A stretch of 61,841 nucleotides of DNA from positions 1 through 61,841 of the IMG/VR virus record IMGVR_UViG_3300036859_000137; one strand, written 5' to 3'. This document shows, one piece after another, positions 1 through 61,841 of the stretch. Within the stretch, counting starts at the first letter, position 1, and each line of letters starts with the position of its first letter. Below the pieces are notes generated by a model. The model had not been told where the DNA came from. It saw nothing but the letters and a program-made list of their open reading frames with translations, and did not search any database. This DNA is from a virus (lineage: Duplodnaviria > Caudoviricetes). A program made the translations under genes and the position numbers.

Positions 1-603
1 ATCGACGACGACGACACCGCATCCCGAGACATGGCGATCCAGCTCCACGAGCAGGGCGGAGACGTCTACTGGACCCACGGGCCGCGCGGGACCCTGAACC
101 TGTCCCAGCTGTGGAACGAGTGCTACGGCATCGCCCGGTACGACATCCTCCAGCACTCGTGCGACGAGACGATCTACCGCACCGAGGAGTGGGATACGAA
201 GGTGATCGAGGCGTTCGAGGCGTGGCCGGACCGGGTTGGCCTCGTCTACGGCCGTGACGGGATCCATGACTCGAACCTGGCCACCCACGGGTTCCTGCAC
301 CGCCACTGGGTGGACGCCGTCGGCTACTTCGTGCCTCCCTACTTCAGCTCGGACTACAACGATCTCTGGCTCCATCAGGTGGCCCAGGGCATCGGCCGGT
401 TGCAATTCCTCCCGGACGTGTTCACCGAACACATGCACCCGGCCGTGGGGAAGGGACCGCTCGACCTCACCCATCAGGAGCGCCTCGCCCGGCACGGGCA
501 GGACAACGTGGATCAGCTCTGGAATCAGCTCTTCCCCCAGCGGCAGGAAGACATCCAGAAGCTGATCACCTACATCGGAGACTTCGAGACGGACCAGGCA
601 TGA
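1..603 (+). CDS. Glycosyltransferase family 2-like protein (5' truncated by window)
   Basis: Frame open from base 1 (IDDDD...); 'LSQLWNECY..A.YDIL..SCDET', 'YNDLWL', 'EHMHP' resemble a GT-A fold; first gene of sugar operon. Confidence 0.65.
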   Translation: MDDDDTASRDMAIQLHEQGGDVYWTHGPRGTLNLSQLWNECYGIARYDILQHSCDETIYRTEEWDTKVIEAFEAWPDRVGLVYGRDGIHDSNLATHGFLHRHWVDAVGYFVPPYFSSDYNDLWLHQVAQGIGRLQFLPDVFTEHMHPAVGKGPLDLTHQERLARHGQDNVDQLWNQLFPQRQEDIQKLITYIGDFETDQA

Positions 604-1499
604 GAGTACTGATCAGCGGAGCCGGTGGCTTCGTCGGCCCCCACCTCCGCAAGCTCCTGGAGAATCAAGGTCATCTCGTCATGGGGTGCACCCTGGCCGG
701 TTGCGACGTCCGTGACTTCGAGCAGGTCCGGCACATGATCTCGGAGTTCCAGCCTGACAAGATCTTTCACCTCGCTGCCGTCTCGTGGCCCGGGGAGTCA
801 CTGCGCAACCCCCGGCGGGTGTTCGAGGTCAACACCGGCGGGACGCTCAACGTCCTGGAAGCGGTCCGGACCACCGGCTCACACGCGAAGGTTCTGATCA
901 CCGGGACGTCCGAGGAGTACGGCTATGAGCGGCCGGACCCCAACGAGATCATCACCGAGACCTCCGTATGTCTGCCGACCACGCCCTACGGCGCGGCCAA
1001 GCTCGGGGCCACGGCAGCCGGGCAGGCATACGCGCGCCGGTACGGGATGCACGTCGTCTGCACGAGGGCGTGGAATCACACCGGCTGGGGACGTCAGGCC
1101 GTCAATGCCGAGTCGTCGTTCGCGCGCCGGATCGTGGCCGTGGAACAGGGACAGACCCGGTTCGTCTCGCACGGGGATCTTTCCGCGTGCCGCAACTTCA
1201 CTTCGGTCCGGGATGTGGTCAAGGCGTACTCACTGGTGATCGACGCCGATCCTGGGATCTACAACGTGTGCTCGGACTACAACATGCCCATGTCGGAGAT
1301 CATGGCCAAGCTCATGGCCCTGTCCCGGCTGGACGTGAACGAGATCTACCTGAAGGAAGATCCGAATCTTGTCCACAGGGATCATACCGTCTGGCCGGTC
1401 CCGTCCTATGACAAGATCACGATGGCTACCGGGTGGGTGCCGGAGACGTCCCTGAACTCCATGCTGTCCGACGTCATGAGCTACTGGAGGCATCAGTGA
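600..1499 (+). CDS. NAD-dependent epimerase/dehydratase, GDP-mannose 4,6-dehydratase / Rmd-like
   Basis: GAGGFVG Rossmann motif, 'IFHLAAVS', 'TSEEYG', YGAAK catalytic motif, 'RNFTSVRDVVKAY'. Confidence 0.85.
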   Translation: MRVLISGAGGFVGPHLRKLLENQGHLVMGCTLAGCDVRDFEQVRHMISEFQPDKIFHLAAVSWPGESLRNPRRVFEVNTGGTLNVLEAVRTTGSHAKVLITGTSEEYGYERPDPNEIITETSVCLPTTPYGAAKLGATAAGQAYARRYGMHVVCTRAWNHTGWGRQAVNAESSFARRIVAVEQGQTRFVSHGDLSACRNFTSVRDVVKAYSLVIDADPGIYNVCSDYNMPMSEIMAKLMALSRLDVNEIYLKEDPNLVHRDHTVWPVPSYDKITMATGWVPETSLNSMLSDVMSYWRHQ

Positions 1500-2704
1500 T
1501 CTGCCGCAGCTGTGGAAGCGATCATCTCGTGGACGTGATCGACCTCGGTCAGCACCGGCTGCCGGACTTCCCCCGGCCCGAGGACCATCGGCCGGACACC
1601 CCCACGTACCGGCTCCGTCTCGTGATCTGCCTGGACTGCACCCTGCTCCAGCTCGGGGAGACGACGCCGCGCGCCAAGCTCTACCACGACCGCTACGGTT
1701 TCCGGTCCGGCACCAACGAGGCGATCCGGCTTGATCTTCTGGAGATCGTCCAGTACGCCCGGATGGTCAAGCCCGGAATCAAGAGCTGGCTCGACATCGC
1801 GTGCAATGACGGCACCCTGCTCAGCAACGTCCCCCCGGAGATCCACCGGACCGGGATCGACCCGGTGACCCCGATCGCCAGGGAAGCGCGCCAGAACAAC
1901 CGCGCCGACCGGGTGATCTACAACTACTTCAGTGCGCACTACTTCCGGCCCCGGGAGTTCGACGTGATCACCTCGATTTCGATGTTCTACGACCTCGATG
2001 ATCCGAACCAGTTCGTCCACGAGGTGAAGCAGTGTCTCGCCCCGGGCGGCATATGGGTGATCCAGCAGAACTACGCCGGGGACATGCTCCGGTCCAACGC
2101 GATAGACAACGTGTGCCACGAGCACGTCACGTACTTCGCTCTGCTTCCACTCATGATCCTTCTGGAGCGTCACGGGCTGGAGATCAATGACGTCACATTC
2201 AGTTCGGTCAACGGGGGATGCATCCGCACTCTCGTGTCCAGGATCGGCGACCGGCCGGTGAGCGCGTCGGTGCAGGAGGCGTACGAGCGCGAGGTGATCA
2301 TGGGTCTCCACCGGCCCGGCGTCTGGACGTCGTGGGGGGAACAGGTCCGGCGGGAGCTGGATCTCACCCGGAGCTTCCTCGTGAACGCGAAGCACCAAGG
2401 CCAGCTGGTCTACCTGTACGGCGCGAGCACCCGGGGCGGGACCATTCTCCAGATGATCGACGCCGGGCCGGACCTGCTCCCGTACGCCGTGGAGCGCTCG
2501 CCCGCGAAGGTCGGAGCGGTCATGTCCGCGACCGGAATCCCGATCATCAGCGAGGAAGCCATGAGGCATGACCGGCCGAACTTCCTGCTCGTCTCCCCGT
2601 GGTTCTTCAAGAGCGTGTTCCTCCGGCGCGAGGCGGAGTATCTCCGCAAGGGCGGCCGTCTCGTGTTCCCGCTTCCGCATTTCGAGATTGCGAGCACGTC
2701 ATGA
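1496..2704 (+). CDS. NDP-hexose C-methyltransferase (zinc-binding N-terminus, class I SAM domain, C-terminal domain)
   Basis: CRSC...CLDC zinc motif, 'LDIACNDGTLL', 'CHEHVTYF', 'VNGGCIR', 'YGASTRG'; GTG start overlaps upstream TGA. Confidence 0.85.
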   Translation: MICRSCGSDHLVDVIDLGQHRLPDFPRPEDHRPDTPTYRLRLVICLDCTLLQLGETTPRAKLYHDRYGFRSGTNEAIRLDLLEIVQYARMVKPGIKSWLDIACNDGTLLSNVPPEIHRTGIDPVTPIAREARQNNRADRVIYNYFSAHYFRPREFDVITSISMFYDLDDPNQFVHEVKQCLAPGGIWVIQQNYAGDMLRSNAIDNVCHEHVTYFALLPLMILLERHGLEINDVTFSSVNGGCIRTLVSRIGDRPVSASVQEAYEREVIMGLHRPGVWTSWGEQVRRELDLTRSFLVNAKHQGQLVYLYGASTRGGTILQMIDAGPDLLPYAVERSPAKVGAVMSATGIPIISEEAMRHDRPNFLLVSPWFFKSVFLRREAEYLRKGGRLVFPLPHFEIASTS

Positions 2705-3495
2705 AGTGGAATGATCACGTGGAAGCCTGGTCCCGGCCGCCGGTGGACGACGTCGGATATCTCAGCTCAGAAGATCTGATGTCCATGGGAGACACCCAGC
2801 TGAACCTGACGATCATGCAAATGGCCCACATCCGTTACGGCGGCTGGAGGAACTACGGCGGGCTGTGGCGCGAGATGCTCCACCTCGACGACACCCACGG
2901 CAAGGATGTGCTCGACTTCGGATGCGGAGTCGGCATGGAAGCCCGGGAACTCCAGGAAGTGGGCAACTACGTCTCTCTCGCGGACATTTCCGAGGCGAAC
3001 CTCCGCCTGGCATATCGGGTACTCCGGCTCGGGGATCATGATCCGGAATCCATTGATCTCTACCGGGTGACCGATGAGCCGCCGTACATCACGGCCGAGC
3101 CCGGATCCTTCGATGTGATCCACTGCTCCGGCGTACTCCATCACATCCCGTGGGCCCGGGAGATCATGATCCGGTTCCACGAGATCCTCCGCCCCGGCGG
3201 AGAGGTCCGGCTCATGCTCTACAGCGACTACGGGTGGTGCCAGGCCACGGGTGACGAGGATCTCCCGCACTGGTCTGCCAACACCGCCTCGCTCCCGGGG
3301 TTCGAGCGCTTCGTGTCGTTCATGGACTCGGTCGGCACGTATGCCGACTGGTACAACCGGGACAAGCTGGAGATCAGGTTCGGTGATCTGTTCGACGTCA
3401 CCGACTTCGCGTATCTCACCGAAGATCTCCGCTTCTGTGCGGCCGTCCTCACCCGGAAAGATCATGCAGTGATCCTGGAAAGGCTGAAGTCATGA
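2701..3495 (+). CDS. Class I SAM-dependent methyltransferase
   Basis: 'VLDFGCGVG', 'SFDVIHCSGVLHHIP', 'LRPGG'; ATGA overlap. Confidence 0.85.
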   Translation: MKWNDHVEAWSRPPVDDVGYLSSEDLMSMGDTQLNLTIMQMAHIRYGGWRNYGGLWREMLHLDDTHGKDVLDFGCGVGMEARELQEVGNYVSLADISEANLRLAYRVLRLGDHDPESIDLYRVTDEPPYITAEPGSFDVIHCSGVLHHIPWAREIMIRFHEILRPGGEVRLMLYSDYGWCQATGDEDLPHWSANTASLPGFERFVSFMDSVGTYADWYNRDKLEIRFGDLFDVTDFAYLTEDLRFCAAVLTRKDHAVILERLKS

Positions 3496-4760
3496 GCGAC
3501 GTCGGTGTCCTCGGACTGGGCAAGCTCGGGCTGATCATGGCCATGGTGCTGGACGTCCACGGGAATCACCGGGTCACCGGCTGCGATTTCTCCAGACGCC
3601 CCACGGACATCCTCACCGGCCAGGCTGATGCGGTGCCGAAGGAAGCGGACATTCTCCATCTGATCGCGAACAACCACCTGAACGTGATCAACGATCCGGC
3701 CTCCCTGGTGGCCAACGCAGATGTGATCTTCGTGGCCGTCCAGACGCCACACCCTCCGGCGTACGACGGAACCGTGCCGGTTCCGGAGGAGACGAAGGAC
3801 TTCGATTACAGCCATCTGATCAGTGCCGTCCGGCAGCTCTCCCGCGCGGCCGACCAGCAGTGCAAGTTCATCACCATCGCGGTCGTCTCCACGGTGCTGC
3901 CGGGAACCTGTGACCGTCTGCTGCGTCCTCTCCTCAGTTCTCAGGTCAAGCTCGTCTACACCCCGTCACTGATCGCACTGGGGAAGGTGGCGGACGATCT
4001 GCTCAACCCGGAGTTCGTGATCCTCGGTACGGACAGCTACGACGATGCGCTGCCGGTCCGGCAGATCTACGCCTCGCTCCACTCGCGGCCGGTGCTGATG
4101 ATGTCCATCCCGTCGGCCGAGCTGACCAAGGTGGCGTACAACACGTATACGTCGATGAAGATCGTTTTCGCGAACACGATGCTGGAGATCGCGGAGAAGA
4201 CAGGGGCCGATGCCGATGCGGTGACCGATGCTCTGTCCCAGGCCACGGTCAATCTCATGTCCCCGAAGTACCTGCGGGGAGGTATGGGCGGGGGAGGGTA
4301 CTGCCATCCCCGGGACGTGATCGCCATGTCCTATCTCGCCGACCGGCTCGATCTTTCCTCGGACCTGTTCGGCTTCCTGGCTCATGCCCGCGAGGCTCAG
4401 TCCATGTGGCTGGCGTCCGTGGCTCAGGATATGCACTATCTGACTGATCTCCCCGTGGTGATCCTCGGCAACGCCTACCGGCCGAACAGCGATCTTGCCG
4501 GAGGATCGGCCGCACTCCTGCTCTTCACCCAGCTCTCCCAGTTCGTCCCGTTGTTGCTCATGATCGATCCGTACACCGGCGATCAGACATGGGACGAGGT
4601 GGAGAAGATCACTGACAGTCCGTGCGTGTTCGTGATCGGCTGTGCACACCGGGAGTTCGCCCGGCTGGAGTTCGAGCCCGGCTCCGTGGTAATTGATCCG
4701 TCCGGCATCATCCCGGACCAGCCTGGGGTCACCGTGATCCGACTCGGGAGGAAGCTGTGA
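3492..4760 (+). CDS. UDP-glucose/GDP-mannose dehydrogenase family protein
   Basis: GLGKLG, 'FVAVQTP', 'STVLPGT', 'SAELTKVAYN', 'GGYCHPRD' catalytic Cys. Confidence 0.9.
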   Translation: MSDVGVLGLGKLGLIMAMVLDVHGNHRVTGCDFSRRPTDILTGQADAVPKEADILHLIANNHLNVINDPASLVANADVIFVAVQTPHPPAYDGTVPVPEETKDFDYSHLISAVRQLSRAADQQCKFITIAVVSTVLPGTCDRLLRPLLSSQVKLVYTPSLIALGKVADDLLNPEFVILGTDSYDDALPVRQIYASLHSRPVLMMSIPSAELTKVAYNTYTSMKIVFANTMLEIAEKTGADADAVTDALSQATVNLMSPKYLRGGMGGGGYCHPRDVIAMSYLADRLDLSSDLFGFLAHAREAQSMWLASVAQDMHYLTDLPVVILGNAYRPNSDLAGGSAALLLFTQLSQFVPLLLMIDPYTGDQTWDEVEKITDSPCVFVIGCAHREFARLEFEPGSVVIDPSGIIPDQPGVTVIRLGRKL

Positions 4761-5389
4761 CCGCGAACATATACGGAGGGGCGATCATGAACTGGCGCGG
4801 TCCCTACCGGCCCGGGGTGACCGTCGTGATGCCGGTCCATCTGCCCCGGCTGACGAACGGGGTATTCGACCGGGCGCTCCAGTCGATCAGGTGGCAAGAG
4901 CATCCGGTGGACGCGATCAGTATCGCCGTGGACACCACGCACGCCGGGGCGGCAGCGACCCGGAACGAGGCCCTGGAAGCCGTGACGACCGAGTGGACGG
5001 CTTTCCTCGACTCGGACGACCAACTCCGCCCGCACCACATTGGATCTCTTCTCACGGCCGCACAGCGCTCCGGCGCGGACGTGATCTATCCGTGGTTCAC
5101 GATCACTCCGGCCGGAGCCGATCCGTGGCCGGAGCGCGAGGGACAGCCGTTCGACCGGGAGCTGCTCAAGACCACGAACTACATCCCGGTGACCACCCTC
5201 GTGCGCACGAAGCTGATCAAGAAAGTCGGAGGCTTCCGGCCGAAGGGTCCCCCGGAAAATCCCTGCGATGACTGGGGGACATGGGATGCACTGCTGGAGG
5301 AGGGGGCAGAGTTCTACCACCTGAACGAGCGGACATGGTTCTGGTGGTGGTGGGCCGGTAACACCTCCGGACGGGGTGATGTCTGGTGA
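4757..5389 (+). CDS. Glycosyltransferase family 2
   Basis: 'VTVVMP', 'GAAATRN', 'FLDSDD' DxD motif, 'DDWG'. Confidence 0.85.
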   Translation: MTANIYGGAIMNWRGPYRPGVTVVMPVHLPRLTNGVFDRALQSIRWQEHPVDAISIAVDTTHAGAAATRNEALEAVTTEWTAFLDSDDQLRPHHIGSLLTAAQRSGADVIYPWFTITPAGADPWPEREGQPFDRELLKTTNYIPVTTLVRTKLIKKVGGFRPKGPPENPCDDWGTWDALLEEGAEFYHLNERTWFWWWWAGNTSGRGDVW

Positions 5390-5592
5390 GGCGGACCATG
5401 CTCCGGTGGACGACGCCGGAGCGAGCGAAGAAGAGGATCAGGCGAGTGATCACCGCCGCGAGCTTCCATCAGACCATCAGGGACTTCTACAGCTCGGGGA
5501 TCCTGGACTGGACCGGTCACATTGGTCTGATCAACGTCACGGAACCCTCGTGCGGGTGCTCGGTGTGCCAGCACGCACGCTTCACGATGTAA
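5386..5592 (+). CDS. Hypothetical protein
   Basis: GTGA-coupled 68-aa ORF with a CxCxxC tail. Confidence 0.45.
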   Translation: MRRTMLRWTTPERAKKRIRRVITAASFHQTIRDFYSSGILDWTGHIGLINVTEPSCGCSVCQHARFTM

Positions 5593-5600
5593 GGAAGATC

Positions 5601-6263
5601 ATGGGAGAAGCCAAACGCCGGGGGCGCAAGCTCAGTGACCGGCATCTGACCGTGGCGGTCTGTATCCCCACCGTGCCGGGCCGCGAGGACATGCTCATGC
5701 GGGCAGAGCTGTCCGTGATGCGGCAGGACCGCCAGCCGGATCAGTTCCTCGTGGAGGTGGACAAGGACCGTACCGGTGCAGCGGCCACCCGGAACCGGCT
5801 GCTGGAGCGCGTCGAGTCCGACGTGATCGCGTGGCTGGACGATGACGACTGGCTCAAGCAGAACCACCTCAAGGCGTGCATGCGGGTGATCGAGAACAGT
5901 TTCACCGTGGATCTCGTCTATCCCCGTCCCCACATGGTCAATGGGCGTGACCCGACGGCCGTCACTCATCAGGGCCGGTTTCCGGTGTCTCCCTGGGGGC
6001 TGAGGTTCACTCAGGAGATGGCCGCGCACATCATGCAGGTCGGATCGTTCATCCCGATCACTCACCTCGTGAGGACGGAGAGTGTGCGCCGGATCGGTGG
6101 CTTCCCCGAGGGCCGGACGCTGGAGAACGGCCGGTATCAGGGAGAGGACGAGCGGTACCTCCAGCTCCTCTTGGAGCAGGGTGCGGTATTCGAACACCTC
6201 GACGAGCGCACGTGGTACTGGTACGTCAACCCGAAGTCGACCGCAGGGAAACCGGGATCATGA
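5601..6263 (+). CDS. Glycosyltransferase family 2
   Basis: 'VAVCIPT', 'GAAATRN', 'WLDDDD', 'GEDE'; paralog of 4757-5389. Confidence 0.85.
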   Translation: MGEAKRRGRKLSDRHLTVAVCIPTVPGREDMLMRAELSVMRQDRQPDQFLVEVDKDRTGAAATRNRLLERVESDVIAWLDDDDWLKQNHLKACMRVIENSFTVDLVYPRPHMVNGRDPTAVTHQGRFPVSPWGLRFTQEMAAHIMQVGSFIPITHLVRTESVRRIGGFPEGRTLENGRYQGEDERYLQLLLEQGAVFEHLDERTWYWYVNPKSTAGKPGS

Positions 6264-6511
6264 CCAGAGATCAAGTCTTCACCGAGGTGGAAATCAAGCA
6301 CGAGCGCCGGACAGAAGCTGTCCGCCGGACAATCGTCCATGCCGTGGACATCCTGTCCGCGCGGGAACATCTCCGTCAGGGTGTGTCCGCCCTTCCCGGA
6401 GTGTCCGACGACCCGGACACTGTGGCGGACATCATGGACTTCGTCGATCACTTCGTCATGCGGAAGGAGCAGCTCGACGAGGAGGCCGGACGCTTCGTCC
6501 GAAAGCTCTGA
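6260..6511 (+). CDS. Hypothetical protein
   Basis: ATGA-coupled 83-aa ORF at end of operon. Confidence 0.55.
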   Translation: MTRDQVFTEVEIKHERRTEAVRRTIVHAVDILSAREHLRQGVSALPGVSDDPDTVADIMDFVDHFVMRKEQLDEEAGRFVRKL

Positions 6512-6537
6512 CACGTCTGACCAGCCACAACTGACAG

Positions 6538-6570
6538 TGTCCGCCGGTTCATTGGACCGGCGGACATTTT
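6538..6570 (+). terminator. Rho-independent terminator-like hairpin
   Basis: TGTCCGCCGGT-N7-ACCGGCGGACA followed by TTTT. Confidence 0.6.
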
Positions 6571-6620
6571 CATGTCACAGTGGACATTCATTGGACCGAC
6601 CGAAGGATAGACAAGGGATC

Positions 6621-7460
6621 ATGGACACTGACACGAGCCGGACACGACGCCTTGTCCGGTGGCTGAAGGACAAGATCGAAAAGCGTCAGAACGACAAGGA
6701 CGATCACGACCCGTGGTGGGTCACGCTCATGCTCGACGTCGGCCGACCGGCCGTCGCGATCATGATTCTGACGATGTGCGCGCCCGGCGAGCACTACCTG
6801 ATGCTGGAGGCGCGTTTCTCCGACCCCTTCGCATGGCTGGGACCGGGCACGCTGACCGCGTACGCGGGCATAGCCGCCGTCACGGCCACGAAGAGGCCCA
6901 AGGGGTCACCCGGCCACAAGACGGCCGTCCTGGGTGCCGTTCTGTCGATCGCCATCGCCATGGCAGCTCAGCCGATAGCCCACCTCTGGGGCGTGCAGGG
7001 GATCACGACCGAACGGGTATGGCTGATCATCGTCGTGTCCTCCGTCCCGTCCGCCGTGTTCGGACACCTGCTCCACATGGGGGCCGCGCCAACGATGAAA
7101 CGCCGGACACCGAGGGCGGACAGGAAGCGTGACAAGGCTCCGGACAAGCCCGCCCCGTCATGGGTGACAGAGGGCAAGGTTCACGCACAGCTGTCCAGGG
7201 CGTCTGTGTCCGGCGCCGGACAGACCGGCGGACAGGAGCCGGACACAGACAGGGACAGCATGACGGACACGGACACGAGGGGTGTCCGCCGGATGTCCGG
7301 GGGCTCGATGAAGTCCTTCGCCCTGTCAAAGATCATGGACAACCCCGCTGTCACAGACACCGAGCTGACGGACGCAATCAAGGAATCGTTCGGACAGGAC
7401 AGCAAGGCGAACAGCATCTACGTAGCGATCAAGCGAGCACGCCGGGAGGCAGCGGCATGA
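6621..7460 (+). CDS. SpdB2-like plasmid spread membrane protein with C-terminal putative DNA-binding helix domain
   Basis: About four hydrophobic segments, low-complexity linker, basic helical C-terminus; directly upstream of and coupled to traB-like gene. Confidence 0.6.
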   Translation: MDTDTSRTRRLVRWLKDKIEKRQNDKDDHDPWWVTLMLDVGRPAVAIMILTMCAPGEHYLMLEARFSDPFAWLGPGTLTAYAGIAAVTATKRPKGSPGHKTAVLGAVLSIAIAMAAQPIAHLWGVQGITTERVWLIIVVSSVPSAVFGHLLHMGAAPTMKRRTPRADRKRDKAPDKPAPSWVTEGKVHAQLSRASVSGAGQTGGQEPDTDRDSMTDTDTRGVRRMSGGSMKSFALSKIMDNPAVTDTELTDAIKESFGQDSKANSIYVAIKRARREAAA

Positions 7461-9415
7461 GTAAGGGCGGGAACGGCACGATGAACGAGGAGTCGGTGAA
7501 GATCACCCGGCTGCGGCACATGCCGCTGCGGTACCGGGCTCAGCCCTGGCTCACCCCGTGGGCGATCATGTTCACGGTCTTTGTGATCAGCTTCATCACG
7601 CACCACTGGGCGAACGGACCGGTGGCTCAGATCTTCCTCACGCTCATGGGCCCTGGCCTGGGCATTGTCACCTGGATCACCTGGGGGCGACGCCACGAGC
7701 ATGCCCAGGTCGCGGCCACCGCGTTCGTCGTCGGCCTGGGGCTGTGGCTGGCGCTCGCGACCGGCCTCGGGCCGCTGACCAGCGCGATGCTCTGGGGGCT
7801 GATCTTCGGTGGCTCGTTCCTGTGCCTGAGCTGGAACATCCGGTATGCCGGGATCACCCCGACCAACAGCCACGACAAGGTGAAGACGGGCCCGGTCGAC
7901 TCGATCGCCGAGGTCAAGGGGCTGAAAAACACGGTGACGAGCAAGGTCAAGCGGGTTGCCGACAAGGCGGGGGAGCGCGTCGAGATCTTCCTGACCCACC
8001 CCGGCGGCCGGAACACGACCAAGGATGTCCGCAAGCGCAAGGACAACATTGCCGGACTTCACGGGGTCGGACCGGACAGTATCCGGGTGTCCGAAGTGGC
8101 CGGACGAGGTGACAAGACGAAGGTCACCGTCCGGCTGGCCAATCCAACCACGGACATCGTTCCGTATCCCGGTCTGTCCATGCCCGGCAAGTCCCTCACG
8201 GCCGGACCGCTGCGGACCGGTGTCCGGGAGGACGGGGCACCCTCTGTCCACTGGATCACCGGAAGTGACGAGGAGTCCCGGGCCGCCTCGTCCACGCTGT
8301 ACACCGGCATGACAGGAGCCGGAAAGACGAGGGCGTACATCCTGTCACTGCTGGAGCAGGTCAGCCGGACAGACTGCGCCGTCCCTGTCATCGGTGACCC
8401 GGAGAAGTTCGCCATGTCCTTTGGGATGATCATGGACTATGTCCCGATTGCGGCGGACGGGCCGGAGCAGGTCGACCAGCTGATCAGGAACCTCCCGGAG
8501 GCCATGCGCTACCGGGCCGCGCTGCTGGGCTCCCTCGGCTACTACGACGGATGGGTGCCGGAGTGCTGGACCAAGCACGGCATCCCGGTGCAGCCGATCC
8601 ATGTGGAGGAGGCGGGCGGGTACCTCGCAGGAAACCCGGAGTTCTTCAAGGCCCTGACCTTGTGCCGGGCCCTGGGACTGCCCATGTCGATCTCTATCCA
8701 CATGGCGAAGTACAACCAGCTCCCCACCGAGTCGCGCGGCCAGTTCGGCAACAGCTTCGCGTTCGGTGTGAAGAAGATCGCGGAGGCCGCGTTCGCCCTC
8801 ACCGCCGAGACGATCCGCGCTGGTGGGGACCCCTCACGGTGGGCGAACAACTACCCCGGCCGGAACATCGCGGAGGTCACCGGCGTGCCGTCCGACGAGT
8901 GGCCCATGACGCACCGGGCCTTCAAGATCACGACCCCGGAGATCGTCGAGACCTTCGACGCCTGCCGCAACCGGGACCCCGGTATCGCGGTGTGCGACGA
9001 AGGAACGTTCGACCGGCTGAGCAGGGGGATCAACCGGCCGCAGCGGATGATCGTTTCCGTGCCGGACTGGAAGGGGGTCGACACCACCCTGACCGTTGAT
9101 CTTTCCGACTACCGGCCGCCGGTGGAGCCCGAGCCGGTCCGGGAATTCTCGATGATCAAGGGCGGCGCCGTGCCGACCGAGCCGGAGATCAACAACGAGG
9201 CTCAAGAGCTGGTCAGCCTCCGGATCGAAGAGCTTCGGGACTCCGGGGTCACCGAGTTGACCAAGGACGATTTCCATGATCTTGAGCTTCCCCGCGACCG
9301 GACGTGGATCTTTCACGAGCTGGCGCGGCGGGTCAAAATCGGGGAGCTGCGCCGGTTCCCCGGCAAGGAAGCCCGGTACGAGATCGTTCCGGCTGCCAAG
9401 AGCGAAGAGGGATGA
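7457..9415 (+). CDS. traB: TraB-like FtsK/SpoIIIE conjugative DNA translocase
   Basis: N-terminal TM segments, Walker A GMTGAGKT, Walker B 'IHVEEA', C-terminal winged-helix-like 'LTKDDF...RDRTWIFHELAR...GEL'. Confidence 0.8.
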   Translation: MSKGGNGTMNEESVKITRLRHMPLRYRAQPWLTPWAIMFTVFVISFITHHWANGPVAQIFLTLMGPGLGIVTWITWGRRHEHAQVAATAFVVGLGLWLALATGLGPLTSAMLWGLIFGGSFLCLSWNIRYAGITPTNSHDKVKTGPVDSIAEVKGLKNTVTSKVKRVADKAGERVEIFLTHPGGRNTTKDVRKRKDNIAGLHGVGPDSIRVSEVAGRGDKTKVTVRLANPTTDIVPYPGLSMPGKSLTAGPLRTGVREDGAPSVHWITGSDEESRAASSTLYTGMTGAGKTRAYILSLLEQVSRTDCAVPVIGDPEKFAMSFGMIMDYVPIAADGPEQVDQLIRNLPEAMRYRAALLGSLGYYDGWVPECWTKHGIPVQPIHVEEAGGYLAGNPEFFKALTLCRALGLPMSISIHMAKYNQLPTESRGQFGNSFAFGVKKIAEAAFALTAETIRAGGDPSRWANNYPGRNIAEVTGVPSDEWPMTHRAFKITTPEIVETFDACRNRDPGIAVCDEGTFDRLSRGINRPQRMIVSVPDWKGVDTTLTVDLSDYRPPVEPEPVREFSMIKGGAVPTEPEINNEAQELVSLRIEELRDSGVTELTKDDFHDLELPRDRTWIFHELARRVKIGELRRFPGKEARYEIVPAAKSEEG

Positions 9416-9450
9416 TCCAGACCGCCCGGATAGCTATTCAGCCGTCCGGG

Positions 9451-9607
9451 CGGTTATCCGGTTACCATACGTAAGAATAAGCGAAGTTACCAATACGTAG
9501 GGTAAGAAAAGCGCTGTGCGGCCGTCTAACGAGATCCTTTAGGTACCCCTGTATCTCTGGTCGCCCTCGCCGAGATAGGGATAGTGCCTGGTCAGAGCTT
9601 GATCAAT
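9451..9607 (+). repeat. Dispersed conserved non-coding element, copy 1 of 3
   Basis: GTAAGAATAAG..AGTTACCAATACGTAGGGTAAGAAAA..CGGCCGTCTAACGAGATCCTTT..GCCTGGTCAGAG shared with 34160-34341 and reverse complement of 52439-52620. Confidence 0.9.
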
Positions 9608-9646
9608 TGGACCATGCTGAACACTGTAAGGGAAGAGCGTGCATAA

Positions 9647-9694
9647 CTGTGAGGCCCCCTGTGAAGAGCCCTGTGAGCCGGGGCTGTGAAGAGC
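9647..9694 (+). repeat. Short direct-repeat array, candidate clt (cis-acting locus of transfer)
   Basis: CTGTGA(G/A) at 9647, 9659, 9671, 9684, downstream of traB. Confidence 0.5.
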
Positions 9695-9749
9695 ATCTGA
9701 CCTGAGCTGTCCCGCAAGATTCACTACCGACCAGAACAGGAACTCGATC

Positions 9750-10136
9750 ATGACCGACCACGACGAGGTAGAGCTTTACCGGGAGCGGCTCCCCGCTCTT
9801 GTGGACTGGCTCAAGGGTGATCAGATCAAGCGCGCCGTCGAGAGCGGACAGCCGATCATCAACATCACGATCAACGAGGCGCCCCGTCCGGCGCCGCCCG
9901 CTCCGCCGGAGCCGAACATCGCGACCAAGTACGCCGGGCATCTCGTGCTGGCCACTTGGTCCGCGATCGTCTTCGCCGGGATCGCGGTCGTCTTCGTGAT
10001 GATCGCGGAAGCCATCATGATCGCGATGATCTCCCTGGCGGTCTGTGCCATCGCCATCGCGGCGGCCGTCCGGTCCCTCCGGATGTCCAAGGAAGAGGCG
10101 AAGGCGGTCGTCAGGGGACGCCAGGGGCGCCGGTAG
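9750..10136 (+). CDS. SpdD-like spread membrane protein
   Basis: Pro-rich linker then long hydrophobic stretch ending 'SLAVCAIAIAAAVRSLR', like SpdD-type proteins; within tra module. Confidence 0.55.
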   Translation: MTDHDEVELYRERLPALVDWLKGDQIKRAVESGQPIINITINEAPRPAPPAPPEPNIATKYAGHLVLATWSAIVFAGIAVVFVMIAEAIMIAMISLAVCAIAIAAAVRSLRMSKEEAKAVVRGRQGRR

Positions 10137-10300
10137 GCGCGGCCGGTCCCTCCCTACAGGGGAAGGCGCGCAGGCGCGTATATGCGCGCGTATGGCCACG
10201 GATTCAAAGGAAAGACACGGGAAAAGATCATCATAAGAAGATCCTCGGCCGGTTCTGTACCACGGTCCGAAGGAGGATTGGCCAAAAGATCAGAGATTCC

Positions 10301-10334
10301 AAGGGTCCCCAGCCTGCCAGCCGGGGGCCCTTTT
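10301..10334 (+). terminator. Terminator-like hairpin closing the tra module
   Basis: AAGGGTCCCC...GGGGGCCCTT followed by TT. Confidence 0.55.
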
Positions 10335-10383
10335 GATCTCCAAAATTAGTCCATGATTTTTTCCATACCCCCTTTGACCTGCG

Positions 10384-10432
10384 CTTATGTACCATAAGAT
10401 CATTTGCCATCCTTCCCAATCGGCTGTATGTT
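10384..10432 (+). promoter_or_regulatory. Housekeeping-sigma promoter with adjacent palindromic operator-like site
   Basis: -35 TTGCCA (10404-09), 17-bp spacer, -10 TATGTT (10427-32); CTTATG-TAC-CATAAG at 10384-98. Confidence 0.65.
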
Positions 10433-10438
10433 GGACAC

Positions 10439-10875
10439 GTACCAAAGAACAGCGGGTGATCGGCCCCCCGGGAAGCAAGATCCGGGAACGTCGCAAGATC
10501 CGAAAGGGTCCGTGATCACCTAAGAAGGCAGACAACCCACCGCCTTGATCGTCGGGAGACAGATCGAAGAGCTGAAATGCGGGGATGACGGACCGGAGGG
10601 TCCCCCAAAAAATCACTCGAAGATCCAAGGGAACGGACCGAATCGAACCCGGAGGTCCTTGATCACAAACCACCGCCTTTCCGGCGCTGAGAGATCAAGG
10701 GCAGATGGCGGAGGCGGAAACCTTGTACCGGATGGCTGGACAGCCGTGGATCGAACGGATCAAGATCAGGCCGAGGTGATGATCGCAATGGTCGAGGGGA
10801 TCTCGACACAGTCGATCACCCGAGGGAATCTGATGATCCGAAAATGGACCGGGGGGAGATCCCGGCATCATCTAC
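10439..10875 (+). ncRNA. Candidate large structured non-coding RNA
   Basis: No credible ORF; many helices and GNRA/T-loop-like loops; lies between promoter and tRNA-like element. Confidence 0.45.
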
Positions 10876-10877
10876 AT

Positions 10878-10953
10878 GGCGGCGCTGCGATAGACACCGG
10901 ATCGGAAGCCGGGATCGCGAGACGCTGAGGGGGTTCGAATCCCCCCGCCGCTA
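10878..10953 (+). ncRNA. tRNA-like element (degenerate type II, no proper D stem, non-canonical anticodon loop)
   Basis: Acceptor GGCGGCG/CGCCGCT, T arm GGGGG-TTCGAAT-CCCCC, CCGG/CCGG stem with 8-nt loop, GCG-AGA-CGC variable-arm-like hairpin. Confidence 0.6.
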
Positions 10954-11029
10954 CTGATCGACCGGCCGCGAGCGCGCCACAGCGTGGAAGCCGGTCGATC
11001 TTTCGCAGGTATGGACAGAGGAGCCGATC

Positions 11030-11191
11030 ATGCAGTTCAACCAGTTCAAGAGCGTCGATGAATTCCTCAAGATCGCTACGGAGAACGGTGTGGTGGTCAG
11101 CCGGGAGGACGTCGATCAATCGGCAGCCGGTGATCTCTTCGTGGACGACATGAACGCTGAAGAGTGGCTGGAGATCATGACGCAGGATTGA
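11030..11191 (+). CDS. Small hypothetical protein (53 aa)
   Basis: MQFNQFKSVDEFLK...; start inside repeat motif; below ORF-track cutoff. Confidence 0.65.
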   Translation: MQFNQFKSVDEFLKIATENGVVVSREDVDQSAAGDLFVDDMNAEEWLEIMTQD

Positions 11192-11275
11192 TCATGCTTC
11201 GAGGGTCCGGCCGGATCGACCGGCCGGATCTTCGGTGAGTTGATCAAACCCACCGTACGGACAGAGGAGCCGACG

Positions 11276-11431
11276 ATGAGCGAGGCCGACGAGATCATGC
11301 GATTCCAGATCACCGTGTTCGCGATCGAGATAATCGATCATTACATCGCCTGCCAGCAGGTGATCGACGAGACAGTGATCGACATCGCTGAATGCGGTGT
11401 GACCTACCCGAGCACGACCGAGACGGACTGA
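11276..11431 (+). CDS. Small hypothetical protein
   Basis: Start inside repeat motif. Confidence 0.6.
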   Translation: MSEADEIMRFQITVFAIEIIDHYIACQQVIDETVIDIAECGVTYPSTTETD

Positions 11432-11441
11432 GGAGCCGACC

Positions 11442-11675
11442 ATGATCGACATTCGCGAAGCCAGCCTGACCAACCCCGACCCCCGGCCGCGCCCCCGCAA
11501 CGAGTACCAAGATCAGTCGGTGTGGTTCGAGGTTCAGGGCAAGTACAACGGCCGGTGGGAGATGCTCACCACGGACGACACCCGCGAGGGTGCCAACGAG
11601 ACCAAGAGCGAGTACGAGGAGAACGCCCCCGAGACCCTGTATCGAGTGGTCCGGAAGAGCGGTCTCGCTGAATGA
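11442..11675 (+). CDS. Small hypothetical phage protein
   Basis: Start inside repeat motif; 'VQGKYNGRWEMLT...EYEENAPETLYRVVRK'. Confidence 0.7.
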   Translation: MIDIREASLTNPDPRPRPRNEYQDQSVWFEVQGKYNGRWEMLTTDDTREGANETKSEYEENAPETLYRVVRKSGLAE

Positions 11676-11750
11676 TCATTGCTTGAGGGCTCGGGCCGAT
11701 CATGGTCCGAGCCTTCACTGAAGTGATCATTACGGACCGAGGAGCCGATC

Positions 11751-11909
11751 ATGACCGCTAAGACCGCGACCGTACGCAAGAGCGTCCGGCGCCGCGCCGG
11801 TCGCCAGCACATCAGCGACCGCCGGTACTACGTGCAGTGCGCCTACCGCCTCTCGATGGCGATCATCACCCTGGTCGCCCTCTTCGTGATCACACACAAC
11901 GGAGGCTGA
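11751..11909 (+). CDS. Small membrane protein (52 aa)
   Basis: Start inside repeat motif; basic N-terminus plus one TM segment. Confidence 0.6.
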   Translation: MTAKTATVRKSVRRRAGRQHISDRRYYVQCAYRLSMAIITLVALFVITHNGG

Positions 11910-11911
11910 TC

Positions 11912-12136
11912 ATGAGTTACACGCGCCGCGCGTATGTCGACCTTGCCGCGATCCTCGCGAGCGAGGTCGACGAGACCGAGCAGTCGGAGTTCTTGACCGA
12001 GGCCGAGGTTCACCTCGCTGTCGAGACGCTTCAGCTGGTCGGCGAGAAGATCGCCGATCTGTTCGAAAAGGACAACCCCCGGATGTTCGACCGGGAGCTG
12101 TTCATGAGGAACGCCAAGATCGACACAACGGACTGA
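11912..12136 (+). CDS. Small hypothetical phage protein
   Basis: GGAGG RBS; 'IADLFEKDNPRMFDRELF'. Confidence 0.7.
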   Translation: MSYTRRAYVDLAAILASEVDETEQSEFLTEAEVHLAVETLQLVGEKIADLFEKDNPRMFDRELFMRNAKIDTTD

Positions 12137-12146
12137 GGAGCCGACC

Positions 12147-12401
12147 ATGAACAAGATCCAAGCTGTACTGGCCAACTACGACGACAAGGGCGGCCCCGGT
12201 GCCGCTCTCCCGGAGGGCGATGTCCTGATCCTCCGGGAGTACCTGATCCTGAAGCTCGAAGCGTCCGGGGTCCCGATCGACGAGGCAGCGAAGATCGTCG
12301 CCGCGTTCCACTGGGGATCTTGGTCCGAGGGCTGGGAGACCGGCTATGCGTCGGCGAAGAGCTTCTACGGTGAGCGTTTCTCCCTGGGGAGCCGGTCATG
12401 A
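12147..12401 (+). CDS. Hypothetical protein
   Basis: Start inside repeat motif. Confidence 0.65.
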   Translation: MNKIQAVLANYDDKGGPGAALPEGDVLILREYLILKLEASGVPIDEAAKIVAAFHWGSWSEGWETGYASAKSFYGERFSLGSRS

Positions 12402-12760
12402 GCGAACACACGTTCCAGACCGCATTCGCCTTGATCAGCTCTCTCAGGGTCGGCGACCGGGTCCGCGTGCAGCGCGCCGGAGAGCGGGCATACGAGATGA
12501 CCGTCTCCCGTGGGCCGTCCCGGTCCGACGGCAACTGGGGATCACCCGAGAGCCTTCACGTGACGGTGACCTTCGGACCGGGCCGGTACGCCACCGAGGT
12601 CGGTGTAGACGATCTCTGGAGGCGCCGGAAGGGTCACGGATGGATCGGGGGCGGGACCACGATCGAAAAGATCGAGGAGCCCGACGAGGAGGTTCTGAAA
12701 GATCTTGACGTGATGTTCAGCCATCTGGCTGACGATCATGGTGAAGATGAGCCCGAGTGA
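12398..12760 (+). CDS. Hypothetical protein
   Basis: ATGA coupling, GGAG RBS. Confidence 0.6.
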   Translation: MSEHTFQTAFALISSLRVGDRVRVQRAGERAYEMTVSRGPSRSDGNWGSPESLHVTVTFGPGRYATEVGVDDLWRRRKGHGWIGGGTTIEKIEEPDEEVLKDLDVMFSHLADDHGEDEPE

Positions 12761-12986
12761 GCTTTGATCACTAGCCTGGCCAGGCTCACTACCTGAGCCA
12801 GGTACGGGGCGCGGATCACCGGGCGGGCACACCCCCGGGATCCGTCGCCAGCACAACCCGACCGGCCGGACATGCGACCGTGATCGACGCCTCGCTTCCC
12901 TCGGGACATGCGACCAAGATCACACCGACTCGCTTCCGGCCGGTCGGCACCCGGAGTCAAGGCAAGATCAAATCGAGGAGCACACC

Positions 12987-13994
12987 ATGTCCATGGAAAC
13001 CCGCGAGTGGCTGTCCAACAACACTCTGATCGGCTTCACCGAGAAGCGCGGAAACGCGTGGCACTACCGCCAGGGCGACAACAACCACTACCCCCAGGCG
13101 ATCCCGGTGGACGACGTCCTGAAGCGGCTGTTCTCGTGGAATCCGGTCAAGGTCCCCGAGCAGTGGACCGACCCCAAGACCGGCCTCACGGTAACCGGCA
13201 AGGACATCGTGATCGTCCGCGACGACATGACCGGTCCGGCCGCGAAGCTCGGCACCTTCACCGACGGCTACCAGCTGCACCCGTATCCGGAGTGGCTGGT
13301 CCACAACGTCTTCTCTCTCGTGGACGCGAGCGAGGAGCTGGGGGTTTCCTCCGCAGTCCTGCTCCGTGGCGGCAAGGTCGCCTCGGTGCAGATCGAGGTC
13401 CCCGAAACGTTCATGGGTCCCGGTGGGATCGAGGCCCGGCCGTTCCTCATGGCCTCGTCCTCGTTCGACGGGTCGATCTCGACCCAGTACGGCCGCGCGG
13501 TCACCCACGTCGTGTGTGACAACACGATGAACGCGGGGCTGAACGAGAAGGGCGGAAAGATCAAGATCCGGCACACCCGGAACAGCCTGGACGGCAAGGT
13601 CCAGGCCGCCCGCGAGGCGCTGGAACTGATCATGACCACGAAGGACGAGTTCTTCGCAGAGGTCGAGACGCTCTTGGACACCGAGCTGACCGACCGCGCG
13701 TTCGACGAGATCGTGGCCGAGCTGGTCCCCCTGGACGACGACGCGACCAAGCGTTCGGTGACCATGGCGATCAACAAGCGCGAGAAGCTGTACGGCCTCC
13801 GCTCGGACGACCGGGTCGCCCCCTGGTGGGGTACGGCGTTCGGTGGCGTCCAGCTCCTGAACACCTTCCGCCAGCACGAGCAGATCGTCCGTGGGGCCCA
13901 CCGGCCGGAGCGGAACATGCTCAACACCGTGTTGGGCAACACCGAGACCGAGGACCGGAGCGATCTTGCCCTCGTCCTGGCACACACCGGCTGA
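12987..13994 (+). CDS. DUF932-family phage/plasmid protein
   Basis: 'AWHY', 'LRGGK', 'SSFDGS', 'VVCDNTM', 'KIRHT', 'GTAFGGVQLLNTF..H' pattern; GAGGAG RBS. Confidence 0.8.
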   Translation: MSMETREWLSNNTLIGFTEKRGNAWHYRQGDNNHYPQAIPVDDVLKRLFSWNPVKVPEQWTDPKTGLTVTGKDIVIVRDDMTGPAAKLGTFTDGYQLHPYPEWLVHNVFSLVDASEELGVSSAVLLRGGKVASVQIEVPETFMGPGGIEARPFLMASSSFDGSISTQYGRAVTHVVCDNTMNAGLNEKGGKIKIRHTRNSLDGKVQAAREALELIMTTKDEFFAEVETLLDTELTDRAFDEIVAELVPLDDDATKRSVTMAINKREKLYGLRSDDRVAPWWGTAFGGVQLLNTFRQHEQIVRGAHRPERNMLNTVLGNTETEDRSDLALVLAHTG

Positions 13995-13996
13995 TT

Positions 13997-14173
13997 ATGA
14001 CCGCCCTGGTATGGCTGTGGCTGGCGGGGATCTTCCCGCTGGCCACGGTCGCGGCGGTCCGGCCGCACCGGATCTCCCGGGAAGCGCACATTCTGATCTT
14101 CGTCGTTCTGATCATGGCGTGGATCTGGTGGGGAGCCCTGGTGGTTCTTCCGTCTGTATCTGATATCAGCTGA
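13997..14173 (+). CDS. Small membrane protein
   Basis: Two hydrophobic segments; starts 3 nt after upstream stop. Confidence 0.5.
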   Translation: MTALVWLWLAGIFPLATVAAVRPHRISREAHILIFVVLIMAWIWWGALVVLPSVSDIS

Positions 14174-14462
14174 ACGCAGCATGGCGGCCGGTCTCCCTTC
14201 GGGGAGGCCGACCGGCCACGGGTGCTCAGACATCGGAGGTAGCGATCATGGAAAAGTCACCCCTTCAAAGGATCAAGGACGAAGCGTCCGCGATGATCCT
14301 AAACGATCCCGAGCTGGCCGATCAGATGAACCGGTTGATCGTCGAGGCATTCGACGCCGGGGCGCACGCGGTGAGCGAGATGTACGCCGAACTCAACAAG
14401 AGCTGAACGCAGCATGGCGGCCGGTCTCCCTTCGGGGAGGCCGACCGGCCACGGGTGCTCAG
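14168..14462 (+). repeat. 62-bp exact direct repeat (14168-14229; 14401-14462) forming a hairpin
   Basis: AGCTGAACGCAGCATGGCGGCCGGTCTCCCTTCGGGGAGGCCGACCGGCCACGGGTGCTCAG occurs twice. Confidence 0.95.
14248..14406 (+). CDS. Small hypothetical protein (52 aa) between the 62-bp repeats
   Basis: GGAGGT RBS; MEKSPLQRIKDEAS...ELNKS. Confidence 0.65.
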   Translation: MEKSPLQRIKDEASAMILNDPELADQMNRLIVEAFDAGAHAVSEMYAELNKS

Positions 14463-14500
14463 CCGAACACCCTGATGATCATCCCGGATAGGTGGTCACA

Positions 14501-15025
14501 ATGATCCGCAACACGAACGAAACGATCACGATCGCGGACATCACGGTTGCCATGATCCTCGGGCGGCCAGTCACGATCGACTATGAGAAGGCGGACGGAT
14601 CACGGACGATCCGCGTCGTCGAGCCGTTCGAGATCGTCGACCGCGAGCACGCGGTGAAGCGCCCGTTCTTTAGGGCTATGGACCGGCTCAGCCACGACTA
14701 CCGGACTTTCCGGTTCGACCGGCTGTATGCCTACCGCGTGAGCAACGCTCAGGGCCGGTACCGGGTCCCGCGTCCGGCCCCCCGGCTGGTCCCGAACCTC
14801 GTCGAGAGCGACGCGCCGACCGCAGCAGCGAACCCCACAGAAACCTCGTTCGAGGTTTCGCCGGTCGACCCGAGCCACACCCCGGCGGGGTTCGCCCCCG
14901 ACGGCCTCGGGGCCCCCGACGACGGATATGACGACGAGTGGGGCGTGTGGCTGGAAAGCCAGTACGACCCCGACGCCCCGGTGCCCTATCTCCCCACCCC
15001 GTACGCACTCAACAAGGAGAAGTGA
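14501..15025 (+). CDS. Stand-alone WYL-domain protein
   Basis: 'VTIDYEKADGSRTIRVVEPF...RAMDRLSHDYRTFRFDRL'. Confidence 0.8.
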   Translation: MIRNTNETITIADITVAMILGRPVTIDYEKADGSRTIRVVEPFEIVDREHAVKRPFFRAMDRLSHDYRTFRFDRLYAYRVSNAQGRYRVPRPAPRLVPNLVESDAPTAAANPTETSFEVSPVDPSHTPAGFAPDGLGAPDDGYDDEWGVWLESQYDPDAPVPYLPTPYALNKEK

Positions 15026-15027
15026 TC

Positions 15028-15240
15028 ATGTACTGGATTCTCTACCGCGATCTTGTCGCGCATGAGCGTGTCCTGATGGAGACCGATGATCTTCAGGAAG
15101 CGACAACCGTCCTGGCGTACGTCGCGCAGATCGACGACTTCGAACTGATCGACTTCAGCGGTGAGCTGGACGGGGTCCTCGATTACCTCCTCGCCGGAGT
15201 CAAGCTCTTCACCAGTGCTCCGGCGAAGGTGGCGGCATGA
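15028..15240 (+). CDS. Hypothetical protein
   Basis: AAGGAG RBS, TGATCATG junction. Confidence 0.6.
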   Translation: MYWILYRDLVAHERVLMETDDLQEATTVLAYVAQIDDFELIDFSGELDGVLDYLLAGVKLFTSAPAKVAA

Positions 15241-15581
15241 GCGAGAAGCCGCGCCGGACCCGGGCCACCGAGGCTCGGGACACGATCCGCGATCTTGAGG
15301 ATCTCGGCCAGCCGGAATCCCTCTCCCCGCTGGAAGGATCTTTCTCTGCCCTCGGGATGCTGATCGTTGATGCGACGCTGTCCGCCGACGAGGAGGCGCT
15401 GACCGTCCTGCGGGACGATCTTCGTCGCCTGATCGCTATGCGGGACCGGGGAGAGCTGATCCTCGGAGCCGAGGAGTACGGCCGGTTGCGTAGTCTCTTG
15501 ATCGGTGCTCTGACGGGGCTCTCCCGGATCGCACCGGCCAAGCCCGGCCACCGCAAGATCGAAACGATTCCCGGAATCTGA
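15237..15581 (+). CDS. Hypothetical protein
   Basis: ATGA coupling. Confidence 0.55.
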   Translation: MSEKPRRTRATEARDTIRDLEDLGQPESLSPLEGSFSALGMLIVDATLSADEEALTVLRDDLRRLIAMRDRGELILGAEEYGRLRSLLIGALTGLSRIAPAKPGHRKIETIPGI

Positions 15582-15988
15582 CCGGAGATGATCATGAAGC
15601 AGTCCCGGGTCCAACAGCAGACACACCGACCGGCCCCGCCGGTCCCTCAGGATCATCGGTCTCCCTCCGGGAAGATCACCTGGAAGAACTAGATCTAAAG
15701 CCATGGACGGCCGTCAGACGGCCGCCGGGGGCGACCGTGGCGTCATTGGTCGCCCCTGGATATGGATCTTGTCCAGGCGGCCATTCTGTGCCGTCCTGGT
15801 ACCGGCCCGGCGCATCCCGCCGGTCCCGGTGTATGGTTGGAACGTTCCGAAGATAGAAGGGAGGTGATCAGCCTCCCTCGCCCCCGTTGTGTAACGGATG
15901 CATGCCGCCCCCTCAAGGCGGAGGTGCCGGATCGTGACCGGCCGGGGGTACGCAAGGAAAGATCACCACCGGACGAAGGGATCAAAGC

Positions 15989-16135
15989 ATGATCGCCCGT
16001 CTGATGATCGCACGGCGCTTCATCGCGCTCGCGCTGCTCGCCGTTCTCGCCCTCGGTGTCTGTGCCGAGTGCCAGAGCGGAGAGGGCGGCTGGTACCAGG
16101 GCGGAGGTGACTCCGTCCCCCGCGACCGGCGGTAA
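15989..16135 (+). CDS. Small protein with signal-peptide-like N-terminus
   Basis: MIARLMIARRFIALALLAVLALGVC...; AAGGGA RBS. Confidence 0.4.
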   Translation: MIARLMIARRFIALALLAVLALGVCAECQSGEGGWYQGGGDSVPRDRR

Positions 16136-16208
16136 CCGGTCACCCGTTCGGCCGGTCCCCGTTGTCCCCCCGACGGGGGCCGGTCCCTACCCGGAGAGGT
16201 ACACGATC

Positions 16209-16574
16209 ATGGCGCACGTTGTGCAGACGCTCGCGCAGGCGAAGGACAAGATCAAGGAACTTGAGCCGTTCCGGCTCCGGAGCGGCGAGACGCTCTCAGG
16301 CGGTCCGGCCGTGGTCGGTGTGTACGGCGAGCTGCCGGAGCGCTATCAAGAGGATCACGACGAGGCGGTCTACGTCATCACGTCGTACGAGACCCCGATC
16401 GCCTGGGTTCGCGCCGACGGGACCAAGGTGATCCCGGACGTCGGATACTCCGACACGACCAGTCAGCACCAGTACACCGTCAAGGCGGCCTGGAACATGC
16501 CGAGTTGGCCGCTACGAGGACGGGAGCTGCGCCCAGCCGGTGGCGGTCCGCGAAAGGGTGGGATCGACTCATGA
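16209..16574 (+). CDS. Hypothetical phage protein
   Basis: 'YVITSYETPIAW...YSDTTSQHQ' motif typical of small early phage proteins. Confidence 0.7.
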   Translation: MAHVVQTLAQAKDKIKELEPFRLRSGETLSGGPAVVGVYGELPERYQEDHDEAVYVITSYETPIAWVRADGTKVIPDVGYSDTTSQHQYTVKAAWNMPSWPLRGRELRPAGGGPRKGGIDS

Positions 16575-17164
16575 GCCTTGAGGGATACACCGGACCGACG
16601 TCCGGCCGGATCACGATCGGTGGCGACAAGCCCACCGAGGTCAAGCGCTTCTATGACAAGCCCCTGACCCGCGACGAGCGCAATGCCGTGGCGTGGTTCG
16701 AGGAGCTGTCTCCCCATGAGCAACTCCGGGAAGTCCGGCGCCTGAAGTGGAACCTTGATCAGGCAGAGTCCGACCGCGACGTCTTCAAAAGGACCGCACG
16801 CCGGTTGGACACGGAGATCCTCCACCTTCGTGCCGAGCTGGCCGCGAGGCGGCCGGACGGGTTCGAGATCCCCCGCGCGGCTGACGAGATCCTCAAGCTC
16901 GCGAAGGCATGGGGCTGGAAGACCGTGAAGGCGTGGATCCAGGCAGAGACGTATGGCGTCCCTGACCTGGACTGGTACCGGTTCGAGATTGCCATAGGCC
17001 GGGACGGGATCATCTTCCAGCTCTCGTGGTCCGTCCCGGTGGACGGCCACGGACGCGGTTCGATGATCCGCCGGGGGCTGGCCAAGTACCCCCGGCGCGA
17101 CTGGCACGATGCTCCGTCTCTGACCAAGATCAAGCGGATCATCAAGGGAGCCGAGGATGTCTGA
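16571..17164 (+). CDS. Hypothetical protein (coiled coil)
   Basis: ATGA coupling, 197 aa. Confidence 0.65.
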   Translation: MSLEGYTGPTSGRITIGGDKPTEVKRFYDKPLTRDERNAVAWFEELSPHEQLREVRRLKWNLDQAESDRDVFKRTARRLDTEILHLRAELAARRPDGFEIPRAADEILKLAKAWGWKTVKAWIQAETYGVPDLDWYRFEIAIGRDGIIFQLSWSVPVDGHGRGSMIRRGLAKYPRRDWHDAPSLTKIKRIIKGAEDV

Positions 17165-17318
17165 TGATCAGATCTTTTGGATCCTCGGTCTGTGGGTCCA
17201 CTGGATCATGCCCGTACTGTTCATCGCCATGATGATCTGTTTCGCCATGGCGATTCTCGTCAAGATCTTCCCTCCGAAAAATCAAGTCCGACCGAAGAAA
17301 GAAGACAAGGGATCATGA
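17157..17318 (+). CDS. Small membrane protein (53 aa)
   Basis: GGGAG RBS, single TM segment, stop overlaps next ATG. Confidence 0.5.
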   Translation: MSDDQIFWILGLWVHWIMPVLFIAMMICFAMAILVKIFPPKNQVRPKKEDKGS

Positions 17319-18007
17319 CAGACGACAAGCTGTTCGACCCCCGGGAGCTTCCGGGAGCAGAGGTGGTCTACGACGGTCTCGACGACGAGGGCGACGGGGT
17401 GGCTGTGGTCGCCGTCCCGGTGTCCGCGTTCGAGGGGCTCAAGGATCTTCCGCCGGAGATGGCCGAGCTGTTGGCAGAAGGCGCCTCGGTGCCGGATCCG
17501 CTCGGCGATCTGCTGGCCAACTTCCAGCAAATGATCTGGGCGCTGGAGGAGATCGACAAGGCGGCCGAGCGTCATGGTGAGCTGGACGAGAACGGTCCGG
17601 TCCACTCGGCGTTCCCGCTCCTCGCGTGTGTCGGCCAGCCGTACATGGCTGCTGAAGAGATCTTCCGTGCGCACTGCTCGGAGATGCTCGACCGCGTCGC
17701 CACGGGTGCCGACACCCAGCCGCCGACGAAGGCCGAGATGCTCGGGCTCCTGGTGGACGCCTCCGAGTTCCAGGACTTCTGCGGCGGGCTCACCTCGCTC
17801 TACCTCGAACTCACGGAGGCCGTCCTTCCGGCGGTGTTCGAGACGTTCCTGAAGCAAGAGCTGAACGGGGACCGCACGGACGTGGACGCCCAGCGGCAGG
17901 AGTGCGCAGAGGACGTCGAGAACCACCGTGACCAGCTCACGAGGATGCTCACCCGGCCGCGCGAGCGCGGCGGACGCGGGCCCCTCCCCGAGGACGGTCA
18001 GAGCTGA
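17315..18007 (+). CDS. Hypothetical protein, paralog of 19726-20202
   Basis: Shared 'FRAHC.E.LDRVA.G.D..P.T.AEM' motif. Confidence 0.7.
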   Translation: MTDDKLFDPRELPGAEVVYDGLDDEGDGVAVVAVPVSAFEGLKDLPPEMAELLAEGASVPDPLGDLLANFQQMIWALEEIDKAAERHGELDENGPVHSAFPLLACVGQPYMAAEEIFRAHCSEMLDRVATGADTQPPTKAEMLGLLVDASEFQDFCGGLTSLYLELTEAVLPAVFETFLKQELNGDRTDVDAQRQECAEDVENHRDQLTRMLTRPRERGGRGPLPEDGQS

Positions 18008-18009
18008 TC

Positions 18010-18261
18010 ATGGCCACCCCTGAGAAGCGTCGGGACTACGCCCGGAACCTCCGGGCGCGGTCTCAGCGCGGCTGCACGTGGTGTGGGGCGGAGGTACCGC
18101 CTCCTGTTACGTCCGCGTCCTACTGCTCCGACGCCTGTGTACAGGCGGATCACGAGGGGATCGATGATCTCCCTCCGATCATCCCTCTCAGCCCCGGTAA
18201 GGCGATGTCCGCCCGGCCGTGGCAGTCGTACGAGGACCGGCTGAGGAACGGCCGGTCGTGA
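18010..18261 (+). CDS. Small Cys-motif (zinc-finger-like) protein
   Basis: CTWC...YCSDAC. Confidence 0.55.
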   Translation: MATPEKRRDYARNLRARSQRGCTWCGAEVPPPVTSASYCSDACVQADHEGIDDLPPIIPLSPGKAMSARPWQSYEDRLRNGRS

Positions 18262-18344
18262 GGTGATCCACAATCTACGTGCCGCTTCCCGGGAGGGACC
18301 GGCACCCGGACCCGCAGCATTCAGTTGGCGACAGGGTGGGATAT

Positions 18345-18418
18345 GCCCCGCTAGCTCAACCGGCCAGAGCAGCTGTTTCGTAATCAGCAGGTTGGGGGTT
18401 CGAATCCCCCGTGGGGCT
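18345..18418 (+). tRNA. tRNA-Thr (anticodon CGT); CCA not encoded
   Basis: Cloverleaf GCCCCGC/GTGGGGC, D stem GCTC/GAGC, anticodon loop TT-CGT-AA, T arm GGGGG-TTCGAAT-CCCCC. Confidence 0.9.
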
Positions 18419-18451
18419 CTTCACATCATCCGGAACGAGGAAAGGTTGATC

Positions 18452-18631
18452 ATGGCGCATACCTTCAACTTCACCGTAGAAGTCACCCTGGAGCGCGAAC
18501 AGGGCAAGTTCGTGTCCCGCGAGGACATGGCGGCTGAGCTGGAGCAGGCGATCCAGGATGCCGACCCCGGCTCGGTAGACGTGGACGAGTCGAGCTACAA
18601 CGTCGTCGGCTGGGACGTGTCCGAAGTCTGA
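18452..18631 (+). CDS. Small hypothetical protein
   Basis: AAAGG RBS; MAHTFNFTVEV... Confidence 0.65.
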   Translation: MAHTFNFTVEVTLEREQGKFVSREDMAAELEQAIQDADPGSVDVDESSYNVVGWDVSEV

Positions 18632-18760
18632 CCAAGGGATAATCAAGATCGCCTGGTCTGCCCGCGTTACGACCGTGGGTTAGAAGATCAGGAAGACGTC
18701 GGGTTTTCCGTACCTTTCCCCGGCGCTCGCCGGTCCGGTGTTGCAGCCCGGACCGGAGGA

Positions 18761-18841
18761 TGCCCCGTATGCGCAATGGGCAGCGCAGCCGTCAGGGTCG
18801 CCCCCTGGGGGATGGCACCGGTTCGAATCCGGTCGGGGCAG
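18761..18841 (+). ncRNA. tRNA-like element with extended, non-canonical anticodon arm
   Basis: Acceptor TGCCCCG/CGGGGCA, D stem GCGC/GCGC, T arm ACCGG-TTCGAAT-CCGGT; GCCGTC/GATGGC encloses a further G/C stem. Confidence 0.65.
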
Positions 18842-18858
18842 CGGACATAGGAGGGATC

Positions 18859-19143
18859 ATGGAAATTGCGATCAAGGTGATCCAGTTCTCGACGGACTTC
18901 GGGGGCAACCCGCTCCCGTATGTCCCCGCGTTCCGTGAGTGGAACGCTCATGTCGTGTCGTGTGTCCAGTGCGCGCACGCGGATCAGCTCGTGCGCCAGC
19001 TGGCCGGAGATGACGGCACGGCTGAAGTGGATCATGAGGAACTGGAGCGCCTGTTCAACCTCCTGTGTGAGGGCGGCAAGATGCTCCAGCACAACGTCAC
19101 GCGCCGGATGGCACACCAGCACGAGATCAGCCTGCGTAACTGA
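18859..19143 (+). CDS. Hypothetical protein
   Basis: GGAGG RBS; H..CxxC...C. Confidence 0.6.
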   Translation: MEIAIKVIQFSTDFGGNPLPYVPAFREWNAHVVSCVQCAHADQLVRQLAGDDGTAEVDHEELERLFNLLCEGGKMLQHNVTRRMAHQHEISLRN

Positions 19144-19216
19144 TCTCATCCCCGGGACGGTCCCCGGTTCCCTCGATGCCGGGGGCCGTCTCCCTCACCC
19201 GGATAGAGGGATCACC

Positions 19217-19729
19217 ATGAGCGGAATGCTCCACTTCGAATCGAGTCCCGCCCTCGGCAAGGGCGGACCGTACACCACCGCGTACCGGCCGTGGCCACCC
19301 GAGGGCTTCACCGAGCCGACCCGTGAGGAATGGATCACCGTCCTCAACCGGCGCCGGTATCAGTACCTCCGGAAGATCACCACGGACGAGATCGTTCGGT
19401 ACATGGAAGTCCTCGACTGGTTCGGGGACCCCGACTACGGACGGGATCCTCTCCGCGAGGTGACCCGGACGGCCGGTCGGTCCCTCGGGACAGAGGTGGT
19501 CGACTTCCTGCATGTCCTCCGGCGCGAGCTGTACAAGAGGCCGGACCGGCGCCCCTACTTCTCCGTGAGGCACCAGCGCTGCGGGATGTGCGCGCACGCC
19601 AGTGACCGGCTGTGGGAGGCCACCGGCGAGACACACATCCTCGTCGACCGGAACGATGAACCGATCAAGAGCACGTTCGTGTGCGCGCGGTGCTGGTCCC
19701 GGTACGCGATCACCGACGAGGAGGAATGA
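19217..19729 (+). CDS. Hypothetical protein with C-terminal zinc finger
   Basis: CGMC...CARC. Confidence 0.6.
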   Translation: MSGMLHFESSPALGKGGPYTTAYRPWPPEGFTEPTREEWITVLNRRRYQYLRKITTDEIVRYMEVLDWFGDPDYGRDPLREVTRTAGRSLGTEVVDFLHVLRRELYKRPDRRPYFSVRHQRCGMCAHASDRLWEATGETHILVDRNDEPIKSTFVCARCWSRYAITDEEE

Positions 19730-20202
19730 TCATGAAGTGGGATCTCATCGGTGATCTTGGGATCTACGAAGATCAGTTCATGCTGATGGGTTGGGCCGAG
19801 GACGAGATCGCCAAGGCTCAGGAGCGCCACGGGGAGACCGGCAAGGGTCGGCTGTGGAACAGCTTCCTGATCTTGAAGGTCACCGAGCAGACCTACATGT
19901 GGTCGGAGATCATTTACCGGGCCCACTGCCGGGAGCTGCTCGACCGCGTTGCGGCCGGACAGGATGTCCGACCGGCCACGGACGCCGAGATGATCGCGGC
20001 CATGCGGGAGTCGAGCCTCACGGCTCCGCTCTCGTCGGCCGCAGCCACCCTGTACTTCCGGATCGCGGCGCGCTCGTTCCCCGAGCTGTGGGCAGCGTGC
20101 GGTGATCATTCCGACCTGACCGCATACGAGGCTGTGCACGGCACGGCTGCCGACGAGCACGAGGGGTGGCTCCGTAAGAAGCTCACCCGTGAGAGGGACT
20201 GA
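19726..20202 (+). CDS. Hypothetical protein, paralog of 17315-18007
   Basis: 'IYRAHCRELLDRVAAGQDVRPATDAEM'; GAGGAG RBS. Confidence 0.7.
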   Translation: MIMKWDLIGDLGIYEDQFMLMGWAEDEIAKAQERHGETGKGRLWNSFLILKVTEQTYMWSEIIYRAHCRELLDRVAAGQDVRPATDAEMIAAMRESSLTAPLSSAAATLYFRIAARSFPELWAACGDHSDLTAYEAVHGTAADEHEGWLRKKLTRERD

Positions 20203-20350
20203 TCATGTTCAGGAAGAAGCCCAGGCTGGACGAGGACCCGGCCAGCAAGAATCCCACGGGCAACGCCCGCCGGGCGTCCGCCGGACAGCGCCGGAAGAAA
20301 GATCGGAAGCTCTACGGAGGGACCCCGTGGGAGGACCCCGAGAAAGGTAA

Positions 20351-20665
20351 ATGATCATGGGACGTATCACGTTCCGCCGGAGGTTCACGATCATCCCCGG
20401 CCTGCTGTATCTCAACATCAACCGCATGTCGTGGTCGGTCACGACCCGGCTAGGGCCGGTCGGTCATACCCGGTCGTCCACCGGCCGCCGTACGACGTCC
20501 GTCAATCTCCCCGGACGGGGTGTCGGTTACCGGCACACCAGCACGGCCGCAGGGCGTCACCGGGGACAGACCGACGAGGAGCGGGAGACCGAGGCCACCC
20601 GCGAGGAGCTGCGCCGCCGGATCGCCGCGCGGCGTGCCCGGATCCGGCGCATGCGCGACCGGTGA
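20351..20665 (+). CDS. DUF4236-family protein
   Basis: 'FRRRFTIIPG..LNINRMSWSV...G...T..STGRRTTSVNLPG.GVGYR'. Confidence 0.7.
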   Translation: MIMGRITFRRRFTIIPGLLYLNINRMSWSVTTRLGPVGHTRSSTGRRTTSVNLPGRGVGYRHTSTAAGRHRGQTDEERETEATREELRRRIAARRARIRRMRDR

Positions 20666-20707
20666 TCCACAACCCATCAGCCCGGACAGGCAGAAAGAAG
20701 AACGATC

Positions 20708-21046
20708 ATGAGTGACCTTTTCGACGTCCCGGAGCAGGACGTCAGGCCCGGTACCTATCAGACGATCGTCCGGCCACACCAGCTCAAGCGGACGGACGTG
20801 TACACCGAAGTCCACGGCAAGAGTGTCCGGAACGTGGTGATCGAAAAGGTCACCTACGGAGAGATCACCTACCGGGGCCGCCCGGTCCCGGTGCTCTTCG
20901 TCCATGGCTACGACGAGATCAACAAGCGCCCGGTCCGCTACACCCGGACCGGCTGGGAGTTCCTCGAAGTGGCCAGGATCGGTGAGGCGCCGGAGTACCG
21001 GCGCGCACTGGACCGGCTCAACACGGTGTCGCAGTTCGTCTACTAG
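20708..21046 (+). CDS. Hypothetical protein
   Basis: 112-aa ORF, purine-rich RBS. Confidence 0.65.
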   Translation: MSDLFDVPEQDVRPGTYQTIVRPHQLKRTDVYTEVHGKSVRNVVIEKVTYGEITYRGRPVPVLFVHGYDEINKRPVRYTRTGWEFLEVARIGEAPEYRRALDRLNTVSQFVY

Positions 21047-21113
21047 TCCCCCGGCGCCGGTCAGCCGCCACGGCGAGGGCACCCGCCGGGGCGGCACCGG
21101 AGAAAGAAAGATC

Positions 21114-21449
21114 ATGAGCAAGAACCTCAACCACACCCAGCTGATCGAGACGGTCGCGGCCGAGTCCGGTCTGTCCGCCGAGATCGTCGGACGTGTCCTT
21201 CGGGCCACGTTCGACGTGATCGGCCGAACCGTGATCGGCAAGGGCCGCGTCACCGTAACGAACTTCGGTTCGTGGTACTCGTCCAAGGTCTCTCCCCGCG
21301 TGCGTCGCAACCCGCAGACGGGCGAGGAGTGGATGGACGGAGTCAAGCACTACCCCCGCTTCACGTGGTCCCCCCGGGTCCGCGAGGCGACGGTGACCGG
21401 TGATGTCCTCCCCACACTGAAGAAGCGCGGTCACCACGCCGCGAAGTGA
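21114..21449 (+). CDS. HU/IHF-like DNA-binding protein
   Basis: 'LNHTQLIETVA', 'VTVTNFGSW', 'RRNPQTGE', 'PRFTWS'. Confidence 0.9.
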   Translation: MSKNLNHTQLIETVAAESGLSAEIVGRVLRATFDVIGRTVIGKGRVTVTNFGSWYSSKVSPRVRRNPQTGEEWMDGVKHYPRFTWSPRVREATVTGDVLPTLKKRGHHAAK

Positions 21450-21456
21450 TCCACCC

Positions 21457-21506
21457 AAAGGCGCCGCCCCTGGTCGGGATGACCATGGGGCGGCGCCTTT
21501 TCTTTT
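21457..21506 (+). terminator. Rho-independent terminator
   Basis: AAAGGCGCCGCCCC...GGGGCGGCGCCTTT followed by TCTTTT. Confidence 0.85.
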
Positions 21507-21548
21507 GTTCGGCACGGGTGGACAGTTGGCGTATATCCCCTACGTGTC

Positions 21549-21938
21549 GTGAGGGGGTGCCCTGTGTCAGAGACGATCTGGGCATCAATCAAGACCGACT
21601 GGCACGCCGACGCCGTATGCGGAGGCGCAGCCGATCATCTGTTCTTTCCGTCCGAGGAGACCGAGGCCCGTCTGAACAGGGTCCGGTCTCTCTTCTGTGA
21701 TCTGTGCCCGGTCCGGGCCAAGTGCCTGAACTCCGCCCTGATCCATGGTGACTCCGGCTTCTGGGGCGGGACGTCCACTGGCATGCGCAATGCGATGCTG
21801 CGCACGCGGCACCGGGCGAAGTGCCCGGCGTGCAAGAGCCCCAACCTGATCGAGACAGAGGGGGACACCCCCTATCAGGTCTGCATTGCGTGCGCCGCCT
21901 CCTGGCGGAGTGACCTACGGGTGGCGGAGGCGTCATGA
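21549..21938 (+). CDS. WhiB-like (Wbl) transcription factor with extra C-terminal zinc ribbon
   Basis: 'W...AVC...LFFP...CDLCPVRAKCL...GFWGG' plus CPAC...CIAC. Confidence 0.85.
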   Translation: MRGCPVSETIWASIKTDWHADAVCGGAADHLFFPSEETEARLNRVRSLFCDLCPVRAKCLNSALIHGDSGFWGGTSTGMRNAMLRTRHRAKCPACKSPNLIETEGDTPYQVCIACAASWRSDLRVAEAS

Positions 21939-22147
21939 ACCTGGCGGAACTCAATGATCACATCGCCCGCGTCCGCCATGATCTCGAAGCTAAAAAGGAT
22001 GATCTTGACCGACTGCTTCTCGCCGACCCGGCGACCGGGATGATGGTCCGCTTCCAGATCGAATGTCTTGAGCCCCGGCTGCGGGAGCTGGAGCGCCAGG
22101 CACTGAGGACGACCAAGGAAGCCGACGCTCATACGGTCGCTGTCTAA
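21935..22147 (+). CDS. Hypothetical protein
   Basis: GGAGG RBS, ATGA coupling; last rightward gene. Confidence 0.55.
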   Translation: MNLAELNDHIARVRHDLEAKKDDLDRLLLADPATGMMVRFQIECLEPRLRELERQALRTTKEADAHTVAV

Positions 22148-23274
22148 GCGATCACTACAGGCGCCCGGTCCCTGCGCCTCTCAAGATCGTAAGCATGATG
22201 CCAACATTCCAGCCACCGCCACGCGTTCGGCTCCAGCCGGAAGCCGTCGGCCACCTCGCGCGCTGCTGCCGCCCGCTCCTGCCGGAGCGCCGGTGAGTCC
22301 TGGAGCTTCTTCAGCTCCTGATACCACCGGCGCGGGGTGTCCGCCAGAGCACCGATCACGAGACCGCTCTTCACCCCTCGCTGGTACAGACGCGAGTACT
22401 CCGCCCGGGGAGAGGCCACCCACGGGACCCCGAGCGCGGACATCTCCAGCGGCTTGAGCCAGCTCTTGCACCGGTTGAACCTCGTGTCCGCCAGGGGAGC
22501 CACGCCGATGCCGAGACCGGCCACCGCGCGCGGCCACTCGGTGAGGGCGATCGGGAGATCATGGCCAGACGGGTCCCTGGCAAGACCGAATGCGTACCCG
22601 CATCCAGTCGGGTCACCGATGACCTGAAAGGCGCCAGGATCGGCGCACAGCCGCGCCATGGCCCCGCCTATGGCCGACGGGTCATCCGGGTGCGAGGCGA
22701 GCGACGCTGGCCAGCCGATCCGATCACTGTCCACATGATCCACACCGTAGTAGAACGAGGGCAGGTGATTGAAGATCACTTTCCCTTGACCCTGGCGGGC
22801 GTAGACGTCGAGCAGGGCCGGAGTGGAGACCGTCACGAGCGTCGATTCCCGGCACGCAGCCACGAGGTTGTGCCAGCTGTTCCGGGAGAACTCCCCGCTC
22901 TTCCGGTCGACCAGCCACTGATTCCTCGGGTGGTAGCCCTTGTACGCCGGGTTGCTCGGATGGATCGACGTGAGATCGTCGTCCACATCGGTGACGACCG
23001 CGATCCCGTTCTTGCGCATGAGCGGGATCGCCTCGGCCATGAACTGATGAGTGATCCTCTGGAGCACCACCACATCGGTGTCAAGATCCAGGACTTCCTC
23101 GCAGTGCGAGTCCTTGTCACGGCGCCGGTTGCCGGAGATCCGCAGCCGGATGTCACGCTTCTCCGGCGGACGGAGATCGATATCGTGCCCCTGGCGCTTG
23201 AGTTCCTCGGCCGCCCAGATGAGCCGGAACGCTCCGCACCCGGAGCTGTCCGCCGGATAGATCGTGATCTTCAC
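22144..23274 (-). CDS. Glycosyltransferase (GT-B-like)
   Basis: 'GCGAFRL', 'DVDDD', 'VTVSTPAL', 'IGVAPLADTRFNRCKSWLKPLEMSALGVPWVAS'. Confidence 0.85.
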   Translation of the reverse strand: MKITIYPADSSGCGAFRLIWAAEELKRQGHDIDLRPPEKRDIRLRISGNRRRDKDSHCEEVLDLDTDVVVLQRITHQFMAEAIPLMRKNGIAVVTDVDDDLTSIHPSNPAYKGYHPRNQWLVDRKSGEFSRNSWHNLVAACRESTLVTVSTPALLDVYARQGQGKVIFNHLPSFYYGVDHVDSDRIGWPASLASHPDDPSAIGGAMARLCADPGAFQVIGDPTGCGYAFGLARDPSGHDLPIALTEWPRAVAGLGIGVAPLADTRFNRCKSWLKPLEMSALGVPWVASPRAEYSRLYQRGVKSGLVIGALADTPRRWYQELKKLQDSPALRQERAAAAREVADGFRLEPNAWRWLECWHHAYDLERRRDRAPVVIA

Positions 23275-23558
23275 TTGGTCCCGTGCGCCTTCGCCTGAAC
23301 CTTCGCGGTACCGGCCTGGACCGTGACGCCGGTCACCGGCTCTTCCTGGATCGGTACCGGCGCGGCCTTTCCCTTCGCCTGTGTGCGCTTCGCAGGAGCC
23401 TTCCGGGCCGGGGGTACCGGGTCGGGGGTCTCAGGCCCGGAGACGGCCGCCTGCGGGTTCTGGATCTCTGCGTACGGCGGGGCCTCCGGCGGGAGGGAAT
23501 TCTCCACAGCGGCCGTGACGGAGTCGAACACCCGGACCGGGATCTTGTCGTCAGCCAT
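23271..23558 (-). CDS. Hypothetical Pro/Ala-rich protein
   Basis: Coupled ORF in late operon. Confidence 0.6.
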   Translation of the reverse strand: MADDKIPVRVFDSVTAAVENSLPPEAPPYAEIQNPQAAVSGPETPDPVPPARKAPAKRTQAKGKAAPVPIQEEPVTGVTVQAGTAKVQAKAHGTK

Positions 23559-23560
23559 GA

Positions 23561-24910
23561 TCAGGTTCCTTCCGTGAATCCTACGGTGATCTTCAGAGAT
23601 TCGATCTTGGCTGCGATGTCCTCCGGGAGCCCGGAGAGATCCAGACCGGAGAGCACCGTCTTGACCTCCGCCAGGGAGGTTCCGAGGACCGTGAGCGCAG
23701 TCTTGATCTCGGTCAGGCTGGACCCGTTGGTACGGGCCTGCGCGAGGATCTCCAGGAGCCGGAGGTAACCCTCCCGCTCATAACTGGCCAGGGCCCACGT
23801 CGGATTGGCCGGATCATCGTTCGGGGACCGGACCGCATCCTTGTTGACCACGGCCGCGAACGCCTCGGCTTTGACCACGGCCGTGACCTGAGCCTTGATC
23901 GTGTTCGTGATCCATGTTTTGTCTTCAGCGCTGAGCGCCATGTCGTCTCCCTGTGCCCATGTGATCATGTCTGCCCTGCTCGCGAACTGCGCCAGGTCAT
24001 GATCGTAGTCTCCGGCGGTCGAGTACTGATGAATGAGCCAGTTGGACTGGATCGGAGGTGAGCCTGCGGGGATCCCGCCGGTCGCGATCCACAGCCCGTC
24101 ACCGGCGAAGCCGGTCGTGTCCCGGTTGAGCCAGAACGACGTGTTGCAGTAGAGCCCGACCCGGTGGCCCGGGGCCTTTCCCTGCACGTAGCTGATCCAT
24201 GCGTCCTTCTGGGCATTGCTCACCCCGGCATCTTCCCAGTCGAACCACAGGTGATCACCGGGCTGGAGAATGATCTGATCAAGGAACCGGTCGGCCTGAG
24301 CGATCATGTCACCCGGCCGCGCGAAGTGATAGAAGCCGACCGAGAGACCGTGATCTCTGGCCCACTGGCGCTGACCGGTCCACCGGCTCGACACCCACGA
24401 AGAACCCTCGGTCACTTTGATGATCGCGAAATCCACCCGCTTCCCGTCACCGGGGGTGGTGAGAGCGAAGTTGATCGGCTGGAACATGCTCACGTCCACG
24501 CCGTAGATCGCCACGGCTTCCCACTCCTGATTCTGGAAGTACGGAACTGTCCACCCGAGATAGGGCAGACCCCATCGGGAAGTGATCGTACCGGCCTGAA
24601 CACGGGACACCGTCCCGGGGCCGCTGATGTCGATCGACCACACGGAGCCGGTCCCGTCCGAGATCGCGACGTGCCCGTGTCCGGCACTGCCGCCACCCCA
24701 GAAGACGAGGGTTCCCGGCGGCGCGTTCACCGCGCCCGGGTGCTTGAGCGAGGACGGGGTCAGCTGCCACTGCGCCACGGCGTCCCGGTACCCGCTGAAG
24801 CCGTAGCCGTACATCGCGGCGCAGAACTGGCCGCACATACCGACCGACCACGTCCGGGTGATAGCACACTGTGCTAGCGCTTCAGCGACCGAGGAGACAG
24901 GCATGATCAC
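23561..24910 (-). CDS. Endolysin: CHAP/NlpC-like N-domain plus GH25 muramidase
   Basis: 'GMCGQFC...GHGHVAI'; 'YGVDVSMFQ', 'IKVTEG', 'GFYHFA', 'FDWED', 'IHQYS'. Confidence 0.85.
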   Translation of the reverse strand: MIMPVSSVAEALAQCAITRTWSVGMCGQFCAAMYGYGFSGYRDAVAQWQLTPSSLKHPGAVNAPPGTLVFWGGGSAGHGHVAISDGTGSVWSIDISGPGTVSRVQAGTITSRWGLPYLGWTVPYFQNQEWEAVAIYGVDVSMFQPINFALTTPGDGKRVDFAIIKVTEGSSWVSSRWTGQRQWARDHGLSVGFYHFARPGDMIAQADRFLDQIILQPGDHLWFDWEDAGVSNAQKDAWISYVQGKAPGHRVGLYCNTSFWLNRDTTGFAGDGLWIATGGIPAGSPPIQSNWLIHQYSTAGDYDHDLAQFASRADMITWAQGDDMALSAEDKTWITNTIKAQVTAVVKAEAFAAVVNKDAVRSPNDDPANPTWALASYEREGYLRLLEILAQARTNGSSLTEIKTALTVLGTSLAEVKTVLSGLDLSGLPEDIAAKIESLKITVGFTEGT

Positions 24911-25456
24911 CTACAGGGGGAGGACGTGCAGGGAACGGAACTGGAAGGTACCGGTACCCGAGCTGACGGAGTACTTCGCCTGGAAGGTGTTCGATCCGGC
25001 CGTCAGCGCGGTCGCGAGGTACCAGCGTGAGGTATAGAGAACTCCGTTGACCCCCATGCCGACCCCACCGGCCGCCCAGTCGTCGGACGCTGCCCGGGTG
25101 GTCGCGCCGGAGATCGCCCAGCTCATCTTGACCGAGGCCGTGGCCCCGTTCGTGTTCGGCCCGATCCGGCCTCCCTGGATCACGATCGCCTTCGTCCCGG
25201 TGGTCACGGTGACCGTCGGTCCCACGGTGGCCAGGTTCGCCGGGGTCGTGCTCGTGGTCGTCTCCTGGGTGTCGACCTTGTCCGTGGTGAAGATCCGTTC
25301 CGCGATGGCGTTCGCGCCGGTGGCCACGAAAAACCCGCTGGGGTTGAGTGCCTTCGCTGCCTCGGTCAGGTTGAGGTTGTCCCTCACATACAGGTTGAAG
25401 TCGGCAGAGGCGACGACCTGTCCGGCAATCGCCGTCATGGGTGCGACCCACGCCAT
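24911..25456 (-). CDS. Minor tail/fibre protein, paralog A
   Basis: MAWVAPMTAIAG..FNLYVRDNLN; Thr/Ser/Ala-rich; after tail genes. Confidence 0.65.
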   Translation of the reverse strand: MAWVAPMTAIAGQVVASADFNLYVRDNLNLTEAAKALNPSGFFVATGANAIAERIFTTDKVDTQETTTSTTPANLATVGPTVTVTTGTKAIVIQGGRIGPNTNGATASVKMSWAISGATTRAASDDWAAGGVGMGVNGVLYTSRWYLATALTAGSNTFQAKYSVSSGTGTFQFRSLHVLPL

Positions 25457-25468
25457 ATGATCATCCCC

Positions 25469-26038
25469 TCAGAACGGCATGACCAGGATGGACCGCACGG
25501 AGGCGAATCCCTGACTGGAGCTGACGGCGTACTTGGCGGTGAAAGTGTTCAGTCCCTGGGTGAGGCCGGTCGCGAGGTAGGCCCGGGAGTCGTAGGCGAA
25601 CCCGGAGGAGCCGAGGCCGACCTCTCCGGCTGCCCATGCGTCCGCAGCGGTGATCGAGGTGGCGCCGGAGACCTCCCAGCTCATTTTGACGGACTGGGTG
25701 GCGGAGAGACCTCCGCCGATCCGGCCACCGACCACGACCAGGCAGGTGGAGCCGGAGAACACCGTGACGGACGGACCGGCCGCCGGTACCCCGCCGGTCG
25801 GTACGGTGTCGTCCATGTCGGCGTACGTGGTCTGTGTGGTCGAGTCCTGCTGATTGACGATCGCCTGCTGGACCACTCGCTCACTGATCTGATTCGTGCC
25901 GGACGTCACAAAATAGCTCCCGGCCGTGGTGGCTTTGGCCGGACATGTCTCGTTCAGGTTGTCCCGCACGAAGGTATTGAACTGGGCTGCGGTGTAGACG
26001 GCTCCCGCCACCGCCGTCATGGGTGCGGTCCACGCCAT
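25469..26038 (-). CDS. Minor tail/fibre protein, paralog B
   Basis: MAWTAPMTAVAG..FNTFVRDNLN. Confidence 0.65.
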   Translation of the reverse strand: MAWTAPMTAVAGAVYTAAQFNTFVRDNLNETCPAKATTAGSYFVTSGTNQISERVVQQAIVNQQDSTTQTTYADMDDTVPTGGVPAAGPSVTVFSGSTCLVVVGGRIGGGLSATQSVKMSWEVSGATSITAADAWAAGEVGLGSSGFAYDSRAYLATGLTQGLNTFTAKYAVSSSQGFASVRSILVMPF

Positions 26039-26042
26039 GTGA

Positions 26043-26354
26043 TCACGCTCCCATGTCCGGATCCGGGGCGGTCCGCCCGAGATCCTCGTCCGCCCTCATG
26101 ACCGACTGGGGCTGTACCGGATAAGTGGCTCCGGTGGCCGTGTTGAGCCCGGCCTGAAGCTCTTGGTCGGTGACGAGTCCCTTATCCGTGAGTGCCTTGA
26201 GGATCACCGCGAGAATCACGTTGATCGTAAGGAACGCCACCCGGAGTTCGAAGGGCATGTACTTGAGATCGTCCGGCCGACCGCCGGAGAGCTTCTGATA
26301 GATCGTTTTCTGTGCTGACCAGATGGTCGTCACGTACGTCTTCAGCGTCGCCAT
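26043..26354 (-). CDS. Hypothetical protein
   Basis: AGGAG RBS, in late operon. Confidence 0.6.
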   Translation of the reverse strand: MATLKTYVTTIWSAQKTIYQKLSGGRPDDLKYMPFELRVAFLTINVILAVILKALTDKGLVTDQELQAGLNTATGATYPVQPQSVMRADEDLGRTAPDPDMGA

Positions 26355-26363
26355 GATCGTCTC

Positions 26364-26909
26364 CTAGAACGGCAGGACCGCAAGATCACGGTTGACGAAC
26401 GTCCCGGTGTTCGAGACGACCTTGTACTTGGCCTGGAAGGTATTCGATCCGGCCACGAGGCCGGTGACCCGGAAGACCGCCCCGAGGCGAAGCCGGTTCG
26501 CGGCAGCCACCCCGGCGATGTTGATCGCGGAGGCGTCGGAGGCCGCGATGGACGAGGAGCCGGACACGGCGAAGCCCATGAACGTTCCGACGTTGATCGT
26601 GTTGTTCTCCATACCGGCCTTGATCGCCACCCATGCAGAGGTGCCAGTGGTCACCGTGACCGTGGGTCCGACCGTGCCGGAGGTGAGATCCGCGTAGCTG
26701 GTCGAGGTGGTCGTCTCGGCCGTGGCCACGGTGGCGGAGCCGGGGGTCCGCGCGGCAATCGCGTTCGCGGCCGTGGACACGAAGAACTGACCGGCGGCCG
26801 AAGCCTTGGCCGGAGCCGTCTCGTTCAGGTTGTCCCGAACGTACTGATTGAACTGAGCCGCCGAGAACGTCGCTCCTGCGACGGCCGTCATGGGCGCCGA
26901 CCAAGCCAT
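26364..26909 (-). CDS. Minor tail/fibre protein, paralog C
   Basis: MAWSAPMTAVAG..FNQYVRDNLN. Confidence 0.65.
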   Translation of the reverse strand: MAWSAPMTAVAGATFSAAQFNQYVRDNLNETAPAKASAAGQFFVSTAANAIAARTPGSATVATAETTTSTSYADLTSGTVGPTVTVTTGTSAWVAIKAGMENNTINVGTFMGFAVSGSSSIAASDASAINIAGVAAANRLRLGAVFRVTGLVAGSNTFQAKYKVVSNTGTFVNRDLAVLPF

Positions 26910-26911
26910 GG

Positions 26912-27295
26912 TTACCTCACCCCATGCTCTTCGTTCTCCTCGGCCAGCTGGGCGAGGGTCTGACCGTGCGGAACGTTGAACCGGACCGCGATCGGATGAT
27001 CCTGCGGATACCAGTTACGTGTCTGGGGAACCGGACGTTTCGAGAGAATCGCCATGATCTCGTGCTCCCGCCGGGGCCAGGCGATCCGGTCCGTGGTGAA
27101 AGCGCAGTTCGAGCACTGGAAGAACGGGATGCGTGAGTCCCTCGGTCCTCCCATACGGGACTGCCGGTAGAGGAACTCCACGTTGTTGCATCCGGCCGGA
27201 CAGTCCGCCACCCACTCCCCGCTGTAGACGTAGGCGAAGGCCGGACCGATGTCCGGGGGTTTCACAGGTATCGTCATGATCTTCTCCTCGTTCAT
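26912..27295 (-). CDS. Hypothetical tail-associated protein (Cys motifs)
   Basis: 'WVADCP..C', 'CSNC', 'RNW'; coupled to upstream tail gene. Confidence 0.6.
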   Translation of the reverse strand: MNEEKIMTIPVKPPDIGPAFAYVYSGEWVADCPAGCNNVEFLYRQSRMGGPRDSRIPFFQCSNCAFTTDRIAWPRREHEIMAILSKRPVPQTRNWYPQDHPIAVRFNVPHGQTLAQLAEENEEHGVR

Positions 27296-29715
27296 GTGCC
27301 GTAGACACCGAAGTCGAACACACCGGTCACCGGATCATCGAACGCGAACGTGGTGAAGGGCGAGTCTCCCTGGATCGGGTCGAAGATACCTTGATCGAAG
27401 CCTGCTCCTCGCACGTCGAAGCGGAACGGGTTGGCCGACTGGAGAGCAGCCTTCTCACACCCGAAGATCACCGAGTGGACCGGAGGGTGCCCCGGCTGGT
27501 TGAACCGCTGGATCGTGTGAGTGATCCGCTCGATGAAGAAGTCGTCGTCCAAGCCCATCTCGTCGTTGCGGATGTGGATCCGGTCACTGATGGTCCGGTT
27601 GACGATCTGGAGGAAGTGGGAGGGATCCTGAGTGATCACCCGGAGCTGCACCGTGGGGCGCCGCTCGGAGTAGCGGAGCAGGATCGCCCCGGCGATGGCG
27701 TCCGCGTCGTTGGCGTTCGCCCATGGCGCGTCGTCGGGGTATGCGCGCTCTCCGTGCACACCGATCGAGCCGGAGTCCTCCCGGTGCACCTTGATGTTCC
27801 GGGCCACGGTGATGGCCCTGGCCCGGACCTGGAGGTTCTGGAGTGTGACGCTGCCACCCACGGCCAGGATCGAGACCTTGACCGAGGCGCCCGATGTCCG
27901 GCTGAGCTGGATCTGTTCCGTACCGGCACCGGATTTGATGTAGTCCGTCACGCTCACGGGGGTGACCGCGTCGAGGAAAGGATCAGTGGTGCTGATCTCG
28001 ATCGTGGTGGACTGGCCGGAGGACAGAGTGATCGAGTCCTCGGTGTTCCAGATGGGGGTGAACGCGTCGTCGGCCGTCCGCTCCGACACGTCGAACGTGA
28101 CGGAGTTGACGATGTCCCGCCAGCCATGGGCATAGGTGAACGGTGCGGTGAAGTCGAGATCTCCCAGGTTGCTGTCCGCCACGGTGCAGTCGAACACGGG
28201 CCCCTGACTGAACGTGGCCTGAGCCGTGGTGGAGTGGGACGACTGGATCCGGTGGTGCCGGTCATGGAAGACGAAGGTCCCGTCCGGCGCCACGTAGGCG
28301 ATAGCCGGGGCACCCTCGGACTTGATCAGATCGTTGATCGCGGTCAGGGCATCGGTTCCCTCGGCCCACCAGAACTTCACGTATGTCGCGCCGACGTCGA
28401 GCTGCCGACCGGCCGTCCACCCGATCTCGTCCAGGATCGCGCCGATCAGCTCCCCGGTCCTCATGGCCTGGAAGACTTCCGTGGACAGGTTGATCCGGGA
28501 AAGATCGTTCAGGGCATCGAGGAACGTGAGCTCCACAGACCGGTCGTCCATGTCGGCCTTGACGTTGAAATCATCGATCCGGCCGGAGAACAGCGGGAAG
28601 ACCGTCCCGGCCCAGGTAACCTGACCCCGCATGGCCCGAGCCGGTTCGAGGGTGCCGTACAGGACAGACGCGGTCCACTCCGGGGAGTACTTCCGGCTCA
28701 CGTTGATCAGGGAGAACGAGGCACTCCCGACGGCCGCAGGGTTCAGCTGGCGGTCCTGGTCGCGGCCGTAACTGATCGAGACGTCACTGATCAGATCCTG
28801 TGTCGCTTCGTCCACTCCGCCGGTGCCCATGAGCCCGAGCATGAGCATCGCGGAGGACGCGGTGAAGTTCCCGTCTCCGTTCCAGTCGATCGCGAACGAG
28901 TAGTCGGGCAGGCCGCCGTCCGCGCACAGGTCCCACGGTCCGTTCGTCGTGGTGGTCGTGGCGCCCCGGCCCGCGAAGGTGATCGAAGCGACTCCGGCGA
29001 TAGCCGTTGCCTGGGAGGCCGTGTTCGCTGGCTTGAGAGCCAGGGAGATCCCCACCGAGCCGTACGTGACAGTATTGCTGGCCGTGGTGGTGCGCTGTGT
29101 CTGGAGCCCGGCCGTCAGGTCGGCATTCGAGTCATACAGCGCCATGGACGGAGCCGTGGAGACGCCATACGCCTCGTTGACCCTGGCCACGTCGGTACCG
29201 ACCGAATCGGTGAACGTCAGGTTGTTGTCCGAGACCGAGCCACGGAACGAGAGAAGCCAGTCATTCGGGGCCACGGTGGTCACCTGCGGGTGGGCGAACG
29301 CGGCGGCCGTCGAGGTGGTCGTGGATCCCTGGATCAGCTCGACCGGGGTCGACTGGTCCACTCCGGTGTAGGCCGCGATGAACCCGAACACCCACGGGTC
29401 ACCGGTGGGCCAGGCGTCAGTGTTGAAGGACATCGACTGCGAGGAGCCGAGTGAGCCATTGTCGATCCGGTGATAGAGGTGGACGTGCGGCCGTCCGGTG
29501 TACGGGGACGAGATCGACGTGCCAGCAGAGTAGTGCCCGAGCAGGGTCCAGCCGGACGGGGTCGAGGTCGGCCCGGTGTTGTCGTCGGTGACAACCGCCC
29601 ACAACAGCCAGTCGGTCGACACATGACCGACCGGCATGGAGAACGACTGCGGAGTGCCGGAGATCGACACGTCCGCCTTGGTCCGGGTGCCGACTGATCG
29701 GAAGCCGATAGCCAC
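27292..29715 (-). CDS. Minor tail (distal tail/hub-like) protein
   Basis: Immediately follows tape measure; 'ISYGRD', 'LFSGRID', 'PDGTFVFHDR'. Confidence 0.7.
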   Translation of the reverse strand: MAIGFRSVGTRTKADVSISGTPQSFSMPVGHVSTDWLLWAVVTDDNTGPTSTPSGWTLLGHYSAGTSISSPYTGRPHVHLYHRIDNGSLGSSQSMSFNTDAWPTGDPWVFGFIAAYTGVDQSTPVELIQGSTTTSTAAAFAHPQVTTVAPNDWLLSFRGSVSDNNLTFTDSVGTDVARVNEAYGVSTAPSMALYDSNADLTAGLQTQRTTTASNTVTYGSVGISLALKPANTASQATAIAGVASITFAGRGATTTTTNGPWDLCADGGLPDYSFAIDWNGDGNFTASSAMLMLGLMGTGGVDEATQDLISDVSISYGRDQDRQLNPAAVGSASFSLINVSRKYSPEWTASVLYGTLEPARAMRGQVTWAGTVFPLFSGRIDDFNVKADMDDRSVELTFLDALNDLSRINLSTEVFQAMRTGELIGAILDEIGWTAGRQLDVGATYVKFWWAEGTDALTAINDLIKSEGAPAIAYVAPDGTFVFHDRHHRIQSSHSTTAQATFSQGPVFDCTVADSNLGDLDFTAPFTYAHGWRDIVNSVTFDVSERTADDAFTPIWNTEDSITLSSGQSTTIEISTTDPFLDAVTPVSVTDYIKSGAGTEQIQLSRTSGASVKVSILAVGGSVTLQNLQVRARAITVARNIKVHREDSGSIGVHGERAYPDDAPWANANDADAIAGAILLRYSERRPTVQLRVITQDPSHFLQIVNRTISDRIHIRNDEMGLDDDFFIERITHTIQRFNQPGHPPVHSVIFGCEKAALQSANPFRFDVRGAGFDQGIFDPIQGDSPFTTFAFDDPVTGVFDFGVYGT

Positions 29716-32700
29716 TACAGCCGTCCCCTCCGCTTGAGCTGGTCGAATGCATCGACGAGCCAGTCCTGAAGCTCATGCCTCGAACCGATCACTCCGTGGT
29801 TCTCCAGGACGAGACGCTCGATTACCAGAGTGGTTCCCCCGCCTCCGGCCGCCGCGAGGGGGAGTCGGTCCACGAGACGCTCGAACGCCTCGGTCTGGCG
29901 CGGTGAGAGGATGCGCTCCGGCTTGTTCGTATTCTTGCCGATCCAGCCCCGCCACCGGGCGAGACCGCCCTCGTCGTACCAGTGCGGAGAGCGGGCCTTC
30001 CACTTCGAATAGGCGTTCATGGGGTTGCCGTACACGCTCTTGATGTACTTCAGACCCCACTTGATCTGCGTGGTCGGGTTGGTCCGCCAGTCAGCGCCCG
30101 CGCTCGCCATCTTCGAAGCGGGCAGTGACTGCGGGATGCCGTACGCCCCAGAAGACTTATTGAGTGCCTTGTAGTTCCAGCCGGACTCACCCATCCATAG
30201 CTGATACAGGGCTGGCCAGTTGCCACCGCCCCAGCCGTACAGGCTTTTCATGAGCAACTGCGCAGTCTGCATCGCCCTGGTCGGGTTGCTCGGGGCACCG
30301 AGACCGATGGCCCCGAGACCGGCGGAGAACAGTTTCTTGATCTTGCCGATGACGTCCTTGACCGAGTCGCCGGTTCCGTAGATGAAGTTTCCGACGTCCT
30401 TGAATCCGATCTTGAGACCGTGGAGCAGGCCCTGCATGAGCGCCTTACCAGCCGGAGTCAGCAACGTCTTGTCGAGGGAGAGCGGACCCTTGTGATCCTT
30501 GATCCATTTCGCGATTCCGCCGACCCACCCGGTAAGATCCTTCCAGATGCTCTTGAGCCCGCTCCAGAAACCGGACAGCACGTCGCGGCCCTTCTGGTAC
30601 AAGAGCTTTCCGACGTCACCGACGGCTCCGGTGATCGCTTTCCTACGCCCGGACACCCATGAGGACACCGTTCCCCAGATGGCCTTGAAGCCGTTGTAGA
30701 GACCGCTGATCGTGTTCCGGCCCTGCTGATACAGCCACTTCCCGGCGCCGGAGAAGAAGTTGATCGTCGGCCGGTAGATGTGGGCCATGAACCACGTGCG
30801 GATCGTGTTCGCGATGACCAGCTGTCCCCTGATCTGGCCCATGATCAAGGACTTGCCCGAGCTGTACAGCCACGATCCGGCATTCCGGAAGAACCCGGTG
30901 ACGGGCTTGAAGACGTGAGCGTTCAGCCATGTCCCGAGAGTGACAGCGATCTTCAGCATGCCGACGATCAAGCCCCGGATCAGGTCGACGCCCAGCACGG
31001 CCATGACCGTGGAGGGGGAGTGGATCCCGAACACGTTCTTGAAGAAGTCGACGATGCCGTGCCAGAGCGTCTTGAAGAACGCGGGGACGCTCTTGGTGAA
31101 GAACGTCGTGGCCCCGTGGAACAGCCCGGAGATCAAGTCACCCCCGGCTTTGTAGAGCACCTTGCCGAACCCTGTGGCGAACGAGGCGATCCGACCGGGG
31201 AGCTTGCTGAAGAACGAGGCGATGGCCTGTCCGGCGACCACGAACCAGTGACCGATGATTCCCGGCAGGCTGGCGAAGAAGTGGCCGACCTGACCAGGGA
31301 GTTTCGAGAAGAACGAGACGAAGCCCTTGCCGAACGAGACAGCGAAGTTGATCGTGGCATCGAATGCCTTCTTCGCGCCATCGCTGATCATTTTCCAGTG
31401 CTTGACGATGTACAGCACCGCCAGGCCGATCGGTCCACCGAGGATCGCGAGGAGCAGGGGCCAGTTGTGCTTGATCCAGTTGATCGTTGCCTTGAAAGCG
31501 GTCTTCACCCCTTCCCAGTGACGCACGATCATGGCCACGGCCAGACCGAACGGACCAGTCAAGATCGTGAAAACAACGATTTGCCAGTTGTTCTTGAGCC
31601 AGTGGACAAAGCCCAGGGTGACCGTTTTGACAAAGCCCCAGACGGCGGCCCACAGCTTCTGGAAGAACTTCGTCTTGGTCGCCAGGAGCACGATGCCCGC
31701 GACCACGGCCACGATCGCAACCACGATCCAGGTGAGCGGGTTGGCCAGGATCGCGGCGGCCAGTCCCCAGAAGGCGGCGGACGTGATCGCGGTCCAGATC
31801 GCGACGAGACGCTCTTGTACCCACAGCGCGGCGAGCTGGACTCTCATGATCATCAGGGAATCTGTCTGCGCCATGGTCGCGATGGTCCACGCCACCTGAG
31901 CGGCAGCGGCCACCGCCGCTCCGGCCGCCCACAGCTTGCTGATCACGTAGGCGGCGGAGAGTGCCGTGACGAGTCCGAGGATGCCGAAGACGAGCGCAAG
32001 CGTGACGTTCTTGTGTTCGGTGAAGAGCTTGACGATCCGGAGCACCACCGGGATCAGCTTGGATCCGATGTTGATGAACAGCACCTGGATCCGCTGCTTC
32101 GCCATGTCGAGCTGGACGTTCAGGAGGTTCTGCGTGATCTTCCAGCCTTCGACGTCCTTCGATGCGTTGTGGAATGACTCCCCGACTTTCTTGACTCGTT
32201 CCTTGTTCCCCTCGGCACTCTCCCCGGTGAGCTGAAGCACGGTGTTCAGGCCGATGGCTCCACCGGCCATTTTCTTGATCGCATCGGTGTACGTCTTGGC
32301 GGCCGGACCGCCGCTCTTCAATTCCCGGCTGAAGCCCTTTGAACGGTTCACGAGGGTCTGGAAGTTGCGGAGCATCGGCTGCTGATCAACGGCCGCCCCC
32401 TTGATCGTCGCCTTCCAGTCGTCCGCCTCGATCTTGCCGGACAGGAACCCCTTGGCAGCCTTCTGGAGTTCCGGAGGCATCTTGCTGATCATGATCCGAG
32501 CGTCCTCGGCCGACTGCTTCGTACCTTCGAACGCGCTCAGAAGGATCTTTCCACTCGGTCCCATCTTGGAAAGGATCGTGGTCGTCAGAAGATCAAAAGT
32601 TCCGGTCAGACCGCGCTTGCCGAGCTTCTGGGAAACGTCGGTGGCGGACAGACCGAAACGGGCCATCTCGCGCTGGGCGACCATGTTCGGAGCCGCCAGG

Positions 32701-33428
32701 GCCCGGATGGTCGCGGCCAGTTCGTGAGTCGCCTCACGGGCGCTGGTGCCGTGCTGGGTCAGGGTGGCCATGGATCCGGCCACCTGCTCAAAGCTGATCT
32801 TATTAGCGGAGGCGATCGGGAGCACCGTGGACAGGGCACCCGAGAACTCCTCCATCGTGATCTTGCCCTCACCAGCGGCGGTTTTCATCGCGTTCATCAC
32901 GCGAGTCGAGTCCGTGGCCTTGAGGTGGTAGCTGGCCATCACGGAGGTCATGGCATTGGTCACATCGGCGAGGTTGGCGTTTTCCTCGCGCGCTCCCTGG
33001 GCTGCGGCTTTGAGCACCTTGAGACCGTTGGAGCCACGGAACCCGGCCTTTTCAATGGTGTACATGCCATCGGTCAGGTTCTTGATCCCCGTGCCGGTCC
33101 CCTCGGAGATCGACAGGATGCCCTTGCGGACGACCTTGAGTCCGTCGGCCGTCTCACCGGCGGCGGTCTGGAGCACGGCCGTGTGAGCCTCGAAGTCACC
33201 GGCCATTTTAACCGAGGCAGCAGCGACGCCGAGACCGACGAGGGATGCACCCTTGCCGATCCTGGCCATGGACGCGCCGACCGTAGCAGCCGACCGGCGC
33301 AGCCCAGCGGCAGATCCGTCGAGCTGGCGGTTAGCGATCTTGAGGTCGGCCGCAAGCTGCCGACCCCACTTCCGGAAGTCCGGAAGGATCTCGATCAGTC
33401 CCCGGCCAACGACTGAAGTCTCAGCCAT
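29715..33428 (-). CDS. Tape measure protein with C-terminal lytic transglycosylase-like domain
   Basis: 1237 aa, Ala/Gly-rich with aromatic periodicity; 'ESGWNYKALNKSSGAYGIPQSLP...NPTTQIKWGLKYI'. Confidence 0.9.
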   Translation of the reverse strand: MAETSVVGRGLIEILPDFRKWGRQLAADLKIANRQLDGSAAGLRRSAATVGASMARIGKGASLVGLGVAAASVKMAGDFEAHTAVLQTAAGETADGLKVVRKGILSISEGTGTGIKNLTDGMYTIEKAGFRGSNGLKVLKAAAQGAREENANLADVTNAMTSVMASYHLKATDSTRVMNAMKTAAGEGKITMEEFSGALSTVLPIASANKISFEQVAGSMATLTQHGTSAREATHELAATIRALAAPNMVAQREMARFGLSATDVSQKLGKRGLTGTFDLLTTTILSKMGPSGKILLSAFEGTKQSAEDARIMISKMPPELQKAAKGFLSGKIEADDWKATIKGAAVDQQPMLRNFQTLVNRSKGFSRELKSGGPAAKTYTDAIKKMAGGAIGLNTVLQLTGESAEGNKERVKKVGESFHNASKDVEGWKITQNLLNVQLDMAKQRIQVLFINIGSKLIPVVLRIVKLFTEHKNVTLALVFGILGLVTALSAAYVISKLWAAGAAVAAAAQVAWTIATMAQTDSLMIMRVQLAALWVQERLVAIWTAITSAAFWGLAAAILANPLTWIVVAIVAVVAGIVLLATKTKFFQKLWAAVWGFVKTVTLGFVHWLKNNWQIVVFTILTGPFGLAVAMIVRHWEGVKTAFKATINWIKHNWPLLLAILGGPIGLAVLYIVKHWKMISDGAKKAFDATINFAVSFGKGFVSFFSKLPGQVGHFFASLPGIIGHWFVVAGQAIASFFSKLPGRIASFATGFGKVLYKAGGDLISGLFHGATTFFTKSVPAFFKTLWHGIVDFFKNVFGIHSPSTVMAVLGVDLIRGLIVGMLKIAVTLGTWLNAHVFKPVTGFFRNAGSWLYSSGKSLIMGQIRGQLVIANTIRTWFMAHIYRPTINFFSGAGKWLYQQGRNTISGLYNGFKAIWGTVSSWVSGRRKAITGAVGDVGKLLYQKGRDVLSGFWSGLKSIWKDLTGWVGGIAKWIKDHKGPLSLDKTLLTPAGKALMQGLLHGLKIGFKDVGNFIYGTGDSVKDVIGKIKKLFSAGLGAIGLGAPSNPTRAMQTAQLLMKSLYGWGGGNWPALYQLWMGESGWNYKALNKSSGAYGIPQSLPASKMASAGADWRTNPTTQIKWGLKYIKSVYGNPMNAYSKWKARSPHWYDEGGLARWRGWIGKNTNKPERILSPRQTEAFERLVDRLPLAAAGGGGTTLVIERLVLENHGVIGSRHELQDWLVDAFDQLKRRGRL

Positions 33429-33787
33429 CAGACGTTCGCTCCCATCGCGCGCATGGCGGCAAGTGATGCCTGCGACGCCTCTTCGTCACCCGCCCACCAG
33501 GACGGAGCGCCTTCCTCGATCTCCACTTCTGCGTACTTGTTGCCCTGCCCGGGAACCTGCCACCGGGCCACCCCCAGCCACGAATCAAGCTCCCGCCGGG
33601 AAGCCGTCACATCACCGTCGTCATCCGGCTTCAGTCTCTGGGTCATCGAGTAATAGACGAAGTCCAAGAACTGATCGAACGGAAGATCCAGAAGATCTAC
33701 GCCCCGGCCGGAACACTCACCGTTGAGTTCGTGCCAGACGCGGGGTTCGAGGACCCAGGAGACGAGTCCTCCGCAGACGTCGGGGGG
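33428..33787 (-). CDS. Tail assembly chaperone, frameshifted (GT) extension
   Basis: Overlaps upstream chaperone in -1 frame, directly before tape measure; 5' boundary approximate. Confidence 0.7.
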   Translation of the reverse strand, partial: PPDVCGGLVSWVLEPRVWHELNGECSGRGVDLLDLPFDQFLDFVYYSMTQRLKPDDDGDVTASRRELDSWLGVARWQVPGQGNKYAEVEIEEGAPSWWAGDEEASQASLAAMRAMGANV

Positions 33788-34116
33788 CGCATCCCGTACT
33801 CCCCCATGATCCATTCGAGAACCTCGTTCACCTGAGGAAGCTCGATCGGCGGCTGGCCGGTGGAGCTGACGGCGTCCGGGTTCGCCGGGTCTTTCATGCG
33901 GTCCTGGAATCGCTTGAAGCTGTCCGGCAGGAGCACGAGTTCCAGGGACTCGCGCATCGTGTCGAACCCCTGCTGAGCAGAAATGTCCTCTCCGAGGGAA
34001 TCGACCTTGAGCGTGAAGTCGATCATGGTCTGAGCCGCGAGGTGCGGCTTTCCCCGGAAGACGTCATTGTCGATCTTGAATTCCACTACGCGTGGCTGCC
34101 TGCTGAAGTCCTTCAT
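33697..34116 (-). CDS. Tail assembly chaperone (G)
   Basis: Position upstream of tape measure; ends '..EYGMRPPTS..'. Confidence 0.75.
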   Translation of the reverse strand: MKDFSRQPRVVEFKIDNDVFRGKPHLAAQTMIDFTLKVDSLGEDISAQQGFDTMRESLELVLLPDSFKRFQDRMKDPANPDAVSSTGQPPIELPQVNEVLEWIMGEYGMRPPTSAEDSSPGSSNPASGTNSTVSVPAGA

Positions 34117-34159
34117 GTCGATCACCGTAGCGACCGAAAGACCATGATCTTTCCGGAGC

Positions 34160-34341
34160 CGTTATGCATGGCCCGGTATGAACATACGGTCACCATCGGT
34201 AAGAATAAGAAGAGTTACCAATACGTAGGGTAAGAAAACCCCTGTGCGGCCGTCTAACGAGATCCTTTAGGGTCGGTGGTATCCCTGGTCGCAGGGTAAG
34301 ATCAAAAGAGTTTCGCCTGGTCAGAGAGTGGTTTTATCAAA
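34160..34341 (+). repeat. Dispersed conserved non-coding element, copy 2 of 3
   Basis: Same core as 9451-9607; interrupts structural gene cluster. Confidence 0.9.
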
Positions 34342-34392
34342 ACGGACATAGCGGATATCACCATGATCTGTATAAAACCTCGGGCGAGGTAT

Positions 34393-34761
34393 CTAGAACT
34401 TGGACGCTTCCAGGGCCTTGAGCAGGAAGTTGTTCGGGTGCTGGTTGCCAGGGTGGTGAACCTCGCGCCGGTAGAAGACCTCACCGTTGATCTTGAACCT
34501 GAGCTTCCCGCCCTTTTTCTTCGCCTTGATCACGTGCGGCCTCGTTTTGTAGATCACGAAAGTGGTCGCTGGGTGATCGCTGATCACGAGACCGAGACCG
34601 GCGGAGGGGATCGCCCGGATGTGCTCTTTCATGGACCCCGGCGCCATGGTGCGCGCGAGGAGAGCGACGCGCTCCGTGGTCTGCACCACGAGGACGGCCG
34701 ACGCCCGGCCGCGTAGCGCCATCATCTTGGCGGAATTCACCGTGATGAAGTCAGCTGGCAT
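34393..34761 (-). CDS. Head-tail completion protein (HK97 gp10-like)
   Basis: 'TRPHVIKAK..KLRF...VHHPG..PNNFL..AL'. Confidence 0.65.
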   Translation of the reverse strand: MPADFITVNSAKMMALRGRASAVLVVQTTERVALLARTMAPGSMKEHIRAIPSAGLGLVISDHPATTFVIYKTRPHVIKAKKKGGKLRFKINGEVFYRREVHHPGNQHPNNFLLKALEASKF

Positions 34762-34765
34762 GTGA

Positions 34766-35275
34766 TCACCCCACCACGAGCCCGGCGTACAGATACAGCT
34801 CGGATCCGTCGCATCCGCCCTCGGGACCGAGCATGAGCTGTGAGCGGACGAAATAGTCGAACCGGTTGGGAACGCTGGCCTTGAGCGCGCACAGCGCCAC
34901 GGAGACCGAGTGCCTGATCTGATTGGCATCGATCATGTTCTGCCTGGCGTGTTTGCTCAGGGTGTCCGTGCTCGGGGCGGTCTGCCCGTTGAGCGCCTGC
35001 GGGGCACACCGGACGATCTGAACAGTGATCTCCGCCAGCTCGTACGGCGGGGCGCAGTCGGTTGAGTCACCGGTGAGCGTGACCGCTTCCGTGGGGAAGC
35101 TCTCCGTGGGAGCAACCCGGGTCAGGCTCACCGCGAGTTGTCCAGCACAGCAGTCGTCCCAGGCGATCTGTCCCGTGGTGATCAAATACCGGGTCGCTGG
35201 AACGCTGAGCCCGTTCTGCGCAGCCGTGAGGATCGCCGAACAGACGGTGTACCACTTGTCGTCACCACTGATCAT
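34766..35275 (-). CDS. Tail terminator-like protein
   Basis: 'IAWDDCC.GQL', 'IVRC', 'GPEGGC'; position after adaptor. Confidence 0.6.
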   Translation of the reverse strand: MISGDDKWYTVCSAILTAAQNGLSVPATRYLITTGQIAWDDCCAGQLAVSLTRVAPTESFPTEAVTLTGDSTDCAPPYELAEITVQIVRCAPQALNGQTAPSTDTLSKHARQNMIDANQIRHSVSVALCALKASVPNRFDYFVRSQLMLGPEGGCDGSELYLYAGLVVG

Positions 35276-36060
35276 GTTCCGGTCCTCCGGTGCGGCACCC
35301 GGTCCACAGAGATCACCCGGCCGCGCTGCATGATCTTCTTCGGGTTGGCCGCGCTCAGGAACATGTCGACGAGATAGAGCCCCGTCTTCCCGTCCCGGAA
35401 AAGATCACCGATGTCCGGAATGGAGATCGAGACCCCCTGACGGGTGAGCTGGGTCACCCCCGGCGGGAGTCGGCACTCCTCGCCGTTCATAGCCTTCAGA
35501 ATCTCGCAGGCGAGTTCACCCATGGCGACCTCGCCCATCTTCGGGACCGGCTGACCGTAGACCGCCGTCACGGACCATGTCCCGGCCTGCGTGTCGTCCT
35601 TGCTCAGATCGTTGCACCGGGGCCACTGCTGGCCGTCGGTGCGGACCAGGATCCGGTTGTTGTCGAGCCGGTACGAACCGGTCGGAGCGGTCGCGCCGTC
35701 GAGCTTGACGGACACGATCGACTGGACCGGGGAGGGAAGGAGCACCTCGCTGATCTGCGTGCACGAGCAGGTCCCCCAGCATGCACCGCATCCCAGGGAG
35801 AACCACGGGTAGGACGATCCTGCGTAGTCCCAATAGGACGTCCAGGGAGCCCCGTAGACGTTCCACCAGGCATCGTCATAGCACTCCTTCCGGCACGGCC
35901 GGAGCGTCGTGGTGCACGTCCCGAACTGGCGGCCGGACAGCGACCACAAGACGTAGGTCGCTGCCGTGACAGCCGCGCCGGTGGCGGTCGGCGACTCCGT
36001 GGAGACATCACAGATCCATCGCACCGGCCAATCGGCGCACGGTCCGAAGTCGGTGGTCAT
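35272..36060 (-). CDS. Head-to-tail adaptor
   Basis: 'LWSLSGRQFG.C...RPC', 'LACE', 'CRLP..V..L.RQGVS', 'TGL..VD.F....NP'. Confidence 0.75.
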   Translation of the reverse strand: MTTDFGPCADWPVRWICDVSTESPTATGAAVTAATYVLWSLSGRQFGTCTTTLRPCRKECYDDAWWNVYGAPWTSYWDYAGSSYPWFSLGCGACWGTCSCTQISEVLLPSPVQSIVSVKLDGATAPTGSYRLDNNRILVRTDGQQWPRCNDLSKDDTQAGTWSVTAVYGQPVPKMGEVAMGELACEILKAMNGEECRLPPGVTQLTRQGVSISIPDIGDLFRDGKTGLYLVDMFLSAANPKKIMQRGRVISVDRVPHRRTGT

Positions 36061-36069
36061 GATCGCCCC

Positions 36070-37842
36070 TCAGTTCGTCGCATTGATGTTGATCTGGACG
36101 CCAATGTACGGCGGAGCACCGGACAGAGTGGCACCCGCCGGGAACGTCGTCGGCATGGCCGACGTCGCTACACCCGTGGCCTTCCATGCATTGGCCATAG
36201 CTGCGGCTGAGGTGTACGGGTTCCCGGACGCATCGAGGTTGGGAAGCCCCACCCCGTTCCCGTCCCCGTTCAGGGTCACCCATGTCTGCGTTGCTCCGGC
36301 CGTCACAGTGAGCAAACAGATCCAGTAGAGCCCTGGATCCATGACCGTTTGAAAAGATCCGTTCCCGGAGGTCGGAGACATAATCAATGTATTCGCAGCC
36401 GTGCCGGTACTGAGGGGACCACTTGCGGCCGTCGGCTCGGAGATGATCTCTCCGGGGTAACCAGTCCAGCCGACATCGTCATAGATTCCCCACCGGATCG
36501 TGGAGGCGCTTCCGCCGGTCGCACCCGTCTTGATCGCAAGCCGGTTCCAGAATTCCGTGGCCTCCGTCACCAGCATGGGGAGAGCCCAGCACGTACCGGT
36601 CGGAGAAGTGGCGGTGACCGTCATCTCTGTGCCGGTCGTGGCGTAGCTGGTCGTGTGCCAACTGCCGGACTGCCGGGGTTTGCGCAGACCTCCCGCGCGG
36701 GGTGAGGGGACGTTGAAGTTCCGGGTCTGGTACGAGCTGGTCGGCCGGAGGTTCTTCCGCGCCGCCTGGATCGCGTCCACGATCGCAGCCGCGCCGAACT
36801 CGTTGGGATGCAGACCGTCCGAGAACAAGAGCGTGGCGTCTTTGTTGATGATCCCGTCCAGGTCGGCGATCTGGACCATGGAGTCGTACTCGGACTGAAG
36901 CGAGGCGAGCCGGGAGTTCAGGTCGAGGCAGTCCTGATCACGGGATGCCTCGGTACCGGTCCAGCTGGGGTAATTACTGGTGTAGCCGGTCGCGGTGAGC
37001 CGGGCCACATTGCACACGATGATCGGGGGAGGGTTCTTCGATTCCAGCCCCCAGTAATCGAGCATGACCGCTCCGCCACCATCCAAGGTGTTGACGGTCC
37101 CGGTGATCGTCTGCCCGGCGTTGGCGGAGGTGAGCCCGGTGAACCGCTTCGTCACCGGGCAGTGGGACACGGCTGAGGACGGAAGAATGTTGCTCGTGCT
37201 GGTCGTTCCGCTCACGCCGGTCGTACCGCCCCAGGTGACAATACCGCCGGAGACCCCGCCCGCACCGACCAGGGTCACGGCCACGACTTCGCCGTTGTAG
37301 TCGGACGGGAGGGTGAGCGTGAAGTTCGCGTTCGTGGTCGACGTGCACCAGTGCGCCGAGTCGCCCGAGGTGTACCCAACAGCCGCAACCGAACCGAAGC
37401 CCGCACCGTACGACGTCCTTGTGCCGACCTGGAAACCGTTCTCATAGATCACGGCCATACGCCAGCGAGAGATCATGGTCCGCATGGCGTGCTGGTACGC
37501 ATCCTTGAACTGCGTAGTGAACCCGGCCAGCCCGAGATCGTTGATCCCGTAGCAGAACAGCGCCGCACCGCCGTCGGCCACATACGGCCCACCGCGCTGC
37601 GGCTTCTTCGAGCCCTTGAAGAACCGGGCGAAACCGCCGGTGGAGTACCCCTCGATGCAGGCCCGGGATCCGTTGACGGCCCAGTTGCGCTTGTTGGTCG
37701 TCTCGGTGTCCATGGATGCGAAGAACAGCGCATCGGCCCGGCCGGTCTGATAGAAGGTGCCGAATGCATACTGCATGTACGAGTGCCCGAAGATGTTCCA
37801 GAAGTCCGGCACCTGATACGACGGGGGCGGCATGATCGGCAT
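36070..37842 (-). CDS. SGNH/GDSL hydrolase-domain virion-associated protein
   Basis: 'FGHSY', 'YGIND', 'SDGLHPN' blocks. Confidence 0.7.
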   Translation of the reverse strand: MPIMPPPSYQVPDFWNIFGHSYMQYAFGTFYQTGRADALFFASMDTETTNKRNWAVNGSRACIEGYSTGGFARFFKGSKKPQRGGPYVADGGAALFCYGINDLGLAGFTTQFKDAYQHAMRTMISRWRMAVIYENGFQVGTRTSYGAGFGSVAAVGYTSGDSAHWCTSTTNANFTLTLPSDYNGEVVAVTLVGAGGVSGGIVTWGGTTGVSGTTSTSNILPSSAVSHCPVTKRFTGLTSANAGQTITGTVNTLDGGGAVMLDYWGLESKNPPPIIVCNVARLTATGYTSNYPSWTGTEASRDQDCLDLNSRLASLQSEYDSMVQIADLDGIINKDATLLFSDGLHPNEFGAAAIVDAIQAARKNLRPTSSYQTRNFNVPSPRAGGLRKPRQSGSWHTTSYATTGTEMTVTATSPTGTCWALPMLVTEATEFWNRLAIKTGATGGSASTIRWGIYDDVGWTGYPGEIISEPTAASGPLSTGTAANTLIMSPTSGNGSFQTVMDPGLYWICLLTVTAGATQTWVTLNGDGNGVGLPNLDASGNPYTSAAAMANAWKATGVATSAMPTTFPAGATLSGAPPYIGVQININATN

Positions 37843-37844
37843 GG

Positions 37845-38246
37845 TCAGCTCTCCGTTCCGAGAGTGAAGTTCACCGTTCCGCTGCCGGAGGTCGAAGCGA
37901 TGATCGAAATTGCCAGCTGGCAGATTCCGTCCGGTACTTCATACCGGTCCCCGGAGTCGAGATACCAATGGGCATTGGTCCCGGAGGCCAGGGGCGCGGT
38001 GTTGTCGAACCGGATATAGACCCGGACCGTGCTCGCGTTGTAGATCAGCTCGGCCACCCGGGATTCGTCGGCCGCGATCTGTGACTGACTGGCCGTGGTG
38101 GACACGGTCCACGAGGTGGCGCCCGCCGTGCTGACGAGATCCGCCTTCGCGGTCCGGATGATCTGCTGAAGATCACCGTTTCCGATCTGGTGAGCGTCGA
38201 TGTTGGCGCCGGAACCCGGGGTGATCGCCACACTTGCATTCGCCAT
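37845..38246 (-). CDS. Hypothetical structural protein
   Basis: GGGAG RBS, within virion operon. Confidence 0.6.
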   Translation of the reverse strand: MANASVAITPGSGANIDAHQIGNGDLQQIIRTAKADLVSTAGATSWTVSTTASQSQIAADESRVAELIYNASTVRVYIRFDNTAPLASGTNAHWYLDSGDRYEVPDGICQLAISIIASTSGSGTVNFTLGTES

Positions 38247-38257
38247 GATTCACTCCC

Positions 38258-38593
38258 TCAGATGCTCGGCATGGGACCGACGCCGATCGAGACGTCGAAG
38301 TTGATCTCTACGGACTCGTACCGGTTCGTGCCGTTGCCCACGATGAATGCGGCCCGGTAGTGACCGGCCGTGGCGAACTCGTTCCCGGTGAAGGTGTACC
38401 GGGCCTTGCCATCGATTCCGGTGGGAATCGAGGCGTTCGCGCTCACCGCAATACCGTCGTGCTCCTGATAGTTGAACTTCGCGGTGAACCCGGTGATGTT
38501 GATCACCGTGCCGTTGGCATCGAGGAACTGATACTCCAGTGGAGACGGCTTCTCCCCGATCACGTAGGGCTCACTCAAACTGATCTTACTCAT
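38258..38593 (-). CDS. Hypothetical structural protein (Ig/BppU-N-like)
   Basis: 'INITGFTAKF', 'DGKARYTF...F.TAG.Y'. Confidence 0.55.
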   Translation of the reverse strand: MSKISLSEPYVIGEKPSPLEYQFLDANGTVINITGFTAKFNYQEHDGIAVSANASIPTGIDGKARYTFTGNEFATAGHYRAAFIVGNGTNRYESVEINFDVSIGVGPMPSI

Positions 38594-40581
38594 GGCTCCC
38601 TCCCACTGATCGCGGAGTCGGATTCCGTTCCTGATGTTGAAGATAGCGGCTGACGGCCGGAGATCGGTCCGGTCTCCTGACCACTGGCGGACACGGTCGG
38701 CTCCCGTCCGTAGACCTGGCCGATCGGCTCGCGTCCGGAGATCACCGTGGGGGTGCCGGTCTGCGGGAGGACGACCGAGGCGCCGAGAGCGGCAACCGCT
38801 ACGATCGCCGTGGCGGGGAGGGCGGAAATTCCGGTTAGCGACGATCGGCCGGAGATCGTCACTGCTGCCGTCCCCGCCAGCGCCCCTGCACCGGCCACCG
38901 GTCCGGGCGCGCTCATGAGGATCGCGGCCACCCCGGCGTTCGCCACGGTCGCTCCGGGAACGCTGGCCTGCTGAGCCGTGAAGCTCACCGGCGCGGCATT
39001 CGGAAGCATCGCGAGGCCGACGGCCGGACCCCGGGCCGACACAGAGACCGAGGCGGTACCGGGGAGAGCACCCACGGCCGCCAGGGAGCCGCGCGCCGTC
39101 AGGGTGATGGAACTGGTCGCGGGGAGGACCGAGAGGCCCGCAGAAGCGCTCTGAGCGCTTTGGATCACTGTTGCCGTTCCGGGGAGAGCCCCGAGAGCGG
39201 CCGTCGGGCTCTGCGCCGTAACGATCATTGAGGCCACCCCGGCAACCACCGTGGCGTCATTGGTGACATATCCCTCCGGAGCACCGGCCCAGGGGATCAT
39301 TCCGCCGTACGGATCATCCGGCAGGAAGAGCGGGACGGAAGGATCAGCCGTTCCCTCGATGACGATCACGGAAGGGGCCAGGCCCGCGAGGATGACCGGC
39401 GCGGCCGATGGGAAGATCCCGAGACCGGTCGTTTCCTGCTGAACCGATGTAGTGACCGAGGCGGTACCGGGGAGAGCCCCGAGCCCGGACGTGGCGTCCC
39501 GGCCGGTAAAGGTGACCGAGGACACCCCGGCCGTTGTAGCGATCCCCGCCGTAGGAATCTGCGCGGTCAGACTCACCACGGCCGCGCCGGGGAGCACCGC
39601 GATGCCGACCGAGGAATCCCGCGCGGTGAAGGTGACCGAGGCGGTACCGGGGAGACCGCCCACGGCCGCCTGCGGCGCGTTCGCTGTCAGGGTGATGGAG
39701 CTGGTCGCGGGCAGTGATTCAAGGCCCGCAGACGGCCCCTGGGCCACGAACGAGATCGCGGCGACTCCGGCGTTCGCGGTCGTGGCCACAGTAGTGATCG
39801 AGTCCGGCGCTCCGGCCCATGGCTGCATCCCGCCGGTGACATCGTCCGGAGTAAGCAGCAGGGGAGAAACCGCGTACGGATCATCGGCTGTGACCGCAGG
39901 ATTCAGACCGGTCTCGCCCGCTAGCGCGAGGAGCAGGAACGCGCTCCGGGTCGGGATCACGAAAGTGATCGAGGCGGTACCCGCGTCCACGATCACGTCG
40001 TGCTGCCAGTCGTCCACCCCGCCCCACGGAGCCAGGGCGACCGGATCCCTGCCCGGGAGGAACAGCCGGTCAAAATCAGCCGCGACCGGCAGACCGAAGA
40101 ACACCTGATCGATGTTGGCCGTCTGCGTGCTGGACAGACCGGAACGGAGCTGGAGGAACAGACGAGCCACACCCGCGAGAGCCGGAGCGGTCTGTGTGGA
40201 CTTGATCTCGGTCCAGGTGGATGCGGGGACAGTAGTGTCCGGCCCGGTCACAGTGCTGATGAACGTCGTGTTGTTCGACTGGTACCAGTCGTTCTGTGCG
40301 TGCCACACCGTGTTCGCCACGGTGCTGAAGACCCAGAACGAGTACACGTACGTCGTCCCCGGAGAGACGACCGGAGCGTTGCCGGTGGTCGTCAGGCCAC
40401 CCATGGCCACATCGCCCGCAGTGGCGTTGCGTGTGGTCAGGATCGACTTCGAGCCTTCGAGGAAGGTGCCGGATCCCTGGACGACCGAGGATGCGCCATT
40501 GGCGAAATCGGCCCAGTTGCCGATCGAGGTCTCTACCGACTGGTGGTTATAGCTGAGCAGGTTCCCGGGGATGAGAGCCAC
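38590..40581 (-). CDS. Fibre-like protein: carbohydrate-binding-like N-domain plus ~20-aa Ala/Ser/Thr/Val repeats
   Basis: Repeats such as 'LPGTASVTFTARDSSVGIAV'; C-terminal 'SGREP' repeats. Confidence 0.65.
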   Translation of the reverse strand: MALIPGNLLSYNHQSVETSIGNWADFANGASSVVQGSGTFLEGSKSILTTRNATAGDVAMGGLTTTGNAPVVSPGTTYVYSFWVFSTVANTVWHAQNDWYQSNNTTFISTVTGPDTTVPASTWTEIKSTQTAPALAGVARLFLQLRSGLSSTQTANIDQVFFGLPVAADFDRLFLPGRDPVALAPWGGVDDWQHDVIVDAGTASITFVIPTRSAFLLLALAGETGLNPAVTADDPYAVSPLLLTPDDVTGGMQPWAGAPDSITTVATTANAGVAAISFVAQGPSAGLESLPATSSITLTANAPQAAVGGLPGTASVTFTARDSSVGIAVLPGAAVVSLTAQIPTAGIATTAGVSSVTFTGRDATSGLGALPGTASVTTSVQQETTGLGIFPSAAPVILAGLAPSVIVIEGTADPSVPLFLPDDPYGGMIPWAGAPEGYVTNDATVVAGVASMIVTAQSPTAALGALPGTATVIQSAQSASAGLSVLPATSSITLTARGSLAAVGALPGTASVSVSARGPAVGLAMLPNAAPVSFTAQQASVPGATVANAGVAAILMSAPGPVAGAGALAGTAAVTISGRSSLTGISALPATAIVAVAALGASVVLPQTGTPTVISGREPIGQVYGREPTVSASGQETGPISGRQPLSSTSGTESDSAISGREP

Positions 40582-40607
40582 GGGGCCTCACCTCCGGGAT
40601 AGGTCGG

Positions 40608-41141
40608 TCAGCCGATCAGTTCCACACCGAAGTGATGGCATGTGAGAGTGTTCGACGCGGAGGACGTTCCCCAGGTGGCACCCACGGTGATCTGCTTGGC
40701 CGTGGTCGTGTCGATGGTGACCGTGGCGAGCGCGGTTTCCGGGATGGGCCGGTGAGTGACGGCCGTCAGGGAAGTCGCAAGATCGATCCAGCCCGCACCC
40801 ATGATCGTGCCACCGGTTCCGGTACTGCGCACACGGCCCTCGTACTCCATGGACCACTGCCAGTTCGTCGCGCCGGTGGTCGTGGTGATTGCCGAGGTGG
40901 CCGCAAGAGCGACACCGGCCACCGCACCGTAGTAGAACCCGAGGAGCAAGGTCGGGGTACCGGTGTTCGAGAACGTCCCGAACGCCCGGAGCCGGAGCAC
41001 CTGGCCGACGTCGAGCAGGTTCGCCGGAAGGACGATCTGAGGCACCGGAGAGACATCCGCGATGGTCGCCGAGGATGCGTAGGCCGCACCAGCAGTGACG
41101 TTGAGCGGCGGGACCGGGGCGACGTAGAGAGTGCGTGCCAT
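40608..41141 (-). CDS. Hypothetical structural protein
   Basis: AGGAG RBS, Thr/Ala-rich. Confidence 0.6.
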   Translation of the reverse strand: MARTLYVAPVPPLNVTAGAAYASSATIADVSPVPQIVLPANLLDVGQVLRLRAFGTFSNTGTPTLLLGFYYGAVAGVALAATSAITTTTGATNWQWSMEYEGRVRSTGTGGTIMGAGWIDLATSLTAVTHRPIPETALATVTIDTTTAKQITVGATWGTSSASNTLTCHHFGVELIG

Positions 41142-41151
41142 GATCTACTCC

Positions 41152-41643
41152 TCAGACCGTCGCCGTGACGATACCGGCCGCATTGAACACAACGGAGAAC
41201 GTTCCTGCCGTCACGGACTGCGCACCGCCGAACCACAGATAGCAGATCCCTTGGTCGGCCACCGTGTTCCCTGCGATCACAGTATCGTCGTAGATCAAAC
41301 AGCCTTCCACGGACGTCATGGTGATCGAAGCGGAGCCGGTGAGGTCGGCCGCGTCGAGCGTGACCGTGCCAGCCGAAGCCACGTTCGTCTTGGACGCCAG
41401 CGCACGGCCACCGGCCACCCACTCGGACGACCCGGTCTTCTCGTTACCAGTGGTCCAGACGCCGGTGTTGTAGCCGGTCAAACCAACGGCCGCCGTACGG
41501 TCCGGGGTAATACCGGACGCGAAAAGTGCGCACTTGATCGTGTCAGTGGCGTATCCGGTGTACGACGTGGCAACGCCGGTCACGCCTGTGAAGAGCGGGT
41601 TCTTCACCCACTCCTGGAAGACGTTGCTCGCGGTCCAGGCCAT
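41152..41643 (-). CDS. Hypothetical structural protein
   Basis: 'TDTIKCAL', 'VAGG.AL', 'LDAAD', 'GTFSVVFNAAGI'. Confidence 0.65.
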   Translation of the reverse strand: MAWTASNVFQEWVKNPLFTGVTGVATSYTGYATDTIKCALFASGITPDRTAAVGLTGYNTGVWTTGNEKTGSSEWVAGGRALASKTNVASAGTVTLDAADLTGSASITMTSVEGCLIYDDTVIAGNTVADQGICYLWFGGAQSVTAGTFSVVFNAAGIVTATV

Positions 41644-41658
41644 GATCTTCCTCCTAGA

Positions 41659-41973
41659 TCACGCGAGCGGAAGAGCTATATAGCTCACCGTGACGCTTGA
41701 CCCGTTCGTGTTCTTCACGTTCAGGGAACCTTCGTCTCCGCTGGTCGGGAAACTCGTGTCCCGGGGACGAAGATCGAATGTGTATTCCTTGTTGGGTAGA
41801 AGTTCGAACCCGTATCCCAAGTTGATCAGGTCCGATCCGCCGACCAGCACACCGGTTGAAGCGGTACGAACGATCACCCGAGACGGGCCGGTACCCGATC
41901 CGGTGATCCCCCATATGTTGGTCGTCGATCCGGCGCCCACAGTGATCGTGTTCGCGTTCACCACGCTGGCCAT
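41659..41973 (-). CDS. Hypothetical structural protein
   Basis: AAGGTGG RBS; MASVVNANT... Confidence 0.55.
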   Translation of the reverse strand: MASVVNANTITVGAGSTTNIWGITGSGTGPSRVIVRTASTGVLVGGSDLINLGYGFELLPNKEYTFDLRPRDTSFPTSGDEGSLNVKNTNGSSVTVSYIALPLA

Positions 41974-41974
41974 G

Positions 41975-42289
41975 TCACATCGCCACCTTGAGTACTGCCG
42001 TCGGTGCAAACACCGTGACGTCGTTCGAGCCGTCCGGCCGCTCGGTGATCACGGACATGATCGGACGCCCCCAGGCGTCGTACCGGACGATCTCGCCTGC
42101 CACGTAGTCCTCGCGGACTACGGAATGCACCCGGGACCGGGATCCGGCCGGAACCATGGGGGCGGTGATCCCCGCCAGACCCCGGCACTCGTGGTACCGG
42201 TTCGGAACGTTCCCGGGCGTGACCGCTTCCACCGGGCAGTTGGGGCACACCCAACGGACCGGCGGAAGCGTCAGCAGGACAGCGGCCAT
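41975..42289 (-). CDS. Hypothetical protein
   Basis: TGATCATG junction; 'W.CPNC...H.C'. Confidence 0.6.
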   Translation of the reverse strand: MAAVLLTLPPVRWVCPNCPVEAVTPGNVPNRYHECRGLAGITAPMVPAGSRSRVHSVVREDYVAGEIVRYDAWGRPIMSVITERPDGSNDVTVFAPTAVLKVAM

Positions 42290-42291
42290 GA

Positions 42292-42984
42292 TCAGAGGTT
42301 CGCCGTCGGGTCGGTTGCCGAGGCAGGCGGCGCCGTAGTGGTGATGTTCCATAGCCAGTGCTCGGTTCCCAGCAGGGTGATACCGGCGGGGAGCCATGAA
42401 GCGCTGCCGTTCTTGGCCAGCCACCCGTTCGTGGCGGTCGAGACTGCACGCGTCTCGCCCATGATCTCCAGTGTGGACCGGGCAAGCTCGATGTTGTAGT
42501 TACCGATCTTGGCCGCGCCGACGTTGGGCCACGCGTTGTAGATGTACTGCTGGAGGCCAGTGCTGGAGCACGCCCCGGAACCGGCGACCTCCTGCCACAC
42601 CTCCAGGCTGAACCGGTTGGACGATGCACCTTCGAGCAGGGCGAAGCCGTAGCCGGTCGTGGCCGGAGCCGTGCCGAGCGTGAGTTCCCTCATGCTCGAC
42701 ATGTAGGCCGCGCCGGTGACGTTGACCGCACAGAAGTCGATCGTGAGGTTGATCCTCTTCAGGATCGGGTCGTCCTTCTGGTTCACGCACAGAGCGCCGG
42801 AAGCGGTGCGCTCGAAGAACTCCACGCCGTCTTCGTACTGCGGATCCTGGCCCACCTGAGTGAAGGCGGAGTGAACCATCTGCATACCCGAGCCGGTACC
42901 CGTGACCGGGTTACCACAGCTGTCGAGCTTGACGACTCGGTAAACGCGCCCCTTGATCGGAGCGGCAACATTTGACGATGCCAC
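42292..42984 (-). CDS. Major tail protein
   Basis: 'IKGRVYRVVKLDSCG', 'ASGALCVN', 'FSLEVW'; follows the capsid genes as in cluster-B-like phages. Confidence 0.7.
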   Translation of the reverse strand: MASSNVAAPIKGRVYRVVKLDSCGNPVTGTGSGMQMVHSAFTQVGQDPQYEDGVEFFERTASGALCVNQKDDPILKRINLTIDFCAVNVTGAAYMSSMRELTLGTAPATTGYGFALLEGASSNRFSLEVWQEVAGSGACSSTGLQQYIYNAWPNVGAAKIGNYNIELARSTLEIMGETRAVSTATNGWLAKNGSASWLPAGITLLGTEHWLWNITTTAPPASATDPTANL

Positions 42985-42996
42985 GTCTTCAACTCC

Positions 42997-43914
42997 TTAT
43001 GTGGGCACGCCGAGCTGGATTTGCGTAGCGAACAGGGCGCACTCGAACCCGAGCACGTAGACCTGCTGAGCCACCATGTGATGCGTGTTTTCGGACCGGT
43101 CGAACAGCTCGTTGAGTGAGCCCATCTCGACCGACGCCTGATAGCCGAACACGGCACCGGTTCCGTAGATCCACGTGGTTCCGGCCGCCGGGGCAACCCC
43201 TGCGGGGCTTGATCCGGTATACCCATGACCGACGACCACCCGGTTACCGGCGTGGGTGTAGAGCCCGCCATCGCGGTCATCGACGAGATCCCACGCAACA
43301 AAGGTGGGAAGCGCCGTGGTCGGGATATGGATCACTCCGACCCCGTGGTACGCACCGGCGAGAGCCCCCTGAAGCTGCCCGAGACCATCGGCCACATCAG
43401 TCGTCGCACCGCCGGAGGCCGACATGTTGGCCGTGGGCTGGAGAGTGATCGACGAGTCGTTGGGATCGAGTAGGGCCACATTCGCGGCCAGGTGGGGGAA
43501 CACCGTGGTCTGGGCAATGTTCCCGGTCCGGGTCTTACCGGCCGTGCCGGTCCAGAACGCCCGCTCCAACTGGAAGTTCCGGATCTTGTCGAGTGCCTCG
43601 TCCGCGATCGACTGGGCATCGATCAGGCCGACCGGGGAGCAGTCGAACTCCGCATAGCAGGCGAACGGGGTAGCTCCCCGGTTCGTCTGCGTGATGTTGG
43701 ACGCCATGGCTGCCTGAGCAGTCGGCGATCCGCCGGAGCCGGTGACCGCGATGCACTCCTCGTACAGGGTGTCGCCGTTCCCGCACCGGTCGATCCACGT
43801 GATCCCGTTCTGCCAGTGGTTCGTGTCGGCCGTCGGCTTCTGGACCGCGTCCCACAGACCGTACGGGAGCGGGGTGAACGTAGGGCTGTCGACGACCACT
43901 CGGGGTCCAGCCAT
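42997..43914 (-). CDS. Second capsid protein (pentamer-type)
   Basis: 'PYGLW', 'HWQNG', 'PFACY...C', 'LERAFW', 'GN.VV.G.GY', 'WIYGTG'; follows main capsid gene. Confidence 0.7.
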   Translation of the reverse strand: MAGPRVVVDSPTFTPLPYGLWDAVQKPTADTNHWQNGITWIDRCGNGDTLYEECIAVTGSGGSPTAQAAMASNITQTNRGATPFACYAEFDCSPVGLIDAQSIADEALDKIRNFQLERAFWTGTAGKTRTGNIAQTTVFPHLAANVALLDPNDSSITLQPTANMSASGGATTDVADGLGQLQGALAGAYHGVGVIHIPTTALPTFVAWDLVDDRDGGLYTHAGNRVVVGHGYTGSSPAGVAPAAGTTWIYGTGAVFGYQASVEMGSLNELFDRSENTHHMVAQQVYVLGFECALFATQIQLGVPT

Positions 43915-43985
43915 GATTCACCGCCTTCCCTTGATCGGTTCCGGGGAGGCGGTGAATCCTCCCCGGAACGTGAGGACGACGATGA

Positions 43986-45767
43986 TCAGAGCTGAGCACC
44001 AGCGGCGAGGTCGGCCGTACCGGAACCGGCGACACCGTAGGTGATCGTGTACTTGCGGGACTCGTGACCGACCTTGGCGATCATGTGCGTCTCCTCGGCC
44101 CATGCCGCCGTGAAGTCGTTCTCGGCATTGAGAACAGAGTCACGGACCACTCCGAGATCGAGGGACATGCCCTGACCGTGGAGGAACGTGCCGGGCGCGT
44201 AGATCAGCATGTCGACCGCCGTCGGCCACGTGACCAGGGTGGTGACGTTGAGACCGAACTGAGCGGTACCGCGTACCTGGTAGTCGCTCACGAACTGGGC
44301 CCGCACACCACGGTCCGTGAAGTAGCCACGGAGCACGGAGTCCGGAACCGACTCGCGTTCGACCTTGGTCCTCCAGCACAGGTCCGCGCGCATGACCGCG
44401 AGGATCCAGCGGGGCAGGATCACTTCGAGCACCGCGTCTTCCGCCATGGCGAACTTGTTGCGGTAGTCGGTCGCGGCCAGCTCAACGCCGTCCAGGATCG
44501 TTTGGAACGCAGGCTTGCCCGCGAGACCGAGACCCGAGTAGGCCGTCGATCCGGATGCCACGAGGGAGATCAGCCGGGCGTTGATCGCGTGCGCGTAGGC
44601 CATGCGAAGCAGGCGGAGGAAGTTCTGCGTCTGCTCGGGGTATGCCGAGTCCGTGAGGTTGCCCGCCGTCAGGGTGAGGCCGTACGCCTCAAGACGCCCC
44701 GAGGTGAACGAGGAGCAGGGAACGCGGAGGGTCGGCTTGTTGACCGAGCCGGTGACGGTGAGGATGTCGTCCGTTTCGGACCACAGCCACGGGTCGGAAG
44801 TGTTCGCGAAGCTGAACGCGAAGCCACCGAAACCGGATGCCGGGTTCGAGCCACCGGCCTGGAAGAACACGTCACCGATCGCCGGGCTGACCGGCCACTG
44901 GAGACCGCCGCGCGTGACGCCGACGGTGGGCAGGTCGAGCAGGCCCGTGGGCTCATCCGCGATGTTGAAGAAGTTGTAGCGGATCTCGTTCGGTGCACAC
45001 CAGCCACCGGCCGCCGTCAGTGCCGGAGAATCCGGCTCTGACATCATGGCGTCGATCTTCTCCTGGAGCACATACGGATTGGTGTTCATGTCCGCCGTGT
45101 GACGGAACTCGTTCGAGATCGTCGCCACCTTGTGGCGCGGCGCGCTGTTGCCGAGCTGGGTGGTCGGGATGTCGTTCGCCATCCGCGTGAACGCAGCGCC
45201 GAGACCTTCGAGTGAGGTCAGCGCGTTGCCGGTACCGGCCGCCGTGACAGCGAGCTTCGCCTCCGGCGCCTTTACCTTGGGAGCCGCCTGCTGAGTGGCT
45301 CCGAGGGAGGCCGCCGCGCGCTCCGTGACCTGGGTGAAGCTGGCCGAACGATTCTGCCCGAACATCTTCGTGAACGCGTCCGTGACACCGCGTGCCGCTG
45401 CCGCCGCGATCGCCTCGTCGTGCTCCAGGTCGGACCGGGCTGCCTGTACGGCCGCCTCGGGAGTGCCCTCGGCCGGACCGTTGATCGACTCGTTGATCTC
45501 GTTGATCACGCGCTCGGCCTTGAGCTTTGCGGCTGCGGCCGTGTTCTTGGCGCGGACCTCACGGGCTGCCTGCTCGGCCTTGACCTTGCTCAGGCCGTCG
45601 CGCAGCTCGAACGCGTACGTGAGGTCGGCCTCTTCGTAGTTGCCGGGACCCTTGTCGCGGACCTCGTTGAACGCCGCGAGAACCTGATCGTGCAGTTCCT
45701 GAAGTTCGGCGTCACCGAGCGGAATCAGGTCACCCGGGACAGTGATGCGTTCGAGCGGCTCGGGCAC
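43986..45767 (-). CDS. Major capsid protein (hexamer-type, with N-terminal scaffold domain)
   Basis: Coiled-coil N-terminus; 'LTAAGGWCAPNE..Y', 'LLDLP.V.V.RGG', 'LDLGVVRDS.LN..ND'. Confidence 0.85.
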   Translation of the reverse strand: MPEPLERITVPGDLIPLGDAELQELHDQVLAAFNEVRDKGPGNYEEADLTYAFELRDGLSKVKAEQAAREVRAKNTAAAAKLKAERVINEINESINGPAEGTPEAAVQAARSDLEHDEAIAAAAARGVTDAFTKMFGQNRSASFTQVTERAAASLGATQQAAPKVKAPEAKLAVTAAGTGNALTSLEGLGAAFTRMANDIPTTQLGNSAPRHKVATISNEFRHTADMNTNPYVLQEKIDAMMSEPDSPALTAAGGWCAPNEIRYNFFNIADEPTGLLDLPTVGVTRGGLQWPVSPAIGDVFFQAGGSNPASGFGGFAFSFANTSDPWLWSETDDILTVTGSVNKPTLRVPCSSFTSGRLEAYGLTLTAGNLTDSAYPEQTQNFLRLLRMAYAHAINARLISLVASGSTAYSGLGLAGKPAFQTILDGVELAATDYRNKFAMAEDAVLEVILPRWILAVMRADLCWRTKVERESVPDSVLRGYFTDRGVRAQFVSDYQVRGTAQFGLNVTTLVTWPTAVDMLIYAPGTFLHGQGMSLDLGVVRDSVLNAENDFTAAWAEETHMIAKVGHESRKYTITYGVAGSGTADLAAGAQL

Positions 45768-45975
45768 TGTGACCTCCGAAGTGAGCCGGAACAGGTGATG
45801 ATGTTGCTCGGCCGCAAGGTAGCAGTAAAAATCCGGATCACCAAAGATCGTCTATGCTTTGATCGATCCGGTGAAACCACAGGTCAGGGCAGCAGTGAGC
45901 CCTCACGGGCGAACGAGGAGACGCCTGCGAGGGCTCACTTTCACGGGGCCGGACCGACCAAGGCGGCCCCGGGTC

Positions 45976-46083
45976 TCACTGCTGGGGCTGCGCCGGAGGC
46001 TGCTCTCCGCCGACGGGCGGGGGCGGCGGGGGCGGGGGAACCTGCCCACCACATCCGCATCCGAGTTCTATGACGATACGCAT
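45976..46083 (-). CDS. 35-aa peptide with GCGCGG and poly-Pro
   Basis: MRIVIELGCGCGGQVPPPPPPPPVGGEQPPAQPQQ; TGATCATG junction and GGGAG RBS after protease gene. Confidence 0.55.
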   Translation of the reverse strand: MRIVIELGCGCGGQVPPPPPPPPVGGEQPPAQPQQ

Positions 46084-46085
46084 GA

Positions 46086-49000
46086 TCATTCACTCCCCTC
46101 GTTCATCATCTGCTGGGCCAGATCGTCCATGACGATCTTATAGGCAGCCTTCCGGTCCATCGGCTCCGGAGGTGCAGGGTGGACGTGTGCCGTGGACAGA
46201 CGGCCGGACGCGATCAGTGCCTGAACCTGTCCACCAGCCACCCGAGCCTTCATGCGCGGCACCACAAATCCGCCGACGTTGACTCCGAGGAGTCCGACGA
46301 GGCGGTGCTGACCACCGATCCGGCGCCAGTCCCCGGAGACCTCACCCGAAGCACGGAGTTCGTGCACGAGCATCGGGTCTGCGTTCGGCCGGATCGCTCC
46401 AGCCACCCAGATGCCGGTGCGGTCCGAGCCGACCGCGACGTCAGCGATGGCGTTTCCGGTGTTCTCGTAATGCTCCTTCGCCGGACCGGCCCCTACGTAG
46501 AGATCCGCGTGATTCGTGGTCACGGTGATCTGCCCGACCGTCACGACCTTGCCGCTGTCGGTGACCAGCTCGCCGGTGGCGAAGTACGGGAAGTCGTCCT
46601 CACGAGGCGGCTGCGTGCACACATCCATGAACCCGATGTGGCAGGCTCCCCACTGCGCCGCGTGGCCGAACACCCGGCCGTCCTCGGTCACGTGGATCGT
46701 GGTGGGCTGGCTCAGCTGGGGGTTCTCGAACCACTCCGCCGGGGGACGCCACTCCGGCCCGCCGTGAGCGACGAGCGTCGCCCTTAGCCGGTCCTTCGGC
46801 GGGATGCTCTTCGCCCTCGTGGCAGCGATCGACGACTGAACCTCGGCGTACTCCTCCAGCGTCGGAGCGCCACCGGCCACGACCGCGCCGGAATCGTCCG
46901 TGAGAGCGATGTACGCCTCGGCGAAAGCAGGGATGTCACAGAGCGTCGCGGCGCGGATCCGACCACCGTGATAGATCACCTTCTCCGGCTGGGCGAAGAG
47001 CATCGCCAGCGGGTCGGCCTCCTCGTCGGCGCCCGCGTTCTCCGGCCACACGAACTCCACATCGGCGTTCCCGATCGAGTCGGCGTCGATGCTCACGCCA
47101 CGGAGGAACTTCTCCTGGACGCGCCGGTGAGCCTCCGCGCCATCCTCGGAGCCGAGGTCGAACACACCCTTGCCCATGATCTTCTGGCCGTCACGCCAGA
47201 TCGAATCAATCCGGCCCACCGTCACAGCCGTCGTGTGGGGCTCCCCGCCGTGGGAATCTTCCTTGTTCCAGCGGAGCAGCACCTCACCGGGCTCGATGTT
47301 CTCCGGCCACGTCAGGGCGCCACCGGCGAACTCGCGGCCGTCTCCAGTCACCTGATCCTCGACTGCGAGGACGCCCTCCCACGGGGCTGTGTCGCCGGAT
47401 GCCTTCATGGGCCCGCATTCGCCGGTGGCGGGGTCCTTCATCATGTTCGGGGGGCACCCGCCATCGTCCGCGAACTCGACCGGGGCACCCCAGATGATCA
47501 TGTCATAGTCGTTCTCCAGCCCGAAGGCTGCCACTTCGTCCTGCGTGGCCTTCAGGTTCGAGGGGACCGGCTTCCCCAGCTTGTTGTAATGCCCACGAAG
47601 GTGGGACTTCGCCCGTGCCACCGCTCCGGAATCACGACCGGACAGGGAGCTGACTCGACCGGCCGCCGCGCTCAGACCGTCCTGATTCAGTGCACCGCCA
47701 GGCTCATGATGGGGCAGGAAACAGCGTTCCTTCACTGATCCCTCACCGGGATCACACGCAGCCGTGGCCGACTTGTACTGCTCGTCGGTGAACCGGGAAG
47801 CAGATCCGTCCCATGCCGCCTGAACGATATCTGTGATCGAGAGATGGGCCGCCATGCCGGTCGTTCCCTCGTCGCAGTCCTCGCCCTCACAGTCGTCGGT
47901 CGCGAGGGTGGCGCCTTCGTAATCGTCGTTCTCGTGAAGCCGCTTGTCCTTCTTCGTGCCGGGGTTCGGCTTGCCGCCCAGCTCTTCGGTCACGGTTGCC
48001 ACGGCGTTGCCTCCTTCAGCCGCATACAGGGCGGCCAGTTGCTTGTCTGCCTTCGCCTCGGTCGCGTGGCATCCCTCGACTTCACCCGTGGCATCCTTGA
48101 TCACTGCCCACGGTTTCGATGATCCGCACTTGCTGCTCTTCGCCACATGCCACGGCACAGTGACCGCCTTCATTGACGCGCTGCCGACCTCGGCCGAGCC
48201 CCAGACGGCGATCATTGTGCCACGGCACCGCCCACCGCCCGCACAGTTGGCGTATCCGCCACCGCTGGACGGGTACGCCTCGGCCGCCTGGGACAGCGAG
48301 GTGAACTCGGTTCCGTCGATCGCCCGGCAGGCTGCGCACGTGGCCTTGTCGAGCACCTCACTGGCCATGTAGAGCCCTGGGGGAGCCACCCGCAGGACCG
48401 CCATACGTCCGGTGTTCTGTGCCGACGACATGGCCGAACCGATGTAGTCCCGGGGCGTCCGGAGCGAAAGATCTTTCAGGTCCCGGTCCACCCGTTCGGC
48501 CACCTGGCGCCCGGACCGGCCGGAGGTGACGAAGGTGAGCGCCCGGCGTCCGGCCGACTGCACGAGGTTGAGCCCGAGGGCTCGCGCGGTGACCCGGGCC
48601 ACGGACCGGATGACCTCTCCGGCCGTGGACGCCGTCAGCTCCTCAGACAGGTCCCACGGAGGGATCTCGATTCCCTGGTGCTCTGCCTCGCGCTGCATCT
48701 CTTTGCCGGAGGTGATCGCGTACCGGGTCATGTGATCGGTGAGCAGAACGGTCAGATGATCAGTGTCCACGGTGAGGTACCCGAGCCGGTCCAGGTCCCC
48801 GTCATCGACGATCTTCGCGATCTGATCACGGAGACTGGCGCGCTGGTCTGCCTCGGTCCGCGCGTAATCGTTCAGAGTCGCGCCGACCGCGTCATCCCAC
48901 TGCTTATCAATCATCGCGAAGTCTGCCCGCGAGGCGATCTCGAAGTCGGTGAGCTTCCGGCGCATGATCCCGGCCGCCGTCACGGCGCCGGTGAGCGGGA

Positions 49001-49526
49001 TGTCCGTGTCCTCATGGCCGAAGCTCACCCGGACCCGGTCGAAGGTAACCGGCCCGAGCCGCTTCTCCAGCTCTTTGACCAGGGTCAGATCGTCTGAGTA
49101 CTCGGCGCAGATATGGGCGACCCAGGGAGTGTGCTGGGCGGGGATCTCCACCCCGATTGGCGCGGCCGTCCACACCGCGTCACACGCCACTGAGTGCGCC
49201 GCTTCCAATGGAGGGAACCACTCGTCGACCGGCTTCTGATCACCAACCGACCACACCCACGAGGGCTTCTCGCTCCCGGCGTTCCAGTGCGCGGCTCCGA
49301 AGATGTTCGCGGTGATCGGAGGGAACTCCGCGAACATCATCATGAGGGCGCCGATGATCTCCTGACGTGCGGCCGGAGTGAACGCGGTCTCGTCGTCCCC
49401 GAGGAAGTGCAGGGTGCAGTGAAGATCTTCCGCTGCCTCCCCGCCCTTGATCGAAAGCCGCTTCGCGTCCTCGGCCGTCGGCATGAGGGCGATCATGCAC
49501 CCGTTCAGGTGATCATCATCAGCCAC
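46086..49526 (-). CDS. Fusion: 2H phosphoesterase-like + MuF-like + capsid maturation protease
   Basis: 'LHCTLHFL' and 'VAHIC'; 'SEVLDKATC..C..IDG..CRG'; 'TGDGREF', 'VGRID', 'GVSID', 'IPAFAEA', 'SGDWR'. Confidence 0.8.
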   Translation of the reverse strand: MADDDHLNGCMIALMPTAEDAKRLSIKGGEAAEDLHCTLHFLGDDETAFTPAARQEIIGALMMMFAEFPPITANIFGAAHWNAGSEKPSWVWSVGDQKPVDEWFPPLEAAHSVACDAVWTAAPIGVEIPAQHTPWVAHICAEYSDDLTLVKELEKRLGPVTFDRVRVSFGHEDTDIPLTGAVTAAGIMRRKLTDFEIASRADFAMIDKQWDDAVGATLNDYARTEADQRASLRDQIAKIVDDGDLDRLGYLTVDTDHLTVLLTDHMTRYAITSGKEMQREAEHQGIEIPPWDLSEELTASTAGEVIRSVARVTARALGLNLVQSAGRRALTFVTSGRSGRQVAERVDRDLKDLSLRTPRDYIGSAMSSAQNTGRMAVLRVAPPGLYMASEVLDKATCAACRAIDGTEFTSLSQAAEAYPSSGGGYANCAGGGRCRGTMIAVWGSAEVGSASMKAVTVPWHVAKSSKCGSSKPWAVIKDATGEVEGCHATEAKADKQLAALYAAEGGNAVATVTEELGGKPNPGTKKDKRLHENDDYEGATLATDDCEGEDCDEGTTGMAAHLSITDIVQAAWDGSASRFTDEQYKSATAACDPGEGSVKERCFLPHHEPGGALNQDGLSAAAGRVSSLSGRDSGAVARAKSHLRGHYNKLGKPVPSNLKATQDEVAAFGLENDYDMIIWGAPVEFADDGGCPPNMMKDPATGECGPMKASGDTAPWEGVLAVEDQVTGDGREFAGGALTWPENIEPGEVLLRWNKEDSHGGEPHTTAVTVGRIDSIWRDGQKIMGKGVFDLGSEDGAEAHRRVQEKFLRGVSIDADSIGNADVEFVWPENAGADEEADPLAMLFAQPEKVIYHGGRIRAATLCDIPAFAEAYIALTDDSGAVVAGGAPTLEEYAEVQSSIAATRAKSIPPKDRLRATLVAHGGPEWRPPAEWFENPQLSQPTTIHVTEDGRVFGHAAQWGACHIGFMDVCTQPPREDDFPYFATGELVTDSGKVVTVGQITVTTNHADLYVGAGPAKEHYENTGNAIADVAVGSDRTGIWVAGAIRPNADPMLVHELRASGEVSGDWRRIGGQHRLVGLLGVNVGGFVVPRMKARVAGGQVQALIASGRLSTAHVHPAPPEPMDRKAAYKIVMDDLAQQMMNEGSE

Positions 49527-51357
49527 GGCTGCCCACCATTGCTCGTGTACGCCTACCGAGGATCTCGGTTTCCGTAGTGATCCATCCGTTCGTGTCGAGC
49601 CAGGGGACACCCGCACCAACGATCAGCCGTCCGAACGCGTCCAGCTTGGCTTCATACGAACCGGTGGACAGGCGAGTGATCAAGGCGTCTTCGGCTGCAT
49701 GGGTGAACGGGCATCCGTACGCGTTCTCAGAGCAGAGCGGGGGATGCATAAGCACCGGATCCCGGGTCCCGCTGAAGCGGATCGCGTGCATGGCCTGAGC
49801 CTGCTTCAGTGCATGGTCCAGCTGGGCGGCCGTCTTCGCCGGAGGCTTGTCGGGGCTCTTGGCTGGCTGGCCGTCTGGCGCCTTCCCAGCGTTCGGGGGA
49901 CCAGTCTCCTCACCAGTCGTCTTTCCCTCGTCCTGCGGGGGATTCTGTCCGTCCTCGGCCGCTCCTGGCGGAGCGCCGCCGGTGGGAGCCTCCGGCACGA
50001 CCGGTTCGGTGAAGATCCCCGCATGCGTGAGCGCCTCGAACGCCTCGCCGACCATGGCGGGGTTCGTCTGCGTCCGCAAGATCGTCTTGAGAAGCTGCGT
50101 GACTAGCACATCGCCTTCGGGGATGTCGTCCTCGTCGAACCCGGTCTCCCGGCGCAGCGCCTCGCCGTCGATCTCTCCCCGGTCGTACGCCAGCACGGCG
50201 TTTTCGGAGCGGTCCGGCCGGATCGCCAGCTCGCTCATGTCATACCAGACGACCCACTTGCCGACGTCCTTTTCCCCGGACGCGGCCAAGCGGGGCTGGA
50301 GGTATCCGACCGTGAGGCAGTGCGCGATCAGCTCCGCCATCGGAGCGATGTGCGTCTTCAGCGCCGCCTCGTCGAGGTTCCACGCGGTCCAGTGGTTGAC
50401 GTTGCCCCGGCCGGTCATGATCTCGGTGGGGATGTCCATCTTGTTCGCCAGCCGCTCGATCGCGGAGTTACGGCGCTCGATGATCTTCTCTTCGATCTGA
50501 AGAGTGAAGTCGATGTGCTTGATCTTGTCCGCGACCTCGGACGGGACGCGGATCAGCAGGGGGACGATCGCGGAGGCGTGCCCGGGTTCTTTGATCGACT
50601 CAGCCGCGATCTCGACGAACTCCAGGGACAGGGCGTCGGGCTCGTCCTGGAACTCCTCGCGCACCGGGAAGGAGGCTTCCTCGGGGAGGATCAGCAGTCC
50701 GGCCATGGCGAGCCGTGAGAGGTACTCGGCTGTGATATGCCGGTTGACCAACTCCAGCTCTCGCATGATCGGCCGTGCCGATCGGGCCGGAGAGTCGGCG
50801 ATGTGGTAATACCGGGGGTGCGGACGCCACACCCGGACCACGAGGGAGTTCTCCGGCAGCGGGATCCAGCGCACCGAGGGGATCCGGTCCCCGACGACCT
50901 CGAAGTGCCCTCCGGTCGCGCGGACCTCCTCGTTGGACCGGACCATCCACGAGAACGACTTCTCGGTGAGCTGCTCCCCGACGAGGTATCCCTCACCCGG
51001 CACGGACAGCTGGGTGACCAGTCCCCTGATCATCTGAGCCTGTCCGCCGACGCCACCGGCCAGGTCCCGCATGAGCGTGGCCGCGAGATCACTCGACTTG
51101 ACGTCGGAGATCGAGGGTTCGTCAAGGTCGGGATCGAGCAGGGCAGCGCGGAACCGTACGCGGCTCATCATCTGGGAGAGCCAGGTCACTCCGGTGTTGA
51201 ACTCCCCGAGGGCATCGAAGAACTCCCACGCTTCGCGCTGCCACGATTCGTCGGTCTTCATAAGCGGACCGCGCGGGGCCGCGACGATCGTCGCGGCGGC
51301 GGTCAGCGCGTCGGTGTCGGGCTGCGGCTTCGTCCGCCACGGTGCGTACCACGGCAT
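49519..51357 (-). CDS. Portal protein
   Basis: 'WQREAWEFFD..GE', 'L.VPGE', 'R.WRPHPR..ADSP', 'SRLA.AG.L..P.E', 'NHW.AW'; GGGAGG RBS. Confidence 0.85.
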   Translation of the reverse strand: MPWYAPWRTKPQPDTDALTAAATIVAAPRGPLMKTDESWQREAWEFFDALGEFNTGVTWLSQMMSRVRFRAALLDPDLDEPSISDVKSSDLAATLMRDLAGGVGGQAQMIRGLVTQLSVPGEGYLVGEQLTEKSFSWMVRSNEEVRATGGHFEVVGDRIPSVRWIPLPENSLVVRVWRPHPRYYHIADSPARSARPIMRELELVNRHITAEYLSRLAMAGLLILPEEASFPVREEFQDEPDALSLEFVEIAAESIKEPGHASAIVPLLIRVPSEVADKIKHIDFTLQIEEKIIERRNSAIERLANKMDIPTEIMTGRGNVNHWTAWNLDEAALKTHIAPMAELIAHCLTVGYLQPRLAASGEKDVGKWVVWYDMSELAIRPDRSENAVLAYDRGEIDGEALRRETGFDEDDIPEGDVLVTQLLKTILRTQTNPAMVGEAFEALTHAGIFTEPVVPEAPTGGAPPGAAEDGQNPPQDEGKTTGEETGPPNAGKAPDGQPAKSPDKPPAKTAAQLDHALKQAQAMHAIRFSGTRDPVLMHPPLCSENAYGCPFTHAAEDALITRLSTGSYEAKLDAFGRLIVGAGVPWLDTNGWITTETEILGRRTRAMVGSRG

Positions 51358-51412
51358 GGTGATCCTCCCGGCCTTGATCGGCCACAGAGTACCGTGATCG
51401 GCTCGAATCCCC

Positions 51413-51853
51413 TCACGGGGTGGGGGCTCCGGCCCCCGCACTGTCGATGAACTTAGAGCACTCCAGCGCGGAATAACCCTCTCGGATGACCTTGAACGCA
51501 TGATCGTACTTCACGGGATCCGGGGCAGCCTTCCGCCCGGCGGGGGACTCCGAATCGAGAAAGACCTGATACAGCGGGCACAGAGCTTTCTGACGGGTGG
51601 TCGTCTGGGCGACGTCCAGCCGGTTGGTCAGATGCTTGAGCTGCCAGCCACCGAACGCCATGGCGAACGTCAGGACAACATCGAGGATCAGGCCGGTGAT
51701 TGCGACCACTGCGAGGACGCGGGTCTCATGAGCCTTTTTGGCCAGGGTGGTGAACTGGATTCCCTCGTCCTGGGCGAGCTTGTGAACCTTGTCCATCAGT
51801 CCGGTGGCCGCCTCGACGAGAGCTTCCACTTCCGCGTGCTCATGCTCCTGCAT
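51413..51853 (-). CDS. Membrane protein (possible lysis accessory)
   Basis: One TM segment, two C-terminal Cys. Confidence 0.55.
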   Translation of the reverse strand: MQEHEHAEVEALVEAATGLMDKVHKLAQDEGIQFTTLAKKAHETRVLAVVAITGLILDVVLTFAMAFGGWQLKHLTNRLDVAQTTTRQKALCPLYQVFLDSESPAGRKAAPDPVKYDHAFKVIREGYSALECSKFIDSAGAGAPTP

Positions 51854-52049
51854 CGTTGGTGCTCCCGGGGGCACGGGGAGGATGGGTGGGCTGCTGCTCG
51901 GCTTCCCTCTTGAGAACCTTCGCGGCTTCCATAAGGTCATCGGCGAACTGCTTGAGTTCCTCGGACGTCCGGAGCATCTCCGCACGAAGACGCTTCGACT
52001 CGGCCAGGACACGATCGATGTGGCTCTGCTGGGGCTGCGCTGCCTCCAT
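51840..52049 (-). CDS. Small coiled-coil protein
   Basis: MEAAQPQQ... between two membrane genes. Confidence 0.5.
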   Translation of the reverse strand: MEAAQPQQSHIDRVLAESKRLRAEMLRTSEELKQFADDLMEAAKVLKREAEQQPTHPPRAPGSTNDAGA

Positions 52050-52053
52050 AAGA

Positions 52054-52338
52054 TCAATCCCTGCGAAGCGCTGCCAGGGCGTTGGCAACTGCCTGGCTTG
52101 CTTCTGCGGTTGCGCGCGCTGACTGAGCAATTGTGGTGAGGTACTCATTCCTGACCGCCTCATTGATCTTGATCAGTTCGAGTTCCAGCCGATCACCGCG
52201 CTGCTTGTGGCTTTCCAGCTCGGACGTCAGCCTAGCGAACAGAACGCGGACAGCCGCCAGGGCCAGCAACGCCAGCAGACCCACCGCTCCGTACTGGAGC
52301 AGCAGGCCGGTTACTGGATCGGCTTCAGCGATCAGCAT
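52054..52338 (-). CDS. Membrane protein, holin-like
   Basis: 'LLQYGAVGLLALLAL' TM segment plus coiled coil. Confidence 0.55.
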   Translation of the reverse strand: MLIAEADPVTGLLLQYGAVGLLALLALAAVRVLFARLTSELESHKQRGDRLELELIKINEAVRNEYLTTIAQSARATAEASQAVANALAALRRD

Positions 52339-52438
52339 GAGCGCATTGTGGCATGAACGATCTGTCAGGAAGAATTGATCATCGCGACCCGGTGAAAAAT
52401 TATGCAGCGTCTCCCTGTACGGCGTACGGGGCTGAGAA

Positions 52439-52620
52439 GTTGATAATACTCTGACCAGGCACTATCCCTATCTCGGAGGGGGTGGTGCGCGGGTACCGGG
52501 GACCTCAAAGGATCTCGTTAGACGGCCGTCTGTGGCTTTTCTTACCCTACGTATTAGTAACTTGTCTTATTATTACGCAGGGGGACCGGATAATCATTCA
52601 CTCCGGTGTATGGGCATAAC
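52439..52620 (-). repeat. Dispersed conserved non-coding element, copy 3 of 3 (inverted)
   Basis: Reverse complement reads ..AGTTACTAATACGTAGGGTAAGAAAA..CGGCCGTCTAACGAGATCCTTT..CCGAGATAGGGATAGTGCCTGGTCAGAG. Confidence 0.9.
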
Positions 52621-52660
52621 TGAGCCCCCGGCGGAGGGATCAGGACCGCCGGGGGCTTCA
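52621..52660. terminator. GC-rich hairpin, probable terminator
   Basis: GCCCCCGGCGG...CCGCCGGGGGC. Confidence 0.6.
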
Positions 52661-52683
52661 GACCCGGATAGGCACTCCCCAGG

Positions 52684-52974
52684 TTACCCGAACGGGCGTC
52701 CATTGGAGTTCATGGGAGGCATGGGCATACCGGCCGGAGCGATCGAAAGCGAGGACATCTGATCCACTTCGTCCTGCAACTGCTTGATCCACTTCTGTGC
52801 ACTGGCCTTGTCCATGACCGCCGTCGTGGTCGAATTGGGGACACGGATCGTGCAGATCAGCAGATCACCCTGCGGCGTCTTGTGCCGCCCGGTGAACAGC
52901 CACGCCGGGACCTGATTCGAGACGCTCGGATGCGCAGGATCGTACGGGGGCGGGCCCTGCGGCTGGTCGGTCAT
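52684..52974 (-). CDS. Hypothetical protein
   Basis: GAGGA RBS, ATGA coupling. Confidence 0.6.
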   Translation of the reverse strand: MTDQPQGPPPYDPAHPSVSNQVPAWLFTGRHKTPQGDLLICTIRVPNSTTTAVMDKASAQKWIKQLQDEVDQMSSLSIAPAGMPMPPMNSNGRPFG

Positions 52975-53072
52975 TTGATCTTCCTCTTCTTCCTCCGAAG
53001 GATCTTAATCGCTCCGATACCCAGAGCGACCGTCCCGAGCGCGACCACGGCCGCAGGCCAGTTGATGTTCAT
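52971..53072 (-). CDS. Small membrane peptide
   Basis: MNINWPAAVVALGTVALGIGAIKILRRKKRKIK; coupled at both ends. Confidence 0.55.
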   Translation of the reverse strand: MNINWPAAVVALGTVALGIGAIKILRRKKRKIK

Positions 53073-53476
53073 GCCCACTCCCTCGACCCGAGAAGCGCCG
53101 CACCGGCCCACACCGCGCCGCCCATGAGCCACGGCCACTGGATCCCGATCACGCAGTCCGTGATCAGCACCAGAGCCCCGGAGACATAGGCACTCGCGCA
53201 CCACGGGCAGATGATCAGTTCGGAGAGCCAGTGCGGGGACCAGGACACCCGGGTGACATACCGGGATGCCTTACCGCCGACATCCTTCGGCTGGAATGGA
53301 GCAGGTTTGTCCGGCTTCCTGATCTCTTCCCATTCTTTGTCGGTCAGAGGCCGCCAGCCTCCGGCCAGCCGGTCACGGATCCACAGCACCGGCGGGAACG
53401 TGTCCTTCGTGACCAGCCGGGTCACCCGGTAGGCGCACGCGGAGAGCATGAGCCAGAGCACAAGTTCCCTGATCAC
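53069..53476 (-). CDS. DUF1360-family membrane protein
   Basis: 'YRVTRLVTKD', 'ELIICPWCAS'. Confidence 0.75.
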   Translation of the reverse strand: MIRELVLWLMLSACAYRVTRLVTKDTFPPVLWIRDRLAGGWRPLTDKEWEEIRKPDKPAPFQPKDVGGKASRYVTRVSWSPHWLSELIICPWCASAYVSGALVLITDCVIGIQWPWLMGGAVWAGAALLGSREWA

Positions 53477-53664
53477 AGAGTGCCTCCCGGCCCGAAGATG
53501 TTGACAACCTTACGGCTTTTGTCCACTGGAGCAATGATGTTGAGCCGGTCACGTTCCTGCTTGAGAATGACCATGTACGGAAGTGGATCACCGTTGTCCC
53601 GGCGCTTCCGGGCCCGTAGCACGGCGCGCTGCTCCCGCCACTGCCGCCCCCGCCGCCTGCTCAT
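53473..53664 (-). CDS. Small basic protein
   Basis: Coupled ORF. Confidence 0.45.
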   Translation of the reverse strand: MSRRRGRQWREQRAVLRARKRRDNGDPLPYMVILKQERDRLNIIAPVDKSRKVVNIFGPGGTL

Positions 53665-53666
53665 GA

Positions 53667-53834
53667 TCAGTGCTCCCGTCCTACCGGACGGGCAGGCCGG
53701 ACAGGGTCCGACGTCATGAACAGGTACCGGTCAAAGGCCCGTCGGCCGGAGATCAGGAACCGGATGCCAAGGACGGCCACCCATACCCCGAGAGCTGCGG
53801 CCAACAGGCCAGCGATGATCAGAAAGCCGGTCAT
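53667..53834 (-). CDS. Small membrane protein
   Basis: MTGFLIIAGLLAAALGVW...; ATGA coupling. Confidence 0.5.
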   Translation of the reverse strand: MTGFLIIAGLLAAALGVWVAVLGIRFLISGRRAFDRYLFMTSDPVRPARPVGREH

Positions 53835-54199
53835 GCCACGAGCTTCCCGGCGGGCGAGACGCTCGCGGGAACCGGGTTCACCACGGTCTGACGTGTCACG
53901 AAGGATGCGACCAGGGCGAGGGATCCGAGGATCACTGCTTGCTTCTCGCTGGTCCAATCGAGACCGAACGCGGCGAGCAGGGAAAACAGCGCCGTGGCGA
54001 TATGGGTGACGAGAGCGTTGAGCCCGTCGTGGAGCTTGATCGCGTTGTACACGCCGAACGCGAAGACGATCACCGCAGTGATGACACCCTGTACGTGCGG
54101 GGAGACGTCCACACCGAAGCCGGTGAGGACGCCGACGGCACCGGCCACGAGGCCGAGCCACATCGCTTGCTCTCTGCCGAAGATCTTGGTAACGCCCAT
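53831..54199 (-). CDS. Holin
   Basis: Four short TM segments, 'KIFGRE', 'R..V..PV' ending; AAGGAG RBS. Confidence 0.7.
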   Translation of the reverse strand: MGVTKIFGREQAMWLGLVAGAVGVLTGFGVDVSPHVQGVITAVIVFAFGVYNAIKLHDGLNALVTHIATALFSLLAAFGLDWTSEKQAVILGSLALVASFVTRQTVVNPVPASVSPAGKLVA

Positions 54200-54250
54200 G
54201 ACCGGGTTCTCCTTCTGTGATGGTTTGAGCCGGACGGATCATAGCATCGG

Positions 54251-55630
54251 TCAGTGAGGCTCCTGCACGATCTTCTTCCGTGCAGCGTTGCTCCCGATCG
54301 ATCCCGCTCCGGCAGGAGCAGTATGCGCCAGCTTCAGGTGCCAGGCATCCCACACCATGGCGTCGAGCCGGTCCGGGGACCAGTCCAGCTCTTCGTGCCA
54401 GGTGCAGAGCTGGTCCTCAAGATCGTCGAACACTCCGGCGTGGTGCCACCGGCCGTTGGCCGTGAGCGCCGACACCGGCTCCGCGCGTACCTTCTTACCG
54501 CGCGTGGCCGTCACAACCCGGATCGGGATGTTGTACCCGAGCTGTTCGCAGGCGCCCCGGATGGTTGCGATCGCCATGTCCCGGCCGTAGTTCTGCTCCA
54601 CCACGATGTCGTCGGCTTCCCAGTCGACGGCCGCGCGCACGGCGCGCTTCCCCCAGCCCTCGGGCTTGAGGTGGCACGTACGATCGTCGAGGACAAAGCC
54701 GTTCATGAGCGGCTTCACCCGGCGCTCATCCGCACCCGGAGGAAGCCACAGCTGTTTGCCCGCTACCACGATCCCCTGCTCACCGGCGCCGCCGGACGGG
54801 TCGACCCCAACCGTGATCTTGCTCAGATCCGGCACATCGTCCGGGTTGATCCGGTACGCCTCGATCTGCTCGCGGACCCACAGAGCATTCTCATCCTGGT
54901 CAATGATCCGGCCTTCAAGCTCCTGAGCTGCCAGGGAGGTACCGGCGTAGCTCTCCAGCAGGGCTTCCAGGAAGTCCGGAGTCAGGTGGGGATTGTCCCG
55001 GGTCGTGGCGTGCGTGACGACCATGTTCCGGGGTGTCTTCTGCGCGAATTTCTTGATCAATGCACGTGGCCTCGGAGTGGTCGAGCCGACCCAGCGCGGG
55101 TGCGGACCGGTGCGGAGACCGAACCTCATCTGTGCATATGCCTGATCAAGGTAGCGCCAGGCTGCCATTTCCTCGCACCAGACGGCGCACGTGTTACCAC
55201 CGGAGCGGAGCCGGTCGGTGTCCTCTTCGCTGTGCGCGCCGAACACCTTGGCCTCGGAACCGTTCGGCCAGTGGATCACCGTGCCACCGTCACGGGTGAC
55301 CTTGACCGCGCGCGGATCATGGGCCCGGATGCCCGAAGGTCCCTCGTATCCGGAGCGCACCGCGTCACCGAGGGTGGGGCCGATGATCGCCATCCAGTGG
55401 GGAATGGGTCCCGGCATGCAGGGAGGACCGTTGACATGCTCGATCATCCAGTTCGCACACGCGTCCGTCTTACCAGCACCACGGCCCGCCAGAAGCAGCC
55501 AGCCGTACCATTCACCCGGTGGGGGAATCTGGTGCGGGAGCGGTGCCCAGCCCTCCGCCACCCGGCGCACGAGCGCTGCCATATCGTGCAGCCGCCGGGC
55601 GGAGAGCAGTGCAGTCGAGGGACCCGCCAT
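54251..55630 (-). CDS. Terminase large subunit
   Basis: 'PHQ.PP', Walker A 'AGRGAGKT', 'WCEE', 'TTPRP', nuclease 'VGVDPS', 'VVEQNYG', 'SPDRLDA'. Confidence 0.95.
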   Translation of the reverse strand: MAGPSTALLSARRLHDMAALVRRVAEGWAPLPHQIPPPGEWYGWLLLAGRGAGKTDACANWMIEHVNGPPCMPGPIPHWMAIIGPTLGDAVRSGYEGPSGIRAHDPRAVKVTRDGGTVIHWPNGSEAKVFGAHSEEDTDRLRSGGNTCAVWCEEMAAWRYLDQAYAQMRFGLRTGPHPRWVGSTTPRPRALIKKFAQKTPRNMVVTHATTRDNPHLTPDFLEALLESYAGTSLAAQELEGRIIDQDENALWVREQIEAYRINPDDVPDLSKITVGVDPSGGAGEQGIVVAGKQLWLPPGADERRVKPLMNGFVLDDRTCHLKPEGWGKRAVRAAVDWEADDIVVEQNYGRDMAIATIRGACEQLGYNIPIRVVTATRGKKVRAEPVSALTANGRWHHAGVFDDLEDQLCTWHEELDWSPDRLDAMVWDAWHLKLAHTAPAGAGSIGSNAARKKIVQEPH

Positions 55631-55690
55631 GACGTCAGGCTAGATCATGTCGAGGCGGGTACCAGACCGGAGAGACTCGGAGGTGATCCC

Positions 55691-55774
55691 ATGCGTCTGT
55701 TTCTGATCATCGTTGGTGCGATCTTCGCGGCCTGGCTGCTGATCGCTGTGATCATCCCCGCTCTTGGGCGGTGA
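55691..55774 (+). CDS. 27-aa hydrophobic peptide, opposite strand to its neighbours
   Basis: GGAGGT RBS; MRLFLIIVGAIFAAWLLIAVIIPALGR. Confidence 0.55.
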   Translation: MRLFLIIVGAIFAAWLLIAVIIPALGR

Positions 55775-55784
55775 CCCCGAACAG

Positions 55785-55831
55785 CACAAACCCCTCCGGA
55801 CCGGCAAGCCGTCTGCGGAGGGGTGTTGTGT
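55785..55831. terminator. Probable bidirectional terminator hairpin
   Basis: CACAAACCCCTCCG...CGGAGGGGTGTTGTG between convergent units. Confidence 0.65.
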
Positions 55832-56060
55832 GGGAGGGAGGATTCCACCTCCACCGGATCGCAGCCCTCGGATTCGAGTCGAAGATCCGGGCCAGTCGTT
55901 AGCCTGCGAAGGCACAGATTCCGAGGCGCTACCCTCGTCCCGTCCAAGTAGATCACCGTTGGCCAGCCACCCGAGCGGTTGTCTTCCGCCGACCGCACGT
56001 TCGGACCCCGTTCTGCATAGGGCCCTTCCGTCACGCCCCGACCGGGTGCCCCCGGTCGTT
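55785..56060 (-). ncRNA. Candidate ~275-nt structured RNA
   Basis: Promoter TTGACA-N17-CAAGCT (56095-56067), serial hairpins, no credible ORF, ends at terminator. Confidence 0.5.
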
Positions 56061-56091
56061 GGATCCAGCTTGAATGATCGAATCGGTCGTG

Positions 56092-57576
<1,485 letters not shown>

Positions 57577-57580
<4 letters not shown>

Positions 57581-57807
57581 GGGGAGATCCTCACGGAAAA
57601 GGCCAGCTGATACTGAAGTGAAGTGATCAGTTTCGCGGTGTCTTCGGGAGTGATGATGACCTGACGCCACGTCTCCTCGTTGTGCAGGGCGAGGCGGATC
57701 TCCCCGGTACCGACGTTCACCGCGACGTCGATCTTCTCCTCGGGATGATCAGGATCTTCGCCCAGGCCGGTCACTTCGAGATCTAGATCACTGCTCCACA
57801 TGCTCAT
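57577..57807 (-). CDS. Hypothetical protein
   Basis: ATGA-coupled 76-aa ORF. Confidence 0.55.
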
Positions 57808-58853
57808 ATGCTCAGCCACTCCGGATGATCAAGGGTCCACTCGACCGTGCGCTTCAGAGAAGTGTCCAGGGCGACCGGTGGATACCATCCGGCCTCGGTG
57901 ATCTTCGAACCGTCGAGCGCGTAACGGAGATCATGGCCCGGCCGCTGGCTGTGGAAGTCGGTGTGCTCGATCAGCGTCCCGACGTCACTGCGGCCCATGA
58001 AGTCACCGATCATGTGGATCAGCTCGATGTTGTCGACCTCACGTTCCCCGACGATGTTGAACCGGTCCGGCCGCGAGGAGCCGTCGGCGTACAGCGAGGG
58101 CGGACCCATGGACACCTGTCCCTCGGGTTCGAGATACCGGCGCGTGAGCCACAGCCATGCATCGGCCAGGTTCCGGGCGTGGAGGTAGAACCGGCTGCCC
58201 GGCTTGCCGGTCGGGCTGACGTGAGCGGTGATCGGCCGGTCGTGGAGGATGTTCCGGATAATCATCGGGACGAACTTCTCGGGATCCTGCATCTCACCGA
58301 TGATGTTCATGGTGTTAGTGATCACCACGGGGAGACCGTAAGTGCGCCACGCACTGATCAGGTACGCCTCCTGCATGGCCTTGCTGGCACTGTACGGATT
58401 GGACGGGGTGACCACGTCCCACTCCCGGTGCGCGTAGTCCTCGGGGGCCGGTCCGTACACCTCGTCAGTACTCATCTGGAGCAGGAGCTTAGGCCGGATG
58501 ATCTTAGCCACCTCGACGAGGTTGAGAATCAGCGCCGTGTTGTTGCTCACGAACTCGACCGGGTGCTTGATCGACCGGTCCACGTGGGACTCGCTGGCCA
58601 CGTTCATGATCACGTCAGCGCCGTGCAGCGCGTGCATCACGGTGAAGCCCGGCATGGTGGTCATGTCCCAGTGGATCACCGACACCCGCCGGGTCCACTC
58701 GGGATTGGTGCAGATCGACTGCTCGACACGCTCCGGCAGCCCCTTGTGCTTGAAACTGATCGGAACGACGATCTCCCAGTCGGTATGCATGAGCAGATGG
58801 CGGAGCACGTGGGAACCGACGAACCCGGACGCGCCGGTGAGAATGACCTTCAC
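57804..58853 (-). CDS. rmlB: dTDP-glucose 4,6-dehydratase-like
   Basis: GASGFVG, 'ASESHVDRSI', 'STDEVYG', 'PSNPYSASKA', 'PEKFVP', 'RPGHDLRYALD'. Confidence 0.85.
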   Translation of the reverse strand: MKVILTGASGFVGSHVLRHLLMHTDWEIVVPISFKHKGLPERVEQSICTNPEWTRRVSVIHWDMTTMPGFTVMHALHGADVIMNVASESHVDRSIKHPVEFVSNNTALILNLVEVAKIIRPKLLLQMSTDEVYGPAPEDYAHREWDVVTPSNPYSASKAMQEAYLISAWRTYGLPVVITNTMNIIGEMQDPEKFVPMIIRNILHDRPITAHVSPTGKPGSRFYLHARNLADAWLWLTRRYLEPEGQVSMGPPSLYADGSSRPDRFNIVGEREVDNIELIHMIGDFMGRSDVGTLIEHTDFHSQRPGHDLRYALDGSKITEAGWYPPVALDTSLKRTVEWTLDHPEWLSI

Positions 58854-59113
58854 TTCTTTCCCCTCGGCTTCCTCGGCGCGCGCTTCGTGACTGCCCTGGG
58901 TTTGTGCGCAAAGGCATGACCGCAGTGAGTACAGAGATCCCCGTCCCGGTCCGTCTCACGATGTGCACAGTCCACGATCTTGAACTGCGACCAGACCCGG
59001 CCATGATCATCTTCCAGCGGTTCGACCTCCTCGAACACGAAGCGCGGATCCTTCGTGGCCGATTCGAAAAAGGTACGGGTCTTCAGCTCGTCGAGATCCA
59101 CATAGTTGGTCAT
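58850..59113 (-). CDS. Hypothetical protein with zinc-finger-like motif
   Basis: CAH...CTHC. Confidence 0.55.
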   Translation of the reverse strand: MTNYVDLDELKTRTFFESATKDPRFVFEEVEPLEDDHGRVWSQFKIVDCAHRETDRDGDLCTHCGHAFAHKPRAVTKRAPRKPRGKK

Positions 59114-59622
59114 GAGTCGATCCAATGCTCAGAATCACGTCCGTATGTCTTCTGATTCGCCGGGGTCCACTCAACCAACCGGCCGCCGGTCCAGATCAGC
59201 CGCTCGGGGTGCGCCGTACGAATGATCTCCGGCTCGGTCCACTGGGTGAGCTTCTCTGTCCGTATCCCGGCCCCGTTGAGCGGCCCGTATGTTTGATCGA
59301 GATCCTTGAGCGGATCCTGCTTCTCGGCCAGCCGGTCAACCTCGGCCTGAATCTCGTCGAGCTTCACGTGAGCCGGTACCGGTCCGGAGATCAGCCGATA
59401 GACCAGAGCCCATCCGAGGTAGAGCGGCCACATGGCCAGCCACTCAACACCCTCACGGATCGCCAGTTCATGAGCCCGGTCATGTCCGATCTTCCCGCCG
59501 TAACAGCGCGGCGCCGGAGCACCGTAGATTTTCCGGTACTCCGCGCGGTACGCCTTCCGGGCGAAGACGAAGCACATGACGAGATAGGCGAAGCTCACCC
59601 CGGAAACGATCAACCCGCCCAT
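59110..59622 (-). CDS. Hypothetical membrane protein
   Basis: Two hydrophobic segments. Confidence 0.55.
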   Translation of the reverse strand: MGGLIVSGVSFAYLVMCFVFARKAYRAEYRKIYGAPAPRCYGGKIGHDRAHELAIREGVEWLAMWPLYLGWALVYRLISGPVPAHVKLDEIQAEVDRLAEKQDPLKDLDQTYGPLNGAGIRTEKLTQWTEPEIIRTAHPERLIWTGGRLVEWTPANQKTYGRDSEHWIDS

Positions 59623-59623
59623 G

Positions 59624-59866
59624 TCACACATCCTCGGGTCCGACCGGCGACCAATGCGCCGCATCGTGCACACTCTGATGATCGGCAGCCATCCGGGACA
59701 TCTCCGCCAGGTGGGTGCGGTACGCCTCCAGCAGCATGACCACTTCGTCCACGCTGTAGCCGTGGAACGTCACGTTCCCCTCCACCCCGATTTCGAAGAT
59801 CTGATGGGGCACGGCCGACTTCATCAATCCCAACGCTTCCCGGAAGCTGGGGAGCTGATCATTCAT
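59624..59866 (-). CDS. Hypothetical protein
   Basis: ATGA-coupled. Confidence 0.5.
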   Translation of the reverse strand: MNDQLPSFREALGLMKSAVPHQIFEIGVEGNVTFHGYSVDEVVMLLEAYRTHLAEMSRMAADHQSVHDAAHWSPVGPEDV

Positions 59867-60660
59867 GGGGTGTACCCCGTCCACGTCAAACCCTTGCCAC
59901 GAGCCCATGCGAGCGTGGCATCGAGGTGTGCCTGATTACTGATCACCAGCGGCGGGACCGTCACCGGCTGGGTCACGTCACCATCCTGGCTCAGCAGATA
60001 CACCATGTCCGAGGACCGGACCTTGAAGTATCCATTGATCCCCCAGCCGTCGCCCCACGAGTTGTAGCCTCCGAGCACGTCGCCGGAGGTACCGACCTGG
60101 AGACCGGACACGCACAGCTCATGGCCGCCCGCCTCCCCGCTCTTGGGATCCACGATCAGGAAGCCGTCCGCGTCCGTCTCGAACATCGAGTTGTACCAGA
60201 CCGTCCCCCACAGAACCGGACCGTTCTGGAGCGCCGCACGCATGGCGTCGTAGCTGAAGGCATGGGTGTACTTCGAGATCAGCCCCAGTTTCACCAGGGC
60301 TTTGGATACCCCGACACCCGAGGAGCCGGTGTCGTCGGGCGGGTATTCCCCGCTGAACTCGTCGAGTGATGTGCCGACCGAGTAGATCTGTACCGCGAGC
60401 GCCTCGTCGACCGGCACGGACACGACCCCCGGGGAGTTGATCGGAGTCACGGTCCGGCCGGTCCGCACCGCGTTGTCCGTACCGATCCATCCGGCCGCCG
60501 CGTTCCCGGTGCACGAACCGAGACTCCCTTGATCGAACACGGGAACACGCCGGATCCAGCTCTTGGATGAAATGGCCGCCTTGGGCAGCACCGGGAGAGC
60601 GAACGCGAAGGAGCGCGGGTCGTGTTCGACCCTCCGTCCGAGGGGATACGGGGTTGTCAT
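59863..60660 (-). CDS. Papain-like (C1) cysteine peptidase
   Basis: 'DQGSLGSCTGNA', 'GGHELCV', 'NSWGDGWG..GYF'. Confidence 0.85.
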   Translation of the reverse strand: MTTPYPLGRRVEHDPRSFAFALPVLPKAAISSKSWIRRVPVFDQGSLGSCTGNAAAGWIGTDNAVRTGRTVTPINSPGVVSVPVDEALAVQIYSVGTSLDEFSGEYPPDDTGSSGVGVSKALVKLGLISKYTHAFSYDAMRAALQNGPVLWGTVWYNSMFETDADGFLIVDPKSGEAGGHELCVSGLQVGTSGDVLGGYNSWGDGWGINGYFKVRSSDMVYLLSQDGDVTQPVTVPPLVISNQAHLDATLAWARGKGLTWTGYTP

Positions 60661-61280
60661 GCCGGATACTCCTGACGGTAGAGCCGGTAAAGATCACACG
60701 GAGGAACGTAGCCCGGCCACCGGCCGTCATCGAACAGATGCCAGCCGCCCCGCAGCGCCGTCTCGTCGGCCAGCTGAGAGCAGATCATGTGCTTGGTCGA
60801 CATGATGTAGCTCTTCAGGTGGGGCGCGGGGATGTGGAGATGGTGCAGCGCGATGGCCTGATAGTCGAGCCAGGAGTAGGGCGTACGTACCAGCCCGCGC
60901 GCGGCAGTCGCCACTCCGTCCCGGAACTCCTCGGGGCACCGGAGATAGAGCGTCTGATCGTCACGATGCCAGTTGACCACGTGGCGCGCACCGTCCGGCA
61001 TCGCCTCGACAATCCACGTGACAGTGGGGCTCACCTCGGTCACCGTGAATGCGTGCTGCTTCGCGTCCCATGGGCACCCCATGAGCTTCTGCGCCGCCTG
61101 GATCCCCTTCCCTCCCCACCCGCTGATCGTGGTGATCCCGATGTCTCCGGGCTTGGGTGTGTACGGCAGGCTCACCACGGCTTCTCCTTCGTTCTGCATG
61201 ATCAAGGGAATACAATCTCCGGAGTGTCCCTCGGGACACGCACAGATCCAGTCACCCACCCCGACGAGATGGGGACTCAT
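60657..61280 (-). CDS. Permuted NlpC/P60 (YiiX/YebB-like) protein
   Basis: 'PKPGDIG', 'HAF', 'VEAMP.G', 'PYSWLDY', 'ICSQL'; start may be ~61199. Confidence 0.7.
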   Translation of the reverse strand: MSPHLVGVGDWICACPEGHSGDCIPLIMQNEGEAVVSLPYTPKPGDIGITTISGWGGKGIQAAQKLMGCPWDAKQHAFTVTEVSPTVTWIVEAMPDGARHVVNWHRDDQTLYLRCPEEFRDGVATAARGLVRTPYSWLDYQAIALHHLHIPAPHLKSYIMSTKHMICSQLADETALRGGWHLFDDGRWPGYVPPCDLYRLYRQEYPA

Positions 61281-61540
61281 CCGGTCTTCCGGACGAACTT
61301 CGGGGTACGGATCACGGTACCGATCCTCCGGTCACGGCCGGTGAACGTCAGTTCCCATACCGCACCGTCAAGGACATGGCCACAGGGGACCAGTGCCATG
61401 TCTTCCATCAGCCCCAGGGTGTTGAACTTCCAGTTCAGGCCGACGAGGAGTGCGTCACAGTCGGGGCAGCGGATGTTCTGATCCTCACTGAATGCCCAGT
61501 CAGGATCAACATTCGGATCTTCTTCGGTGGGTTCAGTCAC
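61277..61540 (-). CDS. Hypothetical protein (CxxC...PCGH)
   Basis: GTGA-coupled. Confidence 0.5.
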   Translation of the reverse strand: MTEPTEEDPNVDPDWAFSEDQNIRCPDCDALLVGLNWKFNTLGLMEDMALVPCGHVLDGAVWELTFTGRDRRIGTVIRTPKFVRKTG

Positions 61541-61833
61541 AGCGTCAGCCTCGGGGTCAGGCCGTGCCCCCGGGCGATGAGGAACGCCTGCTCAGCCAGT
61601 GCCCGGCAGCGTGGCGGAAGGATGTCAGCATTCTGCCCCTTGATCCTTGCGTCGATCATCGCATGCACATTGAAGTGGCACGTGGGGCAAAGATTGATCA
61701 TGGGAGTCTCGACCAGTACTCCGGCCTGCTCGAACCATGACTTGGGGCAGATGTGGTGCGCATTGATCACGGCGCACAAATGCCCTTTGTACAGAGCACA
61801 AGGTTGAAGAGTGATCCGGTTCTCGATGATCAC
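61537..61833 (-). CDS. HNH-like protein
   Basis: 'HHICPKS...NLCPTCHFNVH'. Confidence 0.65.
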   Translation of the reverse strand: MIIENRITLQPCALYKGHLCAVINAHHICPKSWFEQAGVLVETPMINLCPTCHFNVHAMIDARIKGQNADILPPRCRALAEQAFLIARGHGLTPRLTL

Positions 61834-61841
61834 CAGCTCAG

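Follow-up and report, generated by a model that had tools for sequence, protein, structure and literature searches.

A candidate large structured RNA with a 3′ tRNA-like element beside an early promoter of a soil phage

Introduction

Judged by layout, the closest analogue of the RNA described here is the Pleft RNA of the Cluster A mycobacteriophages, which is nearer to it than GOLLD or ROOL. According to the available text of Dedrick et al. (2017, PMC5712189), the phages L5, D29 and StarStuff each produce, from the early promoter Pleft ahead of gene 89, a noncoding RNA of ~500 nt that is very abundant and stable; in StarStuff it is the top phage transcript in abundance at all time points, and in L5, where its 3′ ends lie at 51,140–51,190, it is stable and ~10-fold above the downstream RNA. 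The same text describes the Pleft RNA region as toxic to the host, and reports that L5 deletions 51,195–51,619 and 51,195–51,407, in the 3′-proximal part, could not be purified. The term "tRNA-like" has no occurrence in that text.

Noncoding RNA serves a DNA-level function in other actinophages: the prophage origins of non-RepA Cluster A phages require one, of ~400–500 nt and in this like the present RNA, as described in the available part of Wetzel et al. (2020, PMC7157519). Those origins adjoin parABS and act in prophage maintenance, whereas no parABS was seen here. GOLLD and ROOL, with which the initial annotation had compared the locus, are likewise large, ornate, phage-borne and often tRNA-adjacent in the accounts available (PMC5737381; 10.1101/2024.12.08.627333). 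The comparison holds as an analogy only; the hosts differ, no shared motifs were seen, and neither Rfam family matches the window. Outside phages, the tRNA-like element that follows the MALAT1 long noncoding RNA is cut by RNase P, making the mature 3′ end, and both MALAT1-mascRNA and MEN-beta resemble the present locus in that a long noncoding RNA is directly followed by a tRNA-like element (available text of PMC8457004). These are eukaryotic, nuclear RNAs with an upstream triple-helix stabiliser and no homology to the present RNA, whose cleavage is predicted; the Rfam mascRNA model gives a weak, sub-threshold match at 10881–10952 (16.3 bits, E 3.2).

Location and relatives of the RNA

We found a candidate structured RNA of ~515 nt at 10439–10953, + strand, of the window, by which we mean the whole 61,841-nt stretch of DNA, from an uncultured soil phage, that was analysed. 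It lies directly 3′ of a sigma-70-type promoter and has three parts (Table 1): a conserved core (285 nt), a domain of variable hairpins, and a tRNA-like element of 76 nt. The initial annotation had proposed a folded noncoding RNA at the head of the early transcript, reading 10439–10875 as a large structured RNA that ends at a tRNA-like element. That observation is confirmed, and the reading as a large structured RNA is supported by covariation on the + strand among three lineages and soil-run relatives. On balance we favour the view that a discrete noncoding RNA, structured and ~515 nt long, makes up the start of the early transcript.

Table 1. Features in and around the candidate RNA (window positions)
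Feature	Position	Strand	Comment
Terminator-like hairpin, short U run	10301..10336	+	closes upstream operon (gene 9750–10136)
Sigma-70-type early promoter	10404..10432	+	TTGCCA-17-TATGTT
Conserved core	10439..10725	+	81–85% identity to lineages C, B
P1	10455–61/10514–20	+	core
P1a	10467–71/10482–86	+	core
P1b	10497–501/10506–10	+	core
P2	10525–29/10542–46	+	core
P3	10547–53/10558–65	+	core
P4	10580–89/10640–51	+	core
Px	10590–94/10599–603	+	core
Py	10655–64/10693–702	+	core
Pz	10674–77/10683–86	+	core
Variable hairpin domain	10726..10877	+	~46 nt shorter, poorly alignable in lineage C
Pv1	10775–80/10815–20	+	variable domain
Pv2	10791–96/10802–07	+	variable domain
Pv3	10849–53/10861–65	+	variable domain
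tRNA-like element without D arm	10878..10953	+	
Acceptor stem	10878–84/10946–52	+	tRNA-like element
Closing stem	10885–89/10923–27	+	tRNA-like element
Hairpin, GGAA-containing loop	10897–900/10909–12	+	tRNA-like element
GNRA mini-hairpin	10915–22	+	tRNA-like element
T stem	10929–33/10941–45	+	tRNA-like element; loop TTCGAAT
Discriminator	A10953	+	tRNA-like element
Strong hairpin between tRNA-like element and first early gene	10956..11000	+	
Start-associated motif	11013..11032	+	GGACAGAGGAGCC, 4 nt, ATG of first early gene (11030–11191)

The promoter that had been claimed just upstream is present, with the counterpart TTGACA-17-TATGTT in the L002 contig; its hexamers are identical in all four soil runs examined, and the spacer varies at 10411–10420. 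Transcription would start near 10439. The RNA strand is purine-rich, as had been noted (AT skew +0.31 to +0.33, GC skew up to +0.14). The hairpin closing the upstream operon folds at −22.1 kcal/mol (z −2.82) and has a similar counterpart in L002; a consensus scan did not call it.

Relatives of the RNA are present in runs from several independent soil studies. The soil-run comparison draws on four runs, and parts of the stretch without contig cover in such runs are uninformative; 20 runs contain only a small share of the stretch, and none of the 24 runs listed as containing parts of it is an RNA run. Exact-pattern scans of viral contigs turned up no true homologue beyond the L002 contig: of 35 loci, 33 were chance matches and the other two (L012 and L025) were that contig again. 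A further locus from a later viral-contig scan (L038) is coding DNA and was rejected. All three loci from the scan of genome contigs were chance matches, one of them inside a 478-aa ORF that is presumably pyruvate kinase. Protein-anchored searches with the FtsK-like neighbour led to the L002 contig only, tblastn of this neighbour against cultured phages gave no match, and blastn of 10200–11100 against 50,697 phage records gave none.

The stretch matches no family of Rfam 15; the locus adds a large phage RNA family, ~515 nt long and backed by covariation, that is absent from that collection. At gathering scores the sole Rfam match in the window is a tRNA at 18345; at E ≤ 10 there are nine matches in 10100–11100, all far below their own thresholds. 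T-box, riboswitch, retron, pRNA and group I intron-interrupted tRNA were considered and dropped, none having an Rfam match; in addition, both acceptor strands are local, and no reverse transcriptase was seen among the PHROG matches.

The claim that 10439–10875 holds no credible ORF is borne out. Along ORF 10545–10928, substitutions fall on the three codon positions as 15/16/13 in lineage B and 27/29/27 in lineage C, that is, without periodicity; indels are not multiples of 3 in 7 of 7 and 8 of 9 cases, respectively, and the frame is interrupted in L039, the first ~45 codons being open in three lineages. A PHROG search of the stretch found no family match, and no Shine-Dalgarno sequence was found at a usable distance upstream of the TTG start at 10545. 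A small reading frame downstream of the GGAGG at 10710 was rejected as not conserved, with 17 codons in the window and 6 in lineage B, both counted by eye.

Conserved core and variable domain

The RNA is better conserved than the neighbouring gene, at 84.9% vs 78% identity in lineage B and 81.3% vs 69.6% in lineage C, and invariant blocks of up to 41 nt interleave with divergent stems. Because the long-range pairings that RNAalifold produced from MAFFT alignments were unstable, we relied on a structure read by hand and a model-based alignment. For the core (model R1, alignment A9) 96% of cells are paired, and 11 of 57 pairs are changed on both sides, vs 5.1 ± 1.4 in shuffles (none of 500 reached 11) and 0–2 in slid controls, these being counts over four distinct sequences from three lineages in an alignment fitted to our own structure. 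P2, P3, P4 and Pz are invariant, and about half of the core model thus lies outside the covariation support.

Of six helices proposed initially from the single sequence, two stand with compensatory changes: GGTGATC/GATCACC (P1) and GTCCTTGATC/GATCAAGGGC (Py). Py has in addition lost 1 nt on both strands in two soil runs, and in L039 a shift in register between GATC palindromes may account for part of its signal. GATCC-GAAA-GGGTC is found in lineages A and B but gives way to another hairpin in lineage C (two double changes, two mismatches), and GGTGAT/ATCACC (Pv1) is kept in lineage B, lineage C being unalignable there. AAGGC/GCCTT is invariant in sequence across lineages, and TGATG/CATCA is lost in lineage B. 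Among the single-stranded invariant blocks are a C-rich ACAA(C/A)CCACCGCC motif in two copies, with the CCACCGCC repeat at 10537 and 10670, and a GGCGGAGGCGG tail (10707); the repeat and the tail, initially proposed as sides of a possible pseudoknot, do not vary, nor do any of the partners in a candidate pseudoknot between CCGCC and GGCGG. In the variable domain, Pv2 shows three double compensatory changes in run X5 (10792+10806, 10794+10804, 10795+10803).

Taken singly, the sequence shows no folding stability outside the range of chance (core, z −1.06; variable part, −1.72; tRNA-like element, −0.93). GATC, a palindrome that seeds many of the helices first proposed, is 4.8-fold overrepresented genome-wide (981 observed, 205 expected). 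Given this unremarkable folding and the GATC excess, the evidence for structure rests on comparison.

tRNA-like element

The tRNA-like element is real and covarying. Under model R2 (alignment A11), 97.8% of its cells are paired and 10 of 23 pairs are changed on both sides (slid controls, 0–1), again over four distinct sequences of three lineages aligned to our own structure. All seven acceptor and all five T-stem pairs are kept in the four distinct sequences, with three double changes; the T loop reads TTCGAAT, TTCGAGT or TTCGATC, the discriminator position holds A, and the acceptor stem includes G-U pairs compatible with a + strand RNA only. In the arm, minimum free energy folds of lineages A and B pair GCGAU with AUCGC and do not form the closing stem, and the relative in soil run X9 has a wholly different stem. 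U at acceptor position −1, the nucleotide that bacterial RNase P prefers, is invariant in six sequences.

In its 7-bp acceptor, 5-bp T stem, TTCGAAT-type loop and discriminator A the element is like a canonical tRNA; unlike one, it has neither a D arm nor an anticodon loop of 7 conserved nt, since no D stem can be drawn and the arm loop differs among lineages and is replaced in X9. RF00005 has no match in 10100–11100 at E ≤ 10, and ARAGORN at default settings calls no tRNA in the stretch, L002, L039 or L040; a "tRNA-Ala(agc)" has to be forced with the relaxed setting -ps80. The tRNA-like domain of tmRNA also has its D arm replaced and a single long arm leaving the junction, and the present element resembles it in both. 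A tmRNA was rejected: ARAGORN calls none in the stretch, only the T loop matches an Rfam tmRNA model (9.7 bits), and both acceptor strands are local, within 76 nt.

Between this element and the first early gene lies a strong hairpin (−29.1 kcal/mol, z −3.67) with one compensatory pair in lineage C. It may be a terminator or attenuator, or a stabiliser of the mRNA 5′ end; it could also end the RNA by termination, without tRNA-type processing. It is absent from lineage B (missing in L040 and L041). There, with no hairpin between tRNA-like element and gene, the RNA would be co-transcribed with the early genes, and would therefore need processing to be discrete.

Comparison with Cluster A phages

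We found a tRNA-like element in L5 as well, at 51,226–51,134, coinciding with the published 3′-end region of the Pleft RNA. Model R2 matches L5 at 51,129–51,176 (15 bits, E about 6e-4), and the Rfam tRNA-Sec model scores 22.1 bits, below threshold, at 51,133–51,228. Across nine Cluster A phages the element has 11 of its 16 pairs changed on both sides, including 4 of 5 T-stem pairs, around an invariant TTCGATT loop; U at −1 is not conserved. The two loci, both in actinophage-type genomes, share the order of early lytic promoter, ~450–500 nt without conserved ORF, tRNA-like element, hairpin and first early gene. The L5 element differs in being longer (about 93 nt) with an extra arm, and the L5 RNA, unlike ours, carries stoperator repeats and sits at the genome end. 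Model R1 reaches at best 4.2 bits on the right end of L5. With no similarity in the core, a shared function is an analogy only, and the abundance, stability, toxicity and failed deletions have been shown for Cluster A only. What the architecture does is link the new family to the Pleft RNA, and the shared tRNA-like module offers a concrete, testable idea on RNA ends and stability, L5 and D29 being cultured.

Possible function and alternative explanations

The features above suggest the following course. Transcribed from the conserved promoter, the RNA would fold into the multi-helix core with its invariant single-stranded blocks, followed by the variable hairpins and a tRNA-like module that combines an acceptor/T-arm minihelix with a single long arm. 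Host tRNA-maturation enzymes might recognise the minihelix, with RNase P cutting on the 5′ side of G10878, and either RNase Z or an exonuclease, together with the CCA-adding enzyme, acting after A10953. Such processing would detach a stable RNA from the early mRNA that follows it, or give that RNA a tRNA-like cap protecting its 3′ end, and the RNA may then act in trans early in infection, as is thought for the Cluster A Pleft RNA.

More tentatively, and as a possibility we would not yet put at even chances, unrelated actinobacteriophages may open their early programme with a structured RNA of ~0.5 kb whose 3′ tRNA-like module hijacks host tRNA maturation to produce and stabilise a host-takeover RNA. 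The machinery taken over would be RNase P, RNase Z and the CCA-adding enzyme, perhaps also a synthetase or EF-Tu. If this were so, the window RNA would represent a new family of such tRNA-tailed early RNAs, the 3′ end, stability and undeletable 3′ part of the L5/D29 Pleft RNA would be explained, and tRNA mimicry for the formation of RNA 3′ ends, known from MALAT1, would extend to phages.

The strongest competitor, which we regard as unlikely, is an early-operon leader (5′ UTR) that acts in cis alone and modifies polymerase or controls stability or translation downstream, no separate RNA being made, with the processive antitermination RNAs HK022 put and EAR as models. Its position directly between early promoter and first early gene would suit a leader, as would lineage B, where no hairpin separates RNA from gene, and the start-associated motif of five downstream genes, to which a ACGGACCGA...GGAGG stretch of the core is similar. 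Against this, 285 nt of core and 230 nt more make a large leader, the known antitermination RNAs being to our knowledge all far smaller, and the covarying tRNA-like module is left without a role; moreover, the analogous L5 RNA accumulates well above the RNA downstream and is stable (PMC5712189, available text). An RNA-primed replication origin, at which a persistent RNA-DNA hybrid would be processed to a primer as with ColE1 RNA II, is distinctly improbable. It could draw on the purine-rich RNA strand, on the precedent of the actinophage origins requiring noncoding RNA (PMC7157519, available text) and on the 3′-OH that RNase P cleavage would leave, but cumulative GC skew has no turning point here, 12800–13100 is similarly purine-rich, and the precedent RNAs adjoin parABS, none of which was seen in the window.

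We give less credence still to an element acting as DNA, that is, clustered sites, either GATC or protein-binding, for methylation-sensitive control or in the manner of stoperator repressor sites. The 437-nt stretch does hold 17 GATC, against one per 63 nt genome-wide, and two copies of a 13–15-nt repeat; but the compensatory changes, the paired 1-bp deletions and the G-U pairs confined to one strand are unexpected for protein-binding DNA, and the window contains the extended repeat just twice, for which reason the repeat was rejected as a stoperator-like genome-wide site. Least credible of all are the readings that the helices arose by chance in a spacer rich in GATC, or that ORF 10545–10928 encodes a small protein. 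Single-sequence z values near −1, the mutual pairing of GATC palindromes and the ~45 open codons are what these would predict, yet the stretch is better conserved than the flanking gene and covaries in both core and tRNA-like element, and the ORF shows neither codon periodicity nor an intact frame in L039, suffers frame-shifting indels, and lacks both a usable Shine-Dalgarno sequence and a PHROG family. A discrete structured RNA remains our preferred reading of the locus.

Start-associated motif of the early genes

The motif before the first early gene recurs, with at most two mismatches, as five copies (11013, 11259, 11425, 11734 and 12130), all in the early region and each followed by 4 nt and an ATG. 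The start-associated sequences of Cluster K, as described in the available text of PMC3203893, are asymmetric 13-nt repeats that contain AGGAG and lie, in several non-structural genes, a few nt upstream of the ATG. By this definition the window motif is a start-associated sequence, and its sequence differs from the Cluster K consensus.

Relatives and locus

Positions 10439-10953 hold a conserved, non-coding, structured plus-strand element that lies behind a conserved promoter and ends in a covarying mimic of a tRNA acceptor and T arm. Relatives were sought by pattern scans and protein-anchored scans, and three lineages were recovered: A, the window itself; B, two loci (L040, L041) alike at 99.6% and sharing 84.9% identity with the window over 10372-10954; and C, three loci (L002, L042, L039) that are 97–99% alike and 81.3% identical to it over 10401-10722. 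The neighboring gene is conserved less than the RNA (78% in B, 69.6% in C). The remaining loci from the scans were all chance matches. Further relatives are contigs of four soil metagenome runs from four studies, aligned at a likeness of at least 80%; their depths are 7.3, 2.6, 2.2 and 8.0, so that an isolated difference in either of the shallow runs (2.6 and 2.2) could be an error.

Features of the RNA locus, with stem sequences in the three lineages
Feature	Position	Lineage A	Lineage B	Lineage C	Remark
Gene	9750-10136				Precedes terminator-like hairpin
Terminator-like hairpin	10301-10336				z −2.82
Promoter-like site	10404-10432	TTGCCA-17-TATGTT	TTGCTA-17-TATCTT	TTGACA-17-TATGTT	Just 5′ of stretch without credible ORF
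P1	10455-10461/10514-10520	GGUGAUC/GAUCACC	GGUGAUC/GAUCAUC	GAAGAUC/GAUCUUC	Hand-read
Px	10590-10594/10599-10603	GGACC/GGUCC	GGCCUC/GAGGCC	GGCCCC/GGGGCC	Hand-read
Py	10655-10664/10693-10702	GUCCUUGAUC/GAUCAAGGGC	GUUCUUGAUC/GAUCAAGAGC	GUCUUGAUC/GAUCAAGGC	Hand-read
tRNA-like element	10878-10953				3′ of stretch without credible ORF
Acceptor stem		GGCGGCG/CGCCGCU	GGCAGCG/CGCUGCC	GGCAGCG/CGUUGCU	7 bp
T stem					5 bp, T-type loop; GGGGG/CCCCC, GGGAG/CUCCC, GCGGG/CCCGC
Closing stem					Encloses 4–5-bp hairpin (GGAA-containing loop) and 2-bp GNRA mini-hairpin
Discriminator	10953				A (A10953)
Strong hairpin	10956-11000				z −3.67
First of five small early genes	11030 (start)				

The initial annotation had placed a promoter just upstream of the RNA, and this is borne out: in all four aligned soil runs the spacer (10411-10420) varies between unchanged hexamers, as would be expected if the promoter works. 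Transcription would start near 10439. Downstream, a start-associated motif, GGAC[ACT]GAGGAGCC followed by 4 nt and ATG, occurs in five copies at the small early genes (11013, 11259, 11425, 11734 and 12130, plus strand) and lineages B and C also have it 5′ of the first gene; it resembles the start-associated sequence of Cluster K mycobacteriophages, although the consensus differs. The hairpin beyond the tRNA-like element is kept in lineage C with a compensatory pair and is absent in lineage B.

Core and variable domain

All the helices listed in the initial annotation are present in the window; TGATG/CATCA is not kept in lineage B. The stretch 10439-10875 contains 17 copies of GATC, whose palindromic sequence seeds several of those six helices, and folding of the single sequence gives unexceptional energies (z −1.06 for the core, 10439-10725; −1.72 for the variable part, 10726-10877; −0.93 for the tRNA-like element), so the window sequence alone would not prove structure. 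Across lineages, divergent stems in the core are interspersed with invariant blocks as long as 41 nt. A covariance model of the core (R1) was built from lineages A and B with the hand-read structure and then used to align all six sequences, giving 96% of cells paired. Of 57 pairs, 11 changed on both sides; shuffles gave 5.1 ± 1.4, with none of 500 reaching 11, and partners slid by 1–3 columns gave 0–2. The count of 11 comes from four distinct sequences of three lineages in an alignment fitted to R1, may include a register artefact in Py of L039, and draws nothing from P2, P3, P4 and Pz, which never vary. The covariation that the initial annotation had proposed as a check is seen.

Py in lineage C lacks one nucleotide from each strand, and runs X5 and X12 show the same paired loss, at 10658 and 10699. 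The Pz stem is constant with a variable loop (UUUCC, UCAC, AUACC, AUUCC), and the sole variable bases of P3 and P4 are bulges, at 10561 and 10642. The variable domain is well conserved between A and B; in C it is about 46 nt shorter and poorly alignable. In lineage B its Pv2 hairpin (10791-10796/10802-10807) carries one mismatch alongside two double changes, and in run X5 three clean double changes (10792+10806, 10794+10804, 10795+10803). The two C-rich ACAA(C/A)CCACCGCC repeats (one of them in a terminal loop) are invariant, as is the GGCGGAGGCGG tail of the core, and these are the best candidates for contact sites.

tRNA-like element

The RNA does end, as first proposed, at a tRNA-like element. 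It lacks a D arm, and neither default ARAGORN nor Rfam calls it. In the alignment to its covariance model (R2), 97.8% of cells are paired and 10 of 23 pairs changed on both sides (slid controls, 0–1). The minimum free energy fold in lineages A and B pairs GCGAU with AUCGC in place of the closing stem; either fold gives a minihelix and one long arm. In run X9 both the stem and the loop of this arm are entirely different, so the loop does not decode. In the window and loci there is no second copy of either model, the next best scores being 8.1 bits (R1) and 14.8 bits (R2); the latter, at 16834-16888 (plus strand, E 0.024) in an ORF-rich stretch, is probably chance. Run X12 has 414 nt between the points matching 10878 and 11013, where the window has 134 nt (tRNA-like element and hairpin), and 70 other letters replace its Px region; these replacements indicate that the RNA family has modular 3′ ends.

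Proposed function and alternatives

The RNA would be transcribed early, its minihelix recognized by RNase P and cut 5′ of G10878. RNase P prefers U at −1, and that U is invariant in the six sequences. 3′ tRNA maturation after A10953 would then yield either two molecules, of ~440 and 76 nt, or a single ~515-nt RNA protected by its tRNA-like 3′ end, and the stable RNA may act in trans. End formation by tRNA-processing enzymes is a testable inference.

A purely cis-acting leader is one rival to this scheme. In lineage B the tRNA-like element and the first gene's start-associated motif lie only ~25 nt apart, with no hairpin between, so that the RNA must belong to the early transcript, at least in B, and could become discrete only through processing. 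An RNA-primed origin is another, with precedent in PMC7157519. A cluster of DNA-level sites would also be a rival; the acceptor-stem G-U pairs are compatible only with plus-strand RNA. As to chance or coding, the first ~45 codons of ORF 10545-10928 are open in all three lineages, which we attribute to the high nucleotide conservation there. The substitutions in this ORF are even across codon positions (15/16/13 in B, 27/29/27 in C), its indels measure 1, 1, 1, 1, 11, 1 and 1 nt in B and 1, 1, 1, 1, 2, 11, 9, 23 and 4 nt in C, L039 is frameshifted by a 1-nt insertion, and no Shine-Dalgarno sequence lies at a usable distance 5′ of its TTG start; the stretch therefore has no credible ORF, as the initial annotation held. 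Its reading as a structured non-coding RNA is supported, and the feature is real.

No Rfam 15 family matches the RNA. Searches of a mainly open-access literature covered phage tRNA-like leader RNAs, large phage RNAs, mycobacteriophage early non-coding RNAs and start-associated sequences; within this scope there was no description of the window RNA or of a tRNA-like element in Pleft RNA. We regard the window RNA as a new form of a known kind, the early non-coding leader RNAs of actinophages.

Comparison with the Cluster A Pleft RNA

Pleft, the early lytic promoter of Cluster A mycobacteriophages, yields a very abundant, stable ~500-nt RNA without conserved ORF, 5′ of gene 89; in L5 it starts at 51,672 and ~90% of ends fall at 51,140-51,190 (PMC5712189). 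According to the same paper, L5 deletions 51,195-51,619 and 51,195-51,407 could not be purified, deletion 51,407-51,619 was viable, and the region proved toxic to E. coli and M. smegmatis. A 2025 preprint (10.1101/2025.11.21.689395) shows the Pleft RNA peak again in D29. The term "tRNA-like" does not occur in the former, nor "tRNA" in the latter.

We searched the L5 right end with both models. R1 gave no match (best 4.2 bits). On the transcribed strand R2 matched at 51,129-51,176, with 15 bits (E ~6e-4 by rough calibration), and the Rfam tRNA-Sec model scored 22.1 bits on 51,133-51,228 (E 0.31), short of the 47 bits it requires. Conservation of this 3′ region extends to 142 Cluster A records. 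In an alignment of nine phages (L5 and eight hand-picked from the 40 matches listed), 96.5% of cells are paired and 11 of 16 pairs changed on both sides (slid controls, 2–6). Five versions of the T stem (UCGGG/CCCGA, CGCGG/CCGCG, CCAGG/CCUGG, GAGGG/CCCUC, GAGAG/CUCUC) close an invariant UUCGAUU (TTCGATT) loop, all five pairs of an inner hairpin with a GGAAUG loop change, and the acceptor is GGGUAG/CUACCC in eight phages, Adzzy differing. The Pleft RNA of Cluster A thus has a covarying tRNA-like element (L5 51,133-51,226; 634-727 of L046, minus strand) at the site of the 3′ ends reported in PMC5712189. It is followed by a hairpin, a stoperator and gene 89. The failed L5 deletion 51,195-51,407 takes out the 5′ third of the element, consistent with its mattering. 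In both the window and Cluster A, the promoter is followed by a ~450-nt non-coding RNA, a tRNA-like element, a hairpin and the first early gene, in that order, but the two RNA bodies have no detectable homology.

The phage genome

The window is an entire viral contig (61,841 bp, 64% G+C, estimated 67% complete). PHROG matches mark a tailed phage: from ~22 kb the minus strand encodes terminase, portal, major head, tape measure and endolysin, and the plus strand carries sugar-modifying enzymes and many small genes. Its capsid shares ~30% identity with capsids of Gordonia, Mycobacterium and Microbacterium phages, and the host is likely actinobacterial. Cultured phages gave no match to the RNA region or its FtsK-like neighbor; metagenomes containing the region are from soil, root and groundwater. 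That neighbor (7160-9415, plus strand), a 751-aa protein with a Walker-A motif and apparent N-terminal membrane segments, reads as FtsK/TraB-like from its sequence alone; the one PHROG family that it matches has no known function, and it is 57% identical in L002 (best segment).

GATC is 4.8-fold over-represented in the window (981 against 205 expected, one per 63 nt), peaking at 23–29 per kb at 10–13 kb, with equal enrichment in L002 (201 in 12.2 kb); there is strong avoidance of CTAG (0.07), TTAA (0.03) and TATA (0.19). A glycan-modifying set unusually large for a phage lies at 1-6263, 22144-23274 and 57804-58853; it comprises several sugar-nucleotide enzymes and glycosyltransferases (UDP-glucose dehydrogenase, epimerases, methyltransferase). 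In a 1177-aa protein (46086-49619, minus strand), the N-terminal domain matches an "RNA ligase" PHROG (residues 24-211, E 1.3e-27) and the C-terminal part is MuF/portal-associated. ARAGORN calls a tRNA-Glu(CUC) at 15880-15951 (plus strand), 3′ of a hairpin and 5′ of the gene at 16056; with an atypical T loop on reading and no Rfam tRNA match at E ≤ 1, it may be a second unusual tRNA-like element.
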